A stretch of 64,000 nt of DNA from assembly GCA_900547255.1 (NCBI GenBank), contig URGC01000001.1:308-64307 (forward strand), given 5' to 3'. The position numbers and the translations under genes are program-made. This DNA comes from an uncultured Eubacterium sp. (GTDB lineage Bacteria; Bacillota; Clostridia; Lachnospirales; Lachnospiraceae). Position 1 is the first letter of the stretch, and the number at the start of each line of letters is the position of its first letter. The notes below the pieces were generated by a model. It had not been told where the DNA came from, searched no databases, and worked only from the letters and a program-made list of their open reading frames with translations. Positions 1-64,000 of the stretch are shown here, one piece after another.

Positions 1-9
1 CATCTCACA

Positions 10-960
10 TTATCTGTATACAATATACGTATTGTATCTGTAGCGTCTCAGACGCTGCTCCATCTTGATTGCATTAGTAAGATATTGGAATGCGCCGACC
101 TGAACCTTGTAGAGGTTATCCTCGTACAGTATAAATGCCGGGAAACCCTCAACAGTCAGTGAATCAAGCATTCTGTCGGCATTTTCTTTGTTAGAGTAGG
201 CACCGACCTGAACTCTGTAGAGAGGTGCATCTTCGTCAAGACAAGGGCAGTCGCAGTTACGTTTGGCAAAAGAGCCGACAGTATCAATAGGTACGGAGCT
301 GCCAGAATTGCCGCCCATAAAATCATTGTTGTCAGACATATTGCGTGAATCTGGAATAACAGAGTCCGTTATAACCGGTTCGGCTGGAATTACATTTGAA
401 GAGTCAGCTTCTGTTATATTAGTCTCTGAGTAGATGCTTTTTAAGATTCCGTCAGCAAGCCCCTGCGCAATCTCATTAAAATTGTTGTCAAAAATCTTAT
501 TATCCGTGTCAGAGTTGATGAAACCTACTTCAACGAGGACGGCAGGCATGCGCGTTCTTTTCAATACAACAAGATTAGGGCGTGGCGTGATTCCAAGATT
601 TTTAAATCCGGCTTTTTCAAGATTGGCATTGATATTAGCAGCGAGTGTATTTCTTATGCCAGTGTCTTTATACACAAGTGTTTCCACACCGTTATACTGG
701 TTAGGTTCTTCGGAAGAATTGCGATGTATAGATATGAAATAATCAGCACCGGCATTATTAGCATCAGTTGCTTTTTTCAATGGAGTCTCATATTCATCAC
801 TTTTTCTTACATAAAATACATTAACGCCGTTATCTTCAAGAATTTTACCGACTGCTTTGGTCAGTCTAAGAGCATCATCTTTTTCCATTCTGTTTCCATA
901 TACTGCGCCGGGGTCGCTTCCACCATGTCCGGCATCTAAGGCAATTGTAATATCAGACAT
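10..960 (-). CDS. N-acetylmuramoyl-L-alanine amidase (Amidase_3 family) with C-terminal SPOR domain
   Basis: Translation shows DAGHGG...GAVY amidase_3 N-terminus and tandem VQVGAY/VQVGAF SPOR-like repeats at the C-terminus. RBS CAGGAG lies upstream of the ATG at 960. Confidence 0.8.
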   Translation of the reverse strand: MSDITIALDAGHGGSDPGAVYGNRMEKDDALRLTKAVGKILEDNGVNVFYVRKSDEYETPLKKATDANNAGADYFISIHRNSSEEPNQYNGVETLVYKDTGIRNTLAANINANLEKAGFKNLGITPRPNLVVLKRTRMPAVLVEVGFINSDTDNKIFDNNFNEIAQGLADGILKSIYSETNITEADSSNVIPAEPVITDSVIPDSRNMSDNNDFMGGNSGSSVPIDTVGSFAKRNCDCPCLDEDAPLYRVQVGAYSNKENADRMLDSLTVEGFPAFILYEDNLYKVQVGAFQYLTNAIKMEQRLRRYRYNTYIVYR

Positions 961-1142
961 AAGAACTCCTGATAATGAGTGTCATCTTATTATATTCGCA
1001 TGTGGCAGAAGGGTTACAATCCAGACAGCACAGATAAATGACATACATTTCCTGCATACAACATATATTTGCATGTGATTATATTGCATGGAGGATGGAA
1101 TTATCCGTGAATGTTAACTATGTAAGGACACTGGAGAATAGA

Positions 1143-2378
1143 ATGAGGGCAGATGATTATGGTGGACTTAGGATAAATGTTGTGGATGAGGAGACAATGC
1201 GCCCGGTATCAAATGCCGTGGTAGATATATCATACACTGGCGAGCCAGACAATGTTGCCTGGGAGATAAGGACAGATTCAGATGGTGCGACACCGATGTT
1301 ACAGTTGGCAGCTCCTCCTATTGAATACAGCATGGAGCCAGGCGATAACCAGCCATATTCACAGTATACAGTCAGGGTTGCAGCTCCGGGATATGAGGAT
1401 TACGTTGTTGGCGGGGCAGAGGTGTTTTCGGGAGTCAACAGCTTCTGCAATGCGAGGATAAGAGGCGCAAGGATTAATCAGGCACCAGATGTTGTGATAA
1501 TTCCTGCCAATACGCTCTATGGCGATTATCCGGAAAAGATACCGGAAAGAGAGATACAGCCAGTCAACAACCAGGGGCAGATTGTGCTTTCACAGGTGGT
1601 GATTCCTGAGACAATTGTTGTGCATGATGGTTCGCCGACAGATCCAACAGCGAAGAACTATTATGTCGGGTATGCCGATTATATCAAAAATGTTGCATGT
1701 TCAGAGATATATTCAACATGGCCTGACGAGACAATCAAAGCCAATATACTCGCTATCATGTCATTTACATTAAACAGGGTTTACACAGAATTTTACAGGA
1801 ATAAGGGATATGACTTTACGATAACATCATCAACGGCATATGACCACAAATGGATATACGGGCGCAATATATTTGATAATGTATCTAATCTTGTTGATGA
1901 ACTGTTTAACTTGTATCTTTCAAGACCTAATGTTAAACAGCCTATACTTACACAGTACTGCGATGGCAAGAGAGTTACATGCCCGAACTGGATGAGCCAG
2001 TGGGGCAGTAAATATCTTGGAGACCAGAAATACAGTGCGATAGAGATACTAAGATATTATTATGGGGATTCAATGTATATCAATACGGCTGAACAGATTG
2101 AGGGAATACCATCTTCATGGCCGGGAGCAGACCTTGATATAGGTTCTTCAGGGCAGAAGGTGCGCCAGATTCAGCAGCAGCTAAACCTTATAGGAGAATT
2201 TTATAATTCAATACCTGCGCTTGTGGCTGATGGGATATATGGAGAGAGGACGGCGGAGGCAGTCAGCAGATTTCAGAAAATATTCGATATGCCAGTGTCA
2301 GGAATAGTGGATTTTCCTACATGGTACAGAATATCAGCTAAATATGTTGCTCTGTCAGGTATTGCAGAACTTCAATAG
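1143..2378 (+). CDS. Putative cell-wall hydrolase/PG-binding protein (N-terminal carboxypeptidase-regulatory-like domain, C-terminal PG_binding_1 domain; SleC/SpoIID-like?)
   Basis: ORF 1038..2378. The likely start is ATG 1143, preceded by a GGAGAA RBS. The C-terminus carries the GxxVxxxQxxLxxxG...DGIYGxxTxxAVxxFQ peptidoglycan-binding motif. Confidence 0.5.
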   Translation: MRADDYGGLRINVVDEETMRPVSNAVVDISYTGEPDNVAWEIRTDSDGATPMLQLAAPPIEYSMEPGDNQPYSQYTVRVAAPGYEDYVVGGAEVFSGVNSFCNARIRGARINQAPDVVIIPANTLYGDYPEKIPEREIQPVNNQGQIVLSQVVIPETIVVHDGSPTDPTAKNYYVGYADYIKNVACSEIYSTWPDETIKANILAIMSFTLNRVYTEFYRNKGYDFTITSSTAYDHKWIYGRNIFDNVSNLVDELFNLYLSRPNVKQPILTQYCDGKRVTCPNWMSQWGSKYLGDQKYSAIEILRYYYGDSMYINTAEQIEGIPSSWPGADLDIGSSGQKVRQIQQQLNLIGEFYNSIPALVADGIYGERTAEAVSRFQKIFDMPVSGIVDFPTWYRISAKYVALSGIAELQ

Positions 2379-2453
2379 ATATGGTACACTTCAATAATTG
2401 TCACAGATAAATATTATTGATGAATATTATTTGCAAAATATTTTAAATTATAG

Positions 2454-2482
2454 TTGACAATGCATTTAATCAGTGATAACAT
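2454..2482 (+). promoter_or_regulatory. sigma-A type promoter for the infC operon (TTGACA-17 nt-TAACAT)
   Basis: Consensus -35 TTGACA at 2454-2459 and -10 TAACAT at 2477-2482 with a 17-nt spacer. Confidence 0.4.
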
Positions 2483-2640
2483 ATCACTGTTGTGAAATTA
2501 AAGAAGAGTATCCACTCTCACCTCAGCGCAAGGGCGACTCAGGTTAATACTTTTTATTGAAAGCGTTTTTATGCTTTTGTGATTGGTTGTTCAGTGGATA
2601 GTTTAAGCTATCCACTTTTTTATTTACATTTTTAGGAGGT
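2483..2640 (+). ncRNA. L20-type autoregulatory leader of infC-rpmI-rplT with terminator/attenuator hairpin (2594-2622)
   Basis: An untranslated ~160-nt leader runs from the promoter to the AGGAGG RBS. It contains the hairpin AGTGGATAG-loop-CTATCCACT followed by TTTTTT immediately before the RBS. This is the same organisation as the Bacillus L20-leader attenuator. Confidence 0.4.
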
Positions 2641-2648
2641 ATACAGCC

Positions 2649-3155
2649 ATTAGCGATTTATTGATTAACGAACAGATCAGGGAAAAGGAAGTCCGTGTTA
2701 TTGGTGCGGATGGAGAACAGCTTGGGGTTATGTTATCTAAGGATGCATTCAAGCTTGCTAAGGATGCAGAAGTAGATTTAGTTATGATTGCACCATCTGC
2801 AAAGCCACCTGTATGTAAACTGATTGATTATGGCAAGTATAAGTACGAATTAATCAGGAAAGAGAAAGAAGCCAAGAAGAAACAGAAGACAGTTGAGACT
2901 AAAGAGGTCAGATTATCACCTAACATAGATGTTAACGATCTTAATACTAAGTGCAACGCCGCAAGAAAGTTCTTAGAGAAAGGTAACAAGGTAAAGGTTA
3001 CATTAAGATTCAGAGGACGTGAGATGGCTCATATCGAGAGCAGCAAGCATATCCTTTCAGATTTCGCTGAGAGACTTAGTGATGTTGCAGTAGTTGATAA
3101 AGCTCCTAAGATGGAAGGCAGGAGCATGATGATGTTTTTAACTGAAAAACGTTAA
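2649..3155 (+). CDS. infC: Translation initiation factor IF-3 with non-canonical AUU start codon
   Basis: The track ORF 2661..3155 lacks the conserved N-terminus. In-frame ATT at 2649 lies 9 nt after AGGAGG (2634-2639) and gives ISDLLINEQIRE..., matching B. subtilis MISKDMLINEGIRA. AUU starts are the norm for infC. Confidence 0.85.
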   Translation: MSDLLINEQIREKEVRVIGADGEQLGVMLSKDAFKLAKDAEVDLVMIAPSAKPPVCKLIDYGKYKYELIRKEKEAKKKQKTVETKEVRLSPNIDVNDLNTKCNAARKFLEKGNKVKVTLRFRGREMAHIESSKHILSDFAERLSDVAVVDKAPKMEGRSMMMFLTEKR

Positions 3156-3195
3156 AATATAATTTACTATTTGATTATTTTCTAGGAGGTTTATT

Positions 3196-3393
3196 ATGCC
3201 AAAGGTAAAGACAAAGAGAGCAGCTGCAAAGCGTTTTAAAGTAACTGGTACAGGTAAGTTAAAGAGAGCTAAAGCTTTCAAGAGCCACATCCTTACAAAG
3301 AAGACAACTAAGAGAAAGAGAAATCTTAGACACGCAGCTATGACAGATGCAACTAATGTAAAGACAATGAAGAAGATCATGCCTTACCTTTAA
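3196..3393 (+). CDS. rpmI: 50S ribosomal protein L35
   Basis: [24 protein letters not shown]... is the canonical L35 sequence. A GGAGG RBS precedes it. Confidence 0.95.
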
Positions 3394-3425
3394 TTTGCAG
3401 GTAGGTATAGAAGGAGGAATATAAA

Positions 3426-3782
3426 ATGGCAAGAATTAAAGGCGGTATGAACGCAAAGAAGAAGCACAATAGAGTATTAAAGCTCGCTAAGGGTTATAGA
3501 GGAGCAAGATCTAAGCAGTACAGAGTTGCTAAGCAGTCAGTTATGAGAGCTCTTACAGAGTCTTATAAGGGCAGAAAGCAGAAGAAGAGACAGTTCAGAC
3601 AGTTATGGATTGCACGTATCAATGCTGCTGCAAGAATGAACGGTTTATCATACAGCAAACTTATGCATGGTCTTAAGCTCGCTAATGTAGATCTTAACAG
3701 AAAGGTATTGTCAGAGATGGCAATCAACGATGCTGAAGGATTTGCAAAGCTTGCAGAGCTTGCTAAGTCTAAGCTTGCATAA
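3426..3782 (+). CDS. rplT: 50S ribosomal protein L20
   Basis: [37 protein letters not shown]... is the canonical L20 sequence. A GAAGGAGG RBS precedes it. Confidence 0.95.
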
Positions 3783-3812
3783 TTATTAGTTTAATAATAA
3801 TTGAACATATTT

Positions 3813-3850
3813 AAAGGTCTTTGTCAGTTTTCTGGCAAAGACCTTTATTA
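3813..3850 (+). terminator. Intrinsic terminator of the infC-rpmI-rplT operon
   Basis: Hairpin AAAGGTCTTTGTCAG/CTGGCAAAGACCTTT followed by a T-rich tract. Confidence 0.6.
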
Positions 3851-3939
3851 GATTATGTGAATTATTTATGAAAATGCTATGAAATATGCATGTTTTATGG
3901 TATTATTATCAAGATTGTTTGAAATCGGAGGATATATAT

Positions 3940-4995
3940 ATGCGTAATATTAGTGCAGTTAAGAAGATAAGTGCATGCATAGCACTTGTTTTGCTTACTA
4001 TTGGAACATTTGGATGTAATACCAAGATTACACCATCATATGGATATAATCCAACAGATTATGTCCAGTTAGGTGAATATAAGGGACTGAAATATTCAGT
4101 TGATACAGATGCCATTGAAAAGAAGCTTATCAATGACAGAATTACAAGTGACCAGAAGGATAATATAACATATCAGGAGGTAACATCGAGAGGTGCTGTA
4201 GATACTGATAAGGTTACACTTGATTTCTCTGCTTCTATTAATGGACTTACAGTAGATGGATTCTCAGATAATGATTATGAGCTTGTACTTGGAACAGATA
4301 CATTCTATATTGATGGATTTGTTGATGAACTCTACGGAATGAAGACAGGAGAGACTAAGATTGCACAGCTTGTTGTTCCTGAGACATTTACACAGGCATC
4401 GGAGTATGCAGGCAAGAAGATTGTATTTGAGATTACAATGACTAAGATTGAGCAGCCTAATGTGCCAATGATAACAGATGCATATGTACAGGCACATTTT
4501 GATGTCAATACTGTTGATGAGTACAGACAGAAGATTAAGGAAGAACTCGCTGATTCTATTAATGAGGAGATAGAGGAGCAGACAAAGAATGCAATTCTTA
4601 TCCAGCTTCAGGAGGTCTGCAAGGTTACTGGATATCCAGAGGATTTCCTTAATACTAAGAAGGATGAATATGAGTCATCTATCAAAATGTATTCTCTTAT
4701 GAAGAACCAGACTGTTGATGAGTACTGTCAGGAGAATATGAACATGTCATTTGACGACTATGTTAAGAAGAACATAGCCCAGGAGATGATTATATGTGCG
4801 ATTGCTGAGAAAGAGGGCATCACAGTAACTGAGTATGAGTACAAGGGAGACCTTGAGCAGTTCGCATCTGATAATAACTATGGCGATAAGACAGCATTTG
4901 AGGAAAAATATGGCAAGGACAAGATTGTAGTTGCGATGGTTATGCAGAAGACACAGGATTTTATTATTGAAAATGCAGTAAACACACAGAAATAA
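3940..4995 (+). CDS. Lipoprotein with FKBP-type PPIase/trigger-factor-like domains
   Basis: ORF 3886..4995. GGAGG RBS before ATG 3940. Signal peptide with lipobox LTIGTFGC. Trigger factor FKBP-like and C-terminal-like segments are present. Confidence 0.6.
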   Translation: MRNISAVKKISACIALVLLTIGTFGCNTKITPSYGYNPTDYVQLGEYKGLKYSVDTDAIEKKLINDRITSDQKDNITYQEVTSRGAVDTDKVTLDFSASINGLTVDGFSDNDYELVLGTDTFYIDGFVDELYGMKTGETKIAQLVVPETFTQASEYAGKKIVFEITMTKIEQPNVPMITDAYVQAHFDVNTVDEYRQKIKEELADSINEEIEEQTKNAILIQLQEVCKVTGYPEDFLNTKKDEYESSIKMYSLMKNQTVDEYCQENMNMSFDDYVKKNIAQEMIICAIAEKEGITVTEYEYKGDLEQFASDNNYGDKTAFEEKYGKDKIVVAMVMQKTQDFIIENAVNTQK

Positions 4996-5026
4996 ATGAG
5001 GGGGAAATTCCCCCTCATTTATTTAT
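4994..5026. terminator. Bidirectional intrinsic terminator between convergent genes
   Basis: Hairpin AAATGAGGGGG-AAATT-CCCCCTCATTT with A/T tracts on both sides. Confidence 0.6.
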
Positions 5027-5029
5027 AAG

Positions 5030-6406
5030 TTATAGGCGGTTTACGGCGTCCAGGGCCAGGGCGGAGCGTTCGCATTCGTTGGCGGAAAGGGTTATCTGCC
5101 AGCAGAGGGGGCTGCCTTTCATGTATTTGGCGGCATAAGATAAGCCGTTTGTTTTTTCATCAAGAAATGGCTTATCAATCTGGTTTGGGTCGCCTAGGAG
5201 GATGATTTTGGTGTCTTCGCCGGCTCTTGTGATTATGCCTTTGACCTGATTAGGGGTCATGTTCTGGGCTTCGTCTATTATAAGATATGTTTTGGCGATA
5301 GAACGTCCTCTGATAAAGTTAAGGGCTTCTGTCTGGATAATTTCTCTTTCAAATATCTCTGAAATCTTATCTGAAAGTTCCTGCTCGTCTTCGTAGCGGC
5401 TTTTAGTGTCAGAATCAAGAATTTGTTCGAGATTATCAATTACAGGGCGCATAAGCGGCGCAATTTTGTCCTGTTCACTGCCTGGGAGGAAACCTATGTC
5501 ATCATCAAATTGGGCATTAGGGCGGCACACTATAATTCTTCTATATTCATTGGTTGGATTGTTAAATACTTTCTCCATTCCGACAGCGAGAGAGTAGAAG
5601 GTTTTGGCAGTACCAGCCATACCTTTTATGATTACGAGAGGAGCTTTCTTGGCACATGTCATAAGTGCCTCCTGAACGAAATATTGTCCGGCATTGCGTG
5701 GAGATATTCCATATGGCTTGCTTTTCTTGTATTCGAGGGGAACGACCTTTTTGCCGTGGACACATCCGAGAAGAGTTTTCTTAGGAGACTGGTCAGCGCG
5801 CAGAGTTACGAATTCATTTTCAAATAATTCCGGGTGGGAAACATTGCCTTCTTCGTCTGTCTGATATAAATGTTCTGTTTTAATACCATTTTTCTTAAAT
5901 TCCTTGATGGAGTCTTCTGGAATGTAGAGTTCAATTCGACCAGTGTAACCTGCATCTTCACTGCTTATCTGTTCTGTTATGAAATCCTCAGCTTTTATTC
6001 CGATAATCTGGGCTTTAAGTCTTAGTACGATATCTTTCGTAACAAGCACAATCTGTTTATCTGGAAATTCATCGGAAAGTCCTTTGCATACCATAAGAAT
6101 TCTGTTGTCCGGTTTGTCATCAGGAAGGTCTTGTGGGAGTGATACATTGACATAATTTTTCTCAATTTTGATAGAACCACCATTTTCAGTGGCAATGCCA
6201 GCAAGAAGGTCGCCTTTGATGCGGTATGATTCAAGAATTCTAACGGTGGCTCTTGCATTTGCCCCTTTATCTCCGTCCGATTTTTTCAATCCGTCAAGTT
6301 CCTCAAGAACTACAAGCGGTATTACAATATCGTTGTCATCAAAACAGTTGGTAGCATAAGGTGCCTGGATAAAAACATTAGTGTCGATTACATAAGTTTT
6401 TTTCAT
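5030..6406 (-). CDS. PhoH-like ATPase with N-terminal PIN domain (YlaK family)
   Basis: N-terminal PIN motif VIDTNVFI. PhoH P-loop GMAGTAKT and conserved C-terminal PhoH region. RBS AAGGAG. Confidence 0.85.
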   Translation of the reverse strand: MKKTYVIDTNVFIQAPYATNCFDDNDIVIPLVVLEELDGLKKSDGDKGANARATVRILESYRIKGDLLAGIATENGGSIKIEKNYVNVSLPQDLPDDKPDNRILMVCKGLSDEFPDKQIVLVTKDIVLRLKAQIIGIKAEDFITEQISSEDAGYTGRIELYIPEDSIKEFKKNGIKTEHLYQTDEEGNVSHPELFENEFVTLRADQSPKKTLLGCVHGKKVVPLEYKKSKPYGISPRNAGQYFVQEALMTCAKKAPLVIIKGMAGTAKTFYSLAVGMEKVFNNPTNEYRRIIVCRPNAQFDDDIGFLPGSEQDKIAPLMRPVIDNLEQILDSDTKSRYEDEQELSDKISEIFEREIIQTEALNFIRGRSIAKTYLIIDEAQNMTPNQVKGIITRAGEDTKIILLGDPNQIDKPFLDEKTNGLSYAAKYMKGSPLCWQITLSANECERSALALDAVNRL

Positions 6407-6418
6407 AGATTGTCTCCT

Positions 6419-7078
6419 TTAAATCATGCGTTGACCATTGATTACAAGCCAGAACTGGATTCTAAGTTTCTCAGCAGCTTTGCGGCAGAGAACCATTCGC
6501 TCTAAGAATATTTCAAAATAATCCATTACAGTACACATAGATGTATCAATTTTGATTGTCAGCTCAATATGTGAGTCTTTCACAATCTCAACTATACTTT
6601 CTTTAACTGAATAATTAACCCGGTCATGAATGTCAAATGTAGAAATGTCCTGATTGCGGACTCTTGTGTATCGCACATCTGTCTTATCTGCGATGATAAG
6701 AGCGGCGGCAACAGCGTTAACCGGATAAGCTGTTGACTCGTCATGATTGCCTATAGCTGCGATAACAGTTGCAATATCTTCTGAATCAGCTCCCATCTTG
6801 TCTAATATTCTGAATGCCATGACAGCACCAGACTGTGCATGGTCAATTCTGTTGATAACATTGCCGATATCGTGAAGATACCCGGCAATTCTTGCAAGCT
6901 CAGCCTCTCTGTCGCTATATCCAAGAGTTGTAAGTATATCCCCGGCAAGCTTTGAAACCTTATTAACATGAGAAAAGCTGTGATCCGTATAACCGAGAGC
7001 AATCAATGATTCATCCGCTTTCTCGATATACGTATTCACAGCATTATTTTTCTTAACATCTTCAAAAGTAACTTTCAT
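6419..7078 (-). CDS. HD-domain phosphohydrolase
   Basis: H..HV...LHDIGN HD motif. Co-operonic with the PIN-PhoH gene, which lies 12 nt downstream. Confidence 0.7.
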   Translation of the reverse strand: MKVTFEDVKKNNAVNTYIEKADESLIALGYTDHSFSHVNKVSKLAGDILTTLGYSDREAELARIAGYLHDIGNVINRIDHAQSGAVMAFRILDKMGADSEDIATVIAAIGNHDESTAYPVNAVAAALIIADKTDVRYTRVRNQDISTFDIHDRVNYSVKESIVEIVKDSHIELTIKIDTSMCTVMDYFEIFLERMVLCRKAAEKLRIQFWLVINGQRMI

Positions 7079-7253
7079 ATAGTAGTCACCTCCTTCTTTG
7101 TATTTTAATAATTACAAAGAAAAATCCCTGCATATTAAATATATGCAGGGATATGTAAAAACCACTATCTGTTCATTGTAAAAGAAATGTAAATTTTAAA
7201 GAATTATACTTCGGCGCACAGTGTCAGCCGAAGTATACATATTAGATTTACAG

Positions 7254-7706
7254 TTATTTTACACCTGTTGAGCCGAATCCACCTTCTCCTCTTACAGAAT
7301 CTTCAAGCTCGCTGACTTCTGTAAACTGTGCATGGTAATATGGGGCGTAAACCATCTGTGCAACACGTTCGCCGTTGTTAACGACAAGAGGTGTCTCGGA
7401 ATGATTGTAGAGAGCTACAATGATTTCGCCTCTGTAGTCAGAGTCAATTACGCCGACTTTGTTGGCTGGCGCAACGCCTTTTTTGCATGCCATACCACTT
7501 CTTGCATAGATAAGTCCTACAAGTCCTTCTGGAATCTCCATAGCAAGTCCTGTATGTATGAACTGAGTTTCACCGGGATTGATAGTGATGCTTTCATCTG
7601 TACAAGCGTAGAGGTCTGCGCCTGCGGCAAATTCTGTGCCATAAGCTGGAATAGTGGCAGCAGGGTTTAATTTCTTGATTTTGACGTTAGTCTGCATAAT
7701 ATTCAT
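7254..7706 (-). CDS. dut: dUTP diphosphatase
   Basis: dUTPase motifs (AGADL, GLIDSDYRGE-like GVIDSDYRGE). RBS AAGGAG 10 nt upstream. Confidence 0.9.
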   Translation of the reverse strand: MNIMQTNVKIKKLNPAATIPAYGTEFAAGADLYACTDESITINPGETQFIHTGLAMEIPEGLVGLIYARSGMACKKGVAPANKVGVIDSDYRGEIIVALYNHSETPLVVNNGERVAQMVYAPYYHAQFTEVSELEDSVRGEGGFGSTGVK

Positions 7707-7739
7707 TTTTTTAAATCTCCTTAGTTAATTTTAAATAAG

Positions 7740-8270
7740 TTAGATGCTGTCCAGGTCGAATAGCACAACATCGCCAGATGCAAGCGAAGTTGGCACATCA
7801 ATTGTGCGCTGGTTGGATGAGCCTTTGAATTTCAGCATCATATCCTTCTGGTCAATCATAAATGGACCGTCTACAAGGACATCTATGTAGTCAAGAATTT
7901 CTCTTGTGTGAGGAAGATTCTTACACATATTATTAAGAATATCTTTGTCGTAAAGATATCCGGTAAAACACCAGATGGACTTGGAAGGGTATTCTGTCTT
8001 GATTTTCCGAAGGAGGTTAAGAACCTCTGGCTGGTTTTCTGGCTCAAATGGTTCACCGCCAAGCAGTGTGAAGCCCGTGATATAGCCGGGCTTAAGCGAG
8101 TCTAATATCTCATTGACTGTATCTTCTGTGAATGGCCTGCCGTAGTTAAAGTCCCATGCAATTTCGTTAAAACAGCCTTTGCATCTGTGCGTGCAGCCAC
8201 TTACAAAAAGAGAAGTCCGTACACCTGGGCCGTTGGCAATATCACAGAATTTTATCTCTGCATAATTCAA
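7740..8270 (-). CDS. nrdG: Anaerobic ribonucleoside-triphosphate reductase activating protein (radical SAM)
   Basis: Very similar to E. coli NrdG (MNY...DIVNGPG.R..LFVSGC.H.C.GC.N...W). Confidence 0.85.
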   Translation of the reverse strand: MNYAEIKFCDIANGPGVRTSLFVSGCTHRCKGCFNEIAWDFNYGRPFTEDTVNEILDSLKPGYITGFTLLGGEPFEPENQPEVLNLLRKIKTEYPSKSIWCFTGYLYDKDILNNMCKNLPHTREILDYIDVLVDGPFMIDQKDMMLKFKGSSNQRTIDVPTSLASGDVVLFDLDSI

Positions 8271-8478
8271 ATTAATTCACTCCATTTCATAGAATAATCC
8301 AGATGATTGTCTGAATAACACAGATGTTAGTATATCAGATTTTGGGTGTAAGTCCTATATTAATTTATAAAAGAATGCTATTTTTCTGTAAAAATGTATA
8401 GAAGATATTTTATTTTAGTGGAGACTAACCTGGTCGTATGTTAACATATTAACAACGAATTTTAAAGGAGATGTGATT

Positions 8479-10875
8479 ATGGCAGAGATGATTGATATTA
8501 TGTTTGATAAGCTTTACAGATATGACAGGATAGCTGAACCTTGCGGAGTGTGTATCCCGGTTGGCAAGGGAAAGCTTTACAATACAGATAAAGTGTCAAT
8601 ATATCAGGATGGTGTGAAGATGCTTTCCCAGACTAAGGTTACATCAAGATATCCAGATGGTTCAGTAAGATATATGTATGTAAGATTTCAGGCAGACCTT
8701 CCGGGTAATAAGGGAACAGCACTTAAACTGGCATTTGAGGACTCAGGCAGTGCAGAAGAGAATAAAGACTGCATGAAGATTAAAGTGACAGATAACAGTG
8801 ATGGATATACAGTTGACACAGGCGTGCTTAAATTCAGCGTAAAAGATGATTCAGATGGAATATTTGAGAGCGTGCAGGATGGATATAAAGATTATACTAA
8901 AGATAATTTTGCAGGACCTTTCCTTAAAGATGGCAATGGAATTAAATACGATGTTAAAATCGGTAAATGGTACGTTGCAGAGCAGGGTGATGTGTGCACT
9001 ATTCTTACAGCCGATGGAAGTAATGTATCATCAGGCAGTGACAATACATATAAGTTCCAGATAAGGCTTACTGCATATGCTGGAAAGCCATGGGTTGAGG
9101 TTTCATACAGATTATTTAACACAAGCTCAGATTCACTTCATGTTGCATCATTGTGCTTCTATGCCAAGGCAGATAAAGAAGCTGTGATAGATGACAGATT
9201 ATCAGATATGCAGTATGAGTCAGAGCCTGATTCAACAGGCTGTGGCGACAAGCTTACAGACAATTCCAATACAACAGGGCCTGTATATTTTACAAGAGGC
9301 ATAACAGAGCTTCCAATGTTTGATGAAAGAATTGACGTGTCAGGCGTGAGGACGATAGCGTCAATCTCTAATTATAAGACAGATTTCTTTATAGGAAGAG
9401 ATGGCTGTGAGGTTAACAGGGTAATTGATGACAAGCATCTGATTAATGAAGCTAATGAGCATTTCGGTGAAGTGTTCTATGGAACATTTATGGCAGACAG
9501 AACTGATAAGGACGGCGGTGTGTGTATTACTGTCTATCAGGCGCAGCAGAATTATCCTAAGGCAGTCAAGGCAGATAAGAATGGTATAGTTATCATGCTT
9601 GTGCCAGAGGGAGTTAACAAGGTTGTTATGCATTCAGGAATGGCAAGAGAGCAGAAGTTTTTAATGCATTTTCATGCTCCATCAGAATCAATACTTGAAC
9701 TTGATAACAGAAGCCTTATATACCAGATGCCGGATAAGCCATATATCAGCCCGGCAGTATTCAAAGAAGCAGGGGTTATGATAGATGTATTCCCAGAGAT
9801 TCTGGATGACGATGTGGAGATTGCACTTATTGCTCAGGGCGATTCACATTCAAGGTGCTATGGAATGATGAACTGGGGCGATACAATAGATGCCAATTAT
9901 ACCCGTCAGGGAAGGGGCAATGGCAGGGCTGTATGGAGCAACAACGAATATGATTACCCACATTCATGTGCCTTACAGTATGCAAGAACTGGAATAAGAA
10001 GATTCCATGATTATCTTGTGACAGCTGCATCACACTGGATGGATGTGGACGTGTGCCACTACAGCGATAATCCTTTAAGAATAGGCGGACAGTGGGAGCA
10101 TACAGCGGGGCACTGCGACAACGGACTTATGGTATGCTCACATGAGTGGGTTGAAGGACTTATAGATTATTATCACTTTACAGGTGATGAGAGGGGGCTT
10201 GAGACGGCACTTGGCATAGCTGATAACGTGTCAAGGCTTCTTGATACTCCTATGTATGCAAAGCCGGGCGAGGCAAATGCAAGAGAGACAGGATGGGCGT
10301 TGAGAACACTCACTGCAATGTATGTTGAGACTGGTGATGAGAGATGGCTTGCCAAATGTGAGTGGATAATCAACAGCTTTAAAGCATGGACAGATGAATA
10401 CGGCGAATGGCTTGCACCTTATACCGATAACACAACTGTAAGAGTAGGATTTATGATTTCAGTAGCAGTCGGTTCAGTAATGCGCTATTACAGGGCATTC
10501 CCAAGAGAAGATATCAAGGAAATGCTTCTTAAGGCAATTGACGACTTAATCGAGAACTGTCTTCTTGATGTGGGACTGTTCTATTATAAAGAGCTTCCTA
10601 GCCTTGCAAGACTTGGCAATAATACACTGCTTCTTGAATCGCTTGCAATAGGATATGAGCTTACAGGTGATGTTAAGTACTTAAAGCCGGGTATCAAGAC
10701 ATTTAAAAAGGCAGTTGCAAACATGGCTAAGACAGCACTTGGAGCCAAGAAAATTGTTGAGGATGCAGTTGTTGTTGATGGTGATGGAACTAAGGGCTTT
10801 GCACAGGGACTGATTCCTGTTATTACATATTACAAAGCTATATCTGATACAGGACTGTGGAAACCACAGGCATAG
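8479..10875 (+). CDS. Large cytoplasmic protein of unknown family; beta-rich N-terminal part and W-rich C-terminal part resembling (alpha/alpha)6-toroid carbohydrate-active enzymes
   Basis: ORF 8473..10875 has a GTG start; ATG 8479 lies 8 nt after AAGGAG. No signal peptide. I could not assign a family by eye. Confidence 0.4.
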   Translation: MAEMIDIMFDKLYRYDRIAEPCGVCIPVGKGKLYNTDKVSIYQDGVKMLSQTKVTSRYPDGSVRYMYVRFQADLPGNKGTALKLAFEDSGSAEENKDCMKIKVTDNSDGYTVDTGVLKFSVKDDSDGIFESVQDGYKDYTKDNFAGPFLKDGNGIKYDVKIGKWYVAEQGDVCTILTADGSNVSSGSDNTYKFQIRLTAYAGKPWVEVSYRLFNTSSDSLHVASLCFYAKADKEAVIDDRLSDMQYESEPDSTGCGDKLTDNSNTTGPVYFTRGITELPMFDERIDVSGVRTIASISNYKTDFFIGRDGCEVNRVIDDKHLINEANEHFGEVFYGTFMADRTDKDGGVCITVYQAQQNYPKAVKADKNGIVIMLVPEGVNKVVMHSGMAREQKFLMHFHAPSESILELDNRSLIYQMPDKPYISPAVFKEAGVMIDVFPEILDDDVEIALIAQGDSHSRCYGMMNWGDTIDANYTRQGRGNGRAVWSNNEYDYPHSCALQYARTGIRRFHDYLVTAASHWMDVDVCHYSDNPLRIGGQWEHTAGHCDNGLMVCSHEWVEGLIDYYHFTGDERGLETALGIADNVSRLLDTPMYAKPGEANARETGWALRTLTAMYVETGDERWLAKCEWIINSFKAWTDEYGEWLAPYTDNTTVRVGFMISVAVGSVMRYYRAFPREDIKEMLLKAIDDLIENCLLDVGLFYYKELPSLARLGNNTLLLESLAIGYELTGDVKYLKPGIKTFKKAVANMAKTALGAKKIVEDAVVVDGDGTKGFAQGLIPVITYYKAISDTGLWKPQA

Positions 10876-11126
10876 AAAATTTATAACTGGATGATTAATA
10901 TAATACGCCTTATAGCATAACTCTGCTATAAGGCGTATTTGATATTGCAGTATAAGCTGTCCATAGTTTTAAACTATGGATAACCTATATTTTTATCTAT
11001 TGTACAGAAAATATAGCTCAATTTATAATGAAGAACAGCTCTGCGGCAGCTTAATTGACGTAATATTCTAAAGGTAGTACAATATAATATATTTATGAAA
11101 ATTCGTACTAACAGGAGGATTATCAC

Positions 11127-11963
11127 ATGCGTTTAGGTATCAGAGCACATGACGTGGCATATGCGCCACTTGAACAGTTAATTCCTAATATTCACAATCA
11201 GGGATTTAAATGTATGCATATAGCATTAAGCAAATCAATCAAGGAGTTCAAGCCAGATATATGTACAATGACTCCGGGACTTGCTATGTATATGAAGGAA
11301 CTTTGTCAGGAGAATAAGGTAGATGTTGCTGTACTTGGCTGTTATCTTAACCTTTGCAATCCTAATCCAGAGAAGCATGCGCAGATAGTTGAGAAGTACA
11401 AGGCTCATATCAGATTTGCAAGCATACTTGGATGCGGCGTTGTGGGAACAGAGACAGGTGCTGTCAATGAAGAGTACAAGTATGAGCCAGCTAACCATAC
11501 AGAAGAGGCTTTAGAGGAATTCATTAAGAATTTAAGACCAATCGTTAAATATGCTGAGCAGTTCGGTGTTATAGTGGCAATCGAGCCAGTATGGAAGCAT
11601 ATCGTGTATACAGTTGAGAGAGCAAGAAAGGTTCTTGATGCAATTGACTCACCTAACCTTCAGATAATATTTGACCCGGTTAACCTTTTATGTGTAGATA
11701 ATCTTTCACAGCAGGATGAGATTATAGAGAAGGCATTTGAACTTTTAAGAGACGAGATTGCTATTGTACACTGCAAGGATTATGTTGTTGAGGGTGATGA
11801 GCTTAAATCAATAGCAGCAGGTACAGGCGGACTTAATTATCCACTTCTTTTAAAGAAGATTAAGGAGTATAAGCCATATGTACATGTTACTCTTGAGAAT
11901 ACTGTTCCAGAGAATGCAATAGCAACAAGAGAATTTATGGAAAGAACATACGCACAGGTGTAA
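11127..11963 (+). CDS. Xylose-isomerase-like TIM-barrel (AP endonuclease 2 superfamily) protein; candidate CbiR-type cobamide-remodeling phosphodiesterase
   Basis: Sugar-phosphate isomerase/epimerase fold motifs. First gene of the cobamide salvage operon. RBS AGGAGG. Confidence 0.55.
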   Translation: MRLGIRAHDVAYAPLEQLIPNIHNQGFKCMHIALSKSIKEFKPDICTMTPGLAMYMKELCQENKVDVAVLGCYLNLCNPNPEKHAQIVEKYKAHIRFASILGCGVVGTETGAVNEEYKYEPANHTEEALEEFIKNLRPIVKYAEQFGVIVAIEPVWKHIVYTVERARKVLDAIDSPNLQIIFDPVNLLCVDNLSQQDEIIEKAFELLRDEIAIVHCKDYVVEGDELKSIAAGTGGLNYPLLLKKIKEYKPYVHVTLENTVPENAIATREFMERTYAQV

Positions 11964-11967
11964 GGAT

Positions 11968-12243
11968 ATGTGGGTTTTAATATTATTATATCTGTTTGTA
12001 GCCAATGTTGTAACATTTGTGATATTCGGCATTGATAAGCACAAGGCAATTAAGCATGAGTGGAGAATACCGGAAGGTTCACTTATGGGATTTGCAGCGT
12101 TAGGTGGAGCACTTGGGGCACTGCTTGGAATGAAGTTTTACAGACATAAGACCAGGCATGCAAAGTTTACAGTTGGTGTTCCGCTGATACTTGTTACACA
12201 TATATTTTTACTTATAATGCTATACATGTACATTCCGTATTAG
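11968..12243 (+). CDS. DUF1294 family small membrane protein
   Basis: Two TM helices and the conserved FGIDK.KA...WRIPE motif. Starts 4 nt after the previous gene ends. Confidence 0.7.
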   Translation: MWVLILLYLFVANVVTFVIFGIDKHKAIKHEWRIPEGSLMGFAALGGALGALLGMKFYRHKTRHAKFTVGVPLILVTHIFLLIMLYMYIPY

Positions 12244-12260
12244 ACAGAAGGCTGGAGATA

Positions 12261-12536
12261 TTGATGAGTGGGAATAATTATAAGTTTTTCTGTAATCATG
12301 ACTGCGAGTATTACCCATGTCATAAGATGCCGGATGGCGAGGAATTAAACTGCCTGTTCTGCTATTGTCCGCTGTATGCACTTGGCAAAGAGTGTGGCGG
12401 CAATTACCGTATAACAGCCAAGGGGATAAAGGACTGCACCAATTGTACAGTCTGCCATGGCAAAGATGGGTATGAGCACGTCAGGAGTAAGATTGGCGGT
12501 ATTATCAGCAGAGTTTCTGATAATCTGTCTGAATAA
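12261..12536 (+). CDS. Cysteine-rich small domain protein (10 Cys in CxxC-type spacing)
   Basis: CNHDCEYYPCH...CLFCYCP...CTNCTVCHG. Co-operonic with the B12-type ABC importer. Confidence 0.6.
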   Translation: MMSGNNYKFFCNHDCEYYPCHKMPDGEELNCLFCYCPLYALGKECGGNYRITAKGIKDCTNCTVCHGKDGYEHVRSKIGGIISRVSDNLSE

Positions 12537-12561
12537 CGACAATGATAAAAGGGGAAAGATA

Positions 12562-13734
12562 ATGATTAAGAAAAACATTTTCAAGAAAATTGCAGCCTGT
12601 GTAATGATAGCAGTTATGGCTGTGTCTGTAGCAGCATGTGGCAGCACTAATGCCGACAGCAATAACAAGGCAGCCAATGAGGCATCACAGTACTCAGGCA
12701 AGCTTGAGCTTGACCACAGCGTTGAATTCAAGTATGCAAAAAATATATCTATAGATGTATACAAGGGCGGATATAAGATGATTAAGATTACACAGAACAA
12801 TCCGTTCCTTGTAGTTCCAGAGGGAATGGCAGTTCCAACTGATATTGGCAGTGATGTATGTGTATTACAGCAGCCAATTGACAATATTATAGTATCATCA
12901 ACACCAACAATGTCATTACTTAATTCATTAGATTGTCTTGATAAGGTATCTCTTACAACAACAGACAAGAGTGGATGGTATATTGACAGTGTTAAGAACA
13001 AGCTTGAATCAGGTGACATTAAGTATATTGGTTCTTATCAGGAGCCAGATTACGAGATGATTGCTGCTTCAGGTTCTACATTTGGTGTATTCTCAACTAT
13101 GTTAAAGGATGAAGTTGCAGACAAGCTCAAGCAGCTTAATGTCAATTACATTCTTGACCAGTCAAGTGCAGAGGATCATCCATTAGCAAGAGTTGAATGG
13201 ATTAAGGTGTACGGAGCTTTATTTAACAAGGAAGCTGAGGCTGATAAGCACTTTGCAGAGCAGGAGAAGCTTGTAACAGATATACAGAATAATTCTAAGA
13301 CAACAGATAAGACTGTAGCAGTATTCTATATAACATCCAAGGGCGACCTTTATACACGTAACAGTGATGATTACATGACTAAGATGGTAACACTTGCCGG
13401 TGGTAAGTATGTCCTTGATGGCAAGGTTGGTGTAGGCAAGACTGGTACAACTAAGATGGAGGCAGAGGCTTTCTATTCATCAGCTAAGGATGCAGATATT
13501 ATTATCTATATCTGGAGCATGGGCGGCAAGCCAGCTACAATAGCAGACCTTGTTGCAAAGAGTGAAGTACTTGGTGATATGAAGGCTGTTAAGGATGGCA
13601 GCGTATGGTGTACTACAGCAGATTTCTTCCAGACATCAAGCACAATTGGTAATATAATCAGCGATATCAGCAAGGTTGTAACATCAACAGATTCTAATAC
13701 AGATAAGTACACATATCTGTTCAAGTTAAAATAA
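12562..13734 (+). CDS. ABC transporter substrate-binding lipoprotein (BtuF/FecB-type, cobamide or iron-siderophore)
   Basis: ORF 12457..13734. RBS AAAGGGGAAAG before ATG 12562. Lipobox AACGS. Periplasmic-binding-protein type 8 architecture. Confidence 0.75.
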   Translation: MIKKNIFKKIAACVMIAVMAVSVAACGSTNADSNNKAANEASQYSGKLELDHSVEFKYAKNISIDVYKGGYKMIKITQNNPFLVVPEGMAVPTDIGSDVCVLQQPIDNIIVSSTPTMSLLNSLDCLDKVSLTTTDKSGWYIDSVKNKLESGDIKYIGSYQEPDYEMIAASGSTFGVFSTMLKDEVADKLKQLNVNYILDQSSAEDHPLARVEWIKVYGALFNKEAEADKHFAEQEKLVTDIQNNSKTTDKTVAVFYITSKGDLYTRNSDDYMTKMVTLAGGKYVLDGKVGVGKTGTTKMEAEAFYSSAKDADIIIYIWSMGGKPATIADLVAKSEVLGDMKAVKDGSVWCTTADFFQTSSTIGNIISDISKVVTSTDSNTDKYTYLFKLK

Positions 13735-13735
13735 A

Positions 13736-14779
13736 ATGAGTAAGACAGGATTGTTATCAAATAAAAATAACGGACTCAGGTATCTGCTTGTATTAATATT
13801 CCTGATTTTTATGTTTGTGCTGGCTGTTATTGCTAATATCAATACAGGAAGCGTGCATATTAACGTAAAAGAAATTTTTGACATTATCGTGTTAAAGAAG
13901 CAGACGGATATATCGAGTTATAATATAATATGGAAGATAAGACTTCCAAGAATGATGACAGCAGCGGTGCTTGGCGGGGCTTTAGCCCTGTCAGGCTTTC
14001 TTTTGCAGACTTTTTTCCGCAATCCGATAGCTGGTCCATATGTGTTAGGAATCTCGGCGGGAGCTAAAATGCTTCTTGCGGCATTTACAATTGTGTTTGC
14101 ACAGTTCTTTTCTTCTATGCCGGTAGGTCTTACAGTTATTGTAACATTTGCAGGTTCAATGATATCAATGCTGTTCGTGCTGTTGTTTGCGGGATATGTG
14201 CATAATATGTCTGTACTTCTCGTTATAGGAATAATGGTAAGTAATATATGCAGTGCAATTACAGATTTTATGATTAACTTTGCCAATGAGGCGCAGATTG
14301 TCAATCTGACACACTGGTCACTGGGAAGCTTTTCAGGAGCCAGATGGTCTGATGTCAAGGTTGCATCTGTGATTGTATTTACAACATTTATAATGACGAT
14401 ATTTGTAAGCAAGCCAATGTCTGCATATCAGCTTGGAGAGGGATATGCAAGAAGCATGGGCGTTAATATCAAGCTGTTCCGTATAGTGCTTATTATTCTT
14501 TCAAGCATGCTGTCAGCGTGTGTCACAGCTTTTGCCGGACCTATAGCATTTGTGGGAATAGCGGTGCCACATATAACCAAGCTTATGTTAAAGACATCTA
14601 AACCGATTATCATGATACCGACTGTTTTCCTGACAGGTGGAGTGTTCTGTATGCTCTGTGACCTGTGTGCAAGGACAATTCTTTCTCCTACAGAATTATC
14701 ACTTGGAACAGTGACATCAATCGTTGGTGCGCCAGTTGTCATAGCACTTATGCTTAAACAGAGAAAGGGGCAGCAGTGA
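13736..14779 (+). CDS. ABC transporter permease, FecCD/BtuC family
   Basis: Multi-TM protein with a FecCD signature. Overlaps the ATPase start (ATGA). Confidence 0.85.
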   Translation: MSKTGLLSNKNNGLRYLLVLIFLIFMFVLAVIANINTGSVHINVKEIFDIIVLKKQTDISSYNIIWKIRLPRMMTAAVLGGALALSGFLLQTFFRNPIAGPYVLGISAGAKMLLAAFTIVFAQFFSSMPVGLTVIVTFAGSMISMLFVLLFAGYVHNMSVLLVIGIMVSNICSAITDFMINFANEAQIVNLTHWSLGSFSGARWSDVKVASVIVFTTFIMTIFVSKPMSAYQLGEGYARSMGVNIKLFRIVLIILSSMLSACVTAFAGPIAFVGIAVPHITKLMLKTSKPIIMIPTVFLTGGVFCMLCDLCARTILSPTELSLGTVTSIVGAPVVIALMLKQRKGQQ

Positions 14780-15885
14780 TGGGGAAAACGTATATAAGTA
14801 CAGATAATCTGTGTGTCGGTTACAGTGGCAGGACAGTTGTTGACAATGTCAATATAGATGTAAAAAGGGGCGAGATATTAGCCCTTATCGGGCCTAATGG
14901 CGCAGGAAAATCTACTATTCTAAAGACACTTACAAGACAGTTATCCAAAATAAGCGGTGTCGTAATGCTTGATGATACTGAGCTTAATAAAATCAGCGTA
15001 AGAGACCTTGCAACCAGAATGTCAGTTGTGCTGACAGAAAGAATAGAGCCAGAGCTTCTTACATGTAAAGATGTTGTTGCTATGGGACGTTATCCTTATA
15101 CTGATGGCTTTGGAAGGCTGACAGATGAGGACGAAAGAATTGTGCGTGAATCACTTGAGAGTGTCAACGGACTTGAACTTGCTGATAAAAGTTTTGATGC
15201 CATAAGTGATGGACAACGCCAGAGAATCATGCTTGCGAGGGCATTGTGCCAGCAGCCGGATATAATGATACTTGATGAGCCGACATCGTATCTTGATATA
15301 CGATATAAAGTTGAACTTCTTAATATATTAAGAGACATGGCAAACCGTGGTATTACAATAATTCTTTCTCTGCATGAGATTGACCTTGCGTATAAGCTTG
15401 CTGACAGAATTCTATGTGTCAATGGCAAAGAGATGCTTATGCTTGGAACGCCGGAAGAGATCTTTAGTGGCAATACAATAGAGAAGCTGTTTGGACTTGA
15501 AGAAGGTGTATATGAGAACAGGTTTGGAAGCGTTGAATTGAAAAAATCGGACAATACTCCGGACGTCCTTGTTATAGGCGGCAGCGGCAGTGGAATAGAA
15601 GTTTACCGCAGATTACAGAAGAAGGGCAGGGCATTTTATGCAGGGCTGCTTTATGAAAATGACTGTGATATTCCGGTAGCAAAGGCACTTGCCACAGATG
15701 TTGTGGCTGAGAAGGCATTTATGCCAGTATCAGATGAGAACAAGAATAGAATGTATAAGCTGCTTGAGAGTGTGGATTATGTAATTGACTGTGGATGCGG
15801 GCATGGCGAATATGATAAGATTAACAGTGAAATTATCCGGCTTGCAGAGAGTAAAGGCAAATTAACAGACATAAGCAGCTTATGA
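14776..15885 (+). CDS. ABC transporter ATP-binding protein (BtuD/FecE-like) with ~110-aa C-terminal extension
   Basis: Walker A GPNGAGKST, signature SDGQRQR and Walker B ILDEP. Extra C-terminal domain contains GGSGSG and CGCGHG. Confidence 0.85.
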   Translation: MMGKTYISTDNLCVGYSGRTVVDNVNIDVKRGEILALIGPNGAGKSTILKTLTRQLSKISGVVMLDDTELNKISVRDLATRMSVVLTERIEPELLTCKDVVAMGRYPYTDGFGRLTDEDERIVRESLESVNGLELADKSFDAISDGQRQRIMLARALCQQPDIMILDEPTSYLDIRYKVELLNILRDMANRGITIILSLHEIDLAYKLADRILCVNGKEMLMLGTPEEIFSGNTIEKLFGLEEGVYENRFGSVELKKSDNTPDVLVIGGSGSGIEVYRRLQKKGRAFYAGLLYENDCDIPVAKALATDVVAEKAFMPVSDENKNRMYKLLESVDYVIDCGCGHGEYDKINSEIIRLAESKGKLTDISSL

Positions 15886-15934
15886 TAGTAATGGCGAATT
15901 ATAGAAATCTGAATAATATATAGGAGCAGATGAC

Positions 15935-17374
15935 ATGATAAAGAATAAACTTCCAAGAATCCTTATATCGGCGGCTTCGAGTGGAAGCGGCAAGACAACA
16001 TTTACATGTGCGCTGCTCTATTACCTTAAAAGACATGGATTTAATATTAATGCATTCAAATGCGGACCAGATTACATTGACCCGATGTTTCACCGGGTTA
16101 TATCAGGTGTGGAATGTATTAATATTGATCCATTTTTTTTAAATGCAGACAGTGATGCGGCATGCAGTCTGATTTCACGATATTCTGCCGGCAGTGATAT
16201 AGCGGTTATAGAAGGCGTTATGGGATTGTATGATGGTAAAAATGCACAGTGTGACTACAGCACATACTCAGTTGCCAGAATGACTAAAAGCCCGGTTGTT
16301 GTGGTTGTCAATGCCAAGGGCACTTCGCTTACAGCTCTTGCAATGGCAGAGGGAATAGCGGGATTTGGTGATGAAAGCATTGTCAAAGGCATTATATTTA
16401 ACAACATGGGCGATGTTGTATACAATCAGGTTTTGGATGAGTATAATGAAAAATATACTAATAATGGCAGAAAGTGTGATTTTGAAATAATCGGACATAT
16501 ACGAACCATGCCCAAAGAGCTTATGATGGAAAGCAGACATCTTGGACTTATAACACCAGACAATACAGATGGTATTAAAGACAGGATTGCCAGAATGTAT
16601 GAGCATATGAAGGATTCAATAGACTGGGCGAAGCTGGTGCGTATCGCAGAGTCAGCACAAGAATATGAGGACACAGTAAGCCTGCCTGGGAATAAAACAC
16701 ACAATGCAGAAAATAATGCAGCGGCTGGAAGTGACAAGCCGGTTATCGCTGTTGCCAAGGATGATGCATTTAATTTTTATTATAAGGAGAATCTGCGTGC
16801 GCTTGAGAGGGCAGGAGCGGTTATTGAATATTTCAGCCCGCTTGCAGATGAAGCAGTTCCAAAGAGAGCCAGTGGATTATATATTGGCGGTGGATATCCT
16901 GAAAGTTACACTGAAAAATTAAGCCGGAATGAGAATACTAAGGAATCAATCAGAAATGCTGTGGCTTTACATATGCCAGTGGTTGCTGAGTGTGGCGGAT
17001 TTATGTATCTTACAGATTCTATTGATGGAGCTGGTATGTGTGGTATTATTAAAGCAGACAGCACATACATAGGGCATCTTGTAAGATTCGGATATACAAC
17101 ACTCACGGCAAAGAGTGATAATGTTATTATGAAGGCAGGACAGAGCGTGAGGGCACATGAGTTCCATTATTATGACACTACTGATAATGGGGCAGATTAT
17201 GTGGCTGTCAATCTTAAAGGCATATCTTATGACTGTGTGACAGCTAATGAGTGGATGTATGCAGGGTTCCCACACATATACTTTCCATCATGTGAAGGTC
17301 TGGCAGAAAGATTTATAGATAAGTGCAGGAATTATTGCTGCGAAAAGATATGCAAACAGGAGCTATTCCTGTAG
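15935..17374 (+). CDS. cbiA: Cobyrinate a,c-diamide synthase
   Basis: N-terminal AASSGSGKTT P-loop plus C-terminal glutamine amidotransferase domain. Confidence 0.85.
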   Translation: MIKNKLPRILISAASSGSGKTTFTCALLYYLKRHGFNINAFKCGPDYIDPMFHRVISGVECINIDPFFLNADSDAACSLISRYSAGSDIAVIEGVMGLYDGKNAQCDYSTYSVARMTKSPVVVVVNAKGTSLTALAMAEGIAGFGDESIVKGIIFNNMGDVVYNQVLDEYNEKYTNNGRKCDFEIIGHIRTMPKELMMESRHLGLITPDNTDGIKDRIARMYEHMKDSIDWAKLVRIAESAQEYEDTVSLPGNKTHNAENNAAAGSDKPVIAVAKDDAFNFYYKENLRALERAGAVIEYFSPLADEAVPKRASGLYIGGGYPESYTEKLSRNENTKESIRNAVALHMPVVAECGGFMYLTDSIDGAGMCGIIKADSTYIGHLVRFGYTTLTAKSDNVIMKAGQSVRAHEFHYYDTTDNGADYVAVNLKGISYDCVTANEWMYAGFPHIYFPSCEGLAERFIDKCRNYCCEKICKQELFL

Positions 17375-17414
17375 AAATATAAATGAATGTAGGAAATGTA
17401 ATGTAGGAAATGTA

Positions 17415-18482
17415 ATGGATAAGATAACTTCTATAGAACAGGTAATTGCTGGGATTAAGCCGGCTTCGGATAAGCTGAAGGCTGATACGAGAAAAAGAAT
17501 AGATAATATTGCAAAGCCTCTTAATTCCCTTGGAATGTTAGAGGATGTTCTTGTGAGATTAGGTGGGGCTGGCATACTTAAAAAAGCATATAATCCGTGT
17601 GTTGTCGTCATGTGTGCAGATAATGGAGTTGTCGCGGAGGGCGTGTCGCAGACAGGCAGTGATGTGACAGCCAAGGTTGCGGCTAACATGACAAGAAATA
17701 TGTCAAGCGTATGCCTTATGGCTTCATCAATAAGCGTGCCGGTATATCCATATGATATAGGCATGATTACAGACGTTGATGGAGTGACATCAATTAAGAC
17801 AATGTATGGGACAAAAGATTTCTATAATGAACCTGCCATGTCAAGAAATGCGGCAGAGCAGGCTGTTATATCAGGAATCAATACTGCAATTGATATGTAT
17901 AACCAGGGGTTTGACATGATTGCAACAGGGGAGATGGGAATAGGCAATACAACTACTTCATCGGCTGTTGCATCAGTTCTTACAGGTCAGGGTGTGACTG
18001 TTATGACTGGACGAGGAGCTGGATTATCAGATGATGCACTTGCAAGAAAGATAGAAGTCATAAGACATGGAATCGATACATTAAAACCTGATAAATCAGA
18101 TGTGACAGATGTTATATCCAAGGTCGGAGGGCTTGATATAGCGGGTATGGCTGGACTTTTCTTAGGCGGTGCATACTGTGGCATGCCAGTTATTATTGAT
18201 GGCTTTATATCCGGTGTTGCAGCACTTGCTGCGGCAAAATTATCGCCAGCATGCGTGGATTACATGATTGCTTCGCATATGTCAAAAGAACCAGGCTCTG
18301 TAAAAGTATTTGATGAGCTGCGACTCAGCCCCCTTATGTCAATGGGAATGGCTCTTGGAGAGGGAACAGGTGCAGTTACTGTAATACCTCTTATCAATAT
18401 GGCAGTATCAGTGTATTATGGAATGCCTACATTTGATAAGCTTGATATGGAGGCATATAAGGATTATGATAGAGAAGATTAA
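17415..18482 (+). CDS. cobT: Nicotinate-nucleotide--dimethylbenzimidazole phosphoribosyltransferase
   Basis: CobT family motifs (GEMGIGNTT). Confidence 0.85.
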   Translation: MDKITSIEQVIAGIKPASDKLKADTRKRIDNIAKPLNSLGMLEDVLVRLGGAGILKKAYNPCVVVMCADNGVVAEGVSQTGSDVTAKVAANMTRNMSSVCLMASSISVPVYPYDIGMITDVDGVTSIKTMYGTKDFYNEPAMSRNAAEQAVISGINTAIDMYNQGFDMIATGEMGIGNTTTSSAVASVLTGQGVTVMTGRGAGLSDDALARKIEVIRHGIDTLKPDKSDVTDVISKVGGLDIAGMAGLFLGGAYCGMPVIIDGFISGVAALAAAKLSPACVDYMIASHMSKEPGSVKVFDELRLSPLMSMGMALGEGTGAVTVIPLINMAVSVYYGMPTFDKLDMEAYKDYDRED

Positions 18483-19017
18483 CCGCTTAGTGCTTGTTAT
18501 AGGTGGCAGTGGAAGCGGTAAGAGTGAGTTCGCAGAGCATATGGCACTAAAGCTGCATGACTGTAACAGGGGGCATCTGTACTATGTGGCAACCATGGTA
18601 AGCCATGATAAAGAATCTGACGAAAGAATATACCGTCATTTAAGAAGAAGAGATAACACAGCGTTTGAGACAATTGAAAGACCAACAGGAATCGACAGTA
18701 TCGCTGTGCAGGATAAAGATGTCATACTGCTTGAGTGCATGTCTAATCTTCTTGCAAATGAGATGTTTAAAGGCGATATAATAGATAATGAGTGTGTCAC
18801 AAGAATTTTAGATGATGTATACAAGCTTCATAATCAGTGCGATATGGTAATTGTATCCAATGAGGTAAGTCTTGATGGCTGCGAATATGATGATATAACA
18901 AAACAATATATCGCAGATATATCATATATTAACAGAAAGATTGCAGATGTGGCGGACACAGTTGTTGAGGTAGTGGCAGGTATTCCTGTATATATTAAGG
19001 GCAGTGGAGAGAATTAA
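18466..19017 (+). CDS. cobU: Adenosylcobinamide kinase / adenosylcobinamide-phosphate guanylyltransferase
   Basis: ORF 18418..19017. ATG 18466 gives MIEKINRLVLVIGGSGSGKSEFAE (CobU P-loop). Overlaps the cobT end. Confidence 0.85.
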   Translation: MIEKINRLVLVIGGSGSGKSEFAEHMALKLHDCNRGHLYYVATMVSHDKESDERIYRHLRRRDNTAFETIERPTGIDSIAVQDKDVILLECMSNLLANEMFKGDIIDNECVTRILDDVYKLHNQCDMVIVSNEVSLDGCEYDDITKQYIADISYINRKIADVADTVVEVVAGIPVYIKGSGEN

Positions 19018-19790
19018 TGGGTGTAATAAAGGCTTTAATAGCGGCATTTTCAACATTTTCAAGAATCCCGGTTCCAAGTGTAAGACTTGATGAAAAGGAT
19101 TTCCGTTATACATTGTGTGCTTTTCCAGCGATAGGACTTGTGATAGCTCTGCTTGAAATGATTATCTTTAAGATATGTGGCATGGCAGGACTTGGAGATA
19201 TATTAAGAGTGTGCATAATTTGTGCGGTTCCGGTGATTGTTACCGGAGGTATTCATCTTGATGGTTACTGCGATACATGTGATGCCAAATCTTCATACCA
19301 GCCGGCAGATAAGAAGCTTGAGATATTAAAAGACCCTCATATCGGTGCATTTGGAGTGATACGTCTGATAGTACTGATACTGTTCTATGTGGCAGCAGTT
19401 TCAGAGATTAAGAATGTATGGCTGTTTGGTCTGACATTTGTTGTGTCAAGGGCATTTACGGCTATATCGGTTGTAAGCCTTAAATCAGCTAAGAAGACGG
19501 GAATGGGCGCATCGGAGAAGGATAATTCCAATAAAAAAGGAGTTACCATATCGTCTGTGGTATGGATTCTGGTCTGCCTGCTGGCAGGATATATTATATC
19601 TGGTGGTGCAGGTCTTATTACCAGTGCATGTATGATTGTGGCATGTGCGGTAACATATATACTTTATGTGCGCAGCGTATACAAGCAGTTCGGAGGCTTT
19701 ACAGGAGATACCTCTGGCTGGTTTTTATGTGTTATGGAAAATGTAATGGCGTATGTGTGTGTAGTATGCCAATTGTTTATTAATATATGA
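19017..19790 (+). CDS. cobS: Adenosylcobinamide-GDP ribazoletransferase (cobalamin synthase)
   Basis: CobS membrane protein. N-terminus MGVIKALIAAFSTFSRIPVP. Confidence 0.85.
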   Translation: MGVIKALIAAFSTFSRIPVPSVRLDEKDFRYTLCAFPAIGLVIALLEMIIFKICGMAGLGDILRVCIICAVPVIVTGGIHLDGYCDTCDAKSSYQPADKKLEILKDPHIGAFGVIRLIVLILFYVAAVSEIKNVWLFGLTFVVSRAFTAISVVSLKSAKKTGMGASEKDNSNKKGVTISSVVWILVCLLAGYIISGGAGLITSACMIVACAVTYILYVRSVYKQFGGFTGDTSGWFLCVMENVMAYVCVVCQLFINI

Positions 19791-19867
19791 TGTGATGGTA
19801 AAAAGCTGCTGGTGACAGTGCTGTAAAGCTTTGACTGCCAGCATCAAAAATGTTGTGAGGTCATGTT

Positions 19868-20209
19868 ATGATACTTGTGATAGGTGGTTACAGGCAGGGG
19901 AAATTAGATTATGCCAAAGATAATCTTGGTGTGACAGATGTCAATGACGGATGCTTTGGCGAGGCAGACTGCATATATAATCTTGCTTCGATGGTGGATG
20001 ATGAAGCATTTGAGGCAGATCTTAGAAGCTATGTAGACAGCCATCCTAACTGCGTGATTATATGTGATGAGGTTGGCGGTGGAATTGTTCCATTGAAAGA
20101 ACCGGACAGGGCACACCGCGAGAAGGTTGGAAGAACATGCTGTATGCTTGCAAAAGAGGCAGAGGCTGTATACAGAGTGTTCTGTGGAATAGGAGTTAAG
20201 ATAAAGTGA
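19868..20209 (+). CDS. Truncated CobU-like paralog with degenerate P-loop (GGYRQGKL) and conserved CobU C-terminal segment
   Basis: MILVIGGYRQGK... The C-terminus VIICDEVGGGIVPL...GIGVKIK resembles the CobU C-terminus. Only 113 aa. Confidence 0.45.
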   Translation: MILVIGGYRQGKLDYAKDNLGVTDVNDGCFGEADCIYNLASMVDDEAFEADLRSYVDSHPNCVIICDEVGGGIVPLKEPDRAHREKVGRTCCMLAKEAEAVYRVFCGIGVKIK

Positions 20210-20763
20210 TTGTCAGTCTTATACGTCATGGAAAGACACAGGGAAATATAGAAAAACGCTATATAGGAAAGACGGATGAACCGCTTGCCGGCATTGGGAT
20301 AGAGGAACTTAAAAATCATTCATATCCAGATTGTGATATTGTATATACATCACCGATGTTAAGGTGTACACAGACGGCGGAGATTATATATCCAGATAAG
20401 AAGAAAGTTATAATTGATGAATTTAGGGAATGTGATTTCGGAGTGTTTGAGGGACATAATTATAGTGAATTATCTGGCAATCCATTATATCAGCAGTGGA
20501 TTGATTCGTATGGAACGATGGATTTCCCGGAAGGCGAGAGAATAGAGGATTTCAAGGAAAGAATATTCAATGCATTTAACGGACTTATAGCACGCACAGA
20601 AAAGAAAAATATCGCAATTGTTGCACATGGTGGTACTATAATGACTTTGCTCGAGCATTTTGAAGAAAAACACGACTATTATGCGTGGCAGGCAGGTAAT
20701 GGCTGTGGATTTGTGTGCGAGTACAATGGTGGAATAATTAAGGTGACAGGGAAGATAGAGTGA
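20206..20763 (+). CDS. cobC: Alpha-ribazole phosphatase (histidine phosphatase family)
   Basis: RHG catalytic motif (LIRHGKTQGN) and phosphoglycerate-mutase-like fold, in a cobamide operon context. Confidence 0.7.
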   Translation: MIVSLIRHGKTQGNIEKRYIGKTDEPLAGIGIEELKNHSYPDCDIVYTSPMLRCTQTAEIIYPDKKKVIIDEFRECDFGVFEGHNYSELSGNPLYQQWIDSYGTMDFPEGERIEDFKERIFNAFNGLIARTEKKNIAIVAHGGTIMTLLEHFEEKHDYYAWQAGNGCGFVCEYNGGIIKVTGKIE

Positions 20764-20764
20764 T

Positions 20765-21748
20765 ATGGCACATTTTATTGGCTTATCGGTAATTGGAATG
20801 GTGGCAGGATATATTCTTGATATATTATTCGGCGACCCATATATTTCGTGGCATCCTGTAAGACTTATAGGAATGCTTATATCAAAGTATGAAAAAATCC
20901 TCTATAAAGGCAGTGATTCCAAGAAACTGAGGCGTATGGGAAGGCTACTTGTGTGTCTTGTGACAGCGACAGTTTTTATATGCGTTGAATTGATAAGAGG
21001 CATTTCATATGTAATACATCCAGTTCTTTTTGTTGTGGCAGAAGCGGTTCTTATATGGTTCGGGCTTGCACAGACTTCTTTGAAGAAAGAGAGCATGAAG
21101 GTATATGACGCATTTGCAGAAAATGACACTGAGAAGGCAAGGCATGCGGTATCAATGATTGTAGGGCGTGATACAGCAAAGCTTGATGAAGCAGGAATTA
21201 TGAGGGCGGCAGTCGAGACTGTGGCAGAGAATACATCTGACGGTGTGACAGCACCTTTGTTTTATGCGGCATTTTTCGGGGCGGCAGGAGAGTATGTATA
21301 CAAGGCGGTCAACACAATGGACTCGATGGTTGGCTACAAGAATGACAGATATATTGATTTTGGAAGATGTGCGGCAAAGCTTGATGATGTGTTTAATTAT
21401 ATACCTTCAAGAATATCGGCATTGCTTATGATTGCAGCTTCGTGTATTCTTGGAATGGATTATAATAATGCTTACAGGATATTTAAAAGGGACAGATTTA
21501 AACACGCAAGCCCTAATTCAGCCCAGACTGAGAGCGTGTGTGCAGGTGCGCTTGGACTTAAGCTGGCAGGGGATGCATGGTATGGCGGTGTCCTTTTTAA
21601 GAAAGATTATATCGGTGATGAGGTAAAAAAGATTGACTGCGAAGATATAAAACGCGCCTGTAAGCTTATGAACGTTACAGGAGCAGAATCATTCATATTG
21701 GCAGTGATTGCAAGATGCGTTATTATTGTATTGTTTATGTCAGCATGA
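20765..21748 (+). CDS. cbiB: Adenosylcobinamide-phosphate synthase
   Basis: CbiB/CobD membrane protein family. Confidence 0.85.
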   Translation: MAHFIGLSVIGMVAGYILDILFGDPYISWHPVRLIGMLISKYEKILYKGSDSKKLRRMGRLLVCLVTATVFICVELIRGISYVIHPVLFVVAEAVLIWFGLAQTSLKKESMKVYDAFAENDTEKARHAVSMIVGRDTAKLDEAGIMRAAVETVAENTSDGVTAPLFYAAFFGAAGEYVYKAVNTMDSMVGYKNDRYIDFGRCAAKLDDVFNYIPSRISALLMIAASCILGMDYNNAYRIFKRDRFKHASPNSAQTESVCAGALGLKLAGDAWYGGVLFKKDYIGDEVKKIDCEDIKRACKLMNVTGAESFILAVIARCVIIVLFMSA

Positions 21749-21773
21749 TAATTATTTTAAGGGGAGAAAATAT

Positions 21774-22889
21774 ATGCTATTAAGAGAAAGAAATGTACAT
21801 GGTGGAAACTATAATGATAAAGGATATGTAGATATGTCCGTTAATATCAATCCATTTGGCACACCGGAAAAAGTTATGAACGCTATGCAGGAGGCATTAG
21901 GCGAGGTGGGGGCATACCCGGATACGCATTGTAATGAACTTGTGGCTAAACTTAGCAGGAAAGTTGCATTGCCACGCGAATGTATTATATGTGGCAATGG
22001 GGCTGCTGAGCTTATATATAATTATGCTGCAGCACTTGGTCCTGGTGCCGAGGCACTTATATATGCACCAGCATTTGCAGAATATGAGAGAGCATTGTTG
22101 GCTTATGGAGTGAATGTTAATTATCATATACTTGATGAAAGGCATGGATTTAAAATGCAGATGCGGGATATAGACGAGGCTGAGATTGCACATGCAGATG
22201 CGGTCTTTATCTGTATGCCGTCTAATCCGGCAGGACAGATTATAGAAAGAAGTGTGCTTGAAAGCCTGCTGTGCGCATGTGAGAGGAATCACACAAGATG
22301 TCTGCTTGATATGTGCTTTTATGAATTGACCACAGATTACAATGAATGTTTTCCTATATATCTTGTTAACCAGTACAGTACTATGTGCTTATTGTCAACA
22401 TTTACCAAGACATATGCGATACCGGGAGTGAGAATTGGATATATACTGAGCCATGATACACAGATGATGCGGCTGATGAGCCAGAGGCAGCAGTGCTGGA
22501 ATGTGTCAGTCATAGCACAGAGGGCTGGAATAGCATGTCTTGAATGCAGCAAAGATTATGCAAACGCTTCAAGAGCATATATTGATAAAGAAAGAGAATA
22601 TATATATAACAATCTTTTAGAGCTTGTTGATAAAGTGTACAAGTCAGATGCCAACTATATACTGTTCTATGATAAATATATAACAAGTCAGATGCTTAAT
22701 GAATATGGCATACAGATTAGAAACTGCTTTGATTATATGGGATTAGAAATGGGATATTACAGAGTATGTGTCGGAAAACATGATGACAATGTGAAATTCA
22801 TCGAGGCACTTAAAGATATCAAAGAAAAGAGGCAGGAACATGGGGAAGAGAAAAGCGAGACCAATTATGATTCAGGGAACCATGTCTAA
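21774..22889 (+). CDS. cobD: L-threonine-O-3-phosphate decarboxylase (class I/II aminotransferase fold)
   Basis: ORF 21708 has a TTG start. ATG 21774 follows AAGGGGAGAAAA. PLP aminotransferase family in cobamide context. Confidence 0.75.
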   Translation: MLLRERNVHGGNYNDKGYVDMSVNINPFGTPEKVMNAMQEALGEVGAYPDTHCNELVAKLSRKVALPRECIICGNGAAELIYNYAAALGPGAEALIYAPAFAEYERALLAYGVNVNYHILDERHGFKMQMRDIDEAEIAHADAVFICMPSNPAGQIIERSVLESLLCACERNHTRCLLDMCFYELTTDYNECFPIYLVNQYSTMCLLSTFTKTYAIPGVRIGYILSHDTQMMRLMSQRQQCWNVSVIAQRAGIACLECSKDYANASRAYIDKEREYIYNNLLELVDKVYKSDANYILFYDKYITSQMLNEYGIQIRNCFDYMGLEMGYYRVCVGKHDDNVKFIEALKDIKEKRQEHGEEKSETNYDSGNHV

Positions 22890-24306
22890 TGCCGGGAAGA
22901 GTATTCTGTGTACTGCGCTTTGCAGGATATTTGCACAGGATGGCTACAGGGTTGCTCCGTTCAAGTCACAGAACATGGCTCTCAATTCATTTATAACAAA
23001 GGATGGATATGAGATGGGGCGTGCCCAGGCGGTTCAGGCGGAGGCAGCAGGAAAAGCTCCTGACGTATATATGAATCCGGTGCTTTTAAAGCCAACTACT
23101 GATGTGGGCTCGCAGGTTATTGTCAATGGAAAGTCAATTGGCAACATGAAGGCTGTTGACTACTATGCGTATAAGAAAAAGCTTATACCTGACATATTAG
23201 AGGCTTATGACAGGCTTGCCGAAGATAACGATATAATAGTTATTGAGGGAGCAGGAAGTCCGGCTGAGATTAACTTAAAGCAGGATGATATAGTCAATAT
23301 GGGGCTCGCAAAGCTTGTGGATGCGCCGGTGCTTCTTGTCGGTGATATAGACAGGGGCGGTGTGTTTGCACAGCTATATGGAACGGTAAAGCTGCTTGAA
23401 AAGAGCGAGGCTGACCATATAAAGGGGTATATAATCAACAAATTCCGTGGTGACGTGAGGCTTTTGCAGAGCGGGCTTGATGAGATGACAAGTCTTATAG
23501 ATATTCCATGTGCCGGGGTTGTGCCTTATGCCTATGTCGATATAGATGACGAGGACAGCCAGAGTGAAAAGCTTGAGAATACAGGCGGTGCAGACTATAA
23601 GCCGCTTATTGATATAGCGGTTATTAAGCTTCCACGGATGAGCAATTACACAGACTTTAACACGCTGGCAAGATATGATGGCGTTAATGTGAGATATGTA
23701 AGTGATGCATCTAAGCTAAGAAATCCAGATGCGGTTATTATTCCGGGGACAAAGAGTACTGTCAGTGATATGAAGTGGCTCCGTGAGAATGGCATGGAAT
23801 GTGCAGTGAAAAAGCTTATAGATAAAGGCGTTCCGGTTATCGGAATATGTGGAGGATTACAGATTCTTGGAAAGAATATTGTGGATAAATGTGGTGCTGA
23901 GAGTGACGGAAGTATCACAGGCATGGAAGTACTTGATATAGACACAGTATTTAATTCAGAAAAAAAGCAGTGCCAGACCGACACTGTAATAGAAGGACTT
24001 GACGGAATCTATGCCGGATTTAACGGAACCAAGGTGCATGGCTACGAGATGCACATGGGCATAAGCAGTAAAGATAAATACTTTATCCAGAAAGAAAATG
24101 TCCTTGCAACGTATATACATGGTTGCTTTGATGATGGACTTGATGATAAACTAATAGATATGCTTTTCAGACTGAAGAGATTGGACAGAGATAACGTCAA
24201 TAAAAAATCTTTTTCTGAGTACAGACAGGAGCAGTACGATATACTTGCTAATGTTGTAAGAGACAGTCTGGATATGAATATGATTTATAAAGTGCTTGGA
24301 CTATGA
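22840..24306 (+). CDS. cobQ: Cobyric acid synthase
   Basis: MIQGTMSNAGKS P-loop and GATase domain. The start may be ATG 22867 instead. Confidence 0.85.
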   Translation: MGKRKARPIMIQGTMSNAGKSILCTALCRIFAQDGYRVAPFKSQNMALNSFITKDGYEMGRAQAVQAEAAGKAPDVYMNPVLLKPTTDVGSQVIVNGKSIGNMKAVDYYAYKKKLIPDILEAYDRLAEDNDIIVIEGAGSPAEINLKQDDIVNMGLAKLVDAPVLLVGDIDRGGVFAQLYGTVKLLEKSEADHIKGYIINKFRGDVRLLQSGLDEMTSLIDIPCAGVVPYAYVDIDDEDSQSEKLENTGGADYKPLIDIAVIKLPRMSNYTDFNTLARYDGVNVRYVSDASKLRNPDAVIIPGTKSTVSDMKWLRENGMECAVKKLIDKGVPVIGICGGLQILGKNIVDKCGAESDGSITGMEVLDIDTVFNSEKKQCQTDTVIEGLDGIYAGFNGTKVHGYEMHMGISSKDKYFIQKENVLATYIHGCFDDGLDDKLIDMLFRLKRLDRDNVNKKSFSEYRQEQYDILANVVRDSLDMNMIYKVLGL

Positions 24307-24340
24307 ATATGACAGCACGGATTATGACCTGGAGGAAGTT

Positions 24341-25867
24341 ATGAAGAAGAACATTTTAAGCAGAATGCTGGTACTGCTTATGGTAACAGCAGCTTTGTGT
24401 ACAGCCTTTACAGGATGTGGCGCAAAGGACACGAATGAGGAAGACAGAACAACATTTACAGTTGGATTTGATGCGGAATTCCCACCATATGGCTACAAGG
24501 ACACTGATGGCAACTATGTCGGATTTGACTTGGACCTTGCAGAGGAAGTGGCTAAGAGGAATGGCTGGACACTTGTCAAGCAGCCTATTGACTGGGATTC
24601 TAAAGATATGGAGCTTAATTCTGGCTCGATAGACTGTATATGGAATGGATTCACCCTTAATGGAAGAGAGAAGGACTATACATGGTCAACAGCCTATATT
24701 GATAACTCTCAGGTCGTTATCGTTAAGAATGATTCAGATATTAAGAAGCTCTCAGACCTTGCTGGCAAAAATGTTGTTGTGCAGTCTGATTCATCAGCAC
24801 TTGCCGCATTTACAGGCGAGGATGCGACAGAGGATAATATCAGGCTGTGTGCTTCATTTAAGAGTCTTACACAGGTTGGCGATTATAACAGTGCTTTCAT
24901 GAATCTCGAAGCTGGTTCGGTTGATGCTATATGTATGGATATAGGTGTGGCAAGCTACCAGATTAAGCAGAGAGGCGGCAAGTTTACAATTTTGCCTGAA
25001 AATGTGTCAAGCGAGCAGTATGGTATCGGCTTCAAGCTTGGCAACACAGCACTCCGTGACAAGGTTCAGGTTTCACTTAATGAGATGTTAAGTGATGGAA
25101 CATTTGCTTCAATTGCGGATAAATGGGAATTATCAGACAGCGTATGCCTTGGCAAGGCAGGAACAGACAGTGCATATCTTCAGGATGCACAGGGTAAGGA
25201 AGGCAGCTCATTTGGAGCTAAATTTGTATACATAGTAGGACAGCTTGCCAAGGGCATGCTTTCAACAGTATCAATATTCCTCCTCACACTTATCTTTTCA
25301 CTTCCATTAGGACTTCTTGTGTGCTTCGTAAGAATGTCAAAGCTGGCTGTGCCAAGATGGATTGCCAAGATATACATATCAATCATGAGAGGTACACCTC
25401 TTATGTTACAGCTTCTTGTTGTGTTCTTCGGCCCATACTTCTTATTTGGCGTGAAGGTTTCATCACAGTATAGATTTACTGCTGTAATAATTGGTTTTGC
25501 ACTTAATTATGCAGCGTACTTTGCAGAGATATACCGTTCAGGAATTGAGAGTATTCCTGCCGGACAGTATGAGGCTGCGGATGTTTTAGGATACACTAAG
25601 ACACAGACATTTGTAAGAATAATATTCCCTCAGATGGTTAAGCACGTGCTTCCACCTGTAACTAACGAGGTTATAACACTTGTAAAGGATACATCTCTTG
25701 CGTTTGCGCTTGCTTATACTGAGATGTTCACCCTTGCAAAACAGCTTGTTGCGGCAGAGGCGAGCATGATGCCATTGTTTATAGCGGGTCTGTTCTATTA
25801 TATCTTTAATTTCGTTGTTGCTTTGATTATGGAACGTATTGAAAAGAAGATGCAGTATTACAGATAG
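24341..25867 (+). CDS. Amino-acid ABC transporter, fused substrate-binding lipoprotein + permease (PAAT family)
   Basis: ORF 24296..25867. The start MKKNILS has a lipobox TGCG. An SBP_bac_3 domain is followed by a His/Glu/Gln/Arg permease domain. Confidence 0.8.
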   Translation: MKKNILSRMLVLLMVTAALCTAFTGCGAKDTNEEDRTTFTVGFDAEFPPYGYKDTDGNYVGFDLDLAEEVAKRNGWTLVKQPIDWDSKDMELNSGSIDCIWNGFTLNGREKDYTWSTAYIDNSQVVIVKNDSDIKKLSDLAGKNVVVQSDSSALAAFTGEDATEDNIRLCASFKSLTQVGDYNSAFMNLEAGSVDAICMDIGVASYQIKQRGGKFTILPENVSSEQYGIGFKLGNTALRDKVQVSLNEMLSDGTFASIADKWELSDSVCLGKAGTDSAYLQDAQGKEGSSFGAKFVYIVGQLAKGMLSTVSIFLLTLIFSLPLGLLVCFVRMSKLAVPRWIAKIYISIMRGTPLMLQLLVVFFGPYFLFGVKVSSQYRFTAVIIGFALNYAAYFAEIYRSGIESIPAGQYEAADVLGYTKTQTFVRIIFPQMVKHVLPPVTNEVITLVKDTSLAFALAYTEMFTLAKQLVAAEASMMPLFIAGLFYYIFNFVVALIMERIEKKMQYYR

Positions 25868-25881
25868 GAGGCATATGAGAG

Positions 25882-26640
25882 ATGAAATTACTTGAAATAA
25901 ATAATCTTGGAAAGAGCTTTGGAGAAAATGAGGTCTTAAAGGATATAACAATGAGTGTTGATAAGGGCGAGGTTGTAGCTATCATAGGTCCATCTGGCTC
26001 TGGTAAATCAACACTTCTTAGATGTGCCACACTCCTTGAGACTATGGACAAGGGAAGCCTTAAGATCGGTGGAAGGCTTGTTGCAACTGATACTAATGGC
26101 AAGTCAGAATATGTATCGAAGAATGAGTTAAGACAGATAAAGAGCCTTTTCGGGCTTGTATTCCAGCAGTTTAACTTATTCCCACATTACACAGTTCTTA
26201 AAAATGTTATGGATGCGCCGGTTGTTGTTGAAAAGAGGAACAAAGCGGATGTTGAGAAGGAAGCAAGGGAGCTTCTTTTAAAGGTAGGTCTCGAGGGCAA
26301 GGAGAACAGTTACCCATGCCATCTTTCAGGTGGACAGCAGCAGAGAGTTGCCATAGCAAGGGCACTTGCCATGAATCCTGAGATACTTTTCTTCGATGAG
26401 CCTACATCAGCACTTGACCCTGAGATAACAGCGGGTATTCTTAAAGTTTTAAAGCAGCTCGCTGCTGAGAAGATGACAATGGTTATAGTTACACATGAGA
26501 TTGACTTTGCAAGAAAGGTTGCTGACAGGGTTATCTTCATGGATGGAGGGGTTATTGTGGAGCAGGGTGCGCCGAAGGATGTGCTGGATAATCCGTCCAA
26601 TGAAAGAACAAAGGCATTCCTGCAAAAACTTGATTTGTAA
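25882..26640 (+). CDS. Amino-acid ABC transporter ATP-binding protein (GlnQ-like)
   Basis: Walker A GPSGSGKST, signature LSGGQQQRVAIARAL and Walker B FFDEPTSALD. Confidence 0.9.
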   Translation: MKLLEINNLGKSFGENEVLKDITMSVDKGEVVAIIGPSGSGKSTLLRCATLLETMDKGSLKIGGRLVATDTNGKSEYVSKNELRQIKSLFGLVFQQFNLFPHYTVLKNVMDAPVVVEKRNKADVEKEARELLLKVGLEGKENSYPCHLSGGQQQRVAIARALAMNPEILFFDEPTSALDPEITAGILKVLKQLAAEKMTMVIVTHEIDFARKVADRVIFMDGGVIVEQGAPKDVLDNPSNERTKAFLQKLDL

Positions 26641-26700
26641 TAAAGGGAAAAATCTCCTGCATGCTGGCACCGGCTATAGGCTGTGGCGGTCTGACCGTCC

Positions 26701-26920
26701 CACAGTCTGACAGCGGTATGCGCATATATAATTAATTCAGGTCCTTTGTGTCTAGCTACTCTAAGGCTGGCACGACAAAGCTTATTAAATCCGCCTCGCT
26801 AAAAACGCACTTCGTTTGGACGTTTAGCAGGCGGATTAGCTTTTGTCTAGCACCAGCCTAAGAGTAGCACGACAGTCGTCAGGAATTAATTATATATACG
26901 CATACCGCTGTCAGGCTGTG
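26701..26920. repeat. Copy 1 of a ~220-bp structured palindromic intergenic element
   Basis: Outer 38-bp inverted repeat (26701-26738 / 26883-26920) encloses a ~145-bp imperfect palindrome. It shares identical GGCACGACAAAGCTT and GCTAAAAACGCACTTCGTTTGGACGTTTAGCAG runs with 57079-57297. Confidence 0.7.
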
Positions 26921-26993
26921 GAAGTTTTACTTGTATTTTTGGTGGGAAGTCTTTATAATCTAGGTATGTATACTTTGACGCGGAGGATGGCGT

Positions 26994-29297
26994 ATGGCAG
27001 AAAAAATAGTACTTGAACAGGATTCGAATATTAAGACCAAGGCTGTGGAAAGACCCGTGGATACACCTGCGGATTTTACAAGCCCTGAGGAATTGTATCA
27101 GGATCTGATTGCTGAGATTAAGAAATATCATCCATCAACAGATTTGTCAGATATAGAAAAGGCGTATAAGACAGCGTACAATGCTCATCAGGGACAGAAG
27201 AGAAAGTCTGGTGAGCCATATATCATTCATCCGTTGTGTGTTGCTATTATACTTGCTGAGTTGGAGCTTGATAAGGAGACAATCATAGCAGGCCTTTTAC
27301 ATGATGTTGTAGAAGATACTGTTATGACAAGCGAGGATGTCGCAAGGGAATTTGGCGATGAGGTTGCACTGCTTGTAGATGGTGTTACTAAACTGACACA
27401 GTTAAACTACCAGCATGATAAGATTGAGGTTCAGGCTGAGAACTTAAGAAAGATGTTCCTTGCCATGGCAAAGGATATCAGGGTTATCATGATTAAGCTT
27501 GCCGACAGACTTCATAATATGAGAACAATGCAGTACCAGTCTCCAGCCAAGCAGATAGAGAAATCAAGAGAGACTATGGAGATATATGCTCCAATTGCCA
27601 ACAGGTTAGGTATATCTAAGATTAAGGTTGAACTTGATGATTTGTCGATGAAGTATCTCATGCCTGATGTATACAATGATCTTGTTGAGCAGGTTAACAT
27701 CAACAGACCGGGCAGAGAAGCATTTATTAAGAGCATAATCAAAGAAGTAGGAATGCACATCAGCAATGCCGGAATTGAGGCAGAGATTGATGGCCGCGTT
27801 AAGCATTTCTTTTCAATATACAGAAAGATGGTCAACCAGAATAAGACACTTGACCAGATATATGATATATTCGCTGTGCGAATCAAGGTTGATACAGTTA
27901 AGGATTGTTATGCAGCACTCGGTGTAATCCATGAGATGTATAAGCCAATTCCGGGACGTTTCAAGGATTATATAGCTATGCCTAAGCCTAATATGTACCA
28001 GTCTCTTCACACAACACTGATTGCATCTAACGGACAGCCATTCGAGGTTCAGATAAGAACATACGAGATGCACAGAACTGCTGAATATGGTATCGCAGCA
28101 CACTGGAAGTACAAGGAAGGCAATGGTGCCAATACTACAGCAAGTGAGGAGGCTAAGCTTAGCTGGTTAAGACAGATGCTTGAATGGCAGACAGAGATGT
28201 CTGATAACAAGGAATTCCTGTCATCAGTTAAGAGTGACCTTAATCTGTTCTCAGATAATATATATTGTTTCACACCATCAGGTGATGTCAAGAACCTTCC
28301 TGCCGGTTCATGCCCTGTCGATTTTGCTTACAGCATCCACAGTGCAGTCGGTAATAAGATGGTTGGAGCAAGAGTTAATGGCAAGCTTGTGCCTATAGAT
28401 TACCAGTTAAAGAGTGGTGACCGTGTAGATATCATCACTTCACAGAATTCCAAGGGACCTAGCAGGGACTGGCTTAACATTGTCAAGAGTACCCAGGCAA
28501 GGAATAAGATTAACCAGTGGTTTAAGCAGGAACTCAAGGAAGACAATATTATCAAGGGTAAGGAACTCATCAACAATTACTGTAAGAGTAAGGGAATTAA
28601 CTTATCTGATATCAACAAACCAGAATTTGTTGAGAAAGCTTTGAGAAAGTACGGCTTCAGAGACTGGGATTCAATGATGGCTTCAGTCGGACATGGCGGA
28701 CTTAAAGAAGGTCAGGTAGTCAACAAGCTTAACGAGGAGTACGAGAAGAAGAAAAAGGCTGATATAACTGATAAGCAGGTTATGGAAGTTGTTACAAGCT
28801 TATCTAAGGAAGACCACAAGGGCAAGGAGGCTTTATCTAAGAATAAGGGTGGTATCGTTGTCAAGGGAATCCATGATGTAGCCGTCAGATTTTCAAAATG
28901 CTGTAATCCAGTTCCAGGTGATGAGATTGTCGGATTCGTAACAAGAGGCAGAGGTGTTACAATCCACAGAACAGATTGTATTAATGTGCTTAATTTCCCA
29001 GAGAGCGAGAGAGAACGTCTTATAGATGCAGAATGGGAAGGAATCGAAGCTGGCGGAACATACGGAGCGGAGATTAATATATTTGCAGTTAACAGAACAG
29101 GTCTTATTGTTGACCTTTCACGTATTCTTACTGAATCTAATATCGAGATTAAGATGATGAACAGCCGTGTTAACAAGAAGGGTGTTGCCACTATAACACT
29201 TGGCTTTGATATACATGGCAAAGAAGAACTTAACAAGATTACCGAGAAGTTAAGAAATGTCGAAGGCGTGACAGATATAGTAAGAGCTACGGGCTGA
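26994..29297 (+). CDS. relA: Bifunctional (p)ppGpp synthetase/hydrolase
   Basis: HD, RelA/SpoT synthetase, TGS and ACT domains. A TATAAT box lies ~35 nt upstream. Confidence 0.9.
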   Translation: MAEKIVLEQDSNIKTKAVERPVDTPADFTSPEELYQDLIAEIKKYHPSTDLSDIEKAYKTAYNAHQGQKRKSGEPYIIHPLCVAIILAELELDKETIIAGLLHDVVEDTVMTSEDVAREFGDEVALLVDGVTKLTQLNYQHDKIEVQAENLRKMFLAMAKDIRVIMIKLADRLHNMRTMQYQSPAKQIEKSRETMEIYAPIANRLGISKIKVELDDLSMKYLMPDVYNDLVEQVNINRPGREAFIKSIIKEVGMHISNAGIEAEIDGRVKHFFSIYRKMVNQNKTLDQIYDIFAVRIKVDTVKDCYAALGVIHEMYKPIPGRFKDYIAMPKPNMYQSLHTTLIASNGQPFEVQIRTYEMHRTAEYGIAAHWKYKEGNGANTTASEEAKLSWLRQMLEWQTEMSDNKEFLSSVKSDLNLFSDNIYCFTPSGDVKNLPAGSCPVDFAYSIHSAVGNKMVGARVNGKLVPIDYQLKSGDRVDIITSQNSKGPSRDWLNIVKSTQARNKINQWFKQELKEDNIIKGKELINNYCKSKGINLSDINKPEFVEKALRKYGFRDWDSMMASVGHGGLKEGQVVNKLNEEYEKKKKADITDKQVMEVVTSLSKEDHKGKEALSKNKGGIVVKGIHDVAVRFSKCCNPVPGDEIVGFVTRGRGVTIHRTDCINVLNFPESERERLIDAEWEGIEAGGTYGAEINIFAVNRTGLIVDLSRILTESNIEIKMMNSRVNKKGVATITLGFDIHGKEELNKITEKLRNVEGVTDIVRATG

Positions 29298-29310
29298 TTG
29301 AGGAATATTT

Positions 29311-29943
29311 ATGAATATTGAATTAAAATATGCAGTTATAGGAAGCATAGGAACTAACTGCTACATTTTAAAGAATACACAGACAAACGAGGGAGTAATG
29401 ATAGACACTGCTGATAATTATGATGCAGCGGTGTCTTTCATTGACAGATGCAATTGTACGCTTAAAGCCATACTTTTAACGCATGGACACTACGACCACA
29501 TGACAGTGGCAAGGGATATAGCGGATAAATATGGCGTTAAGATATATGCATGTGAATACGAGAAGCATACGCTTGAAAATCCAGACATCAATCTTTCGTC
29601 TCACATGGGACGCGGCGGAATAAGCATGAGTGCGGATTACTGGATAAAAGATGGCGAGGAGCTTGATATAGCTGGAATTAAGATTCTGGCAATACACACA
29701 CCGGGTCATACAGAAGGTGGAATGTCATACTATGTTAAAGATTTATCAAGTCTGTTTTCGGGAGATACTTTATTTGCAGAATCAGTGGGAAGAACAGATT
29801 TTCCTACAGGAAGCATGAGTCAGATAGTATCTTCTGTGAAGGATAAGCTTTTCAAGCTTCCAGATGATACAATCGTATATCCGGGACATGGCGAGGGAAC
29901 TTCCATAGCGCATGAGAAGGCGTATAATCCGTTTTGTCAGTAG
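29311..29943 (+). CDS. MBL-fold metallo-hydrolase
   Basis: THGHYDH metallo-beta-lactamase motif. Confidence 0.75.
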   Translation: MNIELKYAVIGSIGTNCYILKNTQTNEGVMIDTADNYDAAVSFIDRCNCTLKAILLTHGHYDHMTVARDIADKYGVKIYACEYEKHTLENPDINLSSHMGRGGISMSADYWIKDGEELDIAGIKILAIHTPGHTEGGMSYYVKDLSSLFSGDTLFAESVGRTDFPTGSMSQIVSSVKDKLFKLPDDTIVYPGHGEGTSIAHEKAYNPFCQ

Positions 29944-29957
29944 ATATAGAGGATAAT

Positions 29958-31385
29958 ATGATATATATAGATATTGATAATCAGGCATATTATGATGATG
30001 CTGTTGTTCTGGTAAGGTCATTCTATCCAAGAACAGAAGTTGCCATGTTAAAGGCAGATTCTGCTGTTACAGAGGATGACTGCGTTATCGTGATGCCTCA
30101 CATTGATGATTCTTCAATGACTAAGAAGGATGCACACAATGAGTTTAAAAAATCATTGTATGATAAGCTGTCACAGGATACTGGTAAAACGCTTCCATGG
30201 GGATTCCTTACAGGCGTAAGGCCAAGTAAGATTGCCTATACAATGCTTGAAGAGGGCAGAAGTGACAGTGAGATTCTTGATGAGTTTACTAAGGCACATT
30301 ATGCCTCAGAAGAGAAAGCTGCGTTAGCACTTAAAGTTGCAAAGACTGAGAAGGATATATTGGAAAAGCTTGATTATAAGAACGGCTACAGCCTTTATAT
30401 AGGTATACCATTCTGTCCTACAACATGTCTTTACTGCTCATTTACTTCATATTCTGTAGCGGCATACAAGGCAAAGGTTGACACATATCTTGATGCTCTT
30501 ATCAAAGAGATGAGTTATGTATCAGAGTGTTTCAAGGGCTGCAGGCTTGACACAGTATATTTTGGCGGCGGTACACCTACAACATTGGAGCCATACCAGC
30601 TTGACAGGCTTTTAGGTGCGCTTGATGAGCTGTTTGATATGGAGCATGTGGCTGAATTTACAGTTGAGGCTGGACGTCCGGACAGCATAACGAAAGAGAA
30701 GCTTGAAGTGTTAAAGGCACATGGCGTACAGAGAATTTCCATCAATCCACAGACTATGAATGATGAAACTCTTAAGATAATCGGAAGAAGACACAGTGTT
30801 GCACAGGTTAAAGAAGCATTTAAGCTTGCAAGAGAAACAGGCTTTGATAATATCAATATGGACATAATATTAGGACTTCCGGGAGAGGATACAGATGAGG
30901 TTAAGAATACACTTGACCAGATAAAGAAACTCTCACCAGAGAGCCTTACAGTCCATTCGCTCGCGATTAAGCGTGCGGCGGCACTTAATGTATGGAGAGA
31001 CAAGTATAAGGATATGTCGCTCCTTAACAGTGATGAGATCATGTCACTTACACAGCAGTGCAGTAAAGATTTAGATATGGAGCCATATTATATGTATAGA
31101 CAGAAGAATATGGCTGGTAATTTTGAAAATGTTGGATATTCACATAAGAGTAAGGAGTGTATCTATAATATTCTCATAATGGAGGAGAAACAGACCATCG
31201 TGGCGTGCGGAGCGGGAGCTTCGACCAAGGTTGTGTTTGATAATGATGACGGAAGTGTCCGCATTGAGAGAGTTGAGAATGTTAAAGATGTAACTAATTA
31301 CTGCGAAAGAATTGACGAGATGATACAGCGCAAGAAGGATTTTTTTGATAATTGTGGGAAATGTTATGGAAGAGATTGCAGATAA
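29958..31385 (+). CDS. Radical SAM coproporphyrinogen-III oxidase family protein (HemZ-like)
   Basis: CPTTCLYCSF radical-SAM cluster motif and HemN-like architecture. RBS AGAGGA before ATG 29958. Confidence 0.7.
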   Translation: MIYIDIDNQAYYDDAVVLVRSFYPRTEVAMLKADSAVTEDDCVIVMPHIDDSSMTKKDAHNEFKKSLYDKLSQDTGKTLPWGFLTGVRPSKIAYTMLEEGRSDSEILDEFTKAHYASEEKAALALKVAKTEKDILEKLDYKNGYSLYIGIPFCPTTCLYCSFTSYSVAAYKAKVDTYLDALIKEMSYVSECFKGCRLDTVYFGGGTPTTLEPYQLDRLLGALDELFDMEHVAEFTVEAGRPDSITKEKLEVLKAHGVQRISINPQTMNDETLKIIGRRHSVAQVKEAFKLARETGFDNINMDIILGLPGEDTDEVKNTLDQIKKLSPESLTVHSLAIKRAAALNVWRDKYKDMSLLNSDEIMSLTQQCSKDLDMEPYYMYRQKNMAGNFENVGYSHKSKECIYNILIMEEKQTIVACGAGASTKVVFDNDDGSVRIERVENVKDVTNYCERIDEMIQRKKDFFDNCGKCYGRDCR

Positions 31386-31995
31386 TTATCTTACACATAT
31401 AGATAATGATTTTAAAAACTGTATTTCGCATGGAATTCTTGTGGCTAACCTTTCGTACGAGCTTGCATTAAGGCTTGGCTTGTCAAAGGAGGAGGCATAC
31501 AGAATCAAATGTGCAGGAATGGTTCATGATATCGGCAAGCTTAAACTTACAGAGTATCTGTATGGACGTAATTCAAGGGCTCTGTCAATCACTGAGATTA
31601 AGTATATGAGGACACATTCTAAGATTGGATATGACTGCATAGAGAAGATGGGATTCCCTGAGGACATCGCACAGATGGTGTTAAGGCATCATGAATGTAT
31701 GGACGGAAGCGGATACCCGGATAATCTTAAAGGTGATGAGATACCATATGGCGCAAGGATAATAAGGGTTGTAGATGCATTTGCAGCACTTATATCAGAC
31801 AGACCATACAGAAAAGCATTTGATTATGAAACGGCGATGCTTATAATGATAGATGAGATTAACACATTTGATATGTGGGTATTTTTACAGTTCCAGAGGT
31901 TTATACACGAACCTGAGGCTGTTCAAATTATTAAAAACAGTGAGATTAATCTTGATGATTTGAATATCCGTGGTATACTTGAGGTTAACGGATAA
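31345..31995 (+). CDS. HD-GYP domain phosphohydrolase
   Basis: HDIGK...HHECMDGSGYP motifs. Overlaps the upstream gene end; the start may be ATG 31366. Confidence 0.7.
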   Translation: MIIVGNVMEEIADNYLTHIDNDFKNCISHGILVANLSYELALRLGLSKEEAYRIKCAGMVHDIGKLKLTEYLYGRNSRALSITEIKYMRTHSKIGYDCIEKMGFPEDIAQMVLRHHECMDGSGYPDNLKGDEIPYGARIIRVVDAFAALISDRPYRKAFDYETAMLIMIDEINTFDMWVFLQFQRFIHEPEAVQIIKNSEINLDDLNIRGILEVNG

Positions 31996-32024
31996 AGAGA
32001 CTTTATTTAGGAGGAACAATTAAA

Positions 32025-33821
32025 ATGGCTGAAGCAATGGTAGGCTTAAAAAGAACTCACAGATGTACAGAGGTTACAACAGCAGATGTTGGACAGACAG
32101 TAACAGTTATGGGATGGGTTCAGACAAGACGTAATCTTGGAGCACTTATATTTGTTGATTTAAGAGATAGAAGTGGATTACTTCAGATAGTATTTGATGA
32201 GAATGTAATCGGTAAAGAAGGATTTGATAAGGCATACACACTCCGTAATGAGTATGTTATCGCTGTAGTTGGTAAGGTAATTAAGAGATCAGGAGCTGTT
32301 AATGCTAATTTAAAGACTGGTGAGATAGAGATAGCTGCAGAGCAGTTAAGAATTCTTTCAGAGTCTGAGACTCCTCCATTCCCAATTGAGGAGAATATCA
32401 GCACTAAGGAAGATTTAAGATTAAAGTACAGATGTCTTGACCTTAGAAGACCTGATATCCAGTCTAATATCATTATGAGAAGCAAAGTTGCAACTCTTAC
32501 AAGAGCATTCCTTGCTAACGAGGGCTTCTTAGAGATAGAGACACCTATGCTTACTAAGTCAACACCAGAGGGAGCAAGAGATTATCTTGTACCTAGCCGT
32601 ATTCATCCAGGTAAGTTCTATGCACTTCCACAGTCACCACAGCTTTTCAAGCAGATGCTTATGTGCTCTGGTTATGACAGATATATGCAGATTGCAAGAT
32701 GCTTCCGTGATGAGGATTTAAGAGCAGACAGACAGCCAGAATTTACACAGATAGATATGGAGCTTTCATTCGTTGATGTTGATGATGTTATCGATGTCAA
32801 TGAGAGACTTCTTGCATATCTTTTCAAGGAAGTACTTGGCGTTGAGGTTAAGCTTCCAATCCAGAGAATGACATGGCAGGAAGCTATGGACAGATTTGGT
32901 TCAGATAAGCCAGATTTAAGATTCGGCATGGAGTTAAAGAATATCACAGATGTAGTTAAGAACTGTGGATTTGGCGTGTTTACAGGAGCTATCGAGAATG
33001 GTGGAACTGTAAGAGGTATCAATGCCAAGGGACAGGGCGAGATGCCACGTAAGAAGATTGATGCTTTAGTCGATTTTGCAAAGGGATATGGTGCAAAGGG
33101 ACTCGCATATATAGCAATTCATCCAGATGGAACTGTGAAATCATCATTTTCTAAGTTTATGACAGAGGATGAAATGCAGGCAATAATTAAAGCAATGGAT
33201 GGAGAGAATGGAGATCTTCTCCTTTTCGCTGCTGACAGAAATAAGATTGTATGGAGTGTGCTTGGAGCATTAAGAATTGAGCTTGCTGAGCAGATGGGAC
33301 TTCTTGACAAGAATGAATACAGATTCTTATGGGTTACAGAATTCCCACAGTTCGAGTGGTCAGATGAAGAGAACAGATTTGTTGCAATGCACCACCCATT
33401 TACAATGCCTATGGATGAAGACCTTGATAAGTTAGAGTCTGATCCGGGTTCAGTAAGAGCCAAAGCATATGATATCGTTCTTAACGGAACAGAGATTGGT
33501 GGAGGAAGTGTGCGTATCCATCAGGCAGATGTCCAGTCAAGAATGTTCAAGGCACTTGGACTTACAGATGAGGTTGCCAATGAGAAGTTTGGATTCCTTC
33601 TTGATGCATTCAAGTATGGTGTTCCACCTCACGCAGGTCTTGCATATGGTCTTGACAGACTTGTAATGCTTATGGCTAAGAGAGATAGTATAAGAGACGT
33701 AATTGCTTTCCCTAAGGTTAAGGATGCATCATGTCTTCTTACTAATGCGCCAGATGTTGTTGATGCTAAGCAGCTTCATGAGCTGTCTATCAATATCGAG
33801 GAGCAGGAAACTAATAACTAA
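32025..33821 (+). CDS. aspS: Aspartate--tRNA ligase
   Basis: Class II aaRS motifs, an OB-fold N-terminus and a GAD insertion. RBS AGGAGG. Confidence 0.95.
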   Translation: MAEAMVGLKRTHRCTEVTTADVGQTVTVMGWVQTRRNLGALIFVDLRDRSGLLQIVFDENVIGKEGFDKAYTLRNEYVIAVVGKVIKRSGAVNANLKTGEIEIAAEQLRILSESETPPFPIEENISTKEDLRLKYRCLDLRRPDIQSNIIMRSKVATLTRAFLANEGFLEIETPMLTKSTPEGARDYLVPSRIHPGKFYALPQSPQLFKQMLMCSGYDRYMQIARCFRDEDLRADRQPEFTQIDMELSFVDVDDVIDVNERLLAYLFKEVLGVEVKLPIQRMTWQEAMDRFGSDKPDLRFGMELKNITDVVKNCGFGVFTGAIENGGTVRGINAKGQGEMPRKKIDALVDFAKGYGAKGLAYIAIHPDGTVKSSFSKFMTEDEMQAIIKAMDGENGDLLLFAADRNKIVWSVLGALRIELAEQMGLLDKNEYRFLWVTEFPQFEWSDEENRFVAMHHPFTMPMDEDLDKLESDPGSVRAKAYDIVLNGTEIGGGSVRIHQADVQSRMFKALGLTDEVANEKFGFLLDAFKYGVPPHAGLAYGLDRLVMLMAKRDSIRDVIAFPKVKDASCLLTNAPDVVDAKQLHELSINIEEQETNN

Positions 33822-33852
33822 CTAAATATAATGTACGAAAAGAGGTATGCTG

Positions 33853-36327
33853 ATGAATGATGAAATTAATGTACTGGATAATGTACCAGTACAGGAGAAT
33901 GGGATGAATCAGGAACAACTGCCACTTGGGGGAGATGTTACATCATCGGATAACACATATGTTGAAGATGATGCGGCATTAGATAAAGCTGGGGTAGATA
34001 ACGAGGAGTTATCAGGCAGTGATGCCAATAATACGAAGGTGAAAGGACCAAAAAAAACAAAGGTTAAGAAAGAAAAGATTAAAAAAGAAAAGCCTGTAAA
34101 GGAGAAGGCTCCTAAGAAGGAAAAGGCTCCTAAAAAGCCAGGCGGGGGAAGTCTTTTTAAATCTAAGAAGAAGGCTTCTGCCAAAGCAGAGGCTAATGCA
34201 GAATTAACAGAGCCAGTTACAGGTGATGTTGCGGCTGTAAAGAAGAATAAGAAGAATGTCAACATTAAAGATACTAAGGTAGCGGCGTATCTTAATGCAG
34301 GTGTTCCAATTAAGGTTAAGCTTATCGGAGCATTTACAATACCAGTTATATTCATAATTATTCTTGGTGTTGTTTCTTATATGTCAGCTTCTACAGCTAT
34401 CAAATCAAGCTTCACTGAGGCGTCTGGTTCAACTGTTACCCAGGTGGCAGATTACTACGACCTTGTATTTGAGAATGTAAAGAGTGTTGCGAATGATTTC
34501 GTTAACACAGAGGATGTTAAGTCTTATTATGCCGGTTCGTTTAAGAACGATGCGGTTAATGAGGCATCAATATACAGCTCAATCTCAAAATCACTTACAG
34601 TAAGTACTGCTAATAGTGCGGCAATCAAGAACATTATCGTAATTGGTAATTATGGTAAGCTTATTGCTACAGGTTCAGCAGGTAATCTTGAGACAACTGG
34701 TGAATACAACAATGTAAAGAGTGCTGCTGAAGGTAAGACTATTGATGCTTCAAGAACTGCATGGATTACATCGAGAGAGTATGTGGATACAAAGATGAAG
34801 ATACCATATGCTGTATCATTTGCAAGACAGGTTGTTAACAGCTCTGCAAGAGGTATCGGATATATGTTCGTTGACCTTGACACAGACTATGTGACAGAGA
34901 CACTTAACAATATGGATATGGGTAAGGGCAGTGTTGTAGCTCTTATTGCACCAGATGGCGGTGAGATATTCAGTTCATCAAGCAATGTTGATGGCGAGAG
35001 CGGAATTATATCTGGAACAGATTTCTATAAGAAAGCCATAGAGTCTGGCGAGAAGTCAGGAAGCACAATGGTTAAGTTCAATGGAAAGAAGAATCTTTTC
35101 ATATATGGAATAACTGATGATAATTTTGCTGTTGTGGCACTGATTCCACAGAGCACAATCGTTGCACAGGCTAATACAATCAAGTACATATCTATCGTGC
35201 TTGTGCTTGTATCATTTATAGTAGCTGTTGCTATAGCTGCATGGCTTGCCGGCAATATTGGCAATTCAACTAAGATTATCATGGAAAAGCTTGAGAAGGC
35301 AGCAAGTGGTGACCTTAGAATTGAAGTTAAAGTCAAAGGTAAAGATGAGTTTGCTTCTCTTGCCAGAAGTACTAATGATATGATTGGCAATGTAAAGCAT
35401 CTTATTGACAAGACAAAGCAGGTAACTGTAAAGGTTGATGATTCAATAGAGACAGTTACATCTAATGCGAAGGATCTTTTATCTGGAACACAAGAAATCA
35501 CTACAGCGATTGAAGAGATTGAACATGGTGTTGTACAGCAGGCAGAGGATTCAGAAGCATGCTTAAGACAGATGGACAACCTTTCTGAGAAGATTAATAT
35601 GGTTTCACAGAATTCCAATAATATTGCTGCAATTGCGGATGAGACTAATGCTATTGTTGCAAGCGGTATGGAATCTATAGACGAACTTCGTAAGAATGTA
35701 GAAAGTACAGTAGAGATAACGAGCAAGGTTATAGAAGAAATCCAAGCGTTAAAGCAGTCTTCTATGGCAATTGGCAAGATTATTGATGCAATCAACGAGA
35801 TTGCAGACCAGACAAACCTTCTTTCACTTAATGCTTCTATCGAGGCTGCGAGAGCAGGAGAGGCTGGAAGAGGATTCTCAGTTGTTGCAGATGAAATCAG
35901 AAAGCTTGCTGACCAGTCAGTGTCAAGTGTTAATGAAATCAGGGCTATTGTTGATGATATCAATGTAAAGACTAACGATACAGTTAACATAGCTAAGAAA
36001 GCTGAAGATGTAGTAGAGATACAGGGTGAGTCATTATCTAATGCCAAAGAGGTATTTGACCAGATTAAGACTAAGTTTGATTTACTTATGTCAGATCTGG
36101 ATGAGATTACTAACGGAATTGACATAATTGCAGATGCCAAGACACAGACAATTGATTCAATCCAGAGTATATCTGCGGTTTCACAGCAGACAGCCGCTGC
36201 ATCAGAGGAGGTTACAGAGACAGCCAACAGACAGCTCAAGCAAGTTGAGAAGCTTAATACTGCCGCAAGTGATCTTAATGCTAATTCAGCAGAATTGTCA
36301 GAAGCTATGAATATTTTCAAAATTTAA
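33853..36327 (+). CDS. Methyl-accepting chemotaxis protein with a ~170-aa lysine-rich N-terminal tail, Cache-like sensor, HAMP and MCP signalling domains
   Basis: RBS AAAGAGG 7 nt before ATG 33853. One TM before and one after the sensor domain. A highly conserved MCP signalling domain is at the C-terminus. Confidence 0.85.
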
Positions 36328-36413
36328 TTGACGTATTCAGATAATAATTATATGATTTATGATAGCTGTTATAATTGACAGACTATTAGAGAAAAGTAAT
36401 TTGGAGGTAGAGG

Positions 36414-37655
36414 ATGTATTCATTTGATGAAGTATTGAATTATGACCCAGAAGTTGCTAAAGCTATGGAGGACGAGCTTTCAAGACAGAGAAGCCACATC
36501 GAGCTTATTGCATCTGAGAATCTTGTAAGCAAGGCTGTTATGGCTGCCATGGGAAGCCCACTTACTAACAAGTATGCTGAAGGATACCCAGGAAAGAGAT
36601 ATTATGGCGGATGCGAATATGTAGACGTTGTTGAGACTCTTGCTATCGAGAGAGCTAAGAAGCTTTTTGGATGTGAGTATGCTAACGTTCAGCCTCATTC
36701 AGGAGCACAGGCTAACCTTGCAGCTTTCTTTGCAATGGTAGAACCAGGAGACACAGTTATGGGTATGAGCCTTGACTGTGGTGGACACCTTTCACATGGT
36801 TCTCCAGTTAATATATCTGGTAAGTACTTCAATATTGTTCCTTATGGAGTTACTGCAGAAGGCTTTATTGATTATGATGAAGTTTTAAGAATTGCTAAAG
36901 AGTGCAAGCCTAAGATGATTATTGCAGGTGCTTCTGCATATGCAAGAGTTATCGATTTTAAGAAGTTCAGAGAAATCTGTGATGAAGTTGGCGCATACCT
37001 TATGGTAGATATGGCTCATATAGCAGGTCTTGTTGCAGGTGGACAGCATCCAAGCCCAATTCCATATGCAGATGTAACAACAACAACAACACACAAGACA
37101 CTTCGTGGACCAAGAGGCGGTATGATTCTTTCATCTGCTGAGAACGCTGAGAAGTTTAAGTTCAACAAGGCTGTATTCCCAGGAATCCAGGGCGGTCCTC
37201 TTATGCATGTTATCGCTGGTAAGGCAGTATGCTTAAAGGAAGCTTTAGAGCCAGAGTTCAAGACATATGCTAAGAACATTGTTGACAATGCACAGGCTCT
37301 TTGCAATGGTCTTATGAATAGAGGCTTTGATATAGTATCAGGCGGTACAGATAACCACCTTATGCTTGTTAACCTTATAAGCAAGGGTGTTACAGGTAAG
37401 GAAGTTGAGAAGCTTCTTGATGCTGCTAACATTACATGTAATAAGAACACAATCCCTAACGATCCTGCTTCTCCATTCGTAACAAGCGGTATCAGACTTG
37501 GTACAGCAGCCGTTACAACAAGAGGATTCAACACAGCAGATATGGATGTTGTTGCAGAGGCAATTGCACTTCTTGTAGAGGATGTTGATGCTAATAAGGC
37601 AAAGGCTGTAGAGCTTGTTAAGAGTCTTACAGACAAGTATCCTTTATACGAATAA
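36414..37655 (+). CDS. glyA: Serine hydroxymethyltransferase
   Basis: Canonical SHMT sequence including the [17 protein letters not shown] site. The promoter TTGACG-17-TATGAT lies upstream. Confidence 0.95.
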
Positions 37656-37716
37656 TACAATTAATAATTAAAAATATAAGCATGGGCATATTATGTATTA
37701 TTAATGTGCTCATGCT

Positions 37717-37778
37717 TCAGACTGTAGACAAAGTGGCACTAGGATTCGCATCTTAGTGCCACTTTGTCTACAGTCTGA
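37717..37778. repeat. Long perfect palindrome (25-bp stem, 12-nt loop) between convergent glyA and argG
   Basis: TCAGACTGTAGACAAAGTGGCACTA / TAGTGCCACTTTGTCTACAGTCTGA. Confidence 0.6.
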
Positions 37779-37780
37779 AA

Positions 37781-37808
37781 GGCTGTGCATTTAATGCACA
37801 GCCTTTTG
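37781..37808. terminator. Bidirectional intrinsic terminator (glyA/argG)
   Basis: GGCTGTGCATTTAATGCACAGCC followed by TTTTG. A T-tract is also present on the other strand. Confidence 0.65.
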
Positions 37809-37857
37809 AGCCTTACGGCGGGAGTTTTATGTGTTTGTTTTAATTTATGTTTATAAA

Positions 37858-39078
37858 TTAAAGGTTCTTCTCGTTTTCGTTATGCTTCATGGCTCTTACT
37901 TTTAATGAGAGACCGAAGAGGTTGATAAAGCCTTCTGCATCGTGGTGGTCGTAGAGGTCACCTGTCTTGAATGAAGCGATTGATTCATTGTAGAGTGAGT
38001 ATGGAGAAGTTGTACCGGCTTTGATGATGTTGCCTTTGTATAACTTGAACTTAACTTCACCAGTTACATATTCCTGAGTTACATCAACGAATGCCTGGAT
38101 AGCTTCACGGAGAGGTGTCTCCCACTTTCCTTCGTATACAATCTGAGCGAACTTGTTGCCAAGGTTCTGCTTAACAGCAGTTGTATCTCTGTCGAGGATT
38201 AATTCCTCAAGCTGCTGATGAGCTTCGTAGAGGATTGTTCCACCAGGAGTTTCGTATACACCACGAGACTTCATACCAACAACACGGTTCTCAACGATAT
38301 CAATGATACCGATACCATGCTTGCTTCCGAGACGGTTTAACTCACGGATGATATCAGAAACCTTCATAGTCTTGCCATTAACAGATGTAGGAACACCCTT
38401 CTCAAATGTCATAGTAACATATTCTGGCTTATCAGGAGCTTCCTCAGGTGTAACCTCAGTTACAAGAAGATGCTTGTAGTTAGGCTCGTTAGCAGGATCC
38501 TCTAATTCAAGACCTTCGTGGCTTATATGCCAGATGTTACGGTCACGACTGTAGCTTGTGTCTGTGCTGAATGGAAGATGAATACCATGCTGTCTGCAGT
38601 ATTCAATCTCATCCTCACGAGACTGGAGCTTCCACTTATCATCTCTCCAAGGAGCGATAATCTTGATATCTGGAGCAAGAGCCTTGATTGTAAGCTCAAA
38701 ACGAATCTGGTCGTTACCCTTTCCAGTAGCACCATGACAGATAGCAACGGCACCTTCCTTACGTGCAATTTCAACAAGTCTCTTAGCGATAAGAGGTCTT
38801 GCCATAGAAGTACCAAGAAGATACTTATTCTCATATACAGCATGTGCCTTAACACATGGCATGATGTAATTCTCGCAGAATTCATCAGTTATATCTTCAA
38901 TGTAGAGCTTAGAAGCACCACAAGAGATAGCTCTTTCTTCAAGTCCGTCAAGTTCTTCTTCCTGACCGCAGTCTGCACATACACAGATTACATCGTAGCC
39001 GTAGTTTTCCTTAAGCCATGGGATGATAGCAGTTGTATCAAGTCCACCTGAATAGGCTAAAACAACCTTTTCTTTCAT
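37858..39078 (-). CDS. argG: Argininosuccinate synthase
   Basis: [12 protein letters not shown] pyrophosphatase motif. ORF extends to 39114; ATG 39078 follows AGGAGG. Confidence 0.95.
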
Positions 39079-39114
39079 AATTCGTATTTCCTCCTGATTT
39101 ATCAGTAATTTCAT

Positions 39115-39250
39115 TTCCTTATAATAATCTATTAGATGAAAAAATGCAATACCAGATTATGAATTATATGCAAGAATATTCATAATAATTGCATAATTAT
39201 AAAAAATATGCAAAAAGGTATTTACATCATTAAAAAAGTTGCTATAATGA
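39115..39250. promoter_or_regulatory. Divergent argG/argCBD control region with AT-rich ARG-box-like repeats (TGAAT...TGCA)
   Basis: Repeated TGAATTATATGCAAG, AATATTCATAATAATTGCATAATTAT and AAATATGCAAA match the Gram-positive ArgR/AhrC half-site pattern. Confidence 0.35.
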
Positions 39251-39290
39251 AATGAGTTTAAAAAGCCAGTTGCAGGAATGGAGAAAAGAT

Positions 39291-40337
39291 ATGATTAAAG
39301 TAGGTATAATTGGTTCAACAGGCTATGCCGGTAATGAATTAGTAAGAATTCTTCTTGGACATAAGGATGCAGAGGTTGTGTGGTATGGTTCAAGAAGCTA
39401 TATTGACCAGAAGTATGCGGATGTATATAGGAATATGTTCCAGTTAGTTGATGCTACATGCATGGATGATAATATGGATGAGCTGGCTAAGCAGGTGGAT
39501 GTTATATTTACAGCAACACCACAGGGATTATGTGCATCATTAGTTAATGAGGATGTATTAAATAAGGTAAAGATAATAGATTTAAGTGCTGATTTCAGAT
39601 TGAAAGATGTTAATATCTATGAGCAGTGGTATAAGATTGAACATAAGGCACCACAGTACATTGATGAGGCTGTGTATGGATTATGTGAGATTAACAGAGA
39701 TAAGATTACAGATAAGACAAGAATCGTAGCTAATCCAGGATGTTATACAACAACATCTATCCTTACATTATATCCATGTGTAAAGGAAGGACTTATTGAC
39801 ACAGATTCAATTATAATAGATGCAAAGAGCGGTACATCAGGTGCTGGACGTGGAGCTAAGATACCTAATCTGTTCTGCGAGGTTAATGAAAGCATGAAGG
39901 CATATGGTGTTGGTACACACCGCCACACTCCTGAGATTGAGGAACAGCTTGGATATGCATGCGGAAGAGATGACCTTAAGTTAATATTTACACCACACCT
40001 TGTTCCTATGAACAGAGGTATTCTTGTAACTGCATATGCAAATCTTAAGAAGGATGTTACATATGAAGAGGTTAAGGCTGTATATGACAAGTATTACAGT
40101 AATGAATATTTTGTGAGAGTACTCGATAAAGATGTATGCCCAGAGACAAGATGGGTTGAGGGAAGCAACTTTGTTGATATTGGTTTCAAGATTGAGCCAA
40201 GAACACACAGACTTATCATGATGGGCGCACTTGATAATCTTGTTAAGGGTGCTGCTGGCCAGGCTGTACAGAATATGAATATATTATTTGGACTTCCAGA
40301 GAACGAGGGCTTACAGATGGCTCCAATGTTCCCATAG
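39291..40337 (+). CDS. argC: N-acetyl-gamma-glutamyl-phosphate reductase
   Basis: ORF 39252..40337. ATG 39291 follows GGAGAAAAG and gives MIKVGIIGSTGYAGNELVRIL. Confidence 0.95.
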   Translation: MIKVGIIGSTGYAGNELVRILLGHKDAEVVWYGSRSYIDQKYADVYRNMFQLVDATCMDDNMDELAKQVDVIFTATPQGLCASLVNEDVLNKVKIIDLSADFRLKDVNIYEQWYKIEHKAPQYIDEAVYGLCEINRDKITDKTRIVANPGCYTTTSILTLYPCVKEGLIDTDSIIIDAKSGTSGAGRGAKIPNLFCEVNESMKAYGVGTHRHTPEIEEQLGYACGRDDLKLIFTPHLVPMNRGILVTAYANLKKDVTYEEVKAVYDKYYSNEYFVRVLDKDVCPETRWVEGSNFVDIGFKIEPRTHRLIMMGALDNLVKGAAGQAVQNMNILFGLPENEGLQMAPMFP

Positions 40338-40370
40338 AACATTTCTATTAAGAATATAAGGAGAATTACG

Positions 40371-41267
40371 ATGGATATTAATTCAGAATTAGCAAAAGCA
40401 CAGGTACTTGTAGAGGCATTGCCATATATACAGAAGTTTAACAGAAAGATAATTGTTGTTAAATACGGCGGAAGTGCCATGGTAGATGAAGAACTTAAAA
40501 GAAAAGTCATACAGGATGTAGTTCTTCTTAAACTTGTTGGTTTCAAGCCAATCATTGTTCATGGTGGCGGCAAGGAAATCAGCAAATGGGTTGCAAAGTC
40601 AGGAATGGAGCCAAGATTTGTTAATGGACTTCGTGTTACTGATGAGCCAACTATGGAGATAGCTGAGATGGTTCTGAATAAAGTTAACAAGAGCCTTGTA
40701 TCACTTATAGAGGAGCTTGGTGTTAAAGCCTGCGGAATAAGTGGTAAAGATGGCGGCATGTTAAAGGTAGAAAAGAAGCTTTCAGGCGGGGAAGATATAG
40801 GATATGTAGGAGAAGTCAAAGAAGTAGACACAACACTTATCCAGTCTCTTTTAAAGGATGATTTCCTTCCAGTAATTTGTCCAATAGGATATGATGATGA
40901 TTATCATGCATACAATATCAATGCAGATGATGCAGCATGCGCTATAGCGAGAGCTGTCAACGCAGAGAAGCTTGCATTCCTTACAGATATTGAAGGCGTA
41001 TACAGAGATTATGAGGACAAGAGTTCTCTTATATCTGAGTTATCTGTATCAGAGGCAAAGGAACTTCTTGCAGGTGGCACAATTGGCGGAGGAATGCTTC
41101 CTAAGCTTAATAACTGTATAGATGCAGTTGAAAATGGTGTATCAAGAGTGCATATTCTTGATGGACGTATTCCACACTGTTTGTTACTTGAGATATTTAC
41201 TAACAAGGGTATCGGTACAGCAATCTTAGGTGACACTTCAGAGAGATTTTTCTCAACTAATATATAA
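40371..41267 (+). CDS. argB: Acetylglutamate kinase
   Basis: Amino-acid kinase family with the typical [10 protein letters not shown]-terminus. Confidence 0.95.
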
Positions 41268-41296
41268 TTCAAGCAATGTAATATATAACGAAAGGC

Positions 41297-42502
41297 ATGG
41301 TAAAATTCATGGATACAAAGCAGATAATAGATGAGGCAGAGTCGCATCTTATTCATACATATAACAGGTATCAGATAGTTCTTGATAAAGGTGACGGGGT
41401 AAGATTATACGATACAGATGGCAAGGAATATCTTGATTTTGGTGCAGGTATAGCTGTATTTGCATTAGGTTATAATAACAAAGAGTACAACGATGCATTA
41501 AAGGCACAGGTAGACAAGCTTATACACACATCTAACTACTTCTACAATGAGCCTGCTGCACACGCAGCCAAGCTTATAACTAAGGCTTCTGGAATGGACA
41601 GGGTATTCTTTACTAACTCTGGTACAGAGGCTGTAGAGGGTGCTATCAAGCTTGCAAAGAAGTATGCATATCTAAAGAGTGGTTCAACAGACCATGAGAT
41701 AATAGCTATGGAACATTCATTCCACGGAAGAAGTATGGGAGCACTTGCGGTTACAGGCAACCGTCATTATCAGGAAGCATTTGGACCAATGATTCCAGGA
41801 ATCAAATTTGCCAAGTATAATGACCTTGAAAGCGTTAAATCATTAGTTAATGATAAGACATGTGCTATTATATTCGAGACAGTCCAGGGCGAGGGTGGAG
41901 TTTATCCAGCCAAGAAAGAATTTATTGAAGGCGTTAGAAAGTTATGTGATGAGAAGGGAATACTTCTTATCCTTGATGAGATTCAGTGCGGAATGGGACG
42001 TACTGGTTCAATGTATGCATATCAGCAGTATGGCGTTAAGCCTGATATCGTGACAACTGCCAAAGCACTCGGCTGTGGTGTGCCTGTTGGTGCATTTATG
42101 GCAACAGAGGAGGTCGCAAAGGCACTTGTTCCGGGTGACCATGGTACAACTTATGGTGGTAACCCACTTGCCTGCGCAGCAGCAGTTAAGGTATTTGAAT
42201 TATTTGAAAAGCTTCATGTTACAGACAATGTCAAGGTTGTAGGTGAATATCTTGCAGTTAAGTTACAGGAGCTTGTATCTGAATATGACTGCGTTAAAGA
42301 GGAAAGAGGAATGGGACTTATTCAGGGTATAGAACTCACAGTTAATCCTAAGGATGTTATCCAGAAATGTCTTGATAACGGACTTATCCTTTTCTCAGCA
42401 GGAACTAATGTAATCAGATTCGTTCCACCACTTGTTATTACTAAGGCTGATGTGGATGAGATGATAACTAAATTAAAGAAAGCACTTGATGATATTGCCT
42501 AA
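41297..42502 (+). CDS. argD: Acetylornithine aminotransferase
   Basis: Class III PLP aminotransferase, adjacent to argB. Confidence 0.85.
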   Translation: MVKFMDTKQIIDEAESHLIHTYNRYQIVLDKGDGVRLYDTDGKEYLDFGAGIAVFALGYNNKEYNDALKAQVDKLIHTSNYFYNEPAAHAAKLITKASGMDRVFFTNSGTEAVEGAIKLAKKYAYLKSGSTDHEIIAMEHSFHGRSMGALAVTGNRHYQEAFGPMIPGIKFAKYNDLESVKSLVNDKTCAIIFETVQGEGGVYPAKKEFIEGVRKLCDEKGILLILDEIQCGMGRTGSMYAYQQYGVKPDIVTTAKALGCGVPVGAFMATEEVAKALVPGDHGTTYGGNPLACAAAVKVFELFEKLHVTDNVKVVGEYLAVKLQELVSEYDCVKEERGMGLIQGIELTVNPKDVIQKCLDNGLILFSAGTNVIRFVPPLVITKADVDEMITKLKKALDDIA

Positions 42503-42526
42503 AGTCTTGGCAATATGGAGGAATAC

Positions 42527-43762
42527 ATGAGAGTACTTAAAAAGACTATAATTACAGTCCTTACATTGTGCATGGTGATGGGGCTGACTGCGTGTGATAA
42601 AAATGCAGCCAAGAGCCTTGATATAGAAGAGCCTGTCACAATAAATGTATGGTATCAGGACGATAAGTTCACAGATTATATTGATTATGTTGCTAAGACA
42701 TTTTCTAAAGATAATAGTCTTGTGACTATTAATTATCAGCTTGTTACAGAGGATAATTATGTTGAGCGTCTGTATGAGGAGAGTGTTCACGGCAATAATG
42801 CACCAGATATATTTTTTATGAATACAGATAATCTTGAGAAGGCAAGCCTTATGGGATTAATCTCTGAGAACAGCTCATACAGCCAGTATTATACAGAGAA
42901 GAATTACAGCAATACAGCACTTACTGCTGCTTCTTATAAGGGTAAGCTTTATGGATATCCAATCAGCTTTAATGTGGCATTTCTGCTGTACAATGCAGAT
43001 GTTGCATCTGAGGTTTCTAATTTTAAAGAGTTAGAGAATTATTGTAATAATTATATAGTTGATGATAAGAATCAGGACATAACAAATCTTGTATTGTGGA
43101 ATCCATCGGATATGTTTATCAATTATGCATTTTCATGCAACAGTATTAATCTTGGCGGGACAAGTGGTGACGACAGCAGCCAGCTTTCAGTCAACAAGGA
43201 GCTTCTGTCAAAGGGCATGGAGAATTTCTTAAAGCAGAAGGATATATTCGGCATTGAGCGTAATGCTTACACAATAGAAGAGATTATGAAGCAGTTTGCA
43301 GATGGCAAGGTGGCGTACACAATAACGGATGCCAATCATCTAAAGACGGTTACTGATTCATCAATCAATTATGGTATATGTGATGTACCTGATTTTGATG
43401 GCGGGCTTAACACTGTGAGCATATCAGAAAATATCTGTGCATTTGTTAATCCATATGCAGGTCAGTTAAAGACAGCCAAGGCTGTTGCTCATGCACTTAG
43501 TTACGACTATTCTGATTCGCTATATGATTTGTCTGGGGCAGTAAGCTCTAAGATTGTAAAATCTAAAGATGCATCATATGCGACACGTATGGGTAAACTG
43601 TATGATATCTATGCATCCTCTGATGTTAAGGCAAAATTCATGGGAAGTGCATATTTTTACACCAAATATGACATCATGATTCATCAGGTCTGGGATGGCG
43701 AAGATTTCAAGACAACTATAGACAGCTTTGTCAACGAGATACAGAACAAAAAGAATAATTAG
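42527..43762 (+). CDS. Extracellular solute-binding lipoprotein (ABC transporter SBP family 1-like)
   Basis: ORF 42515..43762. A GGAGG RBS is embedded before ATG 42527. Lipobox LTAC. Confidence 0.55.
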   Translation: MRVLKKTIITVLTLCMVMGLTACDKNAAKSLDIEEPVTINVWYQDDKFTDYIDYVAKTFSKDNSLVTINYQLVTEDNYVERLYEESVHGNNAPDIFFMNTDNLEKASLMGLISENSSYSQYYTEKNYSNTALTAASYKGKLYGYPISFNVAFLLYNADVASEVSNFKELENYCNNYIVDDKNQDITNLVLWNPSDMFINYAFSCNSINLGGTSGDDSSQLSVNKELLSKGMENFLKQKDIFGIERNAYTIEEIMKQFADGKVAYTITDANHLKTVTDSSINYGICDVPDFDGGLNTVSISENICAFVNPYAGQLKTAKAVAHALSYDYSDSLYDLSGAVSSKIVKSKDASYATRMGKLYDIYASSDVKAKFMGSAYFYTKYDIMIHQVWDGEDFKTTIDSFVNEIQNKKNN

Positions 43763-43820
43763 TATATTTTTCCTGCCATTGGGGTATAGTATTAATAATT
43801 TATTAATACGGAGGTGCCAG

Positions 43821-44267
43821 ATGGCAGGATTTTTAATTGCTATGTTAAGCGGTGCGCTTATGAGTATTCAGGGAACATTCAACACAGGGGTTACCAAGGC
43901 GAGCAGTATATGGGTGGCGGCAGGTTTTGTGCAGTTGACGGCATTTGCGACATGCCTTGTTATGTGGCTTGTAAACGGAAGACCACAGATTATGGGGTTA
44001 TTCACTGTTACACCTAAGATTGCCCTGCTTGGCGGTGTTATAGGTGCATTCATAACTTATACAGTTATTCAGGCTATATCATCACTTGGTGTTGCAAAGG
44101 CAGAGATAGTTATAGTTATCTCGCAGATTGCGGTGGCATATGTGATAGAGCTTCTGGGGTTGTTTGGAAGCGAAAAGGCAGCATTTTCGTGGGTGAAGGT
44201 GCTGGGAATCGGGATGTCGATAGCGGGGGTGATTGTGTTTTCTTTGTGTGGGAATACGGGGAAATAG
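43821..44267 (+). CDS. DMT-superfamily small membrane protein (DUF606/YdcZ-like)
   Basis: ORF 43728..44267. GGAGGTGCCAG precedes ATG 43821. Four to five TM helices. Confidence 0.6.
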   Translation: MAGFLIAMLSGALMSIQGTFNTGVTKASSIWVAAGFVQLTAFATCLVMWLVNGRPQIMGLFTVTPKIALLGGVIGAFITYTVIQAISSLGVAKAEIVIVISQIAVAYVIELLGLFGSEKAAFSWVKVLGIGMSIAGVIVFSLCGNTGK

Positions 44268-44274
44268 AGGAGGA

Positions 44275-44355
44275 AATTCTCACGCCTGCCTGTGCCAAGC
44301 CATGGCGGCTGACAGCTATTTCCGCCACGGCTTGGCACAGGCAGGCGTGAGAATT
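44275..44355. repeat. Long near-perfect palindrome (34-bp stem, 13-nt loop CTGACAGCTATTT), no U-tract
   Basis: AATTCTCACGCCTGCCTGTGCCAAGCCATGGCGG / CCGCCACGGCTTGGCACAGGCAGGCGTGAGAATT with one mismatch. Confidence 0.6.
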
Positions 44356-44455
44356 TATAGCGGTTTGCGTTGTCAAGAGCGGTGAGATGTAATATAATGA
44401 AAATACTTTTATGACAGTAGATAATACATAGGTTAATTTGGAGGATAAGATTAGG

Positions 44456-45670
44456 ATGGAAGATTTGTATAAGGTACAGGGCAGCGTGCTGCTTAAGAAA
44501 GGGGAAGGAAGAACTATCAAGGCTGGCGGTATGTGGGTTTTTGATAATGAGATAGATAAAGTGGACGATGGGGTTTGTGATGGCGGACTTGTTGAGGTGC
44601 ATGATTTTGATGGATATTTTATGGGGATTGGATTCATCAACAGAAAGTCTAAGATTACAGTGAGAATGTTATCAAGAAGAGAGCATAATGTTGACAAGGC
44701 ATTTATAGAGGCAAGAGTCAGGGCGGCAGTTGATTACAGATTAAAGACTGTTGATACTTCATCATGTAGAATGATATTCGGGGAGGCTGATTTCCTGCCG
44801 GGAATAGTTATAGATAAGTTCTCAGATGTTCTGGTTGTTGAATCGAATGCATTAGGAATAGACAGGCTTAAAATGGATATTATTGATGCATTGAAATCTT
44901 ATCTTGCTGAAAATGGAATGCCAATAAGAGGCGTATATGAGCGAAGTGATGCAAAGGTGCGTCTGCTTGAGGGAATGGAGCGTATTAAAGGCTTTATTGG
45001 CGATGAATTTGATACTAAGATTCAGATAGAGGAGAATGGCGTTAAATATTATGTTGATGTTCAGGATGGACAAAAGACAGGATTTTTCCTTGACCAGAAA
45101 TATAACCGTCTGGCTGTACGCAAGCTGTGCAAGGATGCAAAGGTGCTTGACTGCTTCACACATACAGGCTCATTTGCACTTAATGCGGGCTACGCAGGAG
45201 CTAAGAGCGTGTTGGGAGTAGATGCATCTATGCTTGCAGTTGAACAGGCGACAGAGAATGCAAAGCTTAACGGATTGTCAGACACTGTTAAGTTTAAATG
45301 TGTTGATGTATTTGAACTTTTACCAGAATTAGAGAAGCAGGGTGAAAAATTTGACGTAGTAATTCTTGACCCACCAGCATTTACTAAATCAAGAAGTTCA
45401 ATCAAGAATGCGGTTAAGGGCTACAGAGAGATTAATCTTCGTGGAATGAAGCTTGTCAAGGACGGAGGTTTCCTTGCAACATGTTCGTGCTCACATTTCA
45501 TGGATCCAGAGCTGTTTACTAAGACAATTGGTGAGGCTGCCAAGAATGTACATAAACGCCTCCGTCAGATTGAATACCGCACACAGGCTCCAGACCACCC
45601 AATCCTCTGGGATTCTAATGAGTCACTTTATCTGAAGTTTTATATTTTTCAGGTGGTTGAGGAGAAGTAG
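44456..45670 (+). CDS. Class I SAM-dependent rRNA methyltransferase with PUA domain (RlmI-like)
   Basis: PUA-like N-terminus and SAM-binding motifs (VLDCFTHTGSF, ILDPPAF). The ORF has a TTG at 44438; ATG 44456 lies after GGAGG. Confidence 0.8.
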   Translation: MEDLYKVQGSVLLKKGEGRTIKAGGMWVFDNEIDKVDDGVCDGGLVEVHDFDGYFMGIGFINRKSKITVRMLSRREHNVDKAFIEARVRAAVDYRLKTVDTSSCRMIFGEADFLPGIVIDKFSDVLVVESNALGIDRLKMDIIDALKSYLAENGMPIRGVYERSDAKVRLLEGMERIKGFIGDEFDTKIQIEENGVKYYVDVQDGQKTGFFLDQKYNRLAVRKLCKDAKVLDCFTHTGSFALNAGYAGAKSVLGVDASMLAVEQATENAKLNGLSDTVKFKCVDVFELLPELEKQGEKFDVVILDPPAFTKSRSSIKNAVKGYREINLRGMKLVKDGGFLATCSCSHFMDPELFTKTIGEAAKNVHKRLRQIEYRTQAPDHPILWDSNESLYLKFYIFQVVEEK

Positions 45671-45857
45671 GGCACTGAAGTATTGAAAAGTCCAGTGTTT
45701 ATGGGAATTGGATTTTTTGTGTTTTAGATAGTGAGGTGTCCTGAAATTCAATAGGGGGGTGAAATTTGAATTTATAGAGGAAATTCGATGATTAGAAAAT
45801 ATAGAGAAAGTGATTTGCCTGTTGTCAGAGGACATTTGCAAAAAAAATTAACAAAAA

Positions 45858-46520
45858 ATGCTTAGACTAAGGGGGAATAAAGCATATGGGATTATTTGGA
45901 TTTGGAAAAAAAAGGAAGTTGTTGTTACACCGGAAACATTTGAGAAGATAGTAGCACTGATTACAGATGATGCTTCCGTACAGGAGACAGCATCCAGATA
46001 TTTTATGAATACCGCTGCTTATTATGCAGAGAATGCAGAGGATTTGAAGGAATACAAGGTAGAAGAAACCGATACGTGTGAGCTTTCATGGAGAGCATTG
46101 ATGAGTGTCCTGCTTGAAAATGGTATTACAGTACAGGTGGAGGACCTCGAATATCTGGAAGGCTTCCGGGAGTACATGGGAGATTTGGCAGCAAAGAAGA
46201 ACCTGCCGTTTGATGAAGAGTGGTTTAGTGATGACATAATATATAATTCATTGAAAGACCCTGTGATGCGTGAGCCGGATTTGTTTTATGACATATTCCC
46301 GGATTTTGATACGGAATCTCTGGTTGAGTGGCTTGAGAAGCTGGAAGAGGAATGGGGAGATACCAATTATGCAATTGCTTCCATGAAATACGAAACAAAG
46401 TGCTTAACCCGTCCGAGCATGATTATTATGTTTATTATGAAGTCTGATAAGATTCAGGAATTGAAGCGGTTGGCAAAATCGACCAATCATAAGGCCGGTG
46501 ACGCACATGCCTGCTGGTAG
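45858..46520 (+). CDS. Acidic cytoplasmic hypothetical protein; annotated start probably wrong because of the A8 tract at 45906-45913
   Basis: ATG 45858 has no RBS. ATG 45886 is preceded by AAGGGGGA but is out of frame by 1 nt through A8. GC-richer codon usage than its neighbours. Confidence 0.5.
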   Translation: MLRLRGNKAYGIIWIWKKKEVVVTPETFEKIVALITDDASVQETASRYFMNTAAYYAENAEDLKEYKVEETDTCELSWRALMSVLLENGITVQVEDLEYLEGFREYMGDLAAKKNLPFDEEWFSDDIIYNSLKDPVMREPDLFYDIFPDFDTESLVEWLEKLEEEWGDTNYAIASMKYETKCLTRPSMIIMFIMKSDKIQELKRLAKSTNHKAGDAHACW

Positions 46521-46850
46521 GCAAAACGAATAAGATAACAGAAATCAAACTTTTGAGCCATAGAGCTTGACGTTCAAAGGAAACAATATGCAGATATATT
46601 TCTCTGGTGCTTGCGGTGTTGTCAGGTTCTAGGTGATATGAGAAGTGTGTAATTGACGAAACTGGTCTCACAGGTTGTGGTTATGGCTTTGGACATCGCA
46701 ATGAGGCATTTGAAGCACATTCTAATGATAAAGATTCTTTTACACAAAAAAAGCAACAAAGAAAGTTGATTATGAAGGAAACAAAGAATGTTATTTTAAA
46801 ACTCCGTACTTAAGATACTTCCAATAATCAAATTTTGGAGGATAAACCCT

Positions 46851-47042
46851 ATGAAATGCCTTATGTCTTGCGCCTATAATATGGATACCTGCTGTGTGGA
46901 ACTGAAATTCAGCGACGGCAGTATGATTGACATTGACACCATCGCCGTGGAGAACGAGGTTGCCAAGAATATGTATCAAAGATCAGAACTGGACTATCTG
47001 ATTTATAATGACCCTGTTGGGTATCCCGCCTGTGCGAGCTAA
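46851..47042 (+). CDS. Small hypothetical protein (63 aa, Cys-rich N-terminus)
   Basis: Strong RBS TGGAGGATAAACCCT-ATG. Followed directly by an intrinsic terminator. Confidence 0.45.
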   Translation: MKCLMSCAYNMDTCCVELKFSDGSMIDIDTIAVENEVAKNMYQRSELDYLIYNDPVGYPACAS

Positions 47043-47066
47043 AAGCTGGTGCAGGCGGGATTTTTA
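47025..47066 (+). terminator. Intrinsic terminator
   Basis: CCCGCCTG...CAGGCGGG followed by TTTTT. Confidence 0.55.
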
Positions 47067-47166
47067 TCTTAATGCGAATTTAATGCGGTTAAACATACGC
47101 TAATGCCCATTTTATGCTTGATATGTGATAATAGAATCAAGAAAGCAAGCAAAGGAGGTGCTTGAC

Positions 47167-48495
47167 ATGAGGAAAGGGAAAATCCGTTTATCTTCGTCAC
47201 AAATGATTATTCTTGGCTTTGCCGCTGTTATATTGTTGGGTGCTGTTTTGTTAATGCTCCCAATATCCAGTAAAACAGGTACTGTTACCCCATTTTTAGA
47301 TTGCTTATTTACATCAACATCCGCAGTATGTGTCACAGGATTAGTGGTCTTTGATACTGCTGCCCATTGGACAGTGTTCGGGCAAAGCGTGATTCTTGTG
47401 CTGATTCAAATCGGCGGCATGGGTGTTATTACTGTGGCGGCAGCAATTACGATGGCTGCCGGAAAGAAAATATCCCTGATGCAGAGAAGCACCATGCAGG
47501 ATGCGATTTCCGCACCGCAGGTAGGTGGTATCGTTCGATTCACAGGATTTATTCTGAAAGGTATTGTGATTATCGAGGCTTTGGGCGCAGTCATTATGGC
47601 TACTGTGTTTATCCGGGATTATGGCTTCGGAGAAGGACTCTGGATGGCAGTATTCCACTCTATCTCGGCCTTCTGCAATGCCGGTTTTGACATCGTGGAT
47701 GATGGTGTTCTGTTCAATTCCTTGATGGGATATGCCGCTGACCCTGTTATCAATCTGACAATTATGCTGTTGATCATCATTGGTGGACTTGGCTTTTTGA
47801 CATGGAGAGATATATACACCAATGGCATCCATATAAAGCGATACCGTATGCAGAGTAAGGTCATTCTCGCTGTTACAGCGGGATTGATACTGGTTCCGTC
47901 GATCTATTTTTTCTTCATTGAATTTGCGCATCTGCCTTTTACCGAACGCTTATGGGGAGCCTTGTTCCAGGCGGTTACGCCGAGAACGGCAGGCTTCAAC
48001 ACAGCGGATTTGAATGCAATGAGCGAAACCGGGCAGATGCTTACATCACTGCTTATGATTATTGGTGGTGCGCCCGGTTCCACGGCTGGCGGCATGAAAG
48101 TTACCACTTTTGCGGTAATGGTATCGGTTGCTGCGGCAGTCTTTCAGAGACGTCAGAATGGCCGTTTCTTTGGACGCCGCATCGATGATGAAACCGTGAA
48201 AAATGCGGCGACGGTATTTCTTATGTATATTTCGCTATTCCTTATCGGCGGCATGGCAATCAGCAAGTTGGAAAATCTGCCAATTATGGCTTGCCTGTAC
48301 GAAAGCGCATCAGCGGTTGGAACAGTCGGTCTGTCGCTGGGTATCACCCCGGAGCTTGGCACAGTCAGCAAGCTGATTTTGATTGCACAGATGTATATTG
48401 GCAGAGTTGGCGGTCTGACGCTGATCTTCGCAACACTACCTGCAACTAAAAACACATTATCAAGGCTTCCTGTCGAGAAGATCTCGGTAGGCTAA
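47167..48495 (+). CDS. ktrB: Potassium uptake protein, TrkH/KtrB family
   Basis: ORF 47125..48495. AAAGGAGG precedes ATG 47167. Multi-TM protein with repeated GGxGG-type selectivity-filter-like glycine motifs (e.g. IGGMG, IGGLG). Confidence 0.9.
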   Translation: MRKGKIRLSSSQMIILGFAAVILLGAVLLMLPISSKTGTVTPFLDCLFTSTSAVCVTGLVVFDTAAHWTVFGQSVILVLIQIGGMGVITVAAAITMAAGKKISLMQRSTMQDAISAPQVGGIVRFTGFILKGIVIIEALGAVIMATVFIRDYGFGEGLWMAVFHSISAFCNAGFDIVDDGVLFNSLMGYAADPVINLTIMLLIIIGGLGFLTWRDIYTNGIHIKRYRMQSKVILAVTAGLILVPSIYFFFIEFAHLPFTERLWGALFQAVTPRTAGFNTADLNAMSETGQMLTSLLMIIGGAPGSTAGGMKVTTFAVMVSVAAAVFQRRQNGRFFGRRIDDETVKNAATVFLMYISLFLIGGMAISKLENLPIMACLYESASAVGTVGLSLGITPELGTVSKLILIAQMYIGRVGGLTLIFATLPATKNTLSRLPVEKISVG

Positions 48496-48514
48496 ACGCA
48501 AGGAGGTATCTGCT

Positions 48515-49162
48515 ATGAAATCGATATTATTAATTGGACTTGGACGATTTGGAAAATTTATCGCCATGAAGCTGCACTCAATGGGCCACCAGGTTATGGC
48601 CGTAGACACGAACGAAGAACGGGTAAACAATGTACTTCCCTATGTTACCAATGCGCAGATTGGGGACAGCACAAATGAGGAATTTCTCGCTTCTTTGGGC
48701 ATCAGCAACTATGACTCCTGCATTGTTGCGATTGGTGACAACTTCCAAAATTCATTGGAAACAGCTTATCTTTTGAAGGAGCTGGGAGCAAAAAAAGTCA
48801 TCGCCCGTGCGTCCCGTGAAATACAGGAAAAATTTCTGCTTCGCAATGGTGCGGATGAAGTGGTGTACCCCGAAAAGCAGTTGGCAGCATGGACAGCGAT
48901 CCGTTGCTCCTCTGAGCATATCCTGGAGTACATTGAGCTGGATGACGAATATTCCATCTTTGAATTGGAAATCCCGGCTGATTGGAAAGGAAAGACCATT
49001 CTCCAGTTGGATATTCGGAAAAAATACGGAATCAATATCCTCGGCATCCGTGAAAATGGAAAGCTGAATATGAGTATTACACCGGATATCGTACTCGGAT
49101 GCAATAAATCAATTCTTGTGTTGGGGCATGAAAAAGCCATTCACAAGTGTTTCCGTATCTAA
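48515..49162 (+). CDS. ktrA: Potassium uptake protein, TrkA/KtrA NAD-binding subunit
   Basis: Rossmann GLGRFG motif, RCK_N plus RCK_C domains. Confidence 0.9.
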   Translation: MKSILLIGLGRFGKFIAMKLHSMGHQVMAVDTNEERVNNVLPYVTNAQIGDSTNEEFLASLGISNYDSCIVAIGDNFQNSLETAYLLKELGAKKVIARASREIQEKFLLRNGADEVVYPEKQLAAWTAIRCSSEHILEYIELDDEYSIFELEIPADWKGKTILQLDIRKKYGINILGIRENGKLNMSITPDIVLGCNKSILVLGHEKAIHKCFRI

Positions 49163-49204
49163 CATATCGGACTTTTATCGTTCTTGGCAGAGGAGGTGTT
49201 TGCG

Positions 49205-49738
49205 ATGAAAGATCTGTTCTTAATTCTAATCCTGTTAGCCACATTTGCATTTGGCTACTATGTTGTAGCAAAATTCGAGGACTTCATCGATGAAAACCAA
49301 CGACGGGTTGCAGATGGAAACCGAAATGGTCGCTGCCACATACATATTGCATCAGAAAATCCGATATTGTTTAATTCCGTTGCATCTGCGTTGGAAAACT
49401 GTTCAGAAGCAGCTCCCTATATTGAGTTTTTCCTCAGCTGCGGTAAAAGAAAATACCTCTTGGATAAGCTTTTGAACGAGAAAATTGATATTCTTCTTTT
49501 ATCGGAGGAATGTTCTGAACAATTAGAGCCGCAATACGCTTATGCCTTGATTCCGTGTGAGGAAAAGGAAGGATATACAACTTCGCTTGGGCTTTCAGTT
49601 GAAAATCTGGATAAGGAAAAATGGATTCGTGTTGTCTGGAAAAAGAGTCTGAAATCCAAAAACCGTGACCGTGTAATTGCGGCATTGGAAATGGAACACT
49701 ACAGACTTAAATGTGGCTATGCCGATTATCTGGATTAA
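49205..49738 (+). CDS. Hypothetical membrane-anchored protein
   Basis: ORF 49184..49738. GAGGAGG precedes ATG 49205. Single N-terminal TM followed by a cytoplasmic domain of unknown function. Confidence 0.4.
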   Translation: MKDLFLILILLATFAFGYYVVAKFEDFIDENQRRVADGNRNGRCHIHIASENPILFNSVASALENCSEAAPYIEFFLSCGKRKYLLDKLLNEKIDILLLSEECSEQLEPQYAYALIPCEEKEGYTTSLGLSVENLDKEKWIRVVWKKSLKSKNRDRVIAALEMEHYRLKCGYADYLD

Positions 49739-49806
49739 ATGTTTACATCTCTCGGTAGAAAAAACGGCTCTGATATGATAAAATTATTTAATCGGAGGTG
49801 AGGATC

Positions 49807-51777
49807 ATGAACAAACAGAATAACATGAACAGCAAGCAGGATCATATCCTCGCATGTCTGTCATCCGCTCCGTCCAATGCAAAAATCATTCGTACCGCCG
49901 CAAGAATGGCAAAGGCCTTTGGCAGCCAGTTTACTGCACTATTCGTGGAAACACCGGATTTTGCTGTGGCTACCGACGAAAACAAAAGGCGATTAGAGGA
50001 AAACCGCAAGCTGGCTGAACAGCTTGGGGCAAATATCGAAACGGTATACGGTGAAGATATTCCGTACCAGATTGCTGAGTTTGCCAGCATCTCCGGTATC
50101 ACACGAATCGTTTTGGGACAAAGCTCCGTTACCCGAAAGCATCTGTTTGGAAAGCCGACACTGACGCAGCTTCTGCTGTCCTATGTGCCGGATATCGATA
50201 TTCATATTATTCCGGACAAAGCAGCGGATACGACCTATCATCCCAAAAAGGCAAGGGAATTCCATCACGAACGAATCGTGAAAAACACCATAAAGAGCGC
50301 TCTGATTCTGTTTGCGGCAACATTGCTCAGCTTGCTGTTTCACAAGATCGGCTTTACCGATGCAAACATTATCATGGTGTATATTCTTGGTGTGTTGCTG
50401 ACATCGGTTGCGACTTCCCATCAGATATACAGTCTGATTTCCTCCATAGCCAGCGTCTTTATCTTTAATTTCCTGTTTACAGTACCCCAGTTCTCGCTGA
50501 CGGCTTACGGCACCGGTTATCCGGTGACCTTCGTCGTAATGTTTTTAACGGCGTACATTACAGGCACATTGGCCATTCGATATAAAGAGCAGGCACGGCA
50601 ATCGGAGAAAATTGCCAAACGCACAAAGATCCTCTTTGATACGGATCAGCTTTTGTCCAGGGCGGAAAACAAAGCTGCCATTCTGCAAACCGCCGGACAG
50701 CAGATCAATAAGCTACTTGGGCGAAATATCATTATTTTTGACCATGAAAATGGGCAATTATCTGAACCGATGCTGTTTCCATTGCAGGGACAGCGGTTTT
50801 ATGATGAGGAAGCAGAACTGGAATCGGCAAACTGGGTTCTTCAGAACAATCACAGTGCCGGGGCTACCACGGAGCGATTCCCGGATGCACAGTATCTGTA
50901 TCTTGCCATTCGTGTCAATAAGCGTGTATATGGTGTCGTGGGCATTGATTCCATGGCAGGGGCTTTGGATGCATCGGAGCATAGCATCCTGTTGTCCATT
51001 CTTGGTGAAGTGGCGCTGGCCTTGGAAAACGAGAAAAACGCCAGAGAAAAAGAAGCTGCGGCAGTTCTGGCAGAGAGTGAACAGCTTAGAGCCAATCTGC
51101 TGCGAACCATTTCCCACGACTTACGTACTCCGCTGACAACCATTTCCGGCAATGCCGGCAATCTTCTACACAACAGCCACAGCTTTGACGAAGAAACCAA
51201 ACAGCAGATTTATGGGGATATTTATGATGACGCCATGTGGCTGACCAATCTGGTGGAAAACCTTCTCTATTCCACCCGCATTGAGGAAGGCCGCATGGTG
51301 CTGAAAACTTCTCCGGAGTTAGTTTCTGAAATCATTGAAGAAGCGATGCAGCACATTCGTCCCAAGGCCAAAACCCATTCCGTCACCGTTGTTTGCGAGG
51401 ATGATTTCCTGCTGGTGGAGGCAGATGCGAAGCTGATCGTGCAGGTCATCATCAATCTTGTGGACAATGCGTTAAAATATACTCCTGCCGGTGCTTCTAT
51501 TTCTATAAACGCAGAACGCAAAGAAAGCGTGGCAGAAATAAACATCACTGATAACGGGAATGGAATCAGTGATGCTGAAAAAGAAAAAATCTTTGATAAA
51601 TTCTATTGCGGCGAACATAAAATAGCGGATAATCGCCGCAGCCTCGGGTTGGGACTTTATCTATGTAAGACTATTGTCGAAGCACACGGAGGAACCATCT
51701 GTGTCACAGATAAACAGCCCCATGGTGCTGTTTTCACCTTTACCCTTCCGCTGGAGGAGGTTACTTACCATGAGTAA
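49807..51777 (+). CDS. KdpD-like sensor histidine kinase lacking the N-terminal KdpD sensing domain (USP-TM-GAF-HisKA-HATPase)
   Basis: GGAGG precedes ATG 49807. USP-like N-terminus. H-box HDLRTPL. N, G1 and G2 boxes present. Confidence 0.8.
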   Translation: MNKQNNMNSKQDHILACLSSAPSNAKIIRTAARMAKAFGSQFTALFVETPDFAVATDENKRRLEENRKLAEQLGANIETVYGEDIPYQIAEFASISGITRIVLGQSSVTRKHLFGKPTLTQLLLSYVPDIDIHIIPDKAADTTYHPKKAREFHHERIVKNTIKSALILFAATLLSLLFHKIGFTDANIIMVYILGVLLTSVATSHQIYSLISSIASVFIFNFLFTVPQFSLTAYGTGYPVTFVVMFLTAYITGTLAIRYKEQARQSEKIAKRTKILFDTDQLLSRAENKAAILQTAGQQINKLLGRNIIIFDHENGQLSEPMLFPLQGQRFYDEEAELESANWVLQNNHSAGATTERFPDAQYLYLAIRVNKRVYGVVGIDSMAGALDASEHSILLSILGEVALALENEKNAREKEAAAVLAESEQLRANLLRTISHDLRTPLTTISGNAGNLLHNSHSFDEETKQQIYGDIYDDAMWLTNLVENLLYSTRIEEGRMVLKTSPELVSEIIEEAMQHIRPKAKTHSVTVVCEDDFLLVEADAKLIVQVIINLVDNALKYTPAGASISINAERKESVAEINITDNGNGISDAEKEKIFDKFYCGEHKIADNRRSLGLGLYLCKTIVEAHGGTICVTDKQPHGAVFTFTLPLEEVTYHE

Positions 51778-52471
51778 ATTTCAAATATTGGTGGTTGAGG
51801 ATGACGCACCTGTGCGAAATCTGATCACCACCACACTAAAAGCCAATGACTATCGATTTATCACAGCCGGAAGCGGCGAAGGGGCTGTGGCGGAAGCAGC
51901 ATCCCACAATCCTGATATTGTTTTGCTGGACTTGGGGCTGCCGGATATTGACGGCGTAGAAGTGATCCGCCGTATTAGAAGCTGGTCCAATATGCCGATT
52001 ATTGTCATCAGCGCACGAGCCGAAGATAGCGATAAGATTGAAGCACTGGATGCCGGTGCGGACGACTATCTGACAAAACCATTTTCCGTAGAGGAGCTGC
52101 TGGCTCGTCTGCGAGTGACCCAGCGCCGTCTTGCTTTGATGAAAAATACCAATAATGAGCAGGCATTCTATCAAAATGGGCTGCTCCGCATTGACTATTC
52201 CCTGGGCTGCGCTTATCTGGGCGGCGATGAGTTGTCTCTGACCGCTATGGAATATAAGCTGCTTTGCCTGTTTGCACGAAACACTGGCAGAGTGCTTACA
52301 CACAAATACATCCTGCAAAATGTATGGGGCAGCAGTTGGGAAAACGATATTGGAACGCTGCGTGTATTTATGGCAACGCTGCGTAAAAAGCTGGAGAAGG
52401 CACCCGGCTCTCCACAATACATCCAGACGCATATTGGGGTAGGCTATCGGATGCAGAAAACCGATGAATAA
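51770..52471 (+). CDS. kdpE: OmpR-family response regulator (KdpE-like)
   Basis: ORF 51674..52471. GGAGGAGG precedes ATG 51770, which overlaps the kinase stop. REC plus winged-helix domains. Confidence 0.9.
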   Translation: MSKFQILVVEDDAPVRNLITTTLKANDYRFITAGSGEGAVAEAASHNPDIVLLDLGLPDIDGVEVIRRIRSWSNMPIIVISARAEDSDKIEALDAGADDYLTKPFSVEELLARLRVTQRRLALMKNTNNEQAFYQNGLLRIDYSLGCAYLGGDELSLTAMEYKLLCLFARNTGRVLTHKYILQNVWGSSWENDIGTLRVFMATLRKKLEKAPGSPQYIQTHIGVGYRMQKTDE

Positions 52472-52546
52472 TGATGGCACACTCAATGAGAATTTCACAG
52501 AAGAAATGGCTCGTTCATACATGAGAGACCTTCTCCCTGGGCATTA

Positions 52547-53566
52547 TTATTTAATTGTAATCTCCTCCACAGCACTTATATTGCTGAGTGTTGGAACACG
52601 GTATAAAGATACGTTATCTTCATAATACTGGAAGAATGTATACTGTGATGTGCAGTACACGCCCTTGATATTACCTGTTGCTACGTATTCAAGGTTGGAG
52701 CCGTCAAGGTTAGAACGGTAAAGTCCCGGATTAGCTCCGCCCTCAACGAGAATGAATATCTTGTTACCGTATCTGTTAAAATTAATTACCTTTGCATTAT
52801 TAGCAGAATAAATAATTTCAAGTGTTTTGTTAGATGTATTAAGTCTTACAAGTGAGTATTTCTTGCTTATATCAATGTAATAGATATAACTGCCATCAAC
52901 ATCGACTATATATGCATTGGCATCATATACAAGTGTTGACCTGCCAGTCGATGTGTCATAAGCATATATATTATTTTTCTTAGTGCTGTCTGCATAATAA
53001 ATCTTGCCGCCATTGACACATGAAGGATTAATTACAGCGTCAGATATGCATGACTCGTCAGATTTATCAATCTTGATTCTGTATGTAGTTGCATTAACAT
53101 CATCTGAATAGTGCTGGTAGTATACATAGTTACCACTGACTGCTGCGATGCCAGCCTTTTCTTTATACAGGTCAAGCTCATTTTTACCATCGAAGTCTGT
53201 TCTCAAAACTCCGAATAACTGTGAACGGTTGCCTTCCTCAACAGCCTGCCTTGAGAAATTGTTCTTAACATAATAAATGTATTTGCCGCACACATTGATT
53301 GAACTTGCTGTATTGTTGCTCAACTGGCTTGCATTCGTGCAATCCGAATCCATGAAATATAATTTACCAGAATCGTTAGGATTAGAGAAATATATCTTTC
53401 CGTCATATTCACAGAACTTGCCGCCATTGTTAAGATTGCCGGTAGTATTTCCAATCGCATTCTTATTGTTCAGCTCGAATTTGTGAGCTTTGTAATAATA
53501 AAATCCACCGCCACCGACAGCTATAACCAGTATTATAGGAATAAATATCTTAAGAAATGTTTTCAT
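52547..53566 (-). CDS. Membrane-anchored beta-propeller-like protein (DUF5050-like, YY/Y-rich repeats)
   Basis: N-terminal TM, GGGG linker and repeated ...IYY.D... blades. Confidence 0.5.
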   Translation of the reverse strand: MKTFLKIFIPIILVIAVGGGGFYYYKAHKFELNNKNAIGNTTGNLNNGGKFCEYDGKIYFSNPNDSGKLYFMDSDCTNASQLSNNTASSINVCGKYIYYVKNNFSRQAVEEGNRSQLFGVLRTDFDGKNELDLYKEKAGIAAVSGNYVYYQHYSDDVNATTYRIKIDKSDESCISDAVINPSCVNGGKIYYADSTKKNNIYAYDTSTGRSTLVYDANAYIVDVDGSYIYYIDISKKYSLVRLNTSNKTLEIIYSANNAKVINFNRYGNKIFILVEGGANPGLYRSNLDGSNLEYVATGNIKGVYCTSQYTFFQYYEDNVSLYRVPTLSNISAVEEITIK

Positions 53567-53852
53567 ATAACCGAATAACCCCTTTCAGTATGCTATGCAT
53601 AATTGACCAGCATTTAGTCATGCCACATACCACATATATTTATATGGAGATTATAATATACTATTTTGATATAGTCAAAATGAATTGAGTTAAAGATGAA
53701 CTTGAAGAAGCCACAGGCTACAAATATAAGCGTAGAAGATATAGAAAAAAATATTAATCAGGGAGGACAATAAAATCTGTACATTTTATAGTGTACTACA
53801 AAAAAATTTATGATATACTGTAAAAAGTATGAGTACTGCCCGGAGGAAAATT

Positions 53853-54983
53853 ATGTTAGATTTGAATGTTATCAGAGAGAATATTGATGGGATAGACAAG
53901 CAGCTTGTTGAGCTTTTTGAGGAGAGAATGAGGCTTTGCGAGGAAGTTGCAGACTATAAGATAGAGACAGGCAAGAAGGTTCTTGACCCGGCAAGAGAGA
54001 AGCAGAAGCTTGAGGCTATAAGCAGTCTTGTTAAGAATCCAGCTAATAAACATGCAATCAATGACATGTTTTCACAGATAATGGCAACTTCAAGAAAGAT
54101 GCAGTATAAGAAGCTAGAAGAGACAACACAGACACTTCGCGAGCCATATGAGGCTATTGACGAGATAGATAAGGTTAACTGTAAGGTTGTGTATCAGGGA
54201 GTACCTGGTGCATACAGCTATATCGCCATGACAAGATTCTTTGGCAAAGAAGTAAACAACTTCCATGTTCCGACATGGAGAGATGCGATGGAGGCTGTTA
54301 AGAATGGTGAAGCTGATTATGCAGTTCTTCCAATTGAGAATTCAACAGCCGGAATAGTTGCTGATGTGTACGACCTTTTACAGGAATATAACAATTACAT
54401 AATAGCAGAGACATATGTAAAAGTTGAGCATGCACTTATGGGACTTCCGGGAACAGATATAAGTAAGATTACTACAGTGTATTCACATCCACAGGGACTT
54501 ATGCAGTGTGATAGATATCTGTCAAAGCATAAGGACTGGCAGCAGATAAGCCAGTCTAACACAGCGGGAAGTGCCAAGAAGATTCTTGAAGAAAAAGACC
54601 CTACACATGTTGCAATCGCAAGTAAAGAGGCAGCAGAGGTATATGGTCTTGAGGTTTTACAGGAGAAGATTAACGATTACGATAACAATACAACAAGATT
54701 TGTAATTGTTACTAATACAAGAAAGTTTGTTAAGGGTGCCAAGAAGATGAGCATTGTATTTGAGACACCTAATGAAGCAGGTACTTTGTACAATCTTTTA
54801 AGCCATATCATATATAACGGACTTAATATGAACAAGATTGAGTCAAGGCCAATAGAGGGAGAAAACTGGAATTACAGATTTTTCGTGGATTTTGAAGGCA
54901 ACATTGATGATGCGCCAGTTATGAATGCATTGAGAGGTATTCAGGAAGAGGCACTTTCAATCAAGCTTCTTGGTAATTATTAA
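53853..54983 (+). CDS. pheA: Bifunctional chorismate mutase / prephenate dehydratase
   Basis: ORF 53829..54983. GGAGG precedes ATG 53853. CM_2 N-terminal domain, PDT and C-terminal ACT. Confidence 0.85.
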   Translation: MLDLNVIRENIDGIDKQLVELFEERMRLCEEVADYKIETGKKVLDPAREKQKLEAISSLVKNPANKHAINDMFSQIMATSRKMQYKKLEETTQTLREPYEAIDEIDKVNCKVVYQGVPGAYSYIAMTRFFGKEVNNFHVPTWRDAMEAVKNGEADYAVLPIENSTAGIVADVYDLLQEYNNYIIAETYVKVEHALMGLPGTDISKITTVYSHPQGLMQCDRYLSKHKDWQQISQSNTAGSAKKILEEKDPTHVAIASKEAAEVYGLEVLQEKINDYDNNTTRFVIVTNTRKFVKGAKKMSIVFETPNEAGTLYNLLSHIIYNGLNMNKIESRPIEGENWNYRFFVDFEGNIDDAPVMNALRGIQEEALSIKLLGNY

Positions 54984-55105
54984 TCAATATTTGTATACAG
55001 GTTTTACTGTTGCATATCTGCATAGAGGCAGATTCTGGCTAATGGTAAAAAGTCCGCAGGGATTTTTTATATAAAACACTAAAATTAGAGAGAGGATTTT
55101 GATTT

Positions 55106-55819
55106 ATGGAAATTAAGTCACTTGCAAATGAATTATCTGGTTGCGATTATCCTGGAAGAGGAATAGTTATCGGTAAATCAGAGGATGGAACTAAGGCAGT
55201 TACAGCTTATTTTATCATGGGGAGAAGCGAGAACAGCCGTAACAGAGTGTTTGTTGAAGATGGTGAGGGAATAAGAACAGAGGCTTTTGATCCTTCTAAG
55301 TTAAGCGACCCAAGTCTTATTATATATGCACCAGTCAGAGTCCTTGGAGACAAAACAATCGTTACTAATGGTGACCAGACAGATACAGTGTATGACCTTA
55401 TGAAAGAGGGCAAGACATTTGAGGAGTCTTTAAGAACAAGAGAATTTGAGCCAGATGGTCCTAACTATACACCAAGAATATCAGGCCTTATGACAATTGC
55501 AGATGGTTCATATGATTATGCTATGTCAATACTTAAGAGCCATAATGGTAATCCAGACCAGTGCGACAGATTTACATTTACATATGATGCACCTATAGCT
55601 GGTGAGGGACATTTCATTCACACATATATGAATGATGGCAATCCGCTTCCAAGCTATGAAGGTGAGCCAACATGGGTTAAGATATCAGGTGATATTGATA
55701 CATTTACAGATATGATATGGAACAATCTTAATGCAGATAACAAGGTATCATTATTTGTAAGATATATTGATATTGCAACTGGAAAGACAGAGACAAGAAT
55801 TATCAATAAGAATAAGTAA
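55106..55819 (+). CDS. purO: Archaeal-type IMP cyclohydrolase (PurO family)
   Basis: Aligns with M. jannaschii PurO blocks ([24 protein letters not shown] ~ [32 protein letters not shown] ~ LNTPRIAA). Confidence 0.7.
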   Translation: [237 protein letters not shown]

Positions 55820-55866
55820 TTTGATCATAGGATAACATATTATTTACGATAAGAAAGGATAAGACA

Positions 55867-57048
55867 ATGAACGAATTTCAGTTAAAGTATGGATGTAACC
55901 CTAACCAGAAGCCTGCCAGAATATTCATGGCAGATGGAAGTGATCTTCCAGTTGAGGTTTTAAATGGCAGACCAGGATATATCAACTTCCTCGATGCGTT
56001 CAACGGATATCAGCTTGTAGCAGAGCTTAAGCGTGCAACAGGACTTCCAGCAGCAACATCATTCAAGCATGTATCTCCAGCAGGTGCAGCAGTAGGTCTT
56101 CCACTCTCAGATGTTGAGAAGAAGATATACTGGGTTGATGAGGCAATTGGGGAACTTTCACCACTTGCGTGTGCATATGCAAGAGCAAGAGGTGCTGACA
56201 GAATGTCTTCATTCGGCGATTTCATATCTCTTTCAGATGTGTGTGATGTGGCAACAGCCAAGCTTATACAGCATGAGGTTTCAGATGGTATCATAGCTCC
56301 AGGTTATGATGATGAAGCTTTAGAGATATTAAAGTCTAAGAAGAAGGGCAATTATAATATTATCAAGATTGACCCAGCTTACAAGCCAGAACCAATTGAG
56401 AGAAAGCAGGTATTTGGTGTGACATTTGAGCAGGGAAGAAATGAATTTGTTATCAACGAAGAACTTCTCTCTAACATGGTTACAGAGAATAAAGAATTCA
56501 CTAAGCAGGCAAAGATTGACCTTATCATTGCGCTTATCACATTAAAGTATACACAGTCTAATTCAGTATGCTACGCTAAGAATGGACAGGCTATCGGTAT
56601 CGGTGCAGGACAGCAGTCAAGAATTCACTGTACAAGACTTGCCGGACAGAAGGCTGATAACTGGTATCTCCGTCAGAATCCTAAAGTTCTTGCACTTCCA
56701 TTCAAAGAAAATGTTGGACGTGCAGACAGAGATAATGCAATTGATTTATATATCGGTGACGAATATGAAGATATTCTTGCAGATGGCAATTGGGAAAGAG
56801 TATTTACAAGCAAGCCAGAAGTATTCACTAAGGAAGAGAAGAGAGCATGGCTTGATGGTAATACAGATGTAGCCCTTGGCTCAGATGCATTCTTCCCATT
56901 TGGAGATAATATTGAGAGAGCATTTAAGAGTGGTGTTAAATATATTGCACAGCCAGGCGGCTCAATAAGAGACGATAATGTTATTGAGGCATGCAATAAG
57001 CATAATATTGCTATGTGCTTTACAGGAATGAGATTATTCCATCATTAA
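55867..57048 (+). CDS. purH: Stand-alone AICAR transformylase domain protein (PurH C-terminal domain only, no MGS/IMPCH domain)
   Basis: AICARFT motifs (KHVSPAGAAVG, C-terminal ...FFPF.D.I). Only 393 aa and lacks the N-terminal cyclohydrolase domain. Confidence 0.75.
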   Translation: MNEFQLKYGCNPNQKPARIFMADGSDLPVEVLNGRPGYINFLDAFNGYQLVAELKRATGLPAATSFKHVSPAGAAVGLPLSDVEKKIYWVDEAIGELSPLACAYARARGADRMSSFGDFISLSDVCDVATAKLIQHEVSDGIIAPGYDDEALEILKSKKKGNYNIIKIDPAYKPEPIERKQVFGVTFEQGRNEFVINEELLSNMVTENKEFTKQAKIDLIIALITLKYTQSNSVCYAKNGQAIGIGAGQQSRIHCTRLAGQKADNWYLRQNPKVLALPFKENVGRADRDNAIDLYIGDEYEDILADGNWERVFTSKPEVFTKEEKRAWLDGNTDVALGSDAFFPFGDNIERAFKSGVKYIAQPGGSIRDDNVIEACNKHNIAMCFTGMRLFHH

Positions 57049-57078
57049 TCTATTGAAATTTTACTGCCGGCAAGAGGC

Positions 57079-57297
57079 GGCTCCCCGCATGGTACAGTGT
57101 GCTGTAATTACCTGCTGGGTTTCCTTGTCTAGTGCCTCTAAGCACGGCACGACAAAGCTTTATTCAAGCCGTCTGCTAAAAACGCACTTCGTTTGGACGT
57201 TTAGCAGACGGCTTATGCTTTGTCTAACACCGCGCTAAGAGACACACGACAAGTCAACATGCAGGTAATTACAGCACACTGTACCCTGCGGGGAGCC
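57079..57297. repeat. Copy 2 of the ~220-bp structured palindromic intergenic element
   Basis: Outer 37-bp inverted repeat (57079-57115 / 57261-57297), unrelated in sequence to copy 1, encloses a core ~85% identical to copy 1. Confidence 0.7.
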
Positions 57298-57328
57298 GGA
57301 TGCTAAAGGTGTAAGCTTCAATGATGTA

Positions 57329-58183
57329 ATGATGGGGATGGAGGTAATGATGGTTATGAAGTGTTCGTTAATTGCGTTTGATTTGGATGGGACGCTGCTT
57401 AATGGAGATGGACATTTGTCAGAGGCTAACAGGAGTGCTTTGATGGATGCAATGGATAAGGGGATTCATGTGTGTATATGTACAGGGAGAGCGTATAATA
57501 CCATTCCAGAGGAATTACTTGGATTTCCGGGGATTGAATATGCGGTTGCCAATAATGGATCATCGGTTTATAGGATTAAGGATGGGTGTAAGCTCAATGG
57601 GCTGTATATTAATAGTGCCTCTGTTGAAAGGATTATTGAGGTTACATCAGATATGGGTGTGGCTTATGAGGCATTTGTTGATGGAGAGGCTTATGCTGGA
57701 AGAGAGTATATAGATGACCCTGTAAGATTTGGAGCTACACAGAAGGCAATTGAATATGTTCAGAAAACCAGAAAGCCAGTTAATTACATTGTTGAATTCA
57801 TATCTGAACATAAGAATGAACTTGAGAGCATGGATATAGTGGTGCCTGGCGAGGATAAGAAAGCCGATATTATATCAAGAATAAAGCAGGTTACAGAGGA
57901 TGTCTATATAACAAGTTCAGTTAAGCAGCTTATTGAGATATCTAATATAGATGGTGGCAAGAGTACAGGACTTAAGTTCCTTGCTGGATATCTTGGCGTG
58001 GAGCGCGAAAATATAGCTGCATTTGGTGACGCTGATAATGACATTGACATGCTCGAATATGCAGGCTGTGGAATAGCAATGGATAATGCAGCCGATAATC
58101 TTAAAGCAGTTGCTGATTATGTGACGACGCATCACAATGATGATGGGGTTGCGTATGCATTTAAAAATATCCTTTGCATATGA
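57329..58183 (+). CDS. Cof-type HAD-IIB family hydrolase
   Basis: FDLDGTLL motif I and a C-terminal GDADND motif. The true start is probably ATG 57350 or 57356, after GGAGG at 57340-57344. Confidence 0.8.
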   Translation: MMGMEVMMVMKCSLIAFDLDGTLLNGDGHLSEANRSALMDAMDKGIHVCICTGRAYNTIPEELLGFPGIEYAVANNGSSVYRIKDGCKLNGLYINSASVERIIEVTSDMGVAYEAFVDGEAYAGREYIDDPVRFGATQKAIEYVQKTRKPVNYIVEFISEHKNELESMDIVVPGEDKKADIISRIKQVTEDVYITSSVKQLIEISNIDGGKSTGLKFLAGYLGVERENIAAFGDADNDIDMLEYAGCGIAMDNAADNLKAVADYVTTHHNDDGVAYAFKNILCI

Positions 58184-58231
58184 TTATGTGATATATGCAA
58201 AGGATAAAATTGATATTTTCTGTATATGATG

Positions 58232-59089
58232 TTATGAATGATATGGGGCAAGCTTTCTAAGGTTGTCCAGAACTTCATAAGGAACGAACAATTTTCCTGT
58301 GCCAGTTCCAAGCTGGATGTGCGGCTTGTTGGCACCGTGGAAATCAGAACCGCCCGATATAAGCAGATTGTATTCTTTTGCAAGATTACGCATCTGGATT
58401 TCATCTCCCATAGAATAAGTAGAATATATCGCTTCAAGTGCCTGGATTCCATTATCACAGAGATAATCCATAAGCTTGTGCATTGCGGCTGTACCGAGGT
58501 GATAAAGAACCGGGTGAGCGAGTATTGCAACACCGCCAACACTGTGTATAAGTTCAATCGCCTCTTTTGGCGTAATTTTTTTCCTGTCAACATAGCATGG
58601 ACCGTGGTCGCCTATATATCTGTCAAATGCTTCGTTGCGGTCACGTACATATCCTTTCTTCAGAAGGTAGTCTGCAAAATGTGCCCTTGTTATGACAGAA
58701 CCGGCATACATTGACTTCATTTCTTCATATGATACATCAATTCCGATATCTTTAAATTTTTCACACATCTTGATATTTTTATTCTCACGTCCATCACGGA
58801 ACGTGTCTAATCGTCTGTTAAAATCAGGATTCTCATAATCAATGAATAATCCAACGATATGTATCTCCTTTTTTTCATAAAATGTAGAAAGCTCGATACC
58901 GGGAATAAGCTCAATGCCTGCTTTGTCTGCGGCTTCAAGCCCTTCTTTGACACCACTTACTGTATCGTGATCGGTAAGCGCAATGGCTGAAAGTCCTTTG
59001 CTTACAGCTTCGGAAACAAGCATTGATGGTGTAAATGTTCCATCTGAAAATGTTGAATGAACGTGTAAATCTATCTGTTTCATATGCAA
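58232..59089 (-). CDS. PHP-domain phosphoesterase
   Basis: N-terminal DLHVHSTFSDG PHP motif. RBS GGAGGG. Confidence 0.75.
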   Translation of the reverse strand: MHMKQIDLHVHSTFSDGTFTPSMLVSEAVSKGLSAIALTDHDTVSGVKEGLEAADKAGIELIPGIELSTFYEKKEIHIVGLFIDYENPDFNRRLDTFRDGRENKNIKMCEKFKDIGIDVSYEEMKSMYAGSVITRAHFADYLLKKGYVRDRNEAFDRYIGDHGPCYVDRKKITPKEAIELIHSVGGVAILAHPVLYHLGTAAMHKLMDYLCDNGIQALEAIYSTYSMGDEIQMRNLAKEYNLLISGGSDFHGANKPHIQLGTGTGKLFVPYEVLDNLRKLAPYHS

Positions 59090-59230
59090 AAGCCCTCCGT
59101 ATCTATCATATATGAAGATTTTAAACTCTGCATTTCAATAAGTCAAATTAAGGCTTTAAATTGTAGTAAACAGTTGTATTTTTCTCTGGTAAAGGTTAAA
59201 ATATCAATTGATTTATATTTAGTTGGAAGG

Positions 59231-59785
59231 ATGGTGCAGGAATTGGCAAGAGAGCTTGTAATAGGTGGATTTTACAGACATTTTAAGAATAAACTATATC
59301 AGGTTAAAGGAATTGCATATCATTCAGAAACTAAAGAAAAAATGGTTGTATATCAGGCAATGTATGGCGATTATTCACTGTATGTAAGACCATATGATAT
59401 GTTTTTGAGTGAAGTTGACCATGCCAAATATCCAGATGTAACACAGAAGTATTGTTTTCAGGAGACAACGCCGGCAGAATTTGAAGCACAGGTAGTTAAA
59501 GATAAGCCTGTTTCAGTGTTATCAGATATCAAATCAGATTCAGATGATGATACTGCTTCAAAAAAGCCAGATAAGATACTTATGGATTTCCTTGATATAG
59601 ATACATATCAGGAGAAGTTGAAGTATATAGATATTGTCAGGGATAGATTGGATGACAAGATTATAGATGCGATGGCTGCATCATTAGATGTCGAGGTGCC
59701 AGAGGGCAGTCTTGATAAGAGATACCAGTCTTTAAAGCAGGTTATATCAGCACACGCAAAATATGAGTGCACAAGATTAAGATGA
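59231..59785 (+). CDS. DUF1653-domain protein with acidic C-terminal extension
   Basis: ORF 59084..59785; ATG 59231. YRHFKNKLYQV...VVYQAMYGDY...WVRP-type DUF1653 core. Confidence 0.6.
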   Translation: MVQELARELVIGGFYRHFKNKLYQVKGIAYHSETKEKMVVYQAMYGDYSLYVRPYDMFLSEVDHAKYPDVTQKYCFQETTPAEFEAQVVKDKPVSVLSDIKSDSDDDTASKKPDKILMDFLDIDTYQEKLKYIDIVRDRLDDKIIDAMAASLDVEVPEGSLDKRYQSLKQVISAHAKYECTRLR

Positions 59786-59894
59786 TAATGTTAAATAAAT
59801 AAGCTTTTGTACCTGTACAAAAAGCTTTTTGATTTGACATCAATAAATATTAAATTATATCTGGTGTGGTGTCTGCCGCATCAGGACGGAGGTT

Positions 59895-60929
59895 ATGATG
59901 AATATAACAGTATTAGCAGGTGGAACAAGTACAGAGAGAGATGTATCGATTGTATCGAGCAGGCTTATCTGCCAGTCACTTAGAAGAAATGGACATAAGG
60001 CTAACATTATAGATGTATTTCTTGGAACAGATAAATATGAAGATGCAGAGAGCTTCTTCAATGATAATAATGACCTTGATAAGCTGACAGATGAGCTGGC
60101 AAAGGAAACGGCGAATATAGCTGATTATGAAAATGCAAGGGCAGAGGCAGGAGAAGGATTTATCGGACCTAAGGTTTTAGAATTCTGCAAGGCTTCTGAT
60201 ATTGTATTCATCGGACTTCATGGGGCTAATGGCGAGGATGGTAAGCTTCAGGCGATGTTTGACCTTATGAATATCAGATATACAGGTACTGGATATCTTA
60301 GCAGTGCTATATCTATGGATAAGCAGTACACTAAGAAGGTATTTACAACAGAGGGTATTCCTACACCTAAGGGAATAACATTAAAGAAGGGACATAAGAT
60401 TGAATATGTGCCATTCCCATGTGTAGTTAAACCATGCTGTGGTGGTTCAAGCGTAGGCGTATCTATAGTTAATGATGAGAAAGAATTTCAGAAAGCTGTA
60501 GACATGGCATTTGCGCTTGAGGACAGCATCCTTGTTGAGGAATATATAAGCGGTGGCGAATTTACATGTGGAGTACTTGATGGAAAGGCACTTCCAGTCG
60601 TTCAGATTGAGCCGCTTGATGGATTCTATGATTATAAGAACAAATATAATGGCAAGACTAAGGATACATGTCCAGCCAATATATCAAAGGAACTCACAGA
60701 GAAAATGCAGTATTGGGCACAGAAGGCATGTGAGGCTGCTGGTGTCACAACATATGCAAGAGTTGATGAGCTTGTCAATGAGGATGGAGATATATACTGT
60801 CTTGAGATTAATACTCTTCCGGGAATGACTCCAACAAGCCTTCTTCCACAGGAAGCGGCAGCAGTTGGCATGAGTTATGATGAGCTTACAGAGAAGATAA
60901 TTCAGGTATCATTAGCAAAATATGAATAA
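59895..60929 (+). CDS. ddl: D-alanine--D-alanine ligase
   Basis: ATP-grasp Ddl motifs. Directly upstream of murF. Confidence 0.95.
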   Translation: MMNITVLAGGTSTERDVSIVSSRLICQSLRRNGHKANIIDVFLGTDKYEDAESFFNDNNDLDKLTDELAKETANIADYENARAEAGEGFIGPKVLEFCKASDIVFIGLHGANGEDGKLQAMFDLMNIRYTGTGYLSSAISMDKQYTKKVFTTEGIPTPKGITLKKGHKIEYVPFPCVVKPCCGGSSVGVSIVNDEKEFQKAVDMAFALEDSILVEEYISGGEFTCGVLDGKALPVVQIEPLDGFYDYKNKYNGKTKDTCPANISKELTEKMQYWAQKACEAAGVTTYARVDELVNEDGDIYCLEINTLPGMTPTSLLPQEAAAVGMSYDELTEKIIQVSLAKYE

Positions 60930-60940
60930 ATTGGAGTGTT

Positions 60941-62326
60941 ATGAAGAATTTAACTATTAAATCTGTTACAGAGGCAGTCGGCGGAACATATTATGGGGAT
61001 GAATCTTTTGAATCTCAGGAGATAAGCATGATTACTATAGACAGCCGTAAAATTGAAAAAAACGGACTTTTTATAGCAATCAAAGGCGAACGCAGTGACG
61101 GACATGATTATATTAAAGGATGCCTTGATAATGGTGCTCTTGCTGTCATATCAGAACATGTTATAGAGGATGAGAAACGTCCTGTAATAGTAGTGGAATC
61201 AAGTCTTAAAGCATTAAGGGATCTGGCTGCATTTTACAGAAGCCAGCTTGATATTAAGGTTGTAGGCATAACAGGAAGTGTAGGCAAGACCAGTACGAAA
61301 GAGACAATTGCCTCAGTCCTTGCAACAAAGTATCGTGTTTTAAAGACAGCGGGTAATTTTAATAATGAAATCGGACTTCCACTTACAGTATTCAGACTTA
61401 CAGAGGATAATGAGGTTGCAGTCCTTGAGATGGGAATCAGCAATTTCGGTGAAATGAGCAGACTTACAGCGATTGCAAGACCAGATATAAGTGTTATCAC
61501 TAATATAGGTCAGTGCCACCTTGAAAATCTCGGCACACGCGATGGAATATTAAAGGCAAAGACAGAGATATTTGAGGGAATGAATTCGGATGGAATTGCT
61601 GTACTTAACGCTGATGATGATAAGCTTATAACAATCGACAGTGTATGTGGCAAAAAGCCGGTTCATTTTGGTATAGATAACAAGAGTGGAATATATGCCA
61701 AGGATATACAGAGTAAAGGTCTGCTTGGAACAGATGCTATACTTTGCAATGTTCCATGTGCAGACGGCGTTAATGAATTTCCAATAACAATATCAGTGCC
61801 AGGCTCGCATATGGTATATAATGCGATGGCAGCAGCAGCCGTAGGAGCACTGCTTGGACTTACATCAGCACAGATTGCAAAGGGAATTGCTGATATGAAT
61901 ACAATTGCCGGTCGTAACCACATAATTAAGACAGAGCATTTTGTGATTCTTGATGACTGTTACAATGCCAATCCGGTATCAATGAAATCTTCGATTGATG
62001 TTTTAGCACTTGCCAAAGGAAGAAAGGTATGCATACTTGGTGATATGTTTGAGCTTGGCAGTGATGAGGTTAAGCTTCATAACGAGGTTGGACAGTATCT
62101 TGAAGGCAGGAACATAGATGTTCTTATGACTGCCGGAAAGCTTTCATATAACATAGCAGAAGGCGCAAAACAGGCTGGTGCATCAACTAAAGTTTATTCA
62201 TTTGATACAAGAGATGAGCTTATAGCAAAGCTTCCAGAGGTGTTAAAGGATGGCGACAATATATTAGTCAAGGCATCACACGGAATGGAATATCCAGCTA
62301 TTGTAAAATATCTGGAAGAATATTAA
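60941..62326 (+). CDS. murF: UDP-N-acetylmuramoyl-tripeptide--D-alanyl-D-alanine ligase
   Basis: Mur ligase P-loop GITGSVGKTSTKE and Mur ligase C domain. Confidence 0.95.
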   Translation: MKNLTIKSVTEAVGGTYYGDESFESQEISMITIDSRKIEKNGLFIAIKGERSDGHDYIKGCLDNGALAVISEHVIEDEKRPVIVVESSLKALRDLAAFYRSQLDIKVVGITGSVGKTSTKETIASVLATKYRVLKTAGNFNNEIGLPLTVFRLTEDNEVAVLEMGISNFGEMSRLTAIARPDISVITNIGQCHLENLGTRDGILKAKTEIFEGMNSDGIAVLNADDDKLITIDSVCGKKPVHFGIDNKSGIYAKDIQSKGLLGTDAILCNVPCADGVNEFPITISVPGSHMVYNAMAAAAVGALLGLTSAQIAKGIADMNTIAGRNHIIKTEHFVILDDCYNANPVSMKSSIDVLALAKGRKVCILGDMFELGSDEVKLHNEVGQYLEGRNIDVLMTAGKLSYNIAEGAKQAGASTKVYSFDTRDELIAKLPEVLKDGDNILVKASHGMEYPAIVKYLEEY

Positions 62327-62367
62327 ATATAATCTAATTCATTAAAATGTAATGACAGGAGGTACAT

Positions 62368-62709
62368 ATGAGAGGTGTTAAAAAATCTTTAGCGTTAATT
62401 ATATCGCTTATGTTAGTTATAGGTCTTGCTGCATGCGGCGGCAAAGCCAAGACATATTCAATCATAGGAACATGGAAATCCGACAATGGAAAGATAAGTG
62501 AGATAACATTTAACGAAGACGGAACAGGAATCCTTAAAAAGAGCAGTGAGATAATAGTAAACTTTACATACACATCACAGGATGATAAAGTCACAGTTAC
62601 AACAGAAGTTCTCAATCAGAAGTCATCTACAGAATACACATATACAGTAACTGAGGATAAACTTACACTCACCAACGATTACGAGACTACAGAATACAGT
62701 AGGCAGTAA
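62368..62709 (+). CDS. Small lipoprotein of unknown function
   Basis: Signal peptide plus lipobox LAACGG. RBS AGGAGG. Confidence 0.5.
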   Translation: MRGVKKSLALIISLMLVIGLAACGGKAKTYSIIGTWKSDNGKISEITFNEDGTGILKKSSEIIVNFTYTSQDDKVTVTTEVLNQKSSTEYTYTVTEDKLTLTNDYETTEYSRQ

Positions 62710-62713
62710 ATAA

Positions 62714-62775
62714 ATTGCCCCAAGGACTGAGAGGCAGCCAGTTACAGACAGCCTCTCAGTCCTTGGGGCAATTTG
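62714..62775. terminator. Bidirectional terminator with 21-bp stem
   Basis: TTGCCCCAAGGACTGAGAGGC / GCCTCTCAGTCCTTGGGGCAA. The right arm overlaps the last codons of the convergent gene. Confidence 0.6.
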
Positions 62776-63586
62776 GATTGATGTTATTGAGATAGTTTCT
62801 GAAATTCTTAGAAAGCCGTATGCTGTTATAGATTGATGCGTACTGTATATGTGACAGTTCGTCAATGTAATTAGTCTCATATGTCACATCTGTTTTATCT
62901 GAGAGGAGTGCGACAGCTTTGTTATACGCAATTGCTGCATACAGTTCGCTCTGATAATTGCCGAGTATGAAATTACCATTGATGTGTATATACGCCTGAT
63001 ATAGCGTATGTCCTTTTTTTTCAATTTTTCTGACACCGCAGAATCTGTTGATTACACGGATGTTTTCATAGCGGTAATCCCTTGAATCTCCATTGACATA
63101 TATGTAATCCCTTCCTTTGACGGAATGTGCACGTATTCCGTATCTGTTAAGGATGCTTGTCTGCATTCCGTAGTCATTGACATAGTAATATCCTCCTCTT
63201 GATATTATTCTGTGATTAGAATAATAGAATAAATCATCCGTGTTAAATATAAGAACATTATTCTCAGCAAGAAAATATAAGAAAAATCTATCACAAAGAT
63301 ATATAGGAGTCTTTATGTACATGCCATTATCCCTGTAGTTGATAAGTGTTATATATTTGTGGAATGGTATGGATAATTCATCAGAATAAGATGTCACATG
63401 GAGGTCTTCATTGATGTAGTGTGATGAAGTGTCATTGAGTATGGCAATGGCTTCATCATAGACCCTGGAAGCTGTTGTTATATCATCAAAGCTTCCAAGA
63501 CTTATGTGTTTATTTTTGTGAGTTATTGAAACTCTGTAGTATTCTGTATTGCCTTTTTTCTTAGCTATATATACACCAGTAGGCAT
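62756..63586 (-). CDS. AP2-domain / HNH-like (homing-endonuclease-type) protein
   Basis: Two AP2/integrase-type DNA-binding-like segments (YRVSITHKNKHISLGSFDDITTASRVYDEA; YQAYIHINGNFILGNYQSELYAAIAYNKA) and a central HNH/NUMOD-like region. GGGAGG precedes ATG 63586. Confidence 0.55.
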   Translation of the reverse strand: MPTGVYIAKKKGNTEYYRVSITHKNKHISLGSFDDITTASRVYDEAIAILNDTSSHYINEDLHVTSYSDELSIPFHKYITLINYRDNGMYIKTPIYLCDRFFLYFLAENNVLIFNTDDLFYYSNHRIISRGGYYYVNDYGMQTSILNRYGIRAHSVKGRDYIYVNGDSRDYRYENIRVINRFCGVRKIEKKGHTLYQAYIHINGNFILGNYQSELYAAIAYNKAVALLSDKTDVTYETNYIDELSHIQYASIYNSIRLSKNFRNYLNNINPNCPKD

Positions 63587-63604
63587 ATATCCTCCCAAAT
63601 GTGT

Positions 63605-64000
63605 TTATTTGAATGTGTTTCGGTATTCTCCGGCAGTGTTAAAAAGATTTTTTATGTAATTGCTGCATTCTGCATCAGAATCAGATTTGATGTGTGTGCG
63701 GATTGTCTCAAGTTCTTCTATATATTTGTCGAGAAGCTGGCTTATAGCATCTCTGTTAGAAACACATATCTGTTCCCACATCTCAGGTGATGAGGCGGCG
63801 ATACGTGTTGTGTCCTTGAATCCACCGGCTGCAAGCGTGTGCATATGCATGTCCCTGTCATCATTATCATGAACCATCATGGCAAGAGCGGCAGAGGCAA
63901 GGTGAGGCACATGGCTTATACCAGCAACTGCATAATCATGTTCTTTACAGTCCATTATAACAGGAACAGCTTCAAGTTCTCTAATCATATCACACATTTC
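63605..64000 (-). CDS. tyrA: Prephenate dehydrogenase, C-terminal part (gene continues past window end)
   Basis: TyrA C-terminal dimerisation-domain motifs (HVPHLASAAL, RIAASSPEMW). The stop is at 63605. Confidence 0.8.
   Translation of the reverse strand, partial: EMCDMIRELEAVPVIMDCKEHDYAVAGISHVPHLASAALAMMVHDNDDRDMHMHTLAAGGFKDTTRIAASSPEMWEQICVSNRDAISQLLDKYIEELETIRTHIKSDSDAECSNYIKNLFNTAGEYRNTFK

Follow-up and report, generated by a model that had tools for sequence, protein, structure and literature searches.

A corrinoid uptake and late-pathway module without a detectable cobalamin riboswitch in a subclade of Lachnospira

How is a compact set of cobamide genes put together, and how might it be expressed, when no cobalamin riboswitch is found in front of it? 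The question is raised by a run of + strand genes at positions 11127-24306 of a 64-kb stretch of genomic DNA, here called the window. From the sequence alone, the run had been predicted to be a salvage and remodeling operon headed by a CbiR-like TIM-barrel gene and regulated in a manner unlike the usual riboswitch control. We find that it is a module for corrinoid uptake and late-pathway completion in the gut bacterium Lachnospira. The kind of system is already known and there is little new in the cluster overall.

Results

All genes named in the original prediction were found again with Pfam and NCBIfam, which confirms the gene content listed for 11127-24306. Downstream of a GH127-like gene (8473-10875), the run begins with a xylose-isomerase-like TIM barrel of the AP_endonuc_2 superfamily (11127-11963; PF01261, 112.5 bits, no NCBIfam equivalog), a small DUF1294 membrane protein (11968-12243; Pfam) and a cysteine-rich zf-like protein (12261-12536; PF04071, 95 bits). 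These are followed by a corrinoid ABC importer, consisting of a BtuF-like substrate-binding lipoprotein (12562-13734; Peripla_BP_2), a BtuC-like FecCD permease (13736-14779; 264 bits) and a BtuD-like ATPase with a C-terminal extension (14776-15885; Pfam, with PF27219 on an orthologue). The lipoprotein-like start of BtuF, as read from the sequence, is at 12562 and not at 12457. The biosynthetic genes encode CbiA, cobyrinic acid a,c-diamide synthase (15935-17374; NF002204, 409 bits, cutoff 254), CobT, the lower-ligand phosphoribosyltransferase (17415-18482; DBI_PRT, 371 bits), CobU, cobinamide kinase/guanylyltransferase (18418-19017; Pfam), CobS, cobalamin-5'-phosphate synthase (19017-19790; Pfam, 158.7 bits), a 113-aa paralogue of the CobU core termed mini-CobU (19868-20209; Pfam), CobC, alpha-ribazole phosphatase (20206-20763; His_Phos_1), CbiB, adenosylcobinamide-phosphate synthase (20765-21748; Pfam, 348.6 bits), a CobD-like threonine-phosphate decarboxylase of the class I/II aminotransferase fold (21708-22889) and CobQ/CbiP, cobyric acid synthase (22840-24306; NF001989, 604 bits). 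CobC and CobD score under the equivalog cutoffs (TIGR03162, 124 against 162.9 bits, and TIGR01140, 218.7 against 290.55 bits, respectively), yet these are the top NCBIfam matches of the two genes. The true start of CobU is probably near 18433-18484, and the identical gene is called as 194 aa in contigs of the same species (L001/L002). CbiA is dispensable for plain cobinamide salvage.

The genes are indeed tightly packed, with intergenic spacers of -65 to +77 nt, but the run does not end at 24306: packing goes on through an SBP_bac_3-permease fusion of a polar amino-acid-type ABC importer, which abuts cobQ and is conserved in the related locus L102 (24296-25867, + strand; Pfam), and the ATPase of this importer (25882-26640, + strand; Pfam). 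Purifying selection was observed along the cluster, with dN/dS of 0.03-0.18 for all genes but CobD, at 0.50 the most relaxed (zf-like 0.03-0.05, DUF1294 0.09, mini-CobU 0.15, CbiA 0.18, the SBP-permease fusion 0.04 and its ATPase 0.03); the TIM gene gave 0.01-0.05. By this measure the cluster genes are functional.

The cobamide genes and the amino-acid transporter are located on an accessory segment of ~15 kb (11964-26968) between the TIM gene and a relA/spoT homologue (26994-29297, + strand; Pfam and synteny). Homology with cluster-less relatives in blastn stops at 11963 and restarts at 26969. In sister Lachnospira species the order is GH127-like, TIM, relA, MBL and radical-SAM, with relA directly after the TIM gene (the match begins only about 10-250 nt past its end), a synteny that we read as a TIM-relA transcription unit. 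The segment is restricted to one Lachnospira subclade: all loci with a TIM protein at least 92% identical to that of the window (L001/L002, L102/L103, L098, L093/L094, L097) carry zf-like and btuFCD after it, and none of 80 species representatives at 90% identity or less does. Its 3' edge is formed by a long palindromic element of inverted repeats (26700-26921; fold of -147.9 kcal/mol, z = -12), which is present in a full ~330-nt version in L102 and without the outer right arm in the window. Within the subclade, cobamide proteins are 51-83% identical, compared to 76-94% for core proteins, and because of this greater divergence repeated replacement or recombination is conceivable instead of one ancestral gain. 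The DUF1294 gene lies on a lineage-specific insertion of ~283 nt directly after the TIM stop codon, present in L102 and absent from L098, L093 and L097; a gene that comes and goes among near-identical relatives is not supported as a member of the pathway.

Related clusters place the module in a series. Related de novo cbi operons open with zf-like. The L099 operon starts with zf-like and, directly after it, a TP_methylase gene, followed by CbiG, a TP_methylase/methyltransferase fusion, a cobalamin riboswitch (92.6 bits) and BtuFCD, and continues with CbiA, CbiC, CbiD, a CbiJ fusion, CobT, CobU and CobS; the homologous L100 and L101 operons carry ring-building genes as well. In L095/L096 a riboswitch (73 bits) precedes BtuFCD, CbiA, CobT, CobU, CobS, mini-CobU, CobC, CbiB, CobQ and CobA, and L097 has TIM, zf-like, a riboswitch (86.7 bits) and BtuFCD. 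The window, L098 and L093 have no riboswitch, and zf-like and btuF are separated by roughly 25-75 nt. The window and the L099-type clostridial operons, with their internal riboswitch before btuFCD-cbiA, share the backbone zf-like ... btuF-btuC-btuD-cbiA ... cobT-cobU-cobS at 48-75% protein identity, whereas the window has no CbiC, CbiD, CbiG, CbiJ fusion or TP_methylase-type methyltransferases and no riboswitch, and its cluster is flanked by the TIM gene on one side and relA on the other. Judged by gene order, the cluster has the look of a clostridial de novo cbi operon stripped down by loss of its ring genes.

The predicted lack of a detectable cobalamin riboswitch was borne out by three types of search. 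Rfam at gathering scores gave no hits in the whole window, and at E<=10 neither the whole window nor 10500-13000, which takes in the regions upstream of 11127 and 12261, gave a Cobalamin, AdoCbl or AdoCbl-variant match (RF00174, RF01482, RF01689). A covariance model of our own, based on riboswitches taken from four related clusters and run with filters off over 8000-30000, reached 9.6 bits at best, compared to 175-230 bits for genuine riboswitches. Furthermore, the spacers after the TIM gene (4, 17 and 25 nt) and its leader of about 37 nt are too short for a riboswitch. Since the sister lineage L097 has a cobalamin riboswitch between zf-like and btuF, where the window has a spacer of 25 nt, and two more distant homologous clusters have one before btuF, the absence in the window is best read as a secondary loss by deletion. 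Regulation is less unusual than had been implied, as four of seven related cluster types are without an Rfam riboswitch match, one of the four giving a weak partial match with the relatives' model.

Two hairpins predicted upstream of 11127 are present on the + strand, one with a stem of 16 bp and a U-rich tract behind it (about 10902-10939; sequence and fold) and one with 11 pairs and a T-rich tail (about 10958-10982; terminator scan and fold). Both are terminator-like and lie upstream of a predicted sigma-70-like promoter on the same strand, TTGACG-N17-TACAAT (11055-11083; promoter scan), a position that excludes hairpin 1 from the operon leader. We read both as terminators of the GH127-like gene, a role that is likely for hairpin 1. 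The ATG of the TIM gene comes 43 nt after the end of the -10 box, and the leader of about 37 nt would include an AGGAGG ribosome-binding site. Relatives have the same box, TTGACn-N17-TAnAAT with a GTAGTA core, at 34-71 nt before the TIM ATG, whether or not they carry the cobamide cluster. The terminator scan found no convincing internal + strand terminator. Internal promoter-like sites exist, e.g. at 12191-12218, and could drive the cluster separately.

Discussion

The assignment of the locus to remodeling depends on the TIM barrel being a CbiR-type cobamide phosphodiesterase. TIM and CbiR belong to one Pfam superfamily, AP_endonuc_2 (PMC7733943), the metal-ligand-type residues E153, D183, H215 and E257 do not vary across the TIM family, and in the subclade cobamide-associated genes follow 4-90 nt after TIM (DUF1294 and then zf-like in the window, zf-like in L098, L097 and L093/L094). 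Fold and ligand residues do not discriminate CbiR because they are common to the whole superfamily, and the neighbourhood argues against it. While 80% of CbiR homologues are situated beside cobamide biosynthesis or transport genes, the criterion that defined the clade (PMC7733943), none of the orthologous TIM loci (55-90% identity) in 80 Lachnospiraceae species representatives has cobamide genes within 10 kb, and in species without the cluster the gene is kept beside relA. In addition, the published list of 282 CbiR BLAST homologues (Table S1) contains no Lachnospiraceae or Eubacterium entries. For the TIM protein, NCBIfam and PDB gave no CbiR-named match, and nothing was found to tie it to the CbiR clade; its best relatives from PDB and NCBIfam are sugar(-phosphate) epimerases and MJ1311. 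The cbiR remodeling locus of Akkermansia muciniphila (Mok et al. 2020, PMC7733943) resembles the window in that an AP_endonuc_2 TIM-barrel gene of a gut bacterium adjoins genes for cobamide salvage and transport, but here such adjacency is confined to one subclade and the orthologues elsewhere have no cobamide context. We therefore regard a CbiR-type enzyme in a remodeling operon as very unlikely, and the TIM gene as, by all appearances, a conserved Lachnospiraceae core gene and housekeeping neighbour that is not demonstrably CbiR. With the CbiR assignment unsupported and CbiZ absent, remodeling is not supported as part of the predicted function, whereas salvage holds in the sense of import followed by the late pathway (amidations, aminopropanol attachment and nucleotide-loop assembly).

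The absence of corrin-ring methyltransferases was likewise borne out within the 64-kb window, where we found no corrin-ring gene, be it in the cluster or in an adjacent operon (cbiC, D, E, T, F, G, H, J, K and L of the anaerobic de novo pathway), and no adenosyltransferase. As 64 kb of the genome is what was seen, the rest could encode ring genes, an adenosyltransferase or a trans-acting B12 regulator. With the ring genes there, the cluster would be the late half of a full de novo pathway in a producer rather than a salvager. Bacteria with split cob/cbi loci are known, and CbiA, which is intact, above its equivalog cutoff and under purifying selection, hints at the use of earlier intermediates or at ring genes elsewhere. 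On the other hand, the nearest de novo relatives keep their ring genes within the operon itself, at two places, from zf-like to btuF and from cbiA to cobT, and it is exactly these positions that are empty in the window, and cbiA by itself occurs in 46% of precursor salvagers (PMC6461909). Hence a producer with a split pathway seems to us unlikely. The presence of nucleotide-loop assembly genes (cobU, cobS, cobT and cobC by Pfam and NCBIfam) and a corrinoid importer without corrin-ring genes is typical of the 'Cbi salvagers', which make up 15% of bacterial genomes and whose loci were interpreted as pathways being lost (Shelton et al. 2018, ISME J, PMC6461909). In contrast to these, the window cluster also retains CbiA, CobQ, CbiB and CobD, i.e. 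the full late pathway from cobyrinate onward, with ring-gene absence holding for the 64-kb window.

We thus consider it probable that the locus is a reduced, riboswitch-less salvage and late-pathway module, most likely read from the TIM promoter. The ancestral operon would have had the order zf-like, ring genes, cobalamin riboswitch, btuFCD, cbiA, ring genes and cobT-cobU-cobS. Deletion of all ring-building genes, and also of the riboswitch before btuF, would have left the 25-nt spacer and a module of BtuFCD, CbiA, CobQ, CobD, CbiB, CobU, CobT, CobS, CobC, zf-like and mini-CobU. Because the spacers that follow the TIM gene are short and no internal terminator interrupts the run, transcription would most likely start at the conserved sigma-70-type promoter of this gene, and as a consequence there would be no cis-acting B12 feedback. 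Incomplete corrinoids (cobyrinate, cobyrate, cobinamide) or cobamides would be imported and then completed, with an adenosyltransferase supplied from elsewhere.

Insertion into the TIM-relA unit together with loss of the riboswitch means that control may be of a non-riboswitch kind. It could be constitutive or follow a growth state shared with the relA neighbourhood, or act at the protein level via zf-like (PF04071) or mini-CobU. That corrinoid uptake and completion in the subclade are under such control, e.g. by zf-like or mini-CobU, appears improbable to us. We are equally doubtful that the cluster responds to B12 through a novel cis-RNA in a spacer, a trans-acting protein such as zf-like or a riboswitch-controlled regulator encoded elsewhere. 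The functions of zf-like and mini-CobU are uncharacterised, and both genes are conserved and subject to strong purifying selection; moreover, the fold of 10876-11130 is better than that of shuffled sequences (z = -4.35). Nevertheless, the structure in 10876-11126 is made up of the two hairpins, which resemble terminators and precede the promoter-like site, sequence conservation in front of the TIM gene is poor outside the promoter boxes, no spacer within the run exceeds 77 nt, and the TIM promoter is common to species without the cluster.

Salvage genes free of a riboswitch have a precedent, as in E. coli and Salmonella the corrinoid ABC import and nucleotide-loop genes, btuCED and cobUST, are expressed without a cobalamin riboswitch; riboswitch control acts there on btuB and the cbi operon instead. 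Taxon and organisation differ from those of the window. The main value of the present analysis is a correction: adjacency in a single genome, as for the TIM barrel and DUF1294, is insufficient for a CbiR-like or pathway label without comparative context. Moreover, the loci form a series from the full de novo operon through the salvage cluster with a riboswitch and the one without it to the importer only, and so illustrate how B12 biosynthesis and the RNA control over it are lost step by step in gut Firmicutes.

Two small proteins, mini-CobU and the retained zf-like, are testable unknowns in a well-mapped pathway. Instead of the CobU-like fragment that had been predicted, mini-CobU is an intact, conserved protein under purifying selection, with homologues in 71 clusters of about 109-129 aa. 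Its P-loop is degenerate (GGYRQGKL versus canonical GxxxxGK[ST]), and its Pfam match covers only profile positions 106-168. In alignments the stretch that leads from the P-loop to the EVG motif in full-length CobU is missing from it; we take this stretch, from Salmonella CobU, to be the one with the guanylylated histidine. Mini-CobU is perhaps a non-catalytic partner or regulator of CobU. The AF2 model (pLDDT 95.5) predicts a CobU fold, and the top 24 Foldseek matches are all CobU structures (TMq 0.68-0.77, and 0.71-0.77 for the leading ones; TMt about 0.5).

Results and Discussion

The predicted run of cobamide genes on the + strand was recovered by the ORF list and by Pfam and NCBIfam scans, with all the named genes present in the proposed order. 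It starts with a TIM-barrel gene (AP_endonuc_2; 11127-11963), followed by DUF1294 (11968-12243), a Cys-rich “zf-like” gene (PF04071; 12261-12536), a gene for a BtuF-like Peripla_BP_2 protein with a lipoprotein-like N-terminus (start placed from the sequence at 12562, MIKKNIFKKIAAC), a FecCD permease and an ABC ATPase. Then come CbiA (409 bits, NF002204 equivalog), CobT, CobU, CobS, a 113-aa CobU-like protein, CobC, CbiB, a CobD-like protein and CobQ (604 bits), which ends the named run at 24306. Tight packing, with intergenic spacers of -65 to +77 nt, agrees with the proposed operon, but its 3′ bound does not stand: the run goes on through an SBP_bac_3-permease fusion (24296-25867) and the ATPase of the same importer (25882-26640). 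The two genes (24296-26640) encode a polar-amino-acid-type ABC importer, the first overlapping cobQ by 11 nt; the importer is kept with the cluster in the subclade locus L102 and not seen in the other related clusters compared. Its role as a supplier, for instance of glutamine for six amidations, is pure speculation.

From what is established about the pathway, corrinoids would be imported by BtuFCD and amidated by CbiA and CobQ; CobD and CbiB would add aminopropanol phosphate, CobU would activate the intermediate, and the lower ligand would be attached through CobT, CobS and CobC. As predicted, no gene for corrin-ring synthesis was found in the 64-kb window; the scan of its other ORFs of at least 150 aa detected none, and likewise no corrinoid adenosyltransferase, which would have to be supplied from elsewhere. 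Compared with L102, all genes of the window's cluster show purifying selection (dN/dS 0.03-0.18, CobD 0.50), as they do in the comparison with locus L098, implying that these are working genes and not relics. The “remodeling” part of the original prediction found no support: the TIM-barrel protein is not shown to be CbiR (see below), and CbiZ is absent as well.

The 113-aa protein encoded at 19868-20209, at first taken for a CobU-like fragment, is the product of an intact gene (mini-CobU) with a conserved position between cobS and cobC. It occupies the same place in L093/L094, L095/L096 and L102/L103, with 62-94% identity, and has a dN/dS of 0.15 (window versus L102). Its family, found in Clostridia, comprises 71 sequence clusters, nearly all of 109-129 aa, with the conserved motifs MILVIGGxxQGK, CDEVGxGxVP and RxxRExxGR. 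When aligned with full-length CobU, mini-CobU shows a degenerate P-loop, and the stretch that leads from it to the EVG motif is missing. The AF2 model was confident (pLDDT 95.5) and its top 24 PDB matches were all CobU structures (TMq 0.68-0.77, TMt about 0.5), so the predicted fold is, with confidence, that of the CobU core. Family members are labelled CobU where sources annotate them; nevertheless, mini-CobU cannot be the full bifunctional enzyme of these annotations.

The window belongs to an uncultured Lachnospira of the human gut; MAG contigs encode identical proteins, and among named relatives the closest are Lachnospira rogosae, L. intestinalis and Eubacterium sp. CAG:252. Sister species with a TIM-barrel protein 84-90% identical to that of the window carry, in order, the GH127-like gene, the TIM-barrel gene, relA (26994-29297 in the window), an MBL hydrolase and a radical-SAM gene, with no cobamide genes at this locus, and the relA match begins about 10-250 nt past the end of the TIM-barrel gene. 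In blastn comparisons with genomes devoid of the cluster, homology stops at 11963, the TIM stop codon, and restarts at 26969, 25 nt before relA, which defines 11964-26968 (about 15 kb) as an accessory segment. We used an alignment of the TIM-barrel family to scan one genome per GTDB species and obtained 80 orthologous loci from Lachnospiraceae (55-90% identity); none of the 80 has cobamide genes within 10 kb, by tblastn with the full set of window proteins. By contrast, zf-like and btuFCD directly follow the TIM-barrel gene in every locus where its product is at least 92% identical to that of the window (L001/L002, L102/L103, L098, L093/L094 and L097). Other cargo lies at the TIM-relA site in L013, L023 and L097, each with its own. 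Most parsimoniously, the ancestor of a single subclade gained the cassette at this site, which is variable among species. Base composition gives no foreign mark, with GC at about 0.39-0.44 both inside and outside the 15-kb segment. The TIM-barrel gene is linked to relA, MBL hydrolase and radical-SAM genes in many Lachnospiraceae (L003-L027, L036-L048, L059 and L070), with the relA match about 10 nt past its end in L014 and L020, which suggests that TIM-relA is a conserved transcription unit; cargo at its junction differs between species.

The predicted lack of a detectable cobalamin riboswitch was confirmed by all searches. Rfam gave no match at gathering scores in the whole window, and the Cobalamin, AdoCbl and AdoCbl-variant models gave none at E<=10, either in the whole window or in 10500-13000 searched as a short query with laxer filters. 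We also built a covariance model from the riboswitches of four related clusters and ran it with filters off over 8000-30000; the maximum was 9.6 bits, compared with 175-230 bits for genuine elements. Elsewhere in the window, a sub-threshold Rfam match to the L20 leader at 2495-2629 (51.8 bits; gathering score 58.7; E = 2.4e-07), just upstream of infC-rpmI-rplT, is probably genuine.

The two hairpins noted upstream of the TIM-barrel gene are present (about 10902-10939 and 10958-10982); both lie 5′ of a sigma-70-like site (TTGACG-N17-TACAAT, 11055-11083). From the end of the -10 box to the TIM ATG there are 43 nt, giving a leader of about 37 nt that contains only an AGGAGG ribosome-binding site. 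We read the hairpins not as leader structure but as putative terminators of the GH127-like gene (8473-10875) that precedes them. A novel leader RNA at 10876-11126 was considered and rejected on the grounds that the hairpins precede the promoter-like site and that conservation is limited to the promoter boxes. Members of the subclade share a TTGACn-N17-TAnAAT box with a GTAGTA core, 34-71 nt 5′ of the TIM start codon; it recurs in the cluster-less species L014, L020, L023 and L027, so this putative promoter belongs to the TIM-barrel gene itself. Given the short gaps that follow this gene (4, 17 and 25 nt) and the lack of a convincing internal + strand terminator in the run, the salvage genes would most likely be read through from the TIM promoter, without cis-acting B12 feedback.

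Related clusters place the absence of a riboswitch in context. Outside the species, BtuF-like homologues share 71% identity or less, and a BtuF search of metagenome contigs returned a single locus, L098. The riboswitch comparison rests on seven cluster types from contigs encoding homologues. One of them, L099 (identity to the window: BtuF 57%, BtuC 75%, zf-like 66%), has a complete de novo operon, whose 5′ part encodes the zf-like protein, TP_methylase, CbiG and a TP_methylase/methyltransferase fusion, followed by a cobalamin riboswitch (92.6 bits) and then by BtuF-C-D, CbiA, CbiC, CbiD, a CbiJ/methylase fusion, CobT, CobU and CobS. The gene order of the window is exactly this backbone minus every ring gene. 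In L099 the zf-like gene stands directly 5′ of the TP_methylase (ring methyltransferase) gene; in the window it is kept without any ring gene under strong purifying selection (dN/dS 0.03-0.05), implying a role independent of ring synthesis. L100 and L101 are de novo operons too, with BtuFCD-CbiA-CbiC-CbiD and no riboswitch by Rfam at gathering scores; a partial 39-bit match to the relatives’ model upstream of cbiK (L100:217-287) may represent a cobalamin riboswitch that has diverged or been truncated. L095/L096 carry a riboswitch (73 bits) before BtuFCD, CbiA, CobT, CobU, CobS, mini-CobU, CobC, CbiB, CobQ and CobA. Within the subclade, L097 (TIM-barrel protein 94% identical) has TIM, zf-like, a riboswitch (86.7 bits) and BtuFCD, followed by unrelated genes, and L093/L094 (92%) have TIM, zf-like, BtuF, BtuC, a BtuD::CobT fusion, CobU, CobS, mini-CobU, CobC, CbiB, CobD and CobQ, without cbiA and without a riboswitch. 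The 627-aa ABC_tran and DBI_PRT fusion (BtuD-like ATPase and CobT; L093:8713-10596, L094:4811-6694) occupies the place of cbiA in the window’s cluster.

Thus an Rfam riboswitch precedes btuF in three of the seven cluster types (L095/L096, L097 and L099); the other four (the window group, L093/L094, L100 and L101) gave no match there, so that absence is common among the relatives. In the TIM-to-btuF alignment, L097 has a riboswitch-bearing spacer of about 420 nt where the window has 25 nt and L093 about 75 nt, implying that a riboswitch once stood at the homologous position and was lost in the window. Riboswitch-free salvage genes have precedent in E. coli btuCED and cobUST, to which the several related clusters without a riboswitch add. 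The window’s cluster is real but ordinary: a reduced corrinoid salvage, or late-pathway, cluster on an accessory segment, with secondary loss of its riboswitch. Within the 64 kb it fits the “Cbi salvager / partial pathway” category, to which 15% of bacterial genomes belong, and cbiA is found in 46% of precursor salvagers (PMC6461909).

The TIM-barrel protein was originally called CbiR-like. Akkermansia CbiR is a member of the same Pfam superfamily; adjacency to cobamide genes defined its clade, and 80% of CbiR homologues adjoin such genes (PMC7733943). Outside the subclade, none of the 80 orthologous loci shows this adjacency. Neither Lachnospiraceae nor Eubacterium feature among the 282 published CbiR homologues, where Firmicutes are represented by two weak rows, neither adjoining cobamide genes. 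NCBIfam gave only sub-threshold sugar-phosphate epimerase matches, and the best PDB relatives were MJ1311, Art22, UlaE, IolI and ketose epimerases, with no CbiR-named entry in sequence and profile searches. Longer proteins of the family carry no cobamide-related domains; the AF2 model of the TIM-barrel protein, built on a shallow alignment, had a pLDDT too low for use (59.6). On this evidence, the protein is not shown to be CbiR. The adjoining DUF1294 gene (region 11964-12260) sits on an insertion of about 283 nt exactly after the TIM stop codon, present in the window and L102 and missing from the near-identical L098, where the TIM to zf-like gap is 17 nt, as well as from L093 and L097; no other related cobamide cluster compared contains DUF1294.

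The gap separating relA from the amino-acid ABC ATPase gene holds a long near-perfect palindrome (26700-26921), on the 3′ edge of the accessory segment. The RNA fold of 26641-26960 reached -147.9 kcal/mol (z = -12). An exact 30-mer of the palindrome matched nothing in the window apart from the two arms (single-copy) and had no match in the subset of related loci searched. The L102 palindrome (16780-17112) measures about 330 nt, and its two nested pairs of arms are 96-98% complementary; remnants of the left outer arm extend from about 26650 in the window, where the outer right arm is deleted. Candidate readings of the palindrome are a MITE-like element, a scar left by integration, or a strong terminator or insulator ahead of relA.

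Follow-up and report, generated by a model that had tools for sequence, protein, structure and literature searches.

What is a palindrome of well over 200 nucleotides doing directly behind a stop codon, and why should its centre be nearly the same from site to site when its stem is different at every one of them? This question is raised by a stretch of 64,000 nucleotides of DNA from an uncultured Eubacterium sp. (the window), in which the spacer between a glnQ-like ABC ATPase gene and relA folds into a single long hairpin (copy 1), and in which a second such hairpin (copy 2) lies behind a PurH-type gene. We followed these two hairpins to their relatives in other genomes. All functional statements on the element that are made below are derived from its sequence.

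An earlier note on this DNA had described copy 1 as an extended hairpin with a near-perfect outer stem, containing two mismatches of which one is compatible with wobble pairing, and this description stands: the paired arms (Table 1) differ from full complementarity by one G·T and one A·C. The predicted fold of the 231-nt region around copy 1 reaches -127 kcal/mol on the plus strand and -134 kcal/mol on the minus strand, as compared to about -59 kcal/mol for shuffled sequences (z about -16), and copy 2 likewise folds into a long hairpin with a z of about -16. The location of copy 1 between the ABC ATPase and RelA/SpoT genes agrees with the Pfam assignments and with the orthologous loci, which encode the same 252-aa ABC ATPase protein. 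Copy 2 is flanked by the PurH gene and a gene for a HAD hydrolase, and in the flanks that were examined, neither a transposase nor a reverse transcriptase adjoins either copy, as had been stated. An identical 33-mer (GCTAAAAACGCACTTCGTTTGGACGTTTAGCAG) and an identical 15-mer (GGCACGACAAAGCTT) are indeed found in both copies, and the window contains exactly two occurrences of a 21-mer from the tip, with an expectation of 0. The compensatory change from CCGCC/GGCGG to CCGTC/GACGG between the copies is present as well, whereas the identity of the interiors, given as ~85%, amounts to 77-80% upon global alignment.

Table 1. Coordinates of the hairpins, their parts and their neighbouring genes in the window, with the consensus structure of the core.
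Feature	Position	Strand	Remarks
glnQ-like polar amino-acid ABC transporter ATPase	25882..26640	+	Pfam ABC_tran; ORF list; upstream co-oriented gene of copy 1
Orphan outer left arm, copy 1	26641..26699	+	homologous to outer left arm of orthologue L003
Copy 1, whole hairpin	26700-26921	+	39-nt arms 95% complementary, 144 nt between
Copy 1, paired left arm	26700..26738	+	39 nt
Copy 1, conserved core	26739..26882	+	144 nt; sequence, folds, 41-sequence alignment, consensus structure, pair counts
Copy 1, junction loop	26739-26749 opposite 26874-26882	+	core base
Copy 1, GTC/GAC helix	26750-52 with 26871-73	+	
Copy 1, 2x2 loop		+	TA opposite AC
Copy 1, P2	26755-26770 with 26853-26868	+	central CTAAG/CTAAG A·A mismatch (pseudo-dyad)
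Copy 1, loop beyond P2		+	CAC opposite TAGCA
Copy 1, P3	26774-81 with 26839-47	+	
Copy 1, loop beyond P3		+	TTATTAAA opposite TTA
Copy 1, P4	26790-26807 with 26821-26835	+	
Copy 1, apical loop	26808-26820	+	
Copy 1, paired right arm	26883..26921	+	39 nt
Probable decayed member	44274..44356	+	35-bp-stem hairpin with A-run and T-run
PurH-type AICAR formyltransferase	55867..57048	+	Pfam PF01808; upstream co-oriented gene of copy 2
Copy 2	57078..57298	+	arms 57078-57115 and 57261-57298, core 57116-57260
Decayed member	62712..62774	-	core and inner arms deleted; 63-bp hairpin abuts stop of minus-strand gene 62756-63598
Consensus, base of core			10x10 internal loop, UGGUCCUUUG opposite CAGUCGUCAU
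Consensus, next inward			3-bp GUC/GAC helix, then 2x2 loop UA opposite AC
Consensus, P2			16 bp, centre CUAAG opposite CUAAG with A·A mismatch
Consensus, loop P2-P3			CAC opposite UAACA
Consensus, P3			GACAAAGC with GCUUUUGUC
Consensus, loop P3-P4			UUAUUAAA opposite UUA
Consensus, P4			freely covarying 6-bp part, then GCUAAA(AA)CG with CGUUUAGC
Consensus, apex			small covarying stem-loop, GCACUUCGU or GCGCUUCGC
Mosaic comparison	L014 6037-6246 vs L037 6272-6434 vs L027 4927-5138		

Copy 1 is a truncated member. The TAA stop codon of the ABC ATPase gene ends at 26640, and sequence homologous to the left arm begins with the very next nucleotide, but the right-hand partner of this outer arm is deleted in this genome, and no complement to the orphan left arm was found to the right of 26921. 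The orthologue of copy 1 at L003 has arms of ~100 nt. In copy 2, 29 nt separate the stop codon of the PurH-type gene from the arm, and no run of 4-6 T follows the right arm. Its orthologue, L016(-), has an identical core and arms that are 89% identical.

The two hairpins belong to a larger family. One pattern scan of species-representative genomes yielded 17 copies, every one from two Lachnospira MAGs, and a further 33 came from metagenome contigs, which were scanned with an independent pattern drawn from the tip, though diverged relatives may have escaped such exact-pattern scans. In all fetched sequence, a profile search (nhmmer), which recovered every full copy, distinguished 44 different full copies at ~30 genomic sites, besides several fragments; copies from related strains among these are not independent observations. 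No Rfam 15 family matched anywhere in the window at the gathering score, and at E<=10, the segment 26600-27000 had only two chance matches to miRNAs (12-16 bits). Neither a BLASTN search with the core in annotated phages and plasmids nor four pattern scans of viral contigs (two with the tip, one each with the left and right half) found anything. In the literature that was searched, we found no description of the repeat in Lachnospira or other Lachnospiraceae, which is not proof of its absence. The supposition of an undescribed, multi-copy structured element has thus held up, and we apparently are dealing with a family of hairpin repeats of 220-400 bp in a narrow group of gut Lachnospira.

The position of the family members with respect to genes is strikingly regular. 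In 38 of the 44 copies, a co-oriented ORF upstream ends between -27 and +59 nt from the left arm, with a median of 8 nt; the upstream gene runs in the same direction at 27 of the 29 sites that could be evaluated, and where a convergent gene lies on the other side, the gap to it has a median of 35 nt. Among the remaining copies, one concerns an ORF of 52 aa and one is ambiguous. Only L040 (oriented 2167-2516) and L042 (oriented 3754-4040) are antisense to neighbouring tandem genes, and these two may be the products of inversions. The arms of L040 contain internal repeats and are perfectly paired (97/97). At L022, two full elements of opposite orientation lie back to back (3698-3947 and about 3976-4231), each adjoining the stop codon of its own convergent gene. 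Since 11 of the 44 copies (at 9 of the ~30 sites) are oriented against the local GC skew, orientation follows the gene rather than replication. Among orthologous pairs, there was no polymorphism in orientation.

No promoter-like site was predicted in or beside the two window copies, and a TATA-like, AT-rich segment that occurs in many inner arms is only semi-conserved. Without a predicted promoter, one would by default expect the element to be transcribed together with the upstream gene, and the notion of a free-standing sRNA, which had been put forward for copy 1, is disfavoured. Most copies open with an A-run and close with a T-run, usually of 4-6 T (e.g., AAAAAACTCCC...GGGAGTTTTTT). Both window copies lack this T-run, and a scan with a simple terminator consensus called no terminator at either of them. 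A ribosome terminating at a stop codon can reach a hairpin that begins no more than ~15 nt away. In E. coli, REPs within 15 nt of the stop are reported to stall ribosomes and to lower expression, according to work cited in PMC12306157.

Within the core, an alignment of 41 copies over 178 columns (the core plus 10 nt of each arm) contains 53 invariant columns and 38 that are nearly so, and about 90 of 163 positions of the asymmetric pseudo-dyad core are nearly constant. Around P2, both strands read GUC-UA(..)-helix-(C)AC-GAC, which gives this part of the core an approximate two-fold symmetry. P4 comes in site-specific variants that are common to orthologues. By eye, neither the K-turn, hammerhead or twister motifs nor a conserved micro-ORF could be fitted to the core. 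The tetranucleotide CGTC occurs within the junction loop on the 3′ side and does not form a terminal tag.

Three cores carry an additional mini-hairpin of ~50 bp (L002 489-540, L014 6081-6135 and L027 4972-5023), and a related hairpin is found at L006 601-642. The mini-hairpin consists of TGTAAACACTTAG...CTTAGTGTTTAC plus YAYGCAGRG..ATG and has a CTTAG/CTTAG centre with a T·T mismatch. In all three cores, it is inserted exactly at a conserved TG^YCTA box, in the left half of one core and in the right half of the other two, which hints that this box is a cleavage or target site. One of these cores furthermore is a mosaic (L014b), in that its flanks, outer arms and half-cores are those of L037, whereas its P3-P4 centre with the mini-hairpin is that of L027, which lies at another site (Table 1). 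The mosaic amounts to one clear case of gene conversion among members of the family. In their inner arms, L014b and L037 show dense mirrored differences. Such exchange implies that part of the conservation of the core could be due to homogenisation and not to selection, but the fact that orthologues have site-specific P4 variants in common speaks against homogenisation being frequent.

In contrast to the core, the outer arms, which are 38-129 nt long, are different at every site. They nevertheless are ~95% paired within each copy (2799 matches), and the mismatches over all copies comprise 52 G·T, 49 A·C and 45 transversions. The outer stems had previously been held to be unrelated, which is not quite the case: local alignments between arms of different sites have a mean score of 9.35, as compared to 7.24±0.07 for shuffled and 7.31 for reversed sequences, and the similarity extends to the outer ends, including TAAAACTTCCCGCGCCTGCAGGCAG. 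The arms with their terminator-like ends thus are diverged homologues, which argues that the whole hairpin was the ancestral unit and that its arms have drifted since.

How, then, does the pairing persist? In the larger alignment of 41 copies, the covariation that two copies had suggested was confirmed. The consensus structure is paired in 95.6% of cells, against 82% in shuffled alignments and 29-43% when the partner was slid, and 30 of 49 core pairs show compensatory changes, with 263 compensated cells as opposed to 75 in shuffles. Wobble pairs are rare and no more frequent than A·C mismatches, the core having ~30 G·U cells and ~27 A·C cells, and neither fold energies nor G·U counts revealed a consistent preference for one strand. 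Comparison of 11 orthologous pairs revealed 52 mirrored differences, meaning that both arms had changed in a complementary manner, besides 45 differences in a single arm and 9 shared mismatches; had the arms evolved independently, only a handful of mirrored differences would be expected by a rough estimate. The mirrored changes include transversions and multi-base patches, and even tandem duplications within arms are mirrored (L024, L040). Arms of orthologues are 69% to 98% identical and the flanking coding DNA 90-96%, such that the arms diverge at roughly the neutral rate while their complementarity stays. A hypermutation of the arms like that by DGRs was considered and rejected, because all substitution types occur and the rates fit roughly neutral divergence.

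The equal frequency of G·U and A·C together with the mirrored changes points to a copying between arms at the level of DNA, and not to selection on RNA. The simplest reading of these sequence comparisons would be that one arm repeatedly serves as template for the other, as in quasipalindrome correction. Template switching at quasipalindromes is associated with replication and renders imperfect inverted repeats more perfect (PMC7202029). For the private stems, selection on RNA structure is thus not the best explanation. The asymmetries of the core, on the other hand, could not be upheld by template switching, and must be maintained by selection or by exchange between copies.

With respect to the origin of the family, the sites themselves are informative. 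In ~97 kb from relatives whose flanking protein is 85-92% identical, nhmmer found no family member, even at E<=10. Their glnQ-relA spacer, for which the identity of the flanking protein is 85-91%, measures 96-179 bp and contains neither the element nor any other hairpin, with the stop codon in the same place, and the spacer downstream of purH lacks the element as well. These empty sites, which had been proposed as a check, indicate that the element was gained within a narrow Lachnospira clade and directly behind the stop codon. Direct repeats of the kind left by target duplication are not evident at the ends, which consist of A- and T-runs in copies that are old. Neither the window nor the loci examined contained an autonomous partner, nor were there two sites with common arms, as would be expected of recent copies. 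Private arms, no target duplication and no partner make the spread look old, and mobility is deduced only from the dispersal and from the empty sites in outgroups. A 1.6-kb IS splits one member between P3 and P4 (L032 555-2161), and its 490-aa ORF was considered as the autonomous partner; it encodes a DDE transposase of the IS5/IS1182 type (PF13586, PF05598) that has its own ends, and the IS is a mere interruption.

Some members have decayed, and they have done so along two routes. In the first, a central deletion spares the arms. The hairpin at 62712-62774 is of this kind: the window is collinear with L016, full elements are present at the orthologous sites in L016(+), L002 and L036, and the reverse complement of the hairpin matches 41 nt of the left arm of L016(+) with a score of 35 (control maximum 10). 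The hairpin at 44274-44356 starts 7 nt past the stop of a YdcZ-like gene (43728-44267), and its arm aligns to family arms with a mean score of 9.0 (6.7 for the reversed control). By this weak similarity and by the composition of its arm, it is probably a core-less remnant, and so is L036 7053-7131. In the second route, two deletions flanked by microhomology leave only the apical part, a P4 hairpin between A- and T-rich tracts. This is seen at L002 6145-6202, the orthologue of copy 2, and at L023 7232-7299 and L048 4140-4207, which are orthologues of L011 and L015. The products of both routes resemble bidirectional terminators, which suggests that the host needs termination at these sites. Long hairpins without a core are rare (~4 in 477 kb, as compared to ~45 with a core).

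Several other hairpins were noted in the course of this comparison. Between the convergent genes for SHMT and argininosuccinate synthase, the window has three successive hairpins (37679-37812), of which the middle one (37716-37779, 30-bp stem) contains the words CTTAGTG and TTTGTCTAC, which recall the core and the mini-hairpin; a relationship is unproven. A more distant Lachnospira has an unrelated hairpin upstream of a MatE gene (L057 1378-1521), with 24-nt arms (96% paired), a structured interior of 96 nt and a fold z of -3.9. In distant relatives, AT-rich hairpins with stems of ~25-37 bp follow the same ABC ATPase gene (L054 3800-3910, L055 3770-3850). It may be that this bacterial group commonly has terminator hairpins of unusual length.

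Which explanation best accommodates these observations? We see about even chances that the hairpins are what their sequences suggest, namely an old, clade-restricted, palindromic and non-autonomous element with a built-in bidirectional terminator, the pairing of which would be preserved by templated correction at the DNA level. Against this, the two-fold symmetry of the core could be read as a site on DNA. As folded single-stranded DNA or as a cruciform, the core would then mimic a two-fold site for a dimeric recombinase or for a transposase of the HUH or tyrosine type encoded elsewhere, in the manner of REPIN-RAYT or attC, and the enzyme would maintain and occasionally copy the elements. The pseudo-dyad, GTC-TA-(16 bp, central A·A)-CAC-GAC on both strands over ~29-34 bp, speaks for such a site, as do the absence of a wobble bias in pairing on either strand, the three insertions of the mini-hairpin exactly at TG^YCTA, and the attC-like place at gene 3′ ends in fixed orientation. 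However, no candidate enzyme was found in the window or the loci, where the only transposase seen is that of the IS5/IS1182 type which interrupts one copy, orientation follows transcription and not replication, unlike in known ssDNA transposons, and there are neither cassette arrays nor recently copied members with common arms, so that we regard a DNA site of this kind as doubtful. A cis-acting RNA domain in the 3′-UTR would account for the sense orientation at 27 of 29 sites, for the start at a median of 8 nt past the stop codon, and for invariant loop and bulge nucleotides beside freely covarying pairs. In that case, a dimeric RNA-binding protein or RNase would dock on the core, for instance to control mRNA decay or to couple translation termination to the fate of the mRNA, and the long stem would be selected as RNA. 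That orthologues have site-specific P4 variants in common fits as well, because it indicates that each site kept its core independently. Yet G·U makes up only ~1.5% of paired cells, equal to A·C and unlike any RNA family known to us, the rate at which mirrored transversions build up is about neutral, and the core is dispensable at several sites. Judging by these sequence features, an RNA domain of this type would seem unlikely.

The earlier note had also listed three more specific candidates. One was an insertion element that targets hairpin loops, in which case the ~145-bp core alone would be mobile and would have entered the loops of pre-existing host hairpins with unrelated outer stems. The sharp boundary between the conserved core and the private arms, the existence of core-less long hairpins in the window and the movement of a central core segment between two sites on at least one occasion are all compatible with this idea. 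It nevertheless is very improbable, because the arms including their outer ends are diverged homologues, the hairpin at 62712-62774 arose by deletion from an element that three other lineages have in full, core-less long hairpins are rare, and the empty glnQ-relA site of relatives has no hairpin that could have received a core. The other candidates were a stand-alone sRNA gene and a retron-like msr/msd ncRNA, to which an invertible promoter switch with inverted repeats may be added. A long structured hairpin with flanking inverted repeats and TATA-like, AT-rich segments in many inner arms would suit any of the three. In view of the missing Rfam match, the lack of a predicted promoter at the window copies and of a reverse transcriptase in the flanks examined, the ~30 dispersed sense copies at gene 3′ ends and the uniform orientation among orthologues, we give this group of explanations hardly any credence.

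Returning to the old palindromic element with its built-in terminator, its history and present role may be pictured as follows. The ancestral unit would have consisted of an A-run, a GC-rich arm, an AT-rich inner arm, the core of ~145 nt and the mirror image of these arms ending in a T-run, and the whole hairpin in effect would have been a portable bidirectional intrinsic terminator. It presumably spread in the ancestor of the clade and now would be fixed in sense orientation behind the stop codons of housekeeping genes. At present, it would be co-transcribed with the upstream gene and would fold into a very long hairpin. From its position and its A- and T-runs, this hairpin could be expected to end transcription and to protect the 3′ end of the mRNA. 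Template switching within the palindrome would keep the arms complementary, and the core may be constrained by a trans-acting dimeric factor or by a role at the RNA level, a constraint that would also account for the link between orientation and transcription. A near-palindrome that was a mere terminator should need neither a fixed orientation nor a conserved core, and both of these point to an additional function. Our most economical guess is a trans-acting dimeric protein that reads the core as folded RNA or as single-stranded DNA. In an extended form of this guess, which is speculative and rather improbable, the palindromes would correct themselves, the pseudo-dyad tip would be the site of a dimeric protein, and the two would form a Firmicute partnership akin to that of REPIN and RAYT, marking some thirty gene 3′ ends per genome. 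The tip-binding protein might be a domesticated transposase or recombinase, or else an RNA-binding or RNase factor. If true, a partnership between tip and protein would tie the termination of translation and of transcription to the fate of the mRNA right at the stop codon.

How does this element compare to known systems? REPs are long-lived and vertically inherited. They are palindromes of 20-40 bp with an unpaired GTAG or CGTC tag, and their copies are alike throughout (PMC3733652). They are multi-copy and extragenic, mostly lying downstream of genes, and are thought to form RNA hairpins that act in termination and stabilise mRNA (PMC3733652; PMC12306157). The Lachnospira element likewise is a multi-copy palindrome at gene ends, but it measures 220-400 bp, is conserved only in its apical 145 nt, has private stems and resides in a Firmicute host. 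To our knowledge, no RAYT is known from this host.

A second group for comparison is that of MITE-like repeats that bear terminators, such as Correia in Neisseria, BOX, RUP and SPRITE in Streptococcus pneumoniae, and bcr1 in the Bacillus cereus group. These are non-autonomous, hairpin-forming elements of ~100-300 bp that are co-transcribed and can terminate or stabilise transcripts. Their terminal inverted repeats are conserved, their copies are near-identical, and target duplications are seen. The Lachnospira element, in contrast, is variable at its ends, has no detectable target site duplication, and shows a near-invariant post-stop position and sense orientation. As for the features of a MITE, it has no terminal inverted repeats in common among copies, the arms being private with weak residual homology, but it does show presence and absence with empty sites in the glnQ-relA and purH-downstream spacers. 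With bidirectional intrinsic terminators, it has in common the A-run, the GC-rich hairpin and the T-run directly behind a gene, and decayed copies look identical to them, but stems of 38-129 bp and an apical domain of 145 nt far exceed what termination needs.

The attC sites of integrons are imperfect palindromes that lie directly 3′ of an ORF in a fixed orientation; recognition takes place on the folded single strand, which displays extrahelical bases and a pseudo-dyad pair of binding boxes. In attC sites, which measure 57-141 bp and form cassette arrays beside intI, the outer R''/R' boxes are conserved and the centre varies. The Lachnospira element is the inverse of this, in that its centre is conserved, its outer parts vary and its copies are dispersed behind housekeeping genes. 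The ncRNA of retrons (msr-msd) resembles it by having a long hairpin within an inverted repeat that differs between loci. Retrons occur at one or a few loci per genome, though, and have msr and msd parts with a priming G beside the a2 repeat, whereas the present element has dozens of copies at gene 3′ ends, forms one continuous hairpin and comes without an adjacent reverse transcriptase or an msr-like part. For PATEs and other ssDNA transposons derived from IS200/IS605, an orientation tied to replication would be expected, whereas that of the Lachnospira element follows the upstream gene. Invertons should be found in both orientations, and no orthologous pair of the element differs in this respect.

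By its likely action, the element would thus probably group with REP, REPIN and Correia, yet it falls outside these families by the features that define their members. It would add to the palindromes at gene ends a counterpart from a Firmicute gut commensal, with an architecture that is inverted with respect to theirs, a conserved tip on private stems. Automated tools will label these Lachnospira elements as invertons, sRNAs or assembly breakpoints. With 52 mirrored as compared to 45 single-arm differences and no wobble bias, they provide a natural record of how long palindromes stay perfect. They also call for caution in RNA discovery based on covariation, as compensatory changes in a DNA palindrome do not by themselves signify selection on RNA structure. 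As regards the organism, the placement behind stop codons, the orientation linked to transcription and the constant, asymmetric core together point to a specific and testable function.

Follow-up and report, generated by a model that had tools for sequence, protein, structure and literature searches.

The described elements closest to the long hairpin analysed here are the REP/BIME/REPIN elements, the palindromic MITEs, and the attC sites of integrons. REP/BIME/REPIN elements, which are mobilised by RAYT (an HUH Y1 enzyme), occur in Proteobacteria as intergenic, non-coding, imperfect palindromes that form hairpins, often at the 3' ends of genes. REPINs are doublets that fold into one longer hairpin, and BIMEs are built of two unit types that take turns and face opposite ways. 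Palindromic MITEs (Correia/NEMIS, ERIC/IRU, bcr1, and RUP) are non-coding hairpin repeats of 100-200 bp that are strain-polymorphic and lie in transcribed intergenic DNA, whereas attC sites are imperfect palindromes that conserve structure over sequence and at which foreign genes are found. In addition, a hairpin or terminator is used as a safe insertion site by IS1397 and ISKpn1 (REP loops), by IS1111-attC elements, and by class C group II introns (after terminators). As for the form in which these DNAs act, REP and REPIN units are thought to move as single-stranded DNA (excerpts of PMC3116915 and PMC6006769), and attC sites are described as acting as folded single-stranded DNA, for which the orientation to replication matters (PMC5371416, in excerpt).

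Our subject is the second of two related copies in the window, by which we mean the whole 64-kb stretch of DNA that was analysed. It has the intergenic, non-coding hairpin form of the REP group, can be likened to a REPIN in folding into one longer hairpin, and has relatives in which type-1 and type-2 apex copies stand in opposite orientation, as BIME units do (L163 and L137). However, its unit measures 145-210 nt rather than the 20-40 nt of a REP, the feet of its arms have no common tetranucleotide where REP has one of the GTAG type at its 5' end (sequences read), and it is present in low number (two in 64 kb) instead of tens to hundreds of copies; moreover, its hosts are Firmicutes, and its apex is best conserved rather than the whole unit. 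With palindromic MITEs it has in common the size, the hairpin form, the variation between strains, and the presumably transcribed intergenic setting, yet MITEs have conserved TIR termini and a direct target-site duplication, whereas the element has locus-specific termini, a conserved centre, and no duplication that could be seen. attC sites resemble the element as imperfect palindromes in which structure is kept rather than sequence, and as places with foreign genes. They conserve their outer R''/R' boxes (RYYYAAC / GTTRRRY) around a variable centre; the element does the reverse and lacks the boxes (sequences read). Furthermore, attC sites form dense cassette arrays beside an intI integrase, whereas copies of the element are separated by 30 kb in the window and by 8-90 kb in Mitsuokella. 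The insertion sequences that target hairpins, finally, are autonomous and encode enzymes, while the element is 220 nt long, is itself a hairpin, and contains no ORF. On every defining feature of REP/BIME/REPIN elements, palindromic MITEs, and integron attC sites that could be tested, the element differs from the described kind. We conclude that copy 2 is real and non-coding and belongs to an apparently undescribed family of DNA repeats that form long hairpins in Firmicutes of the gut and rumen.

The outer inverted repeat that had been predicted for copy 2 is real and consists of two 38-nt arms with one mismatch (97% complementary) that enclose 145 nt (Table 1). Folding the region as RNA or as a single strand gives one long hairpin with an energy of -142.7 kcal/mol and a z-score of -16.6 relative to dinucleotide shuffles. 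The outer ~17 nt of its left arm are specific to the locus, as a comparison of arms across copies reveals. Within the core, the left side runs TGTCTAG-TGC-CTCTAAG-CAC-GG-CACGACA up to an apical stem (57166-57180 paired with 57200-57214), after which the right side continues as TGTCTAA-CACC-GCG-CTAAGAG-ACA-CACGACA; its conserved mismatches are the TGTCTAG/CACGACA 2x2 loop, which occurs twice, and an A.A mismatch. The apical motif is a mini-hairpin (AACG/CGTT with the loop CACTT) followed on its 3' side by unpaired TGGACG.

Table 1. Coordinates of copy 2, of copy 1, and of related hairpins in the window
Feature	Position	Strand	Sequence, basis, or remark
Left outer arm, copy 2	57078..57115	.	Inner ~21 nt CAGTGTGCTGTAATTACCTGC like the core-adjacent arm segment of other copies
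Left unpaired junction, copy 2	57116..57125	+	TGGGTTTCCT; family A pattern by eye NGGNCCTTTG
Conserved core hairpin, copy 2	57126..57251	+	Anatomy, fold, and comparison of copies
Apical motif, copy 2	57181..57199	+	AACGCACTTCGTTTGGACG
Right unpaired junction, copy 2	57252..57260	+	AGTCAACAT; family A pattern by eye AGTCGTCAN
Right outer arm, copy 2	57261..57298	.	Inverted-repeat anatomy
Copy 1, same family	26700..26921	+	Between ABC ATPase gene and relA/spoT; apex motif 26805-26822
Plain long hairpin	62712..62774	.	Lachnospira MAG L171 has a family A element in its tip
Short bidirectional terminator-type hairpin, between convergent genes	4996..5029	.	ATGAGGGGGAAATTCCCCCTCAT

Copy 1 has the same architecture, as was originally predicted, with 39-nt arms of its own (26700-26738 and 26883-26921, 95% complementary, 144 nt between) and a fold of z = -14.7 against shuffles. 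A blastn search of the window with the element aligned the core of copy 2 (57126-57251) with that of copy 1 (26749-26874) at 82% identity; the outer arms of the two copies have no sequence in common. Both cores contain the motifs TGTCTAG, CTCTAAG/CTAAGAG, and CACGACA, both carry the same mismatches (the 2x2 loop of TGTCTAG and CACGACA twice, plus A.A), and their 31-nt tip, GCTAAAAACGCACTTCGTTTGGACGTTTAGC, is identical. Between the core motifs lie short variable triplets that differ from copy to copy: those of copy 1 pair completely, whereas those of copy 2 pair with one mismatch each. A family HMM run on the 64-kb window retrieves copies 1 and 2 only, 30 kb apart.

The placing of copy 2 was also predicted correctly: upstream lies an AICARFT (purH-type) gene that ends at 57048, and downstream a Cof/HAD hydrolase gene that starts at 57350, as called on identical contigs. 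An 18-nt tandem pair (GATGTAATGATGGGGATG / GAGGTAATGATGGTTATG, 57323-57358) immediately precedes and overlaps the start of the Cof gene and supplies three in-frame ATG codons for it; the product of the Cof ORF counted from its first ATG is not on record. Between the two copies, positions 48001-52000 have a G+C content of 0.458, compared with ~0.40 elsewhere, and a drop in GC skew.

An open reading frame of 61 aa with a TTG start (57053-57238) overlaps copy 2, so that one could take the ORF for the functional unit and the palindrome for an incidental feature. We regard this as hardly credible, given that no equivalent ORF spans the same part of copy 1, that conservation tracks base pairing rather than reading frame, and that the arm substitutions found in a relative are compensatory in the helix. 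The earlier view of the element as non-coding is thereby upheld. The relative in question is the Lachnospira MAG L171, which matches the window at 93.4% identity across the 3.2 kb around copy 2. Its copy 2 core is identical at 145 of 145 positions, where by our estimate a divergence of 6.6% predicts about ten changes in 145 nt, while about 5 of the 38 positions have changed in each arm, mostly with compensation, and divergence is seen in the spacer on the right-hand side of the element. Compensatory changes thus preserve the palindrome in this relative. At the copy-1 site, a relative with flanks of 88-91% identity has a core that is ~98% identical. Because core identity exceeds flank identity, the core must be constrained at fixed loci. 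A purely selfish element is expected to decay in place; the constraint on the core exceeds what such a decaying insert would show, and its near-perfect conservation between species points to a function for the host.

To see how far the family reaches, we relied on its tip. An exact scan of metagenome contigs for the tip 20-mer gave 116 loci, most of which are one locus of a common human-gut species, where a different hairpin of ~220 nt with the same tip separates a D-Ala-D-Ala carboxypeptidase gene from trmB. When species-representative genomes were scanned for the apical 18-mer ACGCACTTCGTTTGGACG, 47 loci were obtained, of which three are chance matches within coding DNA and the others long hairpins, with Lachnospira, Eubacterium, Blautia, Lachnospiraceae, Mitsuokella, and Selenomonas as carriers. 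These hairpins, again of ~220 nt, have the tip in common between genera, with the apical motif exact on stems that are unrelated. We distinguish family A in Lachnospira (which includes the window copies), family B in Eubacterium sp., family C in Blautia and an uncultured Lachnospiraceae bacterium, and, in Mitsuokella and Selenomonas, the many copies of family D and a further subtype. Since the search itself was made with the apex, part of its apparent invariance is due to ascertainment.

All families are built in the same layers. From the tip outward, the apical motif is followed by a variable stem, an asymmetric internal loop, a stem of 8-13 bp, internal loops with conserved sequence specific to the family, and a variable outer stem. 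Within family A, pairwise alignment extends the homology to ~208 nt in the best pairs (core plus ~32-nt arms; for example, the L156 and L171b elements are 88.6% identical over 175 nt), and therefore only the outermost part of each arm is local sequence. This outermost part differs at every locus, and conservation grows toward the centre. Lachnospira genomes have few copies each. For family D, an HMM retrieved more copies, which have a second tip type, AAACGCGCTYYGCTTGAACG. Copies with variant tips (AAACGCGCTYYGCTTGAACG and TGAACG) lie in L163 (1283-1488, 3491-3689, and 6378-6580), L137 (7404-7598), L153 (1811-2024), and L144 (1868-2065); those in L163 and L137 are inverted, and two sit 70-200 nt from a copy of the first type. 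Three family B copies from metagenomes (L099, L102, and L057) combine a diverged homologue in the left half with the common allele in the right half and could be recombinants or chimeric assemblies. Four metagenome contigs (L113, L117, L106, and L116) end inside the element, which implies that the long palindrome breaks metagenome assemblies.

The family is missing from the catalogues that were searched. None of the 4227 Rfam models matched the window or 18 related loci at the gathering threshold. With a permissive E-value, for which both window copies and one Selenomonas copy were run, the sole match was SSRC8_2, with 21.5 bits against a threshold of 72; it covers the outer stem of copy 2 only, with nothing for copy 1, and was discarded as spurious. 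A plasmid, phage, or virus origin was likewise rejected, as blastn searches of plasmid and phage collections (with the element and with the apex) and a scan of viral contigs returned chance matches only. A literature search retrieved no description of the hairpin family.

Relatives differ in the presence of the element at four sites, and at three of these the outermost bases of its arms belong to a local terminator-type hairpin that exists without it. At the 62712-62774 site, the hairpin of the window and the element-bearing site of L171 have the outer 20 bp of the stem in common, and L171 contains the native tip sequence on both sides as an inverted duplication; a search for further alleles with the gene upstream of 62712 gave the same allele and one contig ending there. 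In Lachnospira sp. L156, the site orthologous to 4996-5029 holds a family A element whose outermost arm (~11 bp) resembles the short hairpin found there in the window.

The copy-1 site is the most varied, with four alleles. The first is a plain terminator-type hairpin with 37-nt arms; the second is the element, which keeps the left arm and loop of this plain hairpin and whose outermost 9 bp (CCACAGCCT/AGGCTGTGG) are already in the plain allele; the third is a clean deletion, in which the whole hairpin is gone between GTC repeats; and the fourth has a defence island of 8.9 kb between two element ends, with the apex and the left module missing. The native hairpin of this site also occurs with its 14-nt loop inverted (GCACGGTCAGACCG vs CGGTCTGACCGTGC, L172/L176 vs window 26680-26700), which looks like a flip between inverted arms. 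The island allele (L180, 10818-19582; GCA_934320905.1, contig CAKRGD010000007.1) codes for a ribbon-helix-helix (RHH) repressor, a C5 methylase together with a type II restriction enzyme, a DUF2806 protein, a truncated primase, AbiJ, and an uncharacterised 339-aa protein that is SIR2-like by eye. Its junctions read ..TGTCTAGCACCAGCCTA|CCTCTG.. and ..CACGGCA|CTAAGAGTAGCACGACA.., in which CTA could be read as common to both. The island was also considered as an autonomous parent of the element and rejected as such, since there is no recombinase or transposase among its genes.

At the copy-2 site, contigs with an identical purH protein fall into two alleles. Three contigs have the element exactly as in the window; in five others, the spacer is 120 nt long and contains a different plain hairpin (32-nt arms, then a T-run). 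As the whole spacer differs between these alleles, the site shows no simple insertion. The suggestion that the element had been inserted into a hairpin loop finds support at the three other sites, with 20, 9, and ~11 bp of local sequence, and fails at copy 2 itself, where the other allele is a different hairpin. No direct target-site duplication was found at the three filled and empty sites with readable junctions, where the flanks are inverted repeats derived from the local hairpin, nor did a defined cleavage site emerge; each difference could have arisen by insertion or by deletion. Plain hairpins of the window at 44274-44356, 37716-37779, and 62712-62774 have unusually long, near-perfect arms of 35, 30, and 31 nt and loops of 13, 4, and 1 nt, respectively, and those at 44274 and 62712 begin with AAAT and end with ATTT. 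Hairpins of this kind also make up alternative alleles at the sites of copy 1 and copy 2. These plain long hairpins may be terminators of the organism, remnants after loss of the element, or both; the gene upstream of 44274 is not on record.

This setting bears directly on the suggestion that copy 2 is the terminator of purH or an insulator between purH and the Cof gene. Its position between co-directional genes would suit such a role, and related copies top terminator-type hairpins whose base and T-run are retained (62712-62774 and the L156 site). Nevertheless, the right arm of copy 2 is followed by GATGCTAAAGG, which has no T-run (that of copy 1 is followed by AAGTTTTAC, a weak terminator candidate), and a terminator scan, whose loop limit of 8 nt would miss the copy 2 hairpin, found none there. 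Strains without the element have a terminator-like hairpin of their own, long but ordinary and with a T-run, so that termination does not depend on the element. Furthermore, terminators are not characterised by a conserved apex or by conserved internal loops, and some members of the family lie between divergent genes. A scan for promoter consensus sequences at or in the element was negative as well. The predicted role as terminator or insulator was not borne out, and we judge it improbable.

A structured RNA, either part of a 3' or 5' UTR or a small RNA, with a stem that would either be cut by RNase III or act as a stabiliser, and with an apex to which a protein or a second RNA would bind, is less easily dismissed. 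The folds are very stable, the covariation is strong, the loops are conserved, and the core is under purifying selection; in addition, both window copies point the same way as the flanking genes, with the motif on the G-rich strand, which is the gene strand, and in Eubacterium the copy immediately precedes trmB and has its orientation. The covariation was quantified in an alignment of 24 distinct Selenomonadaceae copies with 54 predicted pairs and 1284 cells. Compensatory double changes occur in 36 of the 54 pairs, 95.3% of cells can pair (76% in shuffles and ~45% with the partners slid), double-change cells number 250 where 71 are expected, and single-sided changes are rare. Compensatory changes fit structured RNA and folded DNA equally. 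An RNA made from one strand normally tolerates G.U, and an A.C-type cell is a G.U when read on the other strand. By our own tally of pair types, G.U-type cells (26 of 1284) and A.C-type cells (20 of 1284) are equally rare, so that neither strand looks favoured, and this absence of strand preference is what folded DNA, or copying from arm to arm in a DNA palindrome, would give. A strand test per element (RNA folding energy and G.U counts) gave inconsistent results from one genome to the next, and we do not rely on it; energies accordingly offer no consistent asymmetry between strands in favour of RNA. The RNA reading is further opposed by the lack of an Rfam match, by the lack of a promoter consensus at or in the element, and by several Mitsuokella copies that are antisense to both neighbours. 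Taken with the orientation data below, the missing strand preference among transition mismatches speaks against a terminator, an insulator, or a cis-acting form of the processed RNA in the original prediction as the primary role. A structured RNA is possible but rather unlikely, and a terminator or insulator is less likely.

All 11 exact-apex copies of Mitsuokella multacida (CP181253; L127-L163) lie within 248-448 kb of the 2.35-Mb chromosome, on the + strand up to 427 kb and on the - strand beyond. In Mitsuokella sp. WILCCON 0060 (NODE_2; L131-L157), six copies on the + strand are followed by two on the - strand along one contig. In both genomes the switch coincides with a change of the local GC skew from + to -, the skew being computed from 8-kb blocks with weak values. 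Some sites are orthologous between the two species, as L142 and L154 have common flanks. By GC3-based gene calls, the copies of L127, L144b, and L150 point against both neighbouring genes while still agreeing with the local GC skew, and a fixed orientation relative to flanking genes was looked for across copies and not found. Since the orientation in Mitsuokella is independent of genes, it argues against a cis-acting RNA or terminator and for a DNA-hairpin element, and it is compatible with a DNA state linked to replication. The evidence for polarity is, however, weakened by the inverted variant-apex copies (three in L163, one in L137), by L171b, which is inverted and has two tip substitutions, and by the mixed orientation of the copies in a Selenomonas MAG.

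One could go further and see in the element a polar chromosomal DNA signal, be it for fork pausing, for organising the terminus region, or for attachment by a hairpin-specific recombinase. The clustering in Mitsuokella multacida with its flip at the skew change, the same behaviour in the second Mitsuokella species, and the 8.9-kb defence island within one copy-1 allele would all agree with this. On the other hand, the skew values are weak, the variant-apex copies are inverted, Lachnospira genomes have few copies, the defence island lacks a recombinase, and the clustering could reflect local spread, so that we consider such a signal quite unlikely. In a more specific form, which we hold to be doubtful, a conserved protein would read the apex and internal loops on the lagging-strand template, and the hairpin, as a new kind of DNA signal, would serve as a polar, terminus-proximal mark for fork pausing or segregation or as an attachment site for hairpin-specific recombination.

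In Selenomonas, the hairpin is also found inside a larger element. In the MAG of Selenomonas sp. UW_MP_SELEN1_1, it is an internal part of a TIR MITE of ~800 nt with the terminal repeats CGATAAACTGGAA/TTCCAGTTTATCG, copies of which are 86-98% identical (L126, L133, L139-L141, L147-L149, L153, L162, L166, L169, and L170). This MITE has two alternative left modules and a right module of ~360 nt without a match in Rfam, and it carries the hairpin passively; the Selenomonas locus L168 has a solo hairpin without a MITE shell. In L126, a group II intron with a reverse transcriptase/maturase ORF (4757-6574, - strand) ends ~170 nt upstream of the hairpin; a link between the two was rejected as coincidence, the other three Rfam-scanned copies (L133, L139, and L140) having no intron.

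The reading we prefer, which we hold with about even confidence, is that copy 2 is a non-coding foldback DNA element of an uncatalogued family whose members are lodged in the tips of hairpins and are gained or lost between relatives. The element consists of one long imperfect DNA hairpin with a core of 145 bp and arms of ~32 bp, and the family, as found in Lachnospiraceae and Selenomonadaceae, is rod-like, with the apical motif and conserved internal loops set among freely covarying helices. Its members sit in the tips of intergenic terminator-type hairpins, so that their outermost arms are made of local sequence. This anatomy, the membership and carriers of the family, the covariation, the polymorphism between relatives, the nesting in local hairpins, and the conservation of the core at orthologous sites are all shown by the data. 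From the pairing and orientation data, we infer that the foldback element acts, and probably moves, as a DNA hairpin, either in single-stranded DNA at the replication fork or as a cruciform, and that its apex and internal loops are recognised by a putative trans-acting protein. Terminator-hairpin tips may be the target of the element or the sole place where it is tolerated. An added hairpin is least harmful in such a tip, which is also single-stranded upon extrusion, and either could explain the niche.

In short, the family occurs in two classes of Firmicutes, both of them abundant in the human gut and the rumen; neither Rfam nor the plasmid and phage collections that were searched contain it. 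Its pattern of conservation is the reverse of that of ordinary MITEs, with the centre and loops conserved and the ends local, and it marks intergenic sites that differ between strains, one of them with an 8.9-kb defence island inside. If the element acts as folded DNA, it would offer a testable case of hairpin-directed DNA insertion into terminators, in Gram-positive as well as diderm Firmicutes; alternatively, it might be a signal oriented by replication. Were a DNA-hairpin signal the true explanation, hairpin-specific recombination could nest DNA, defence islands included, into the tips of terminator hairpins.
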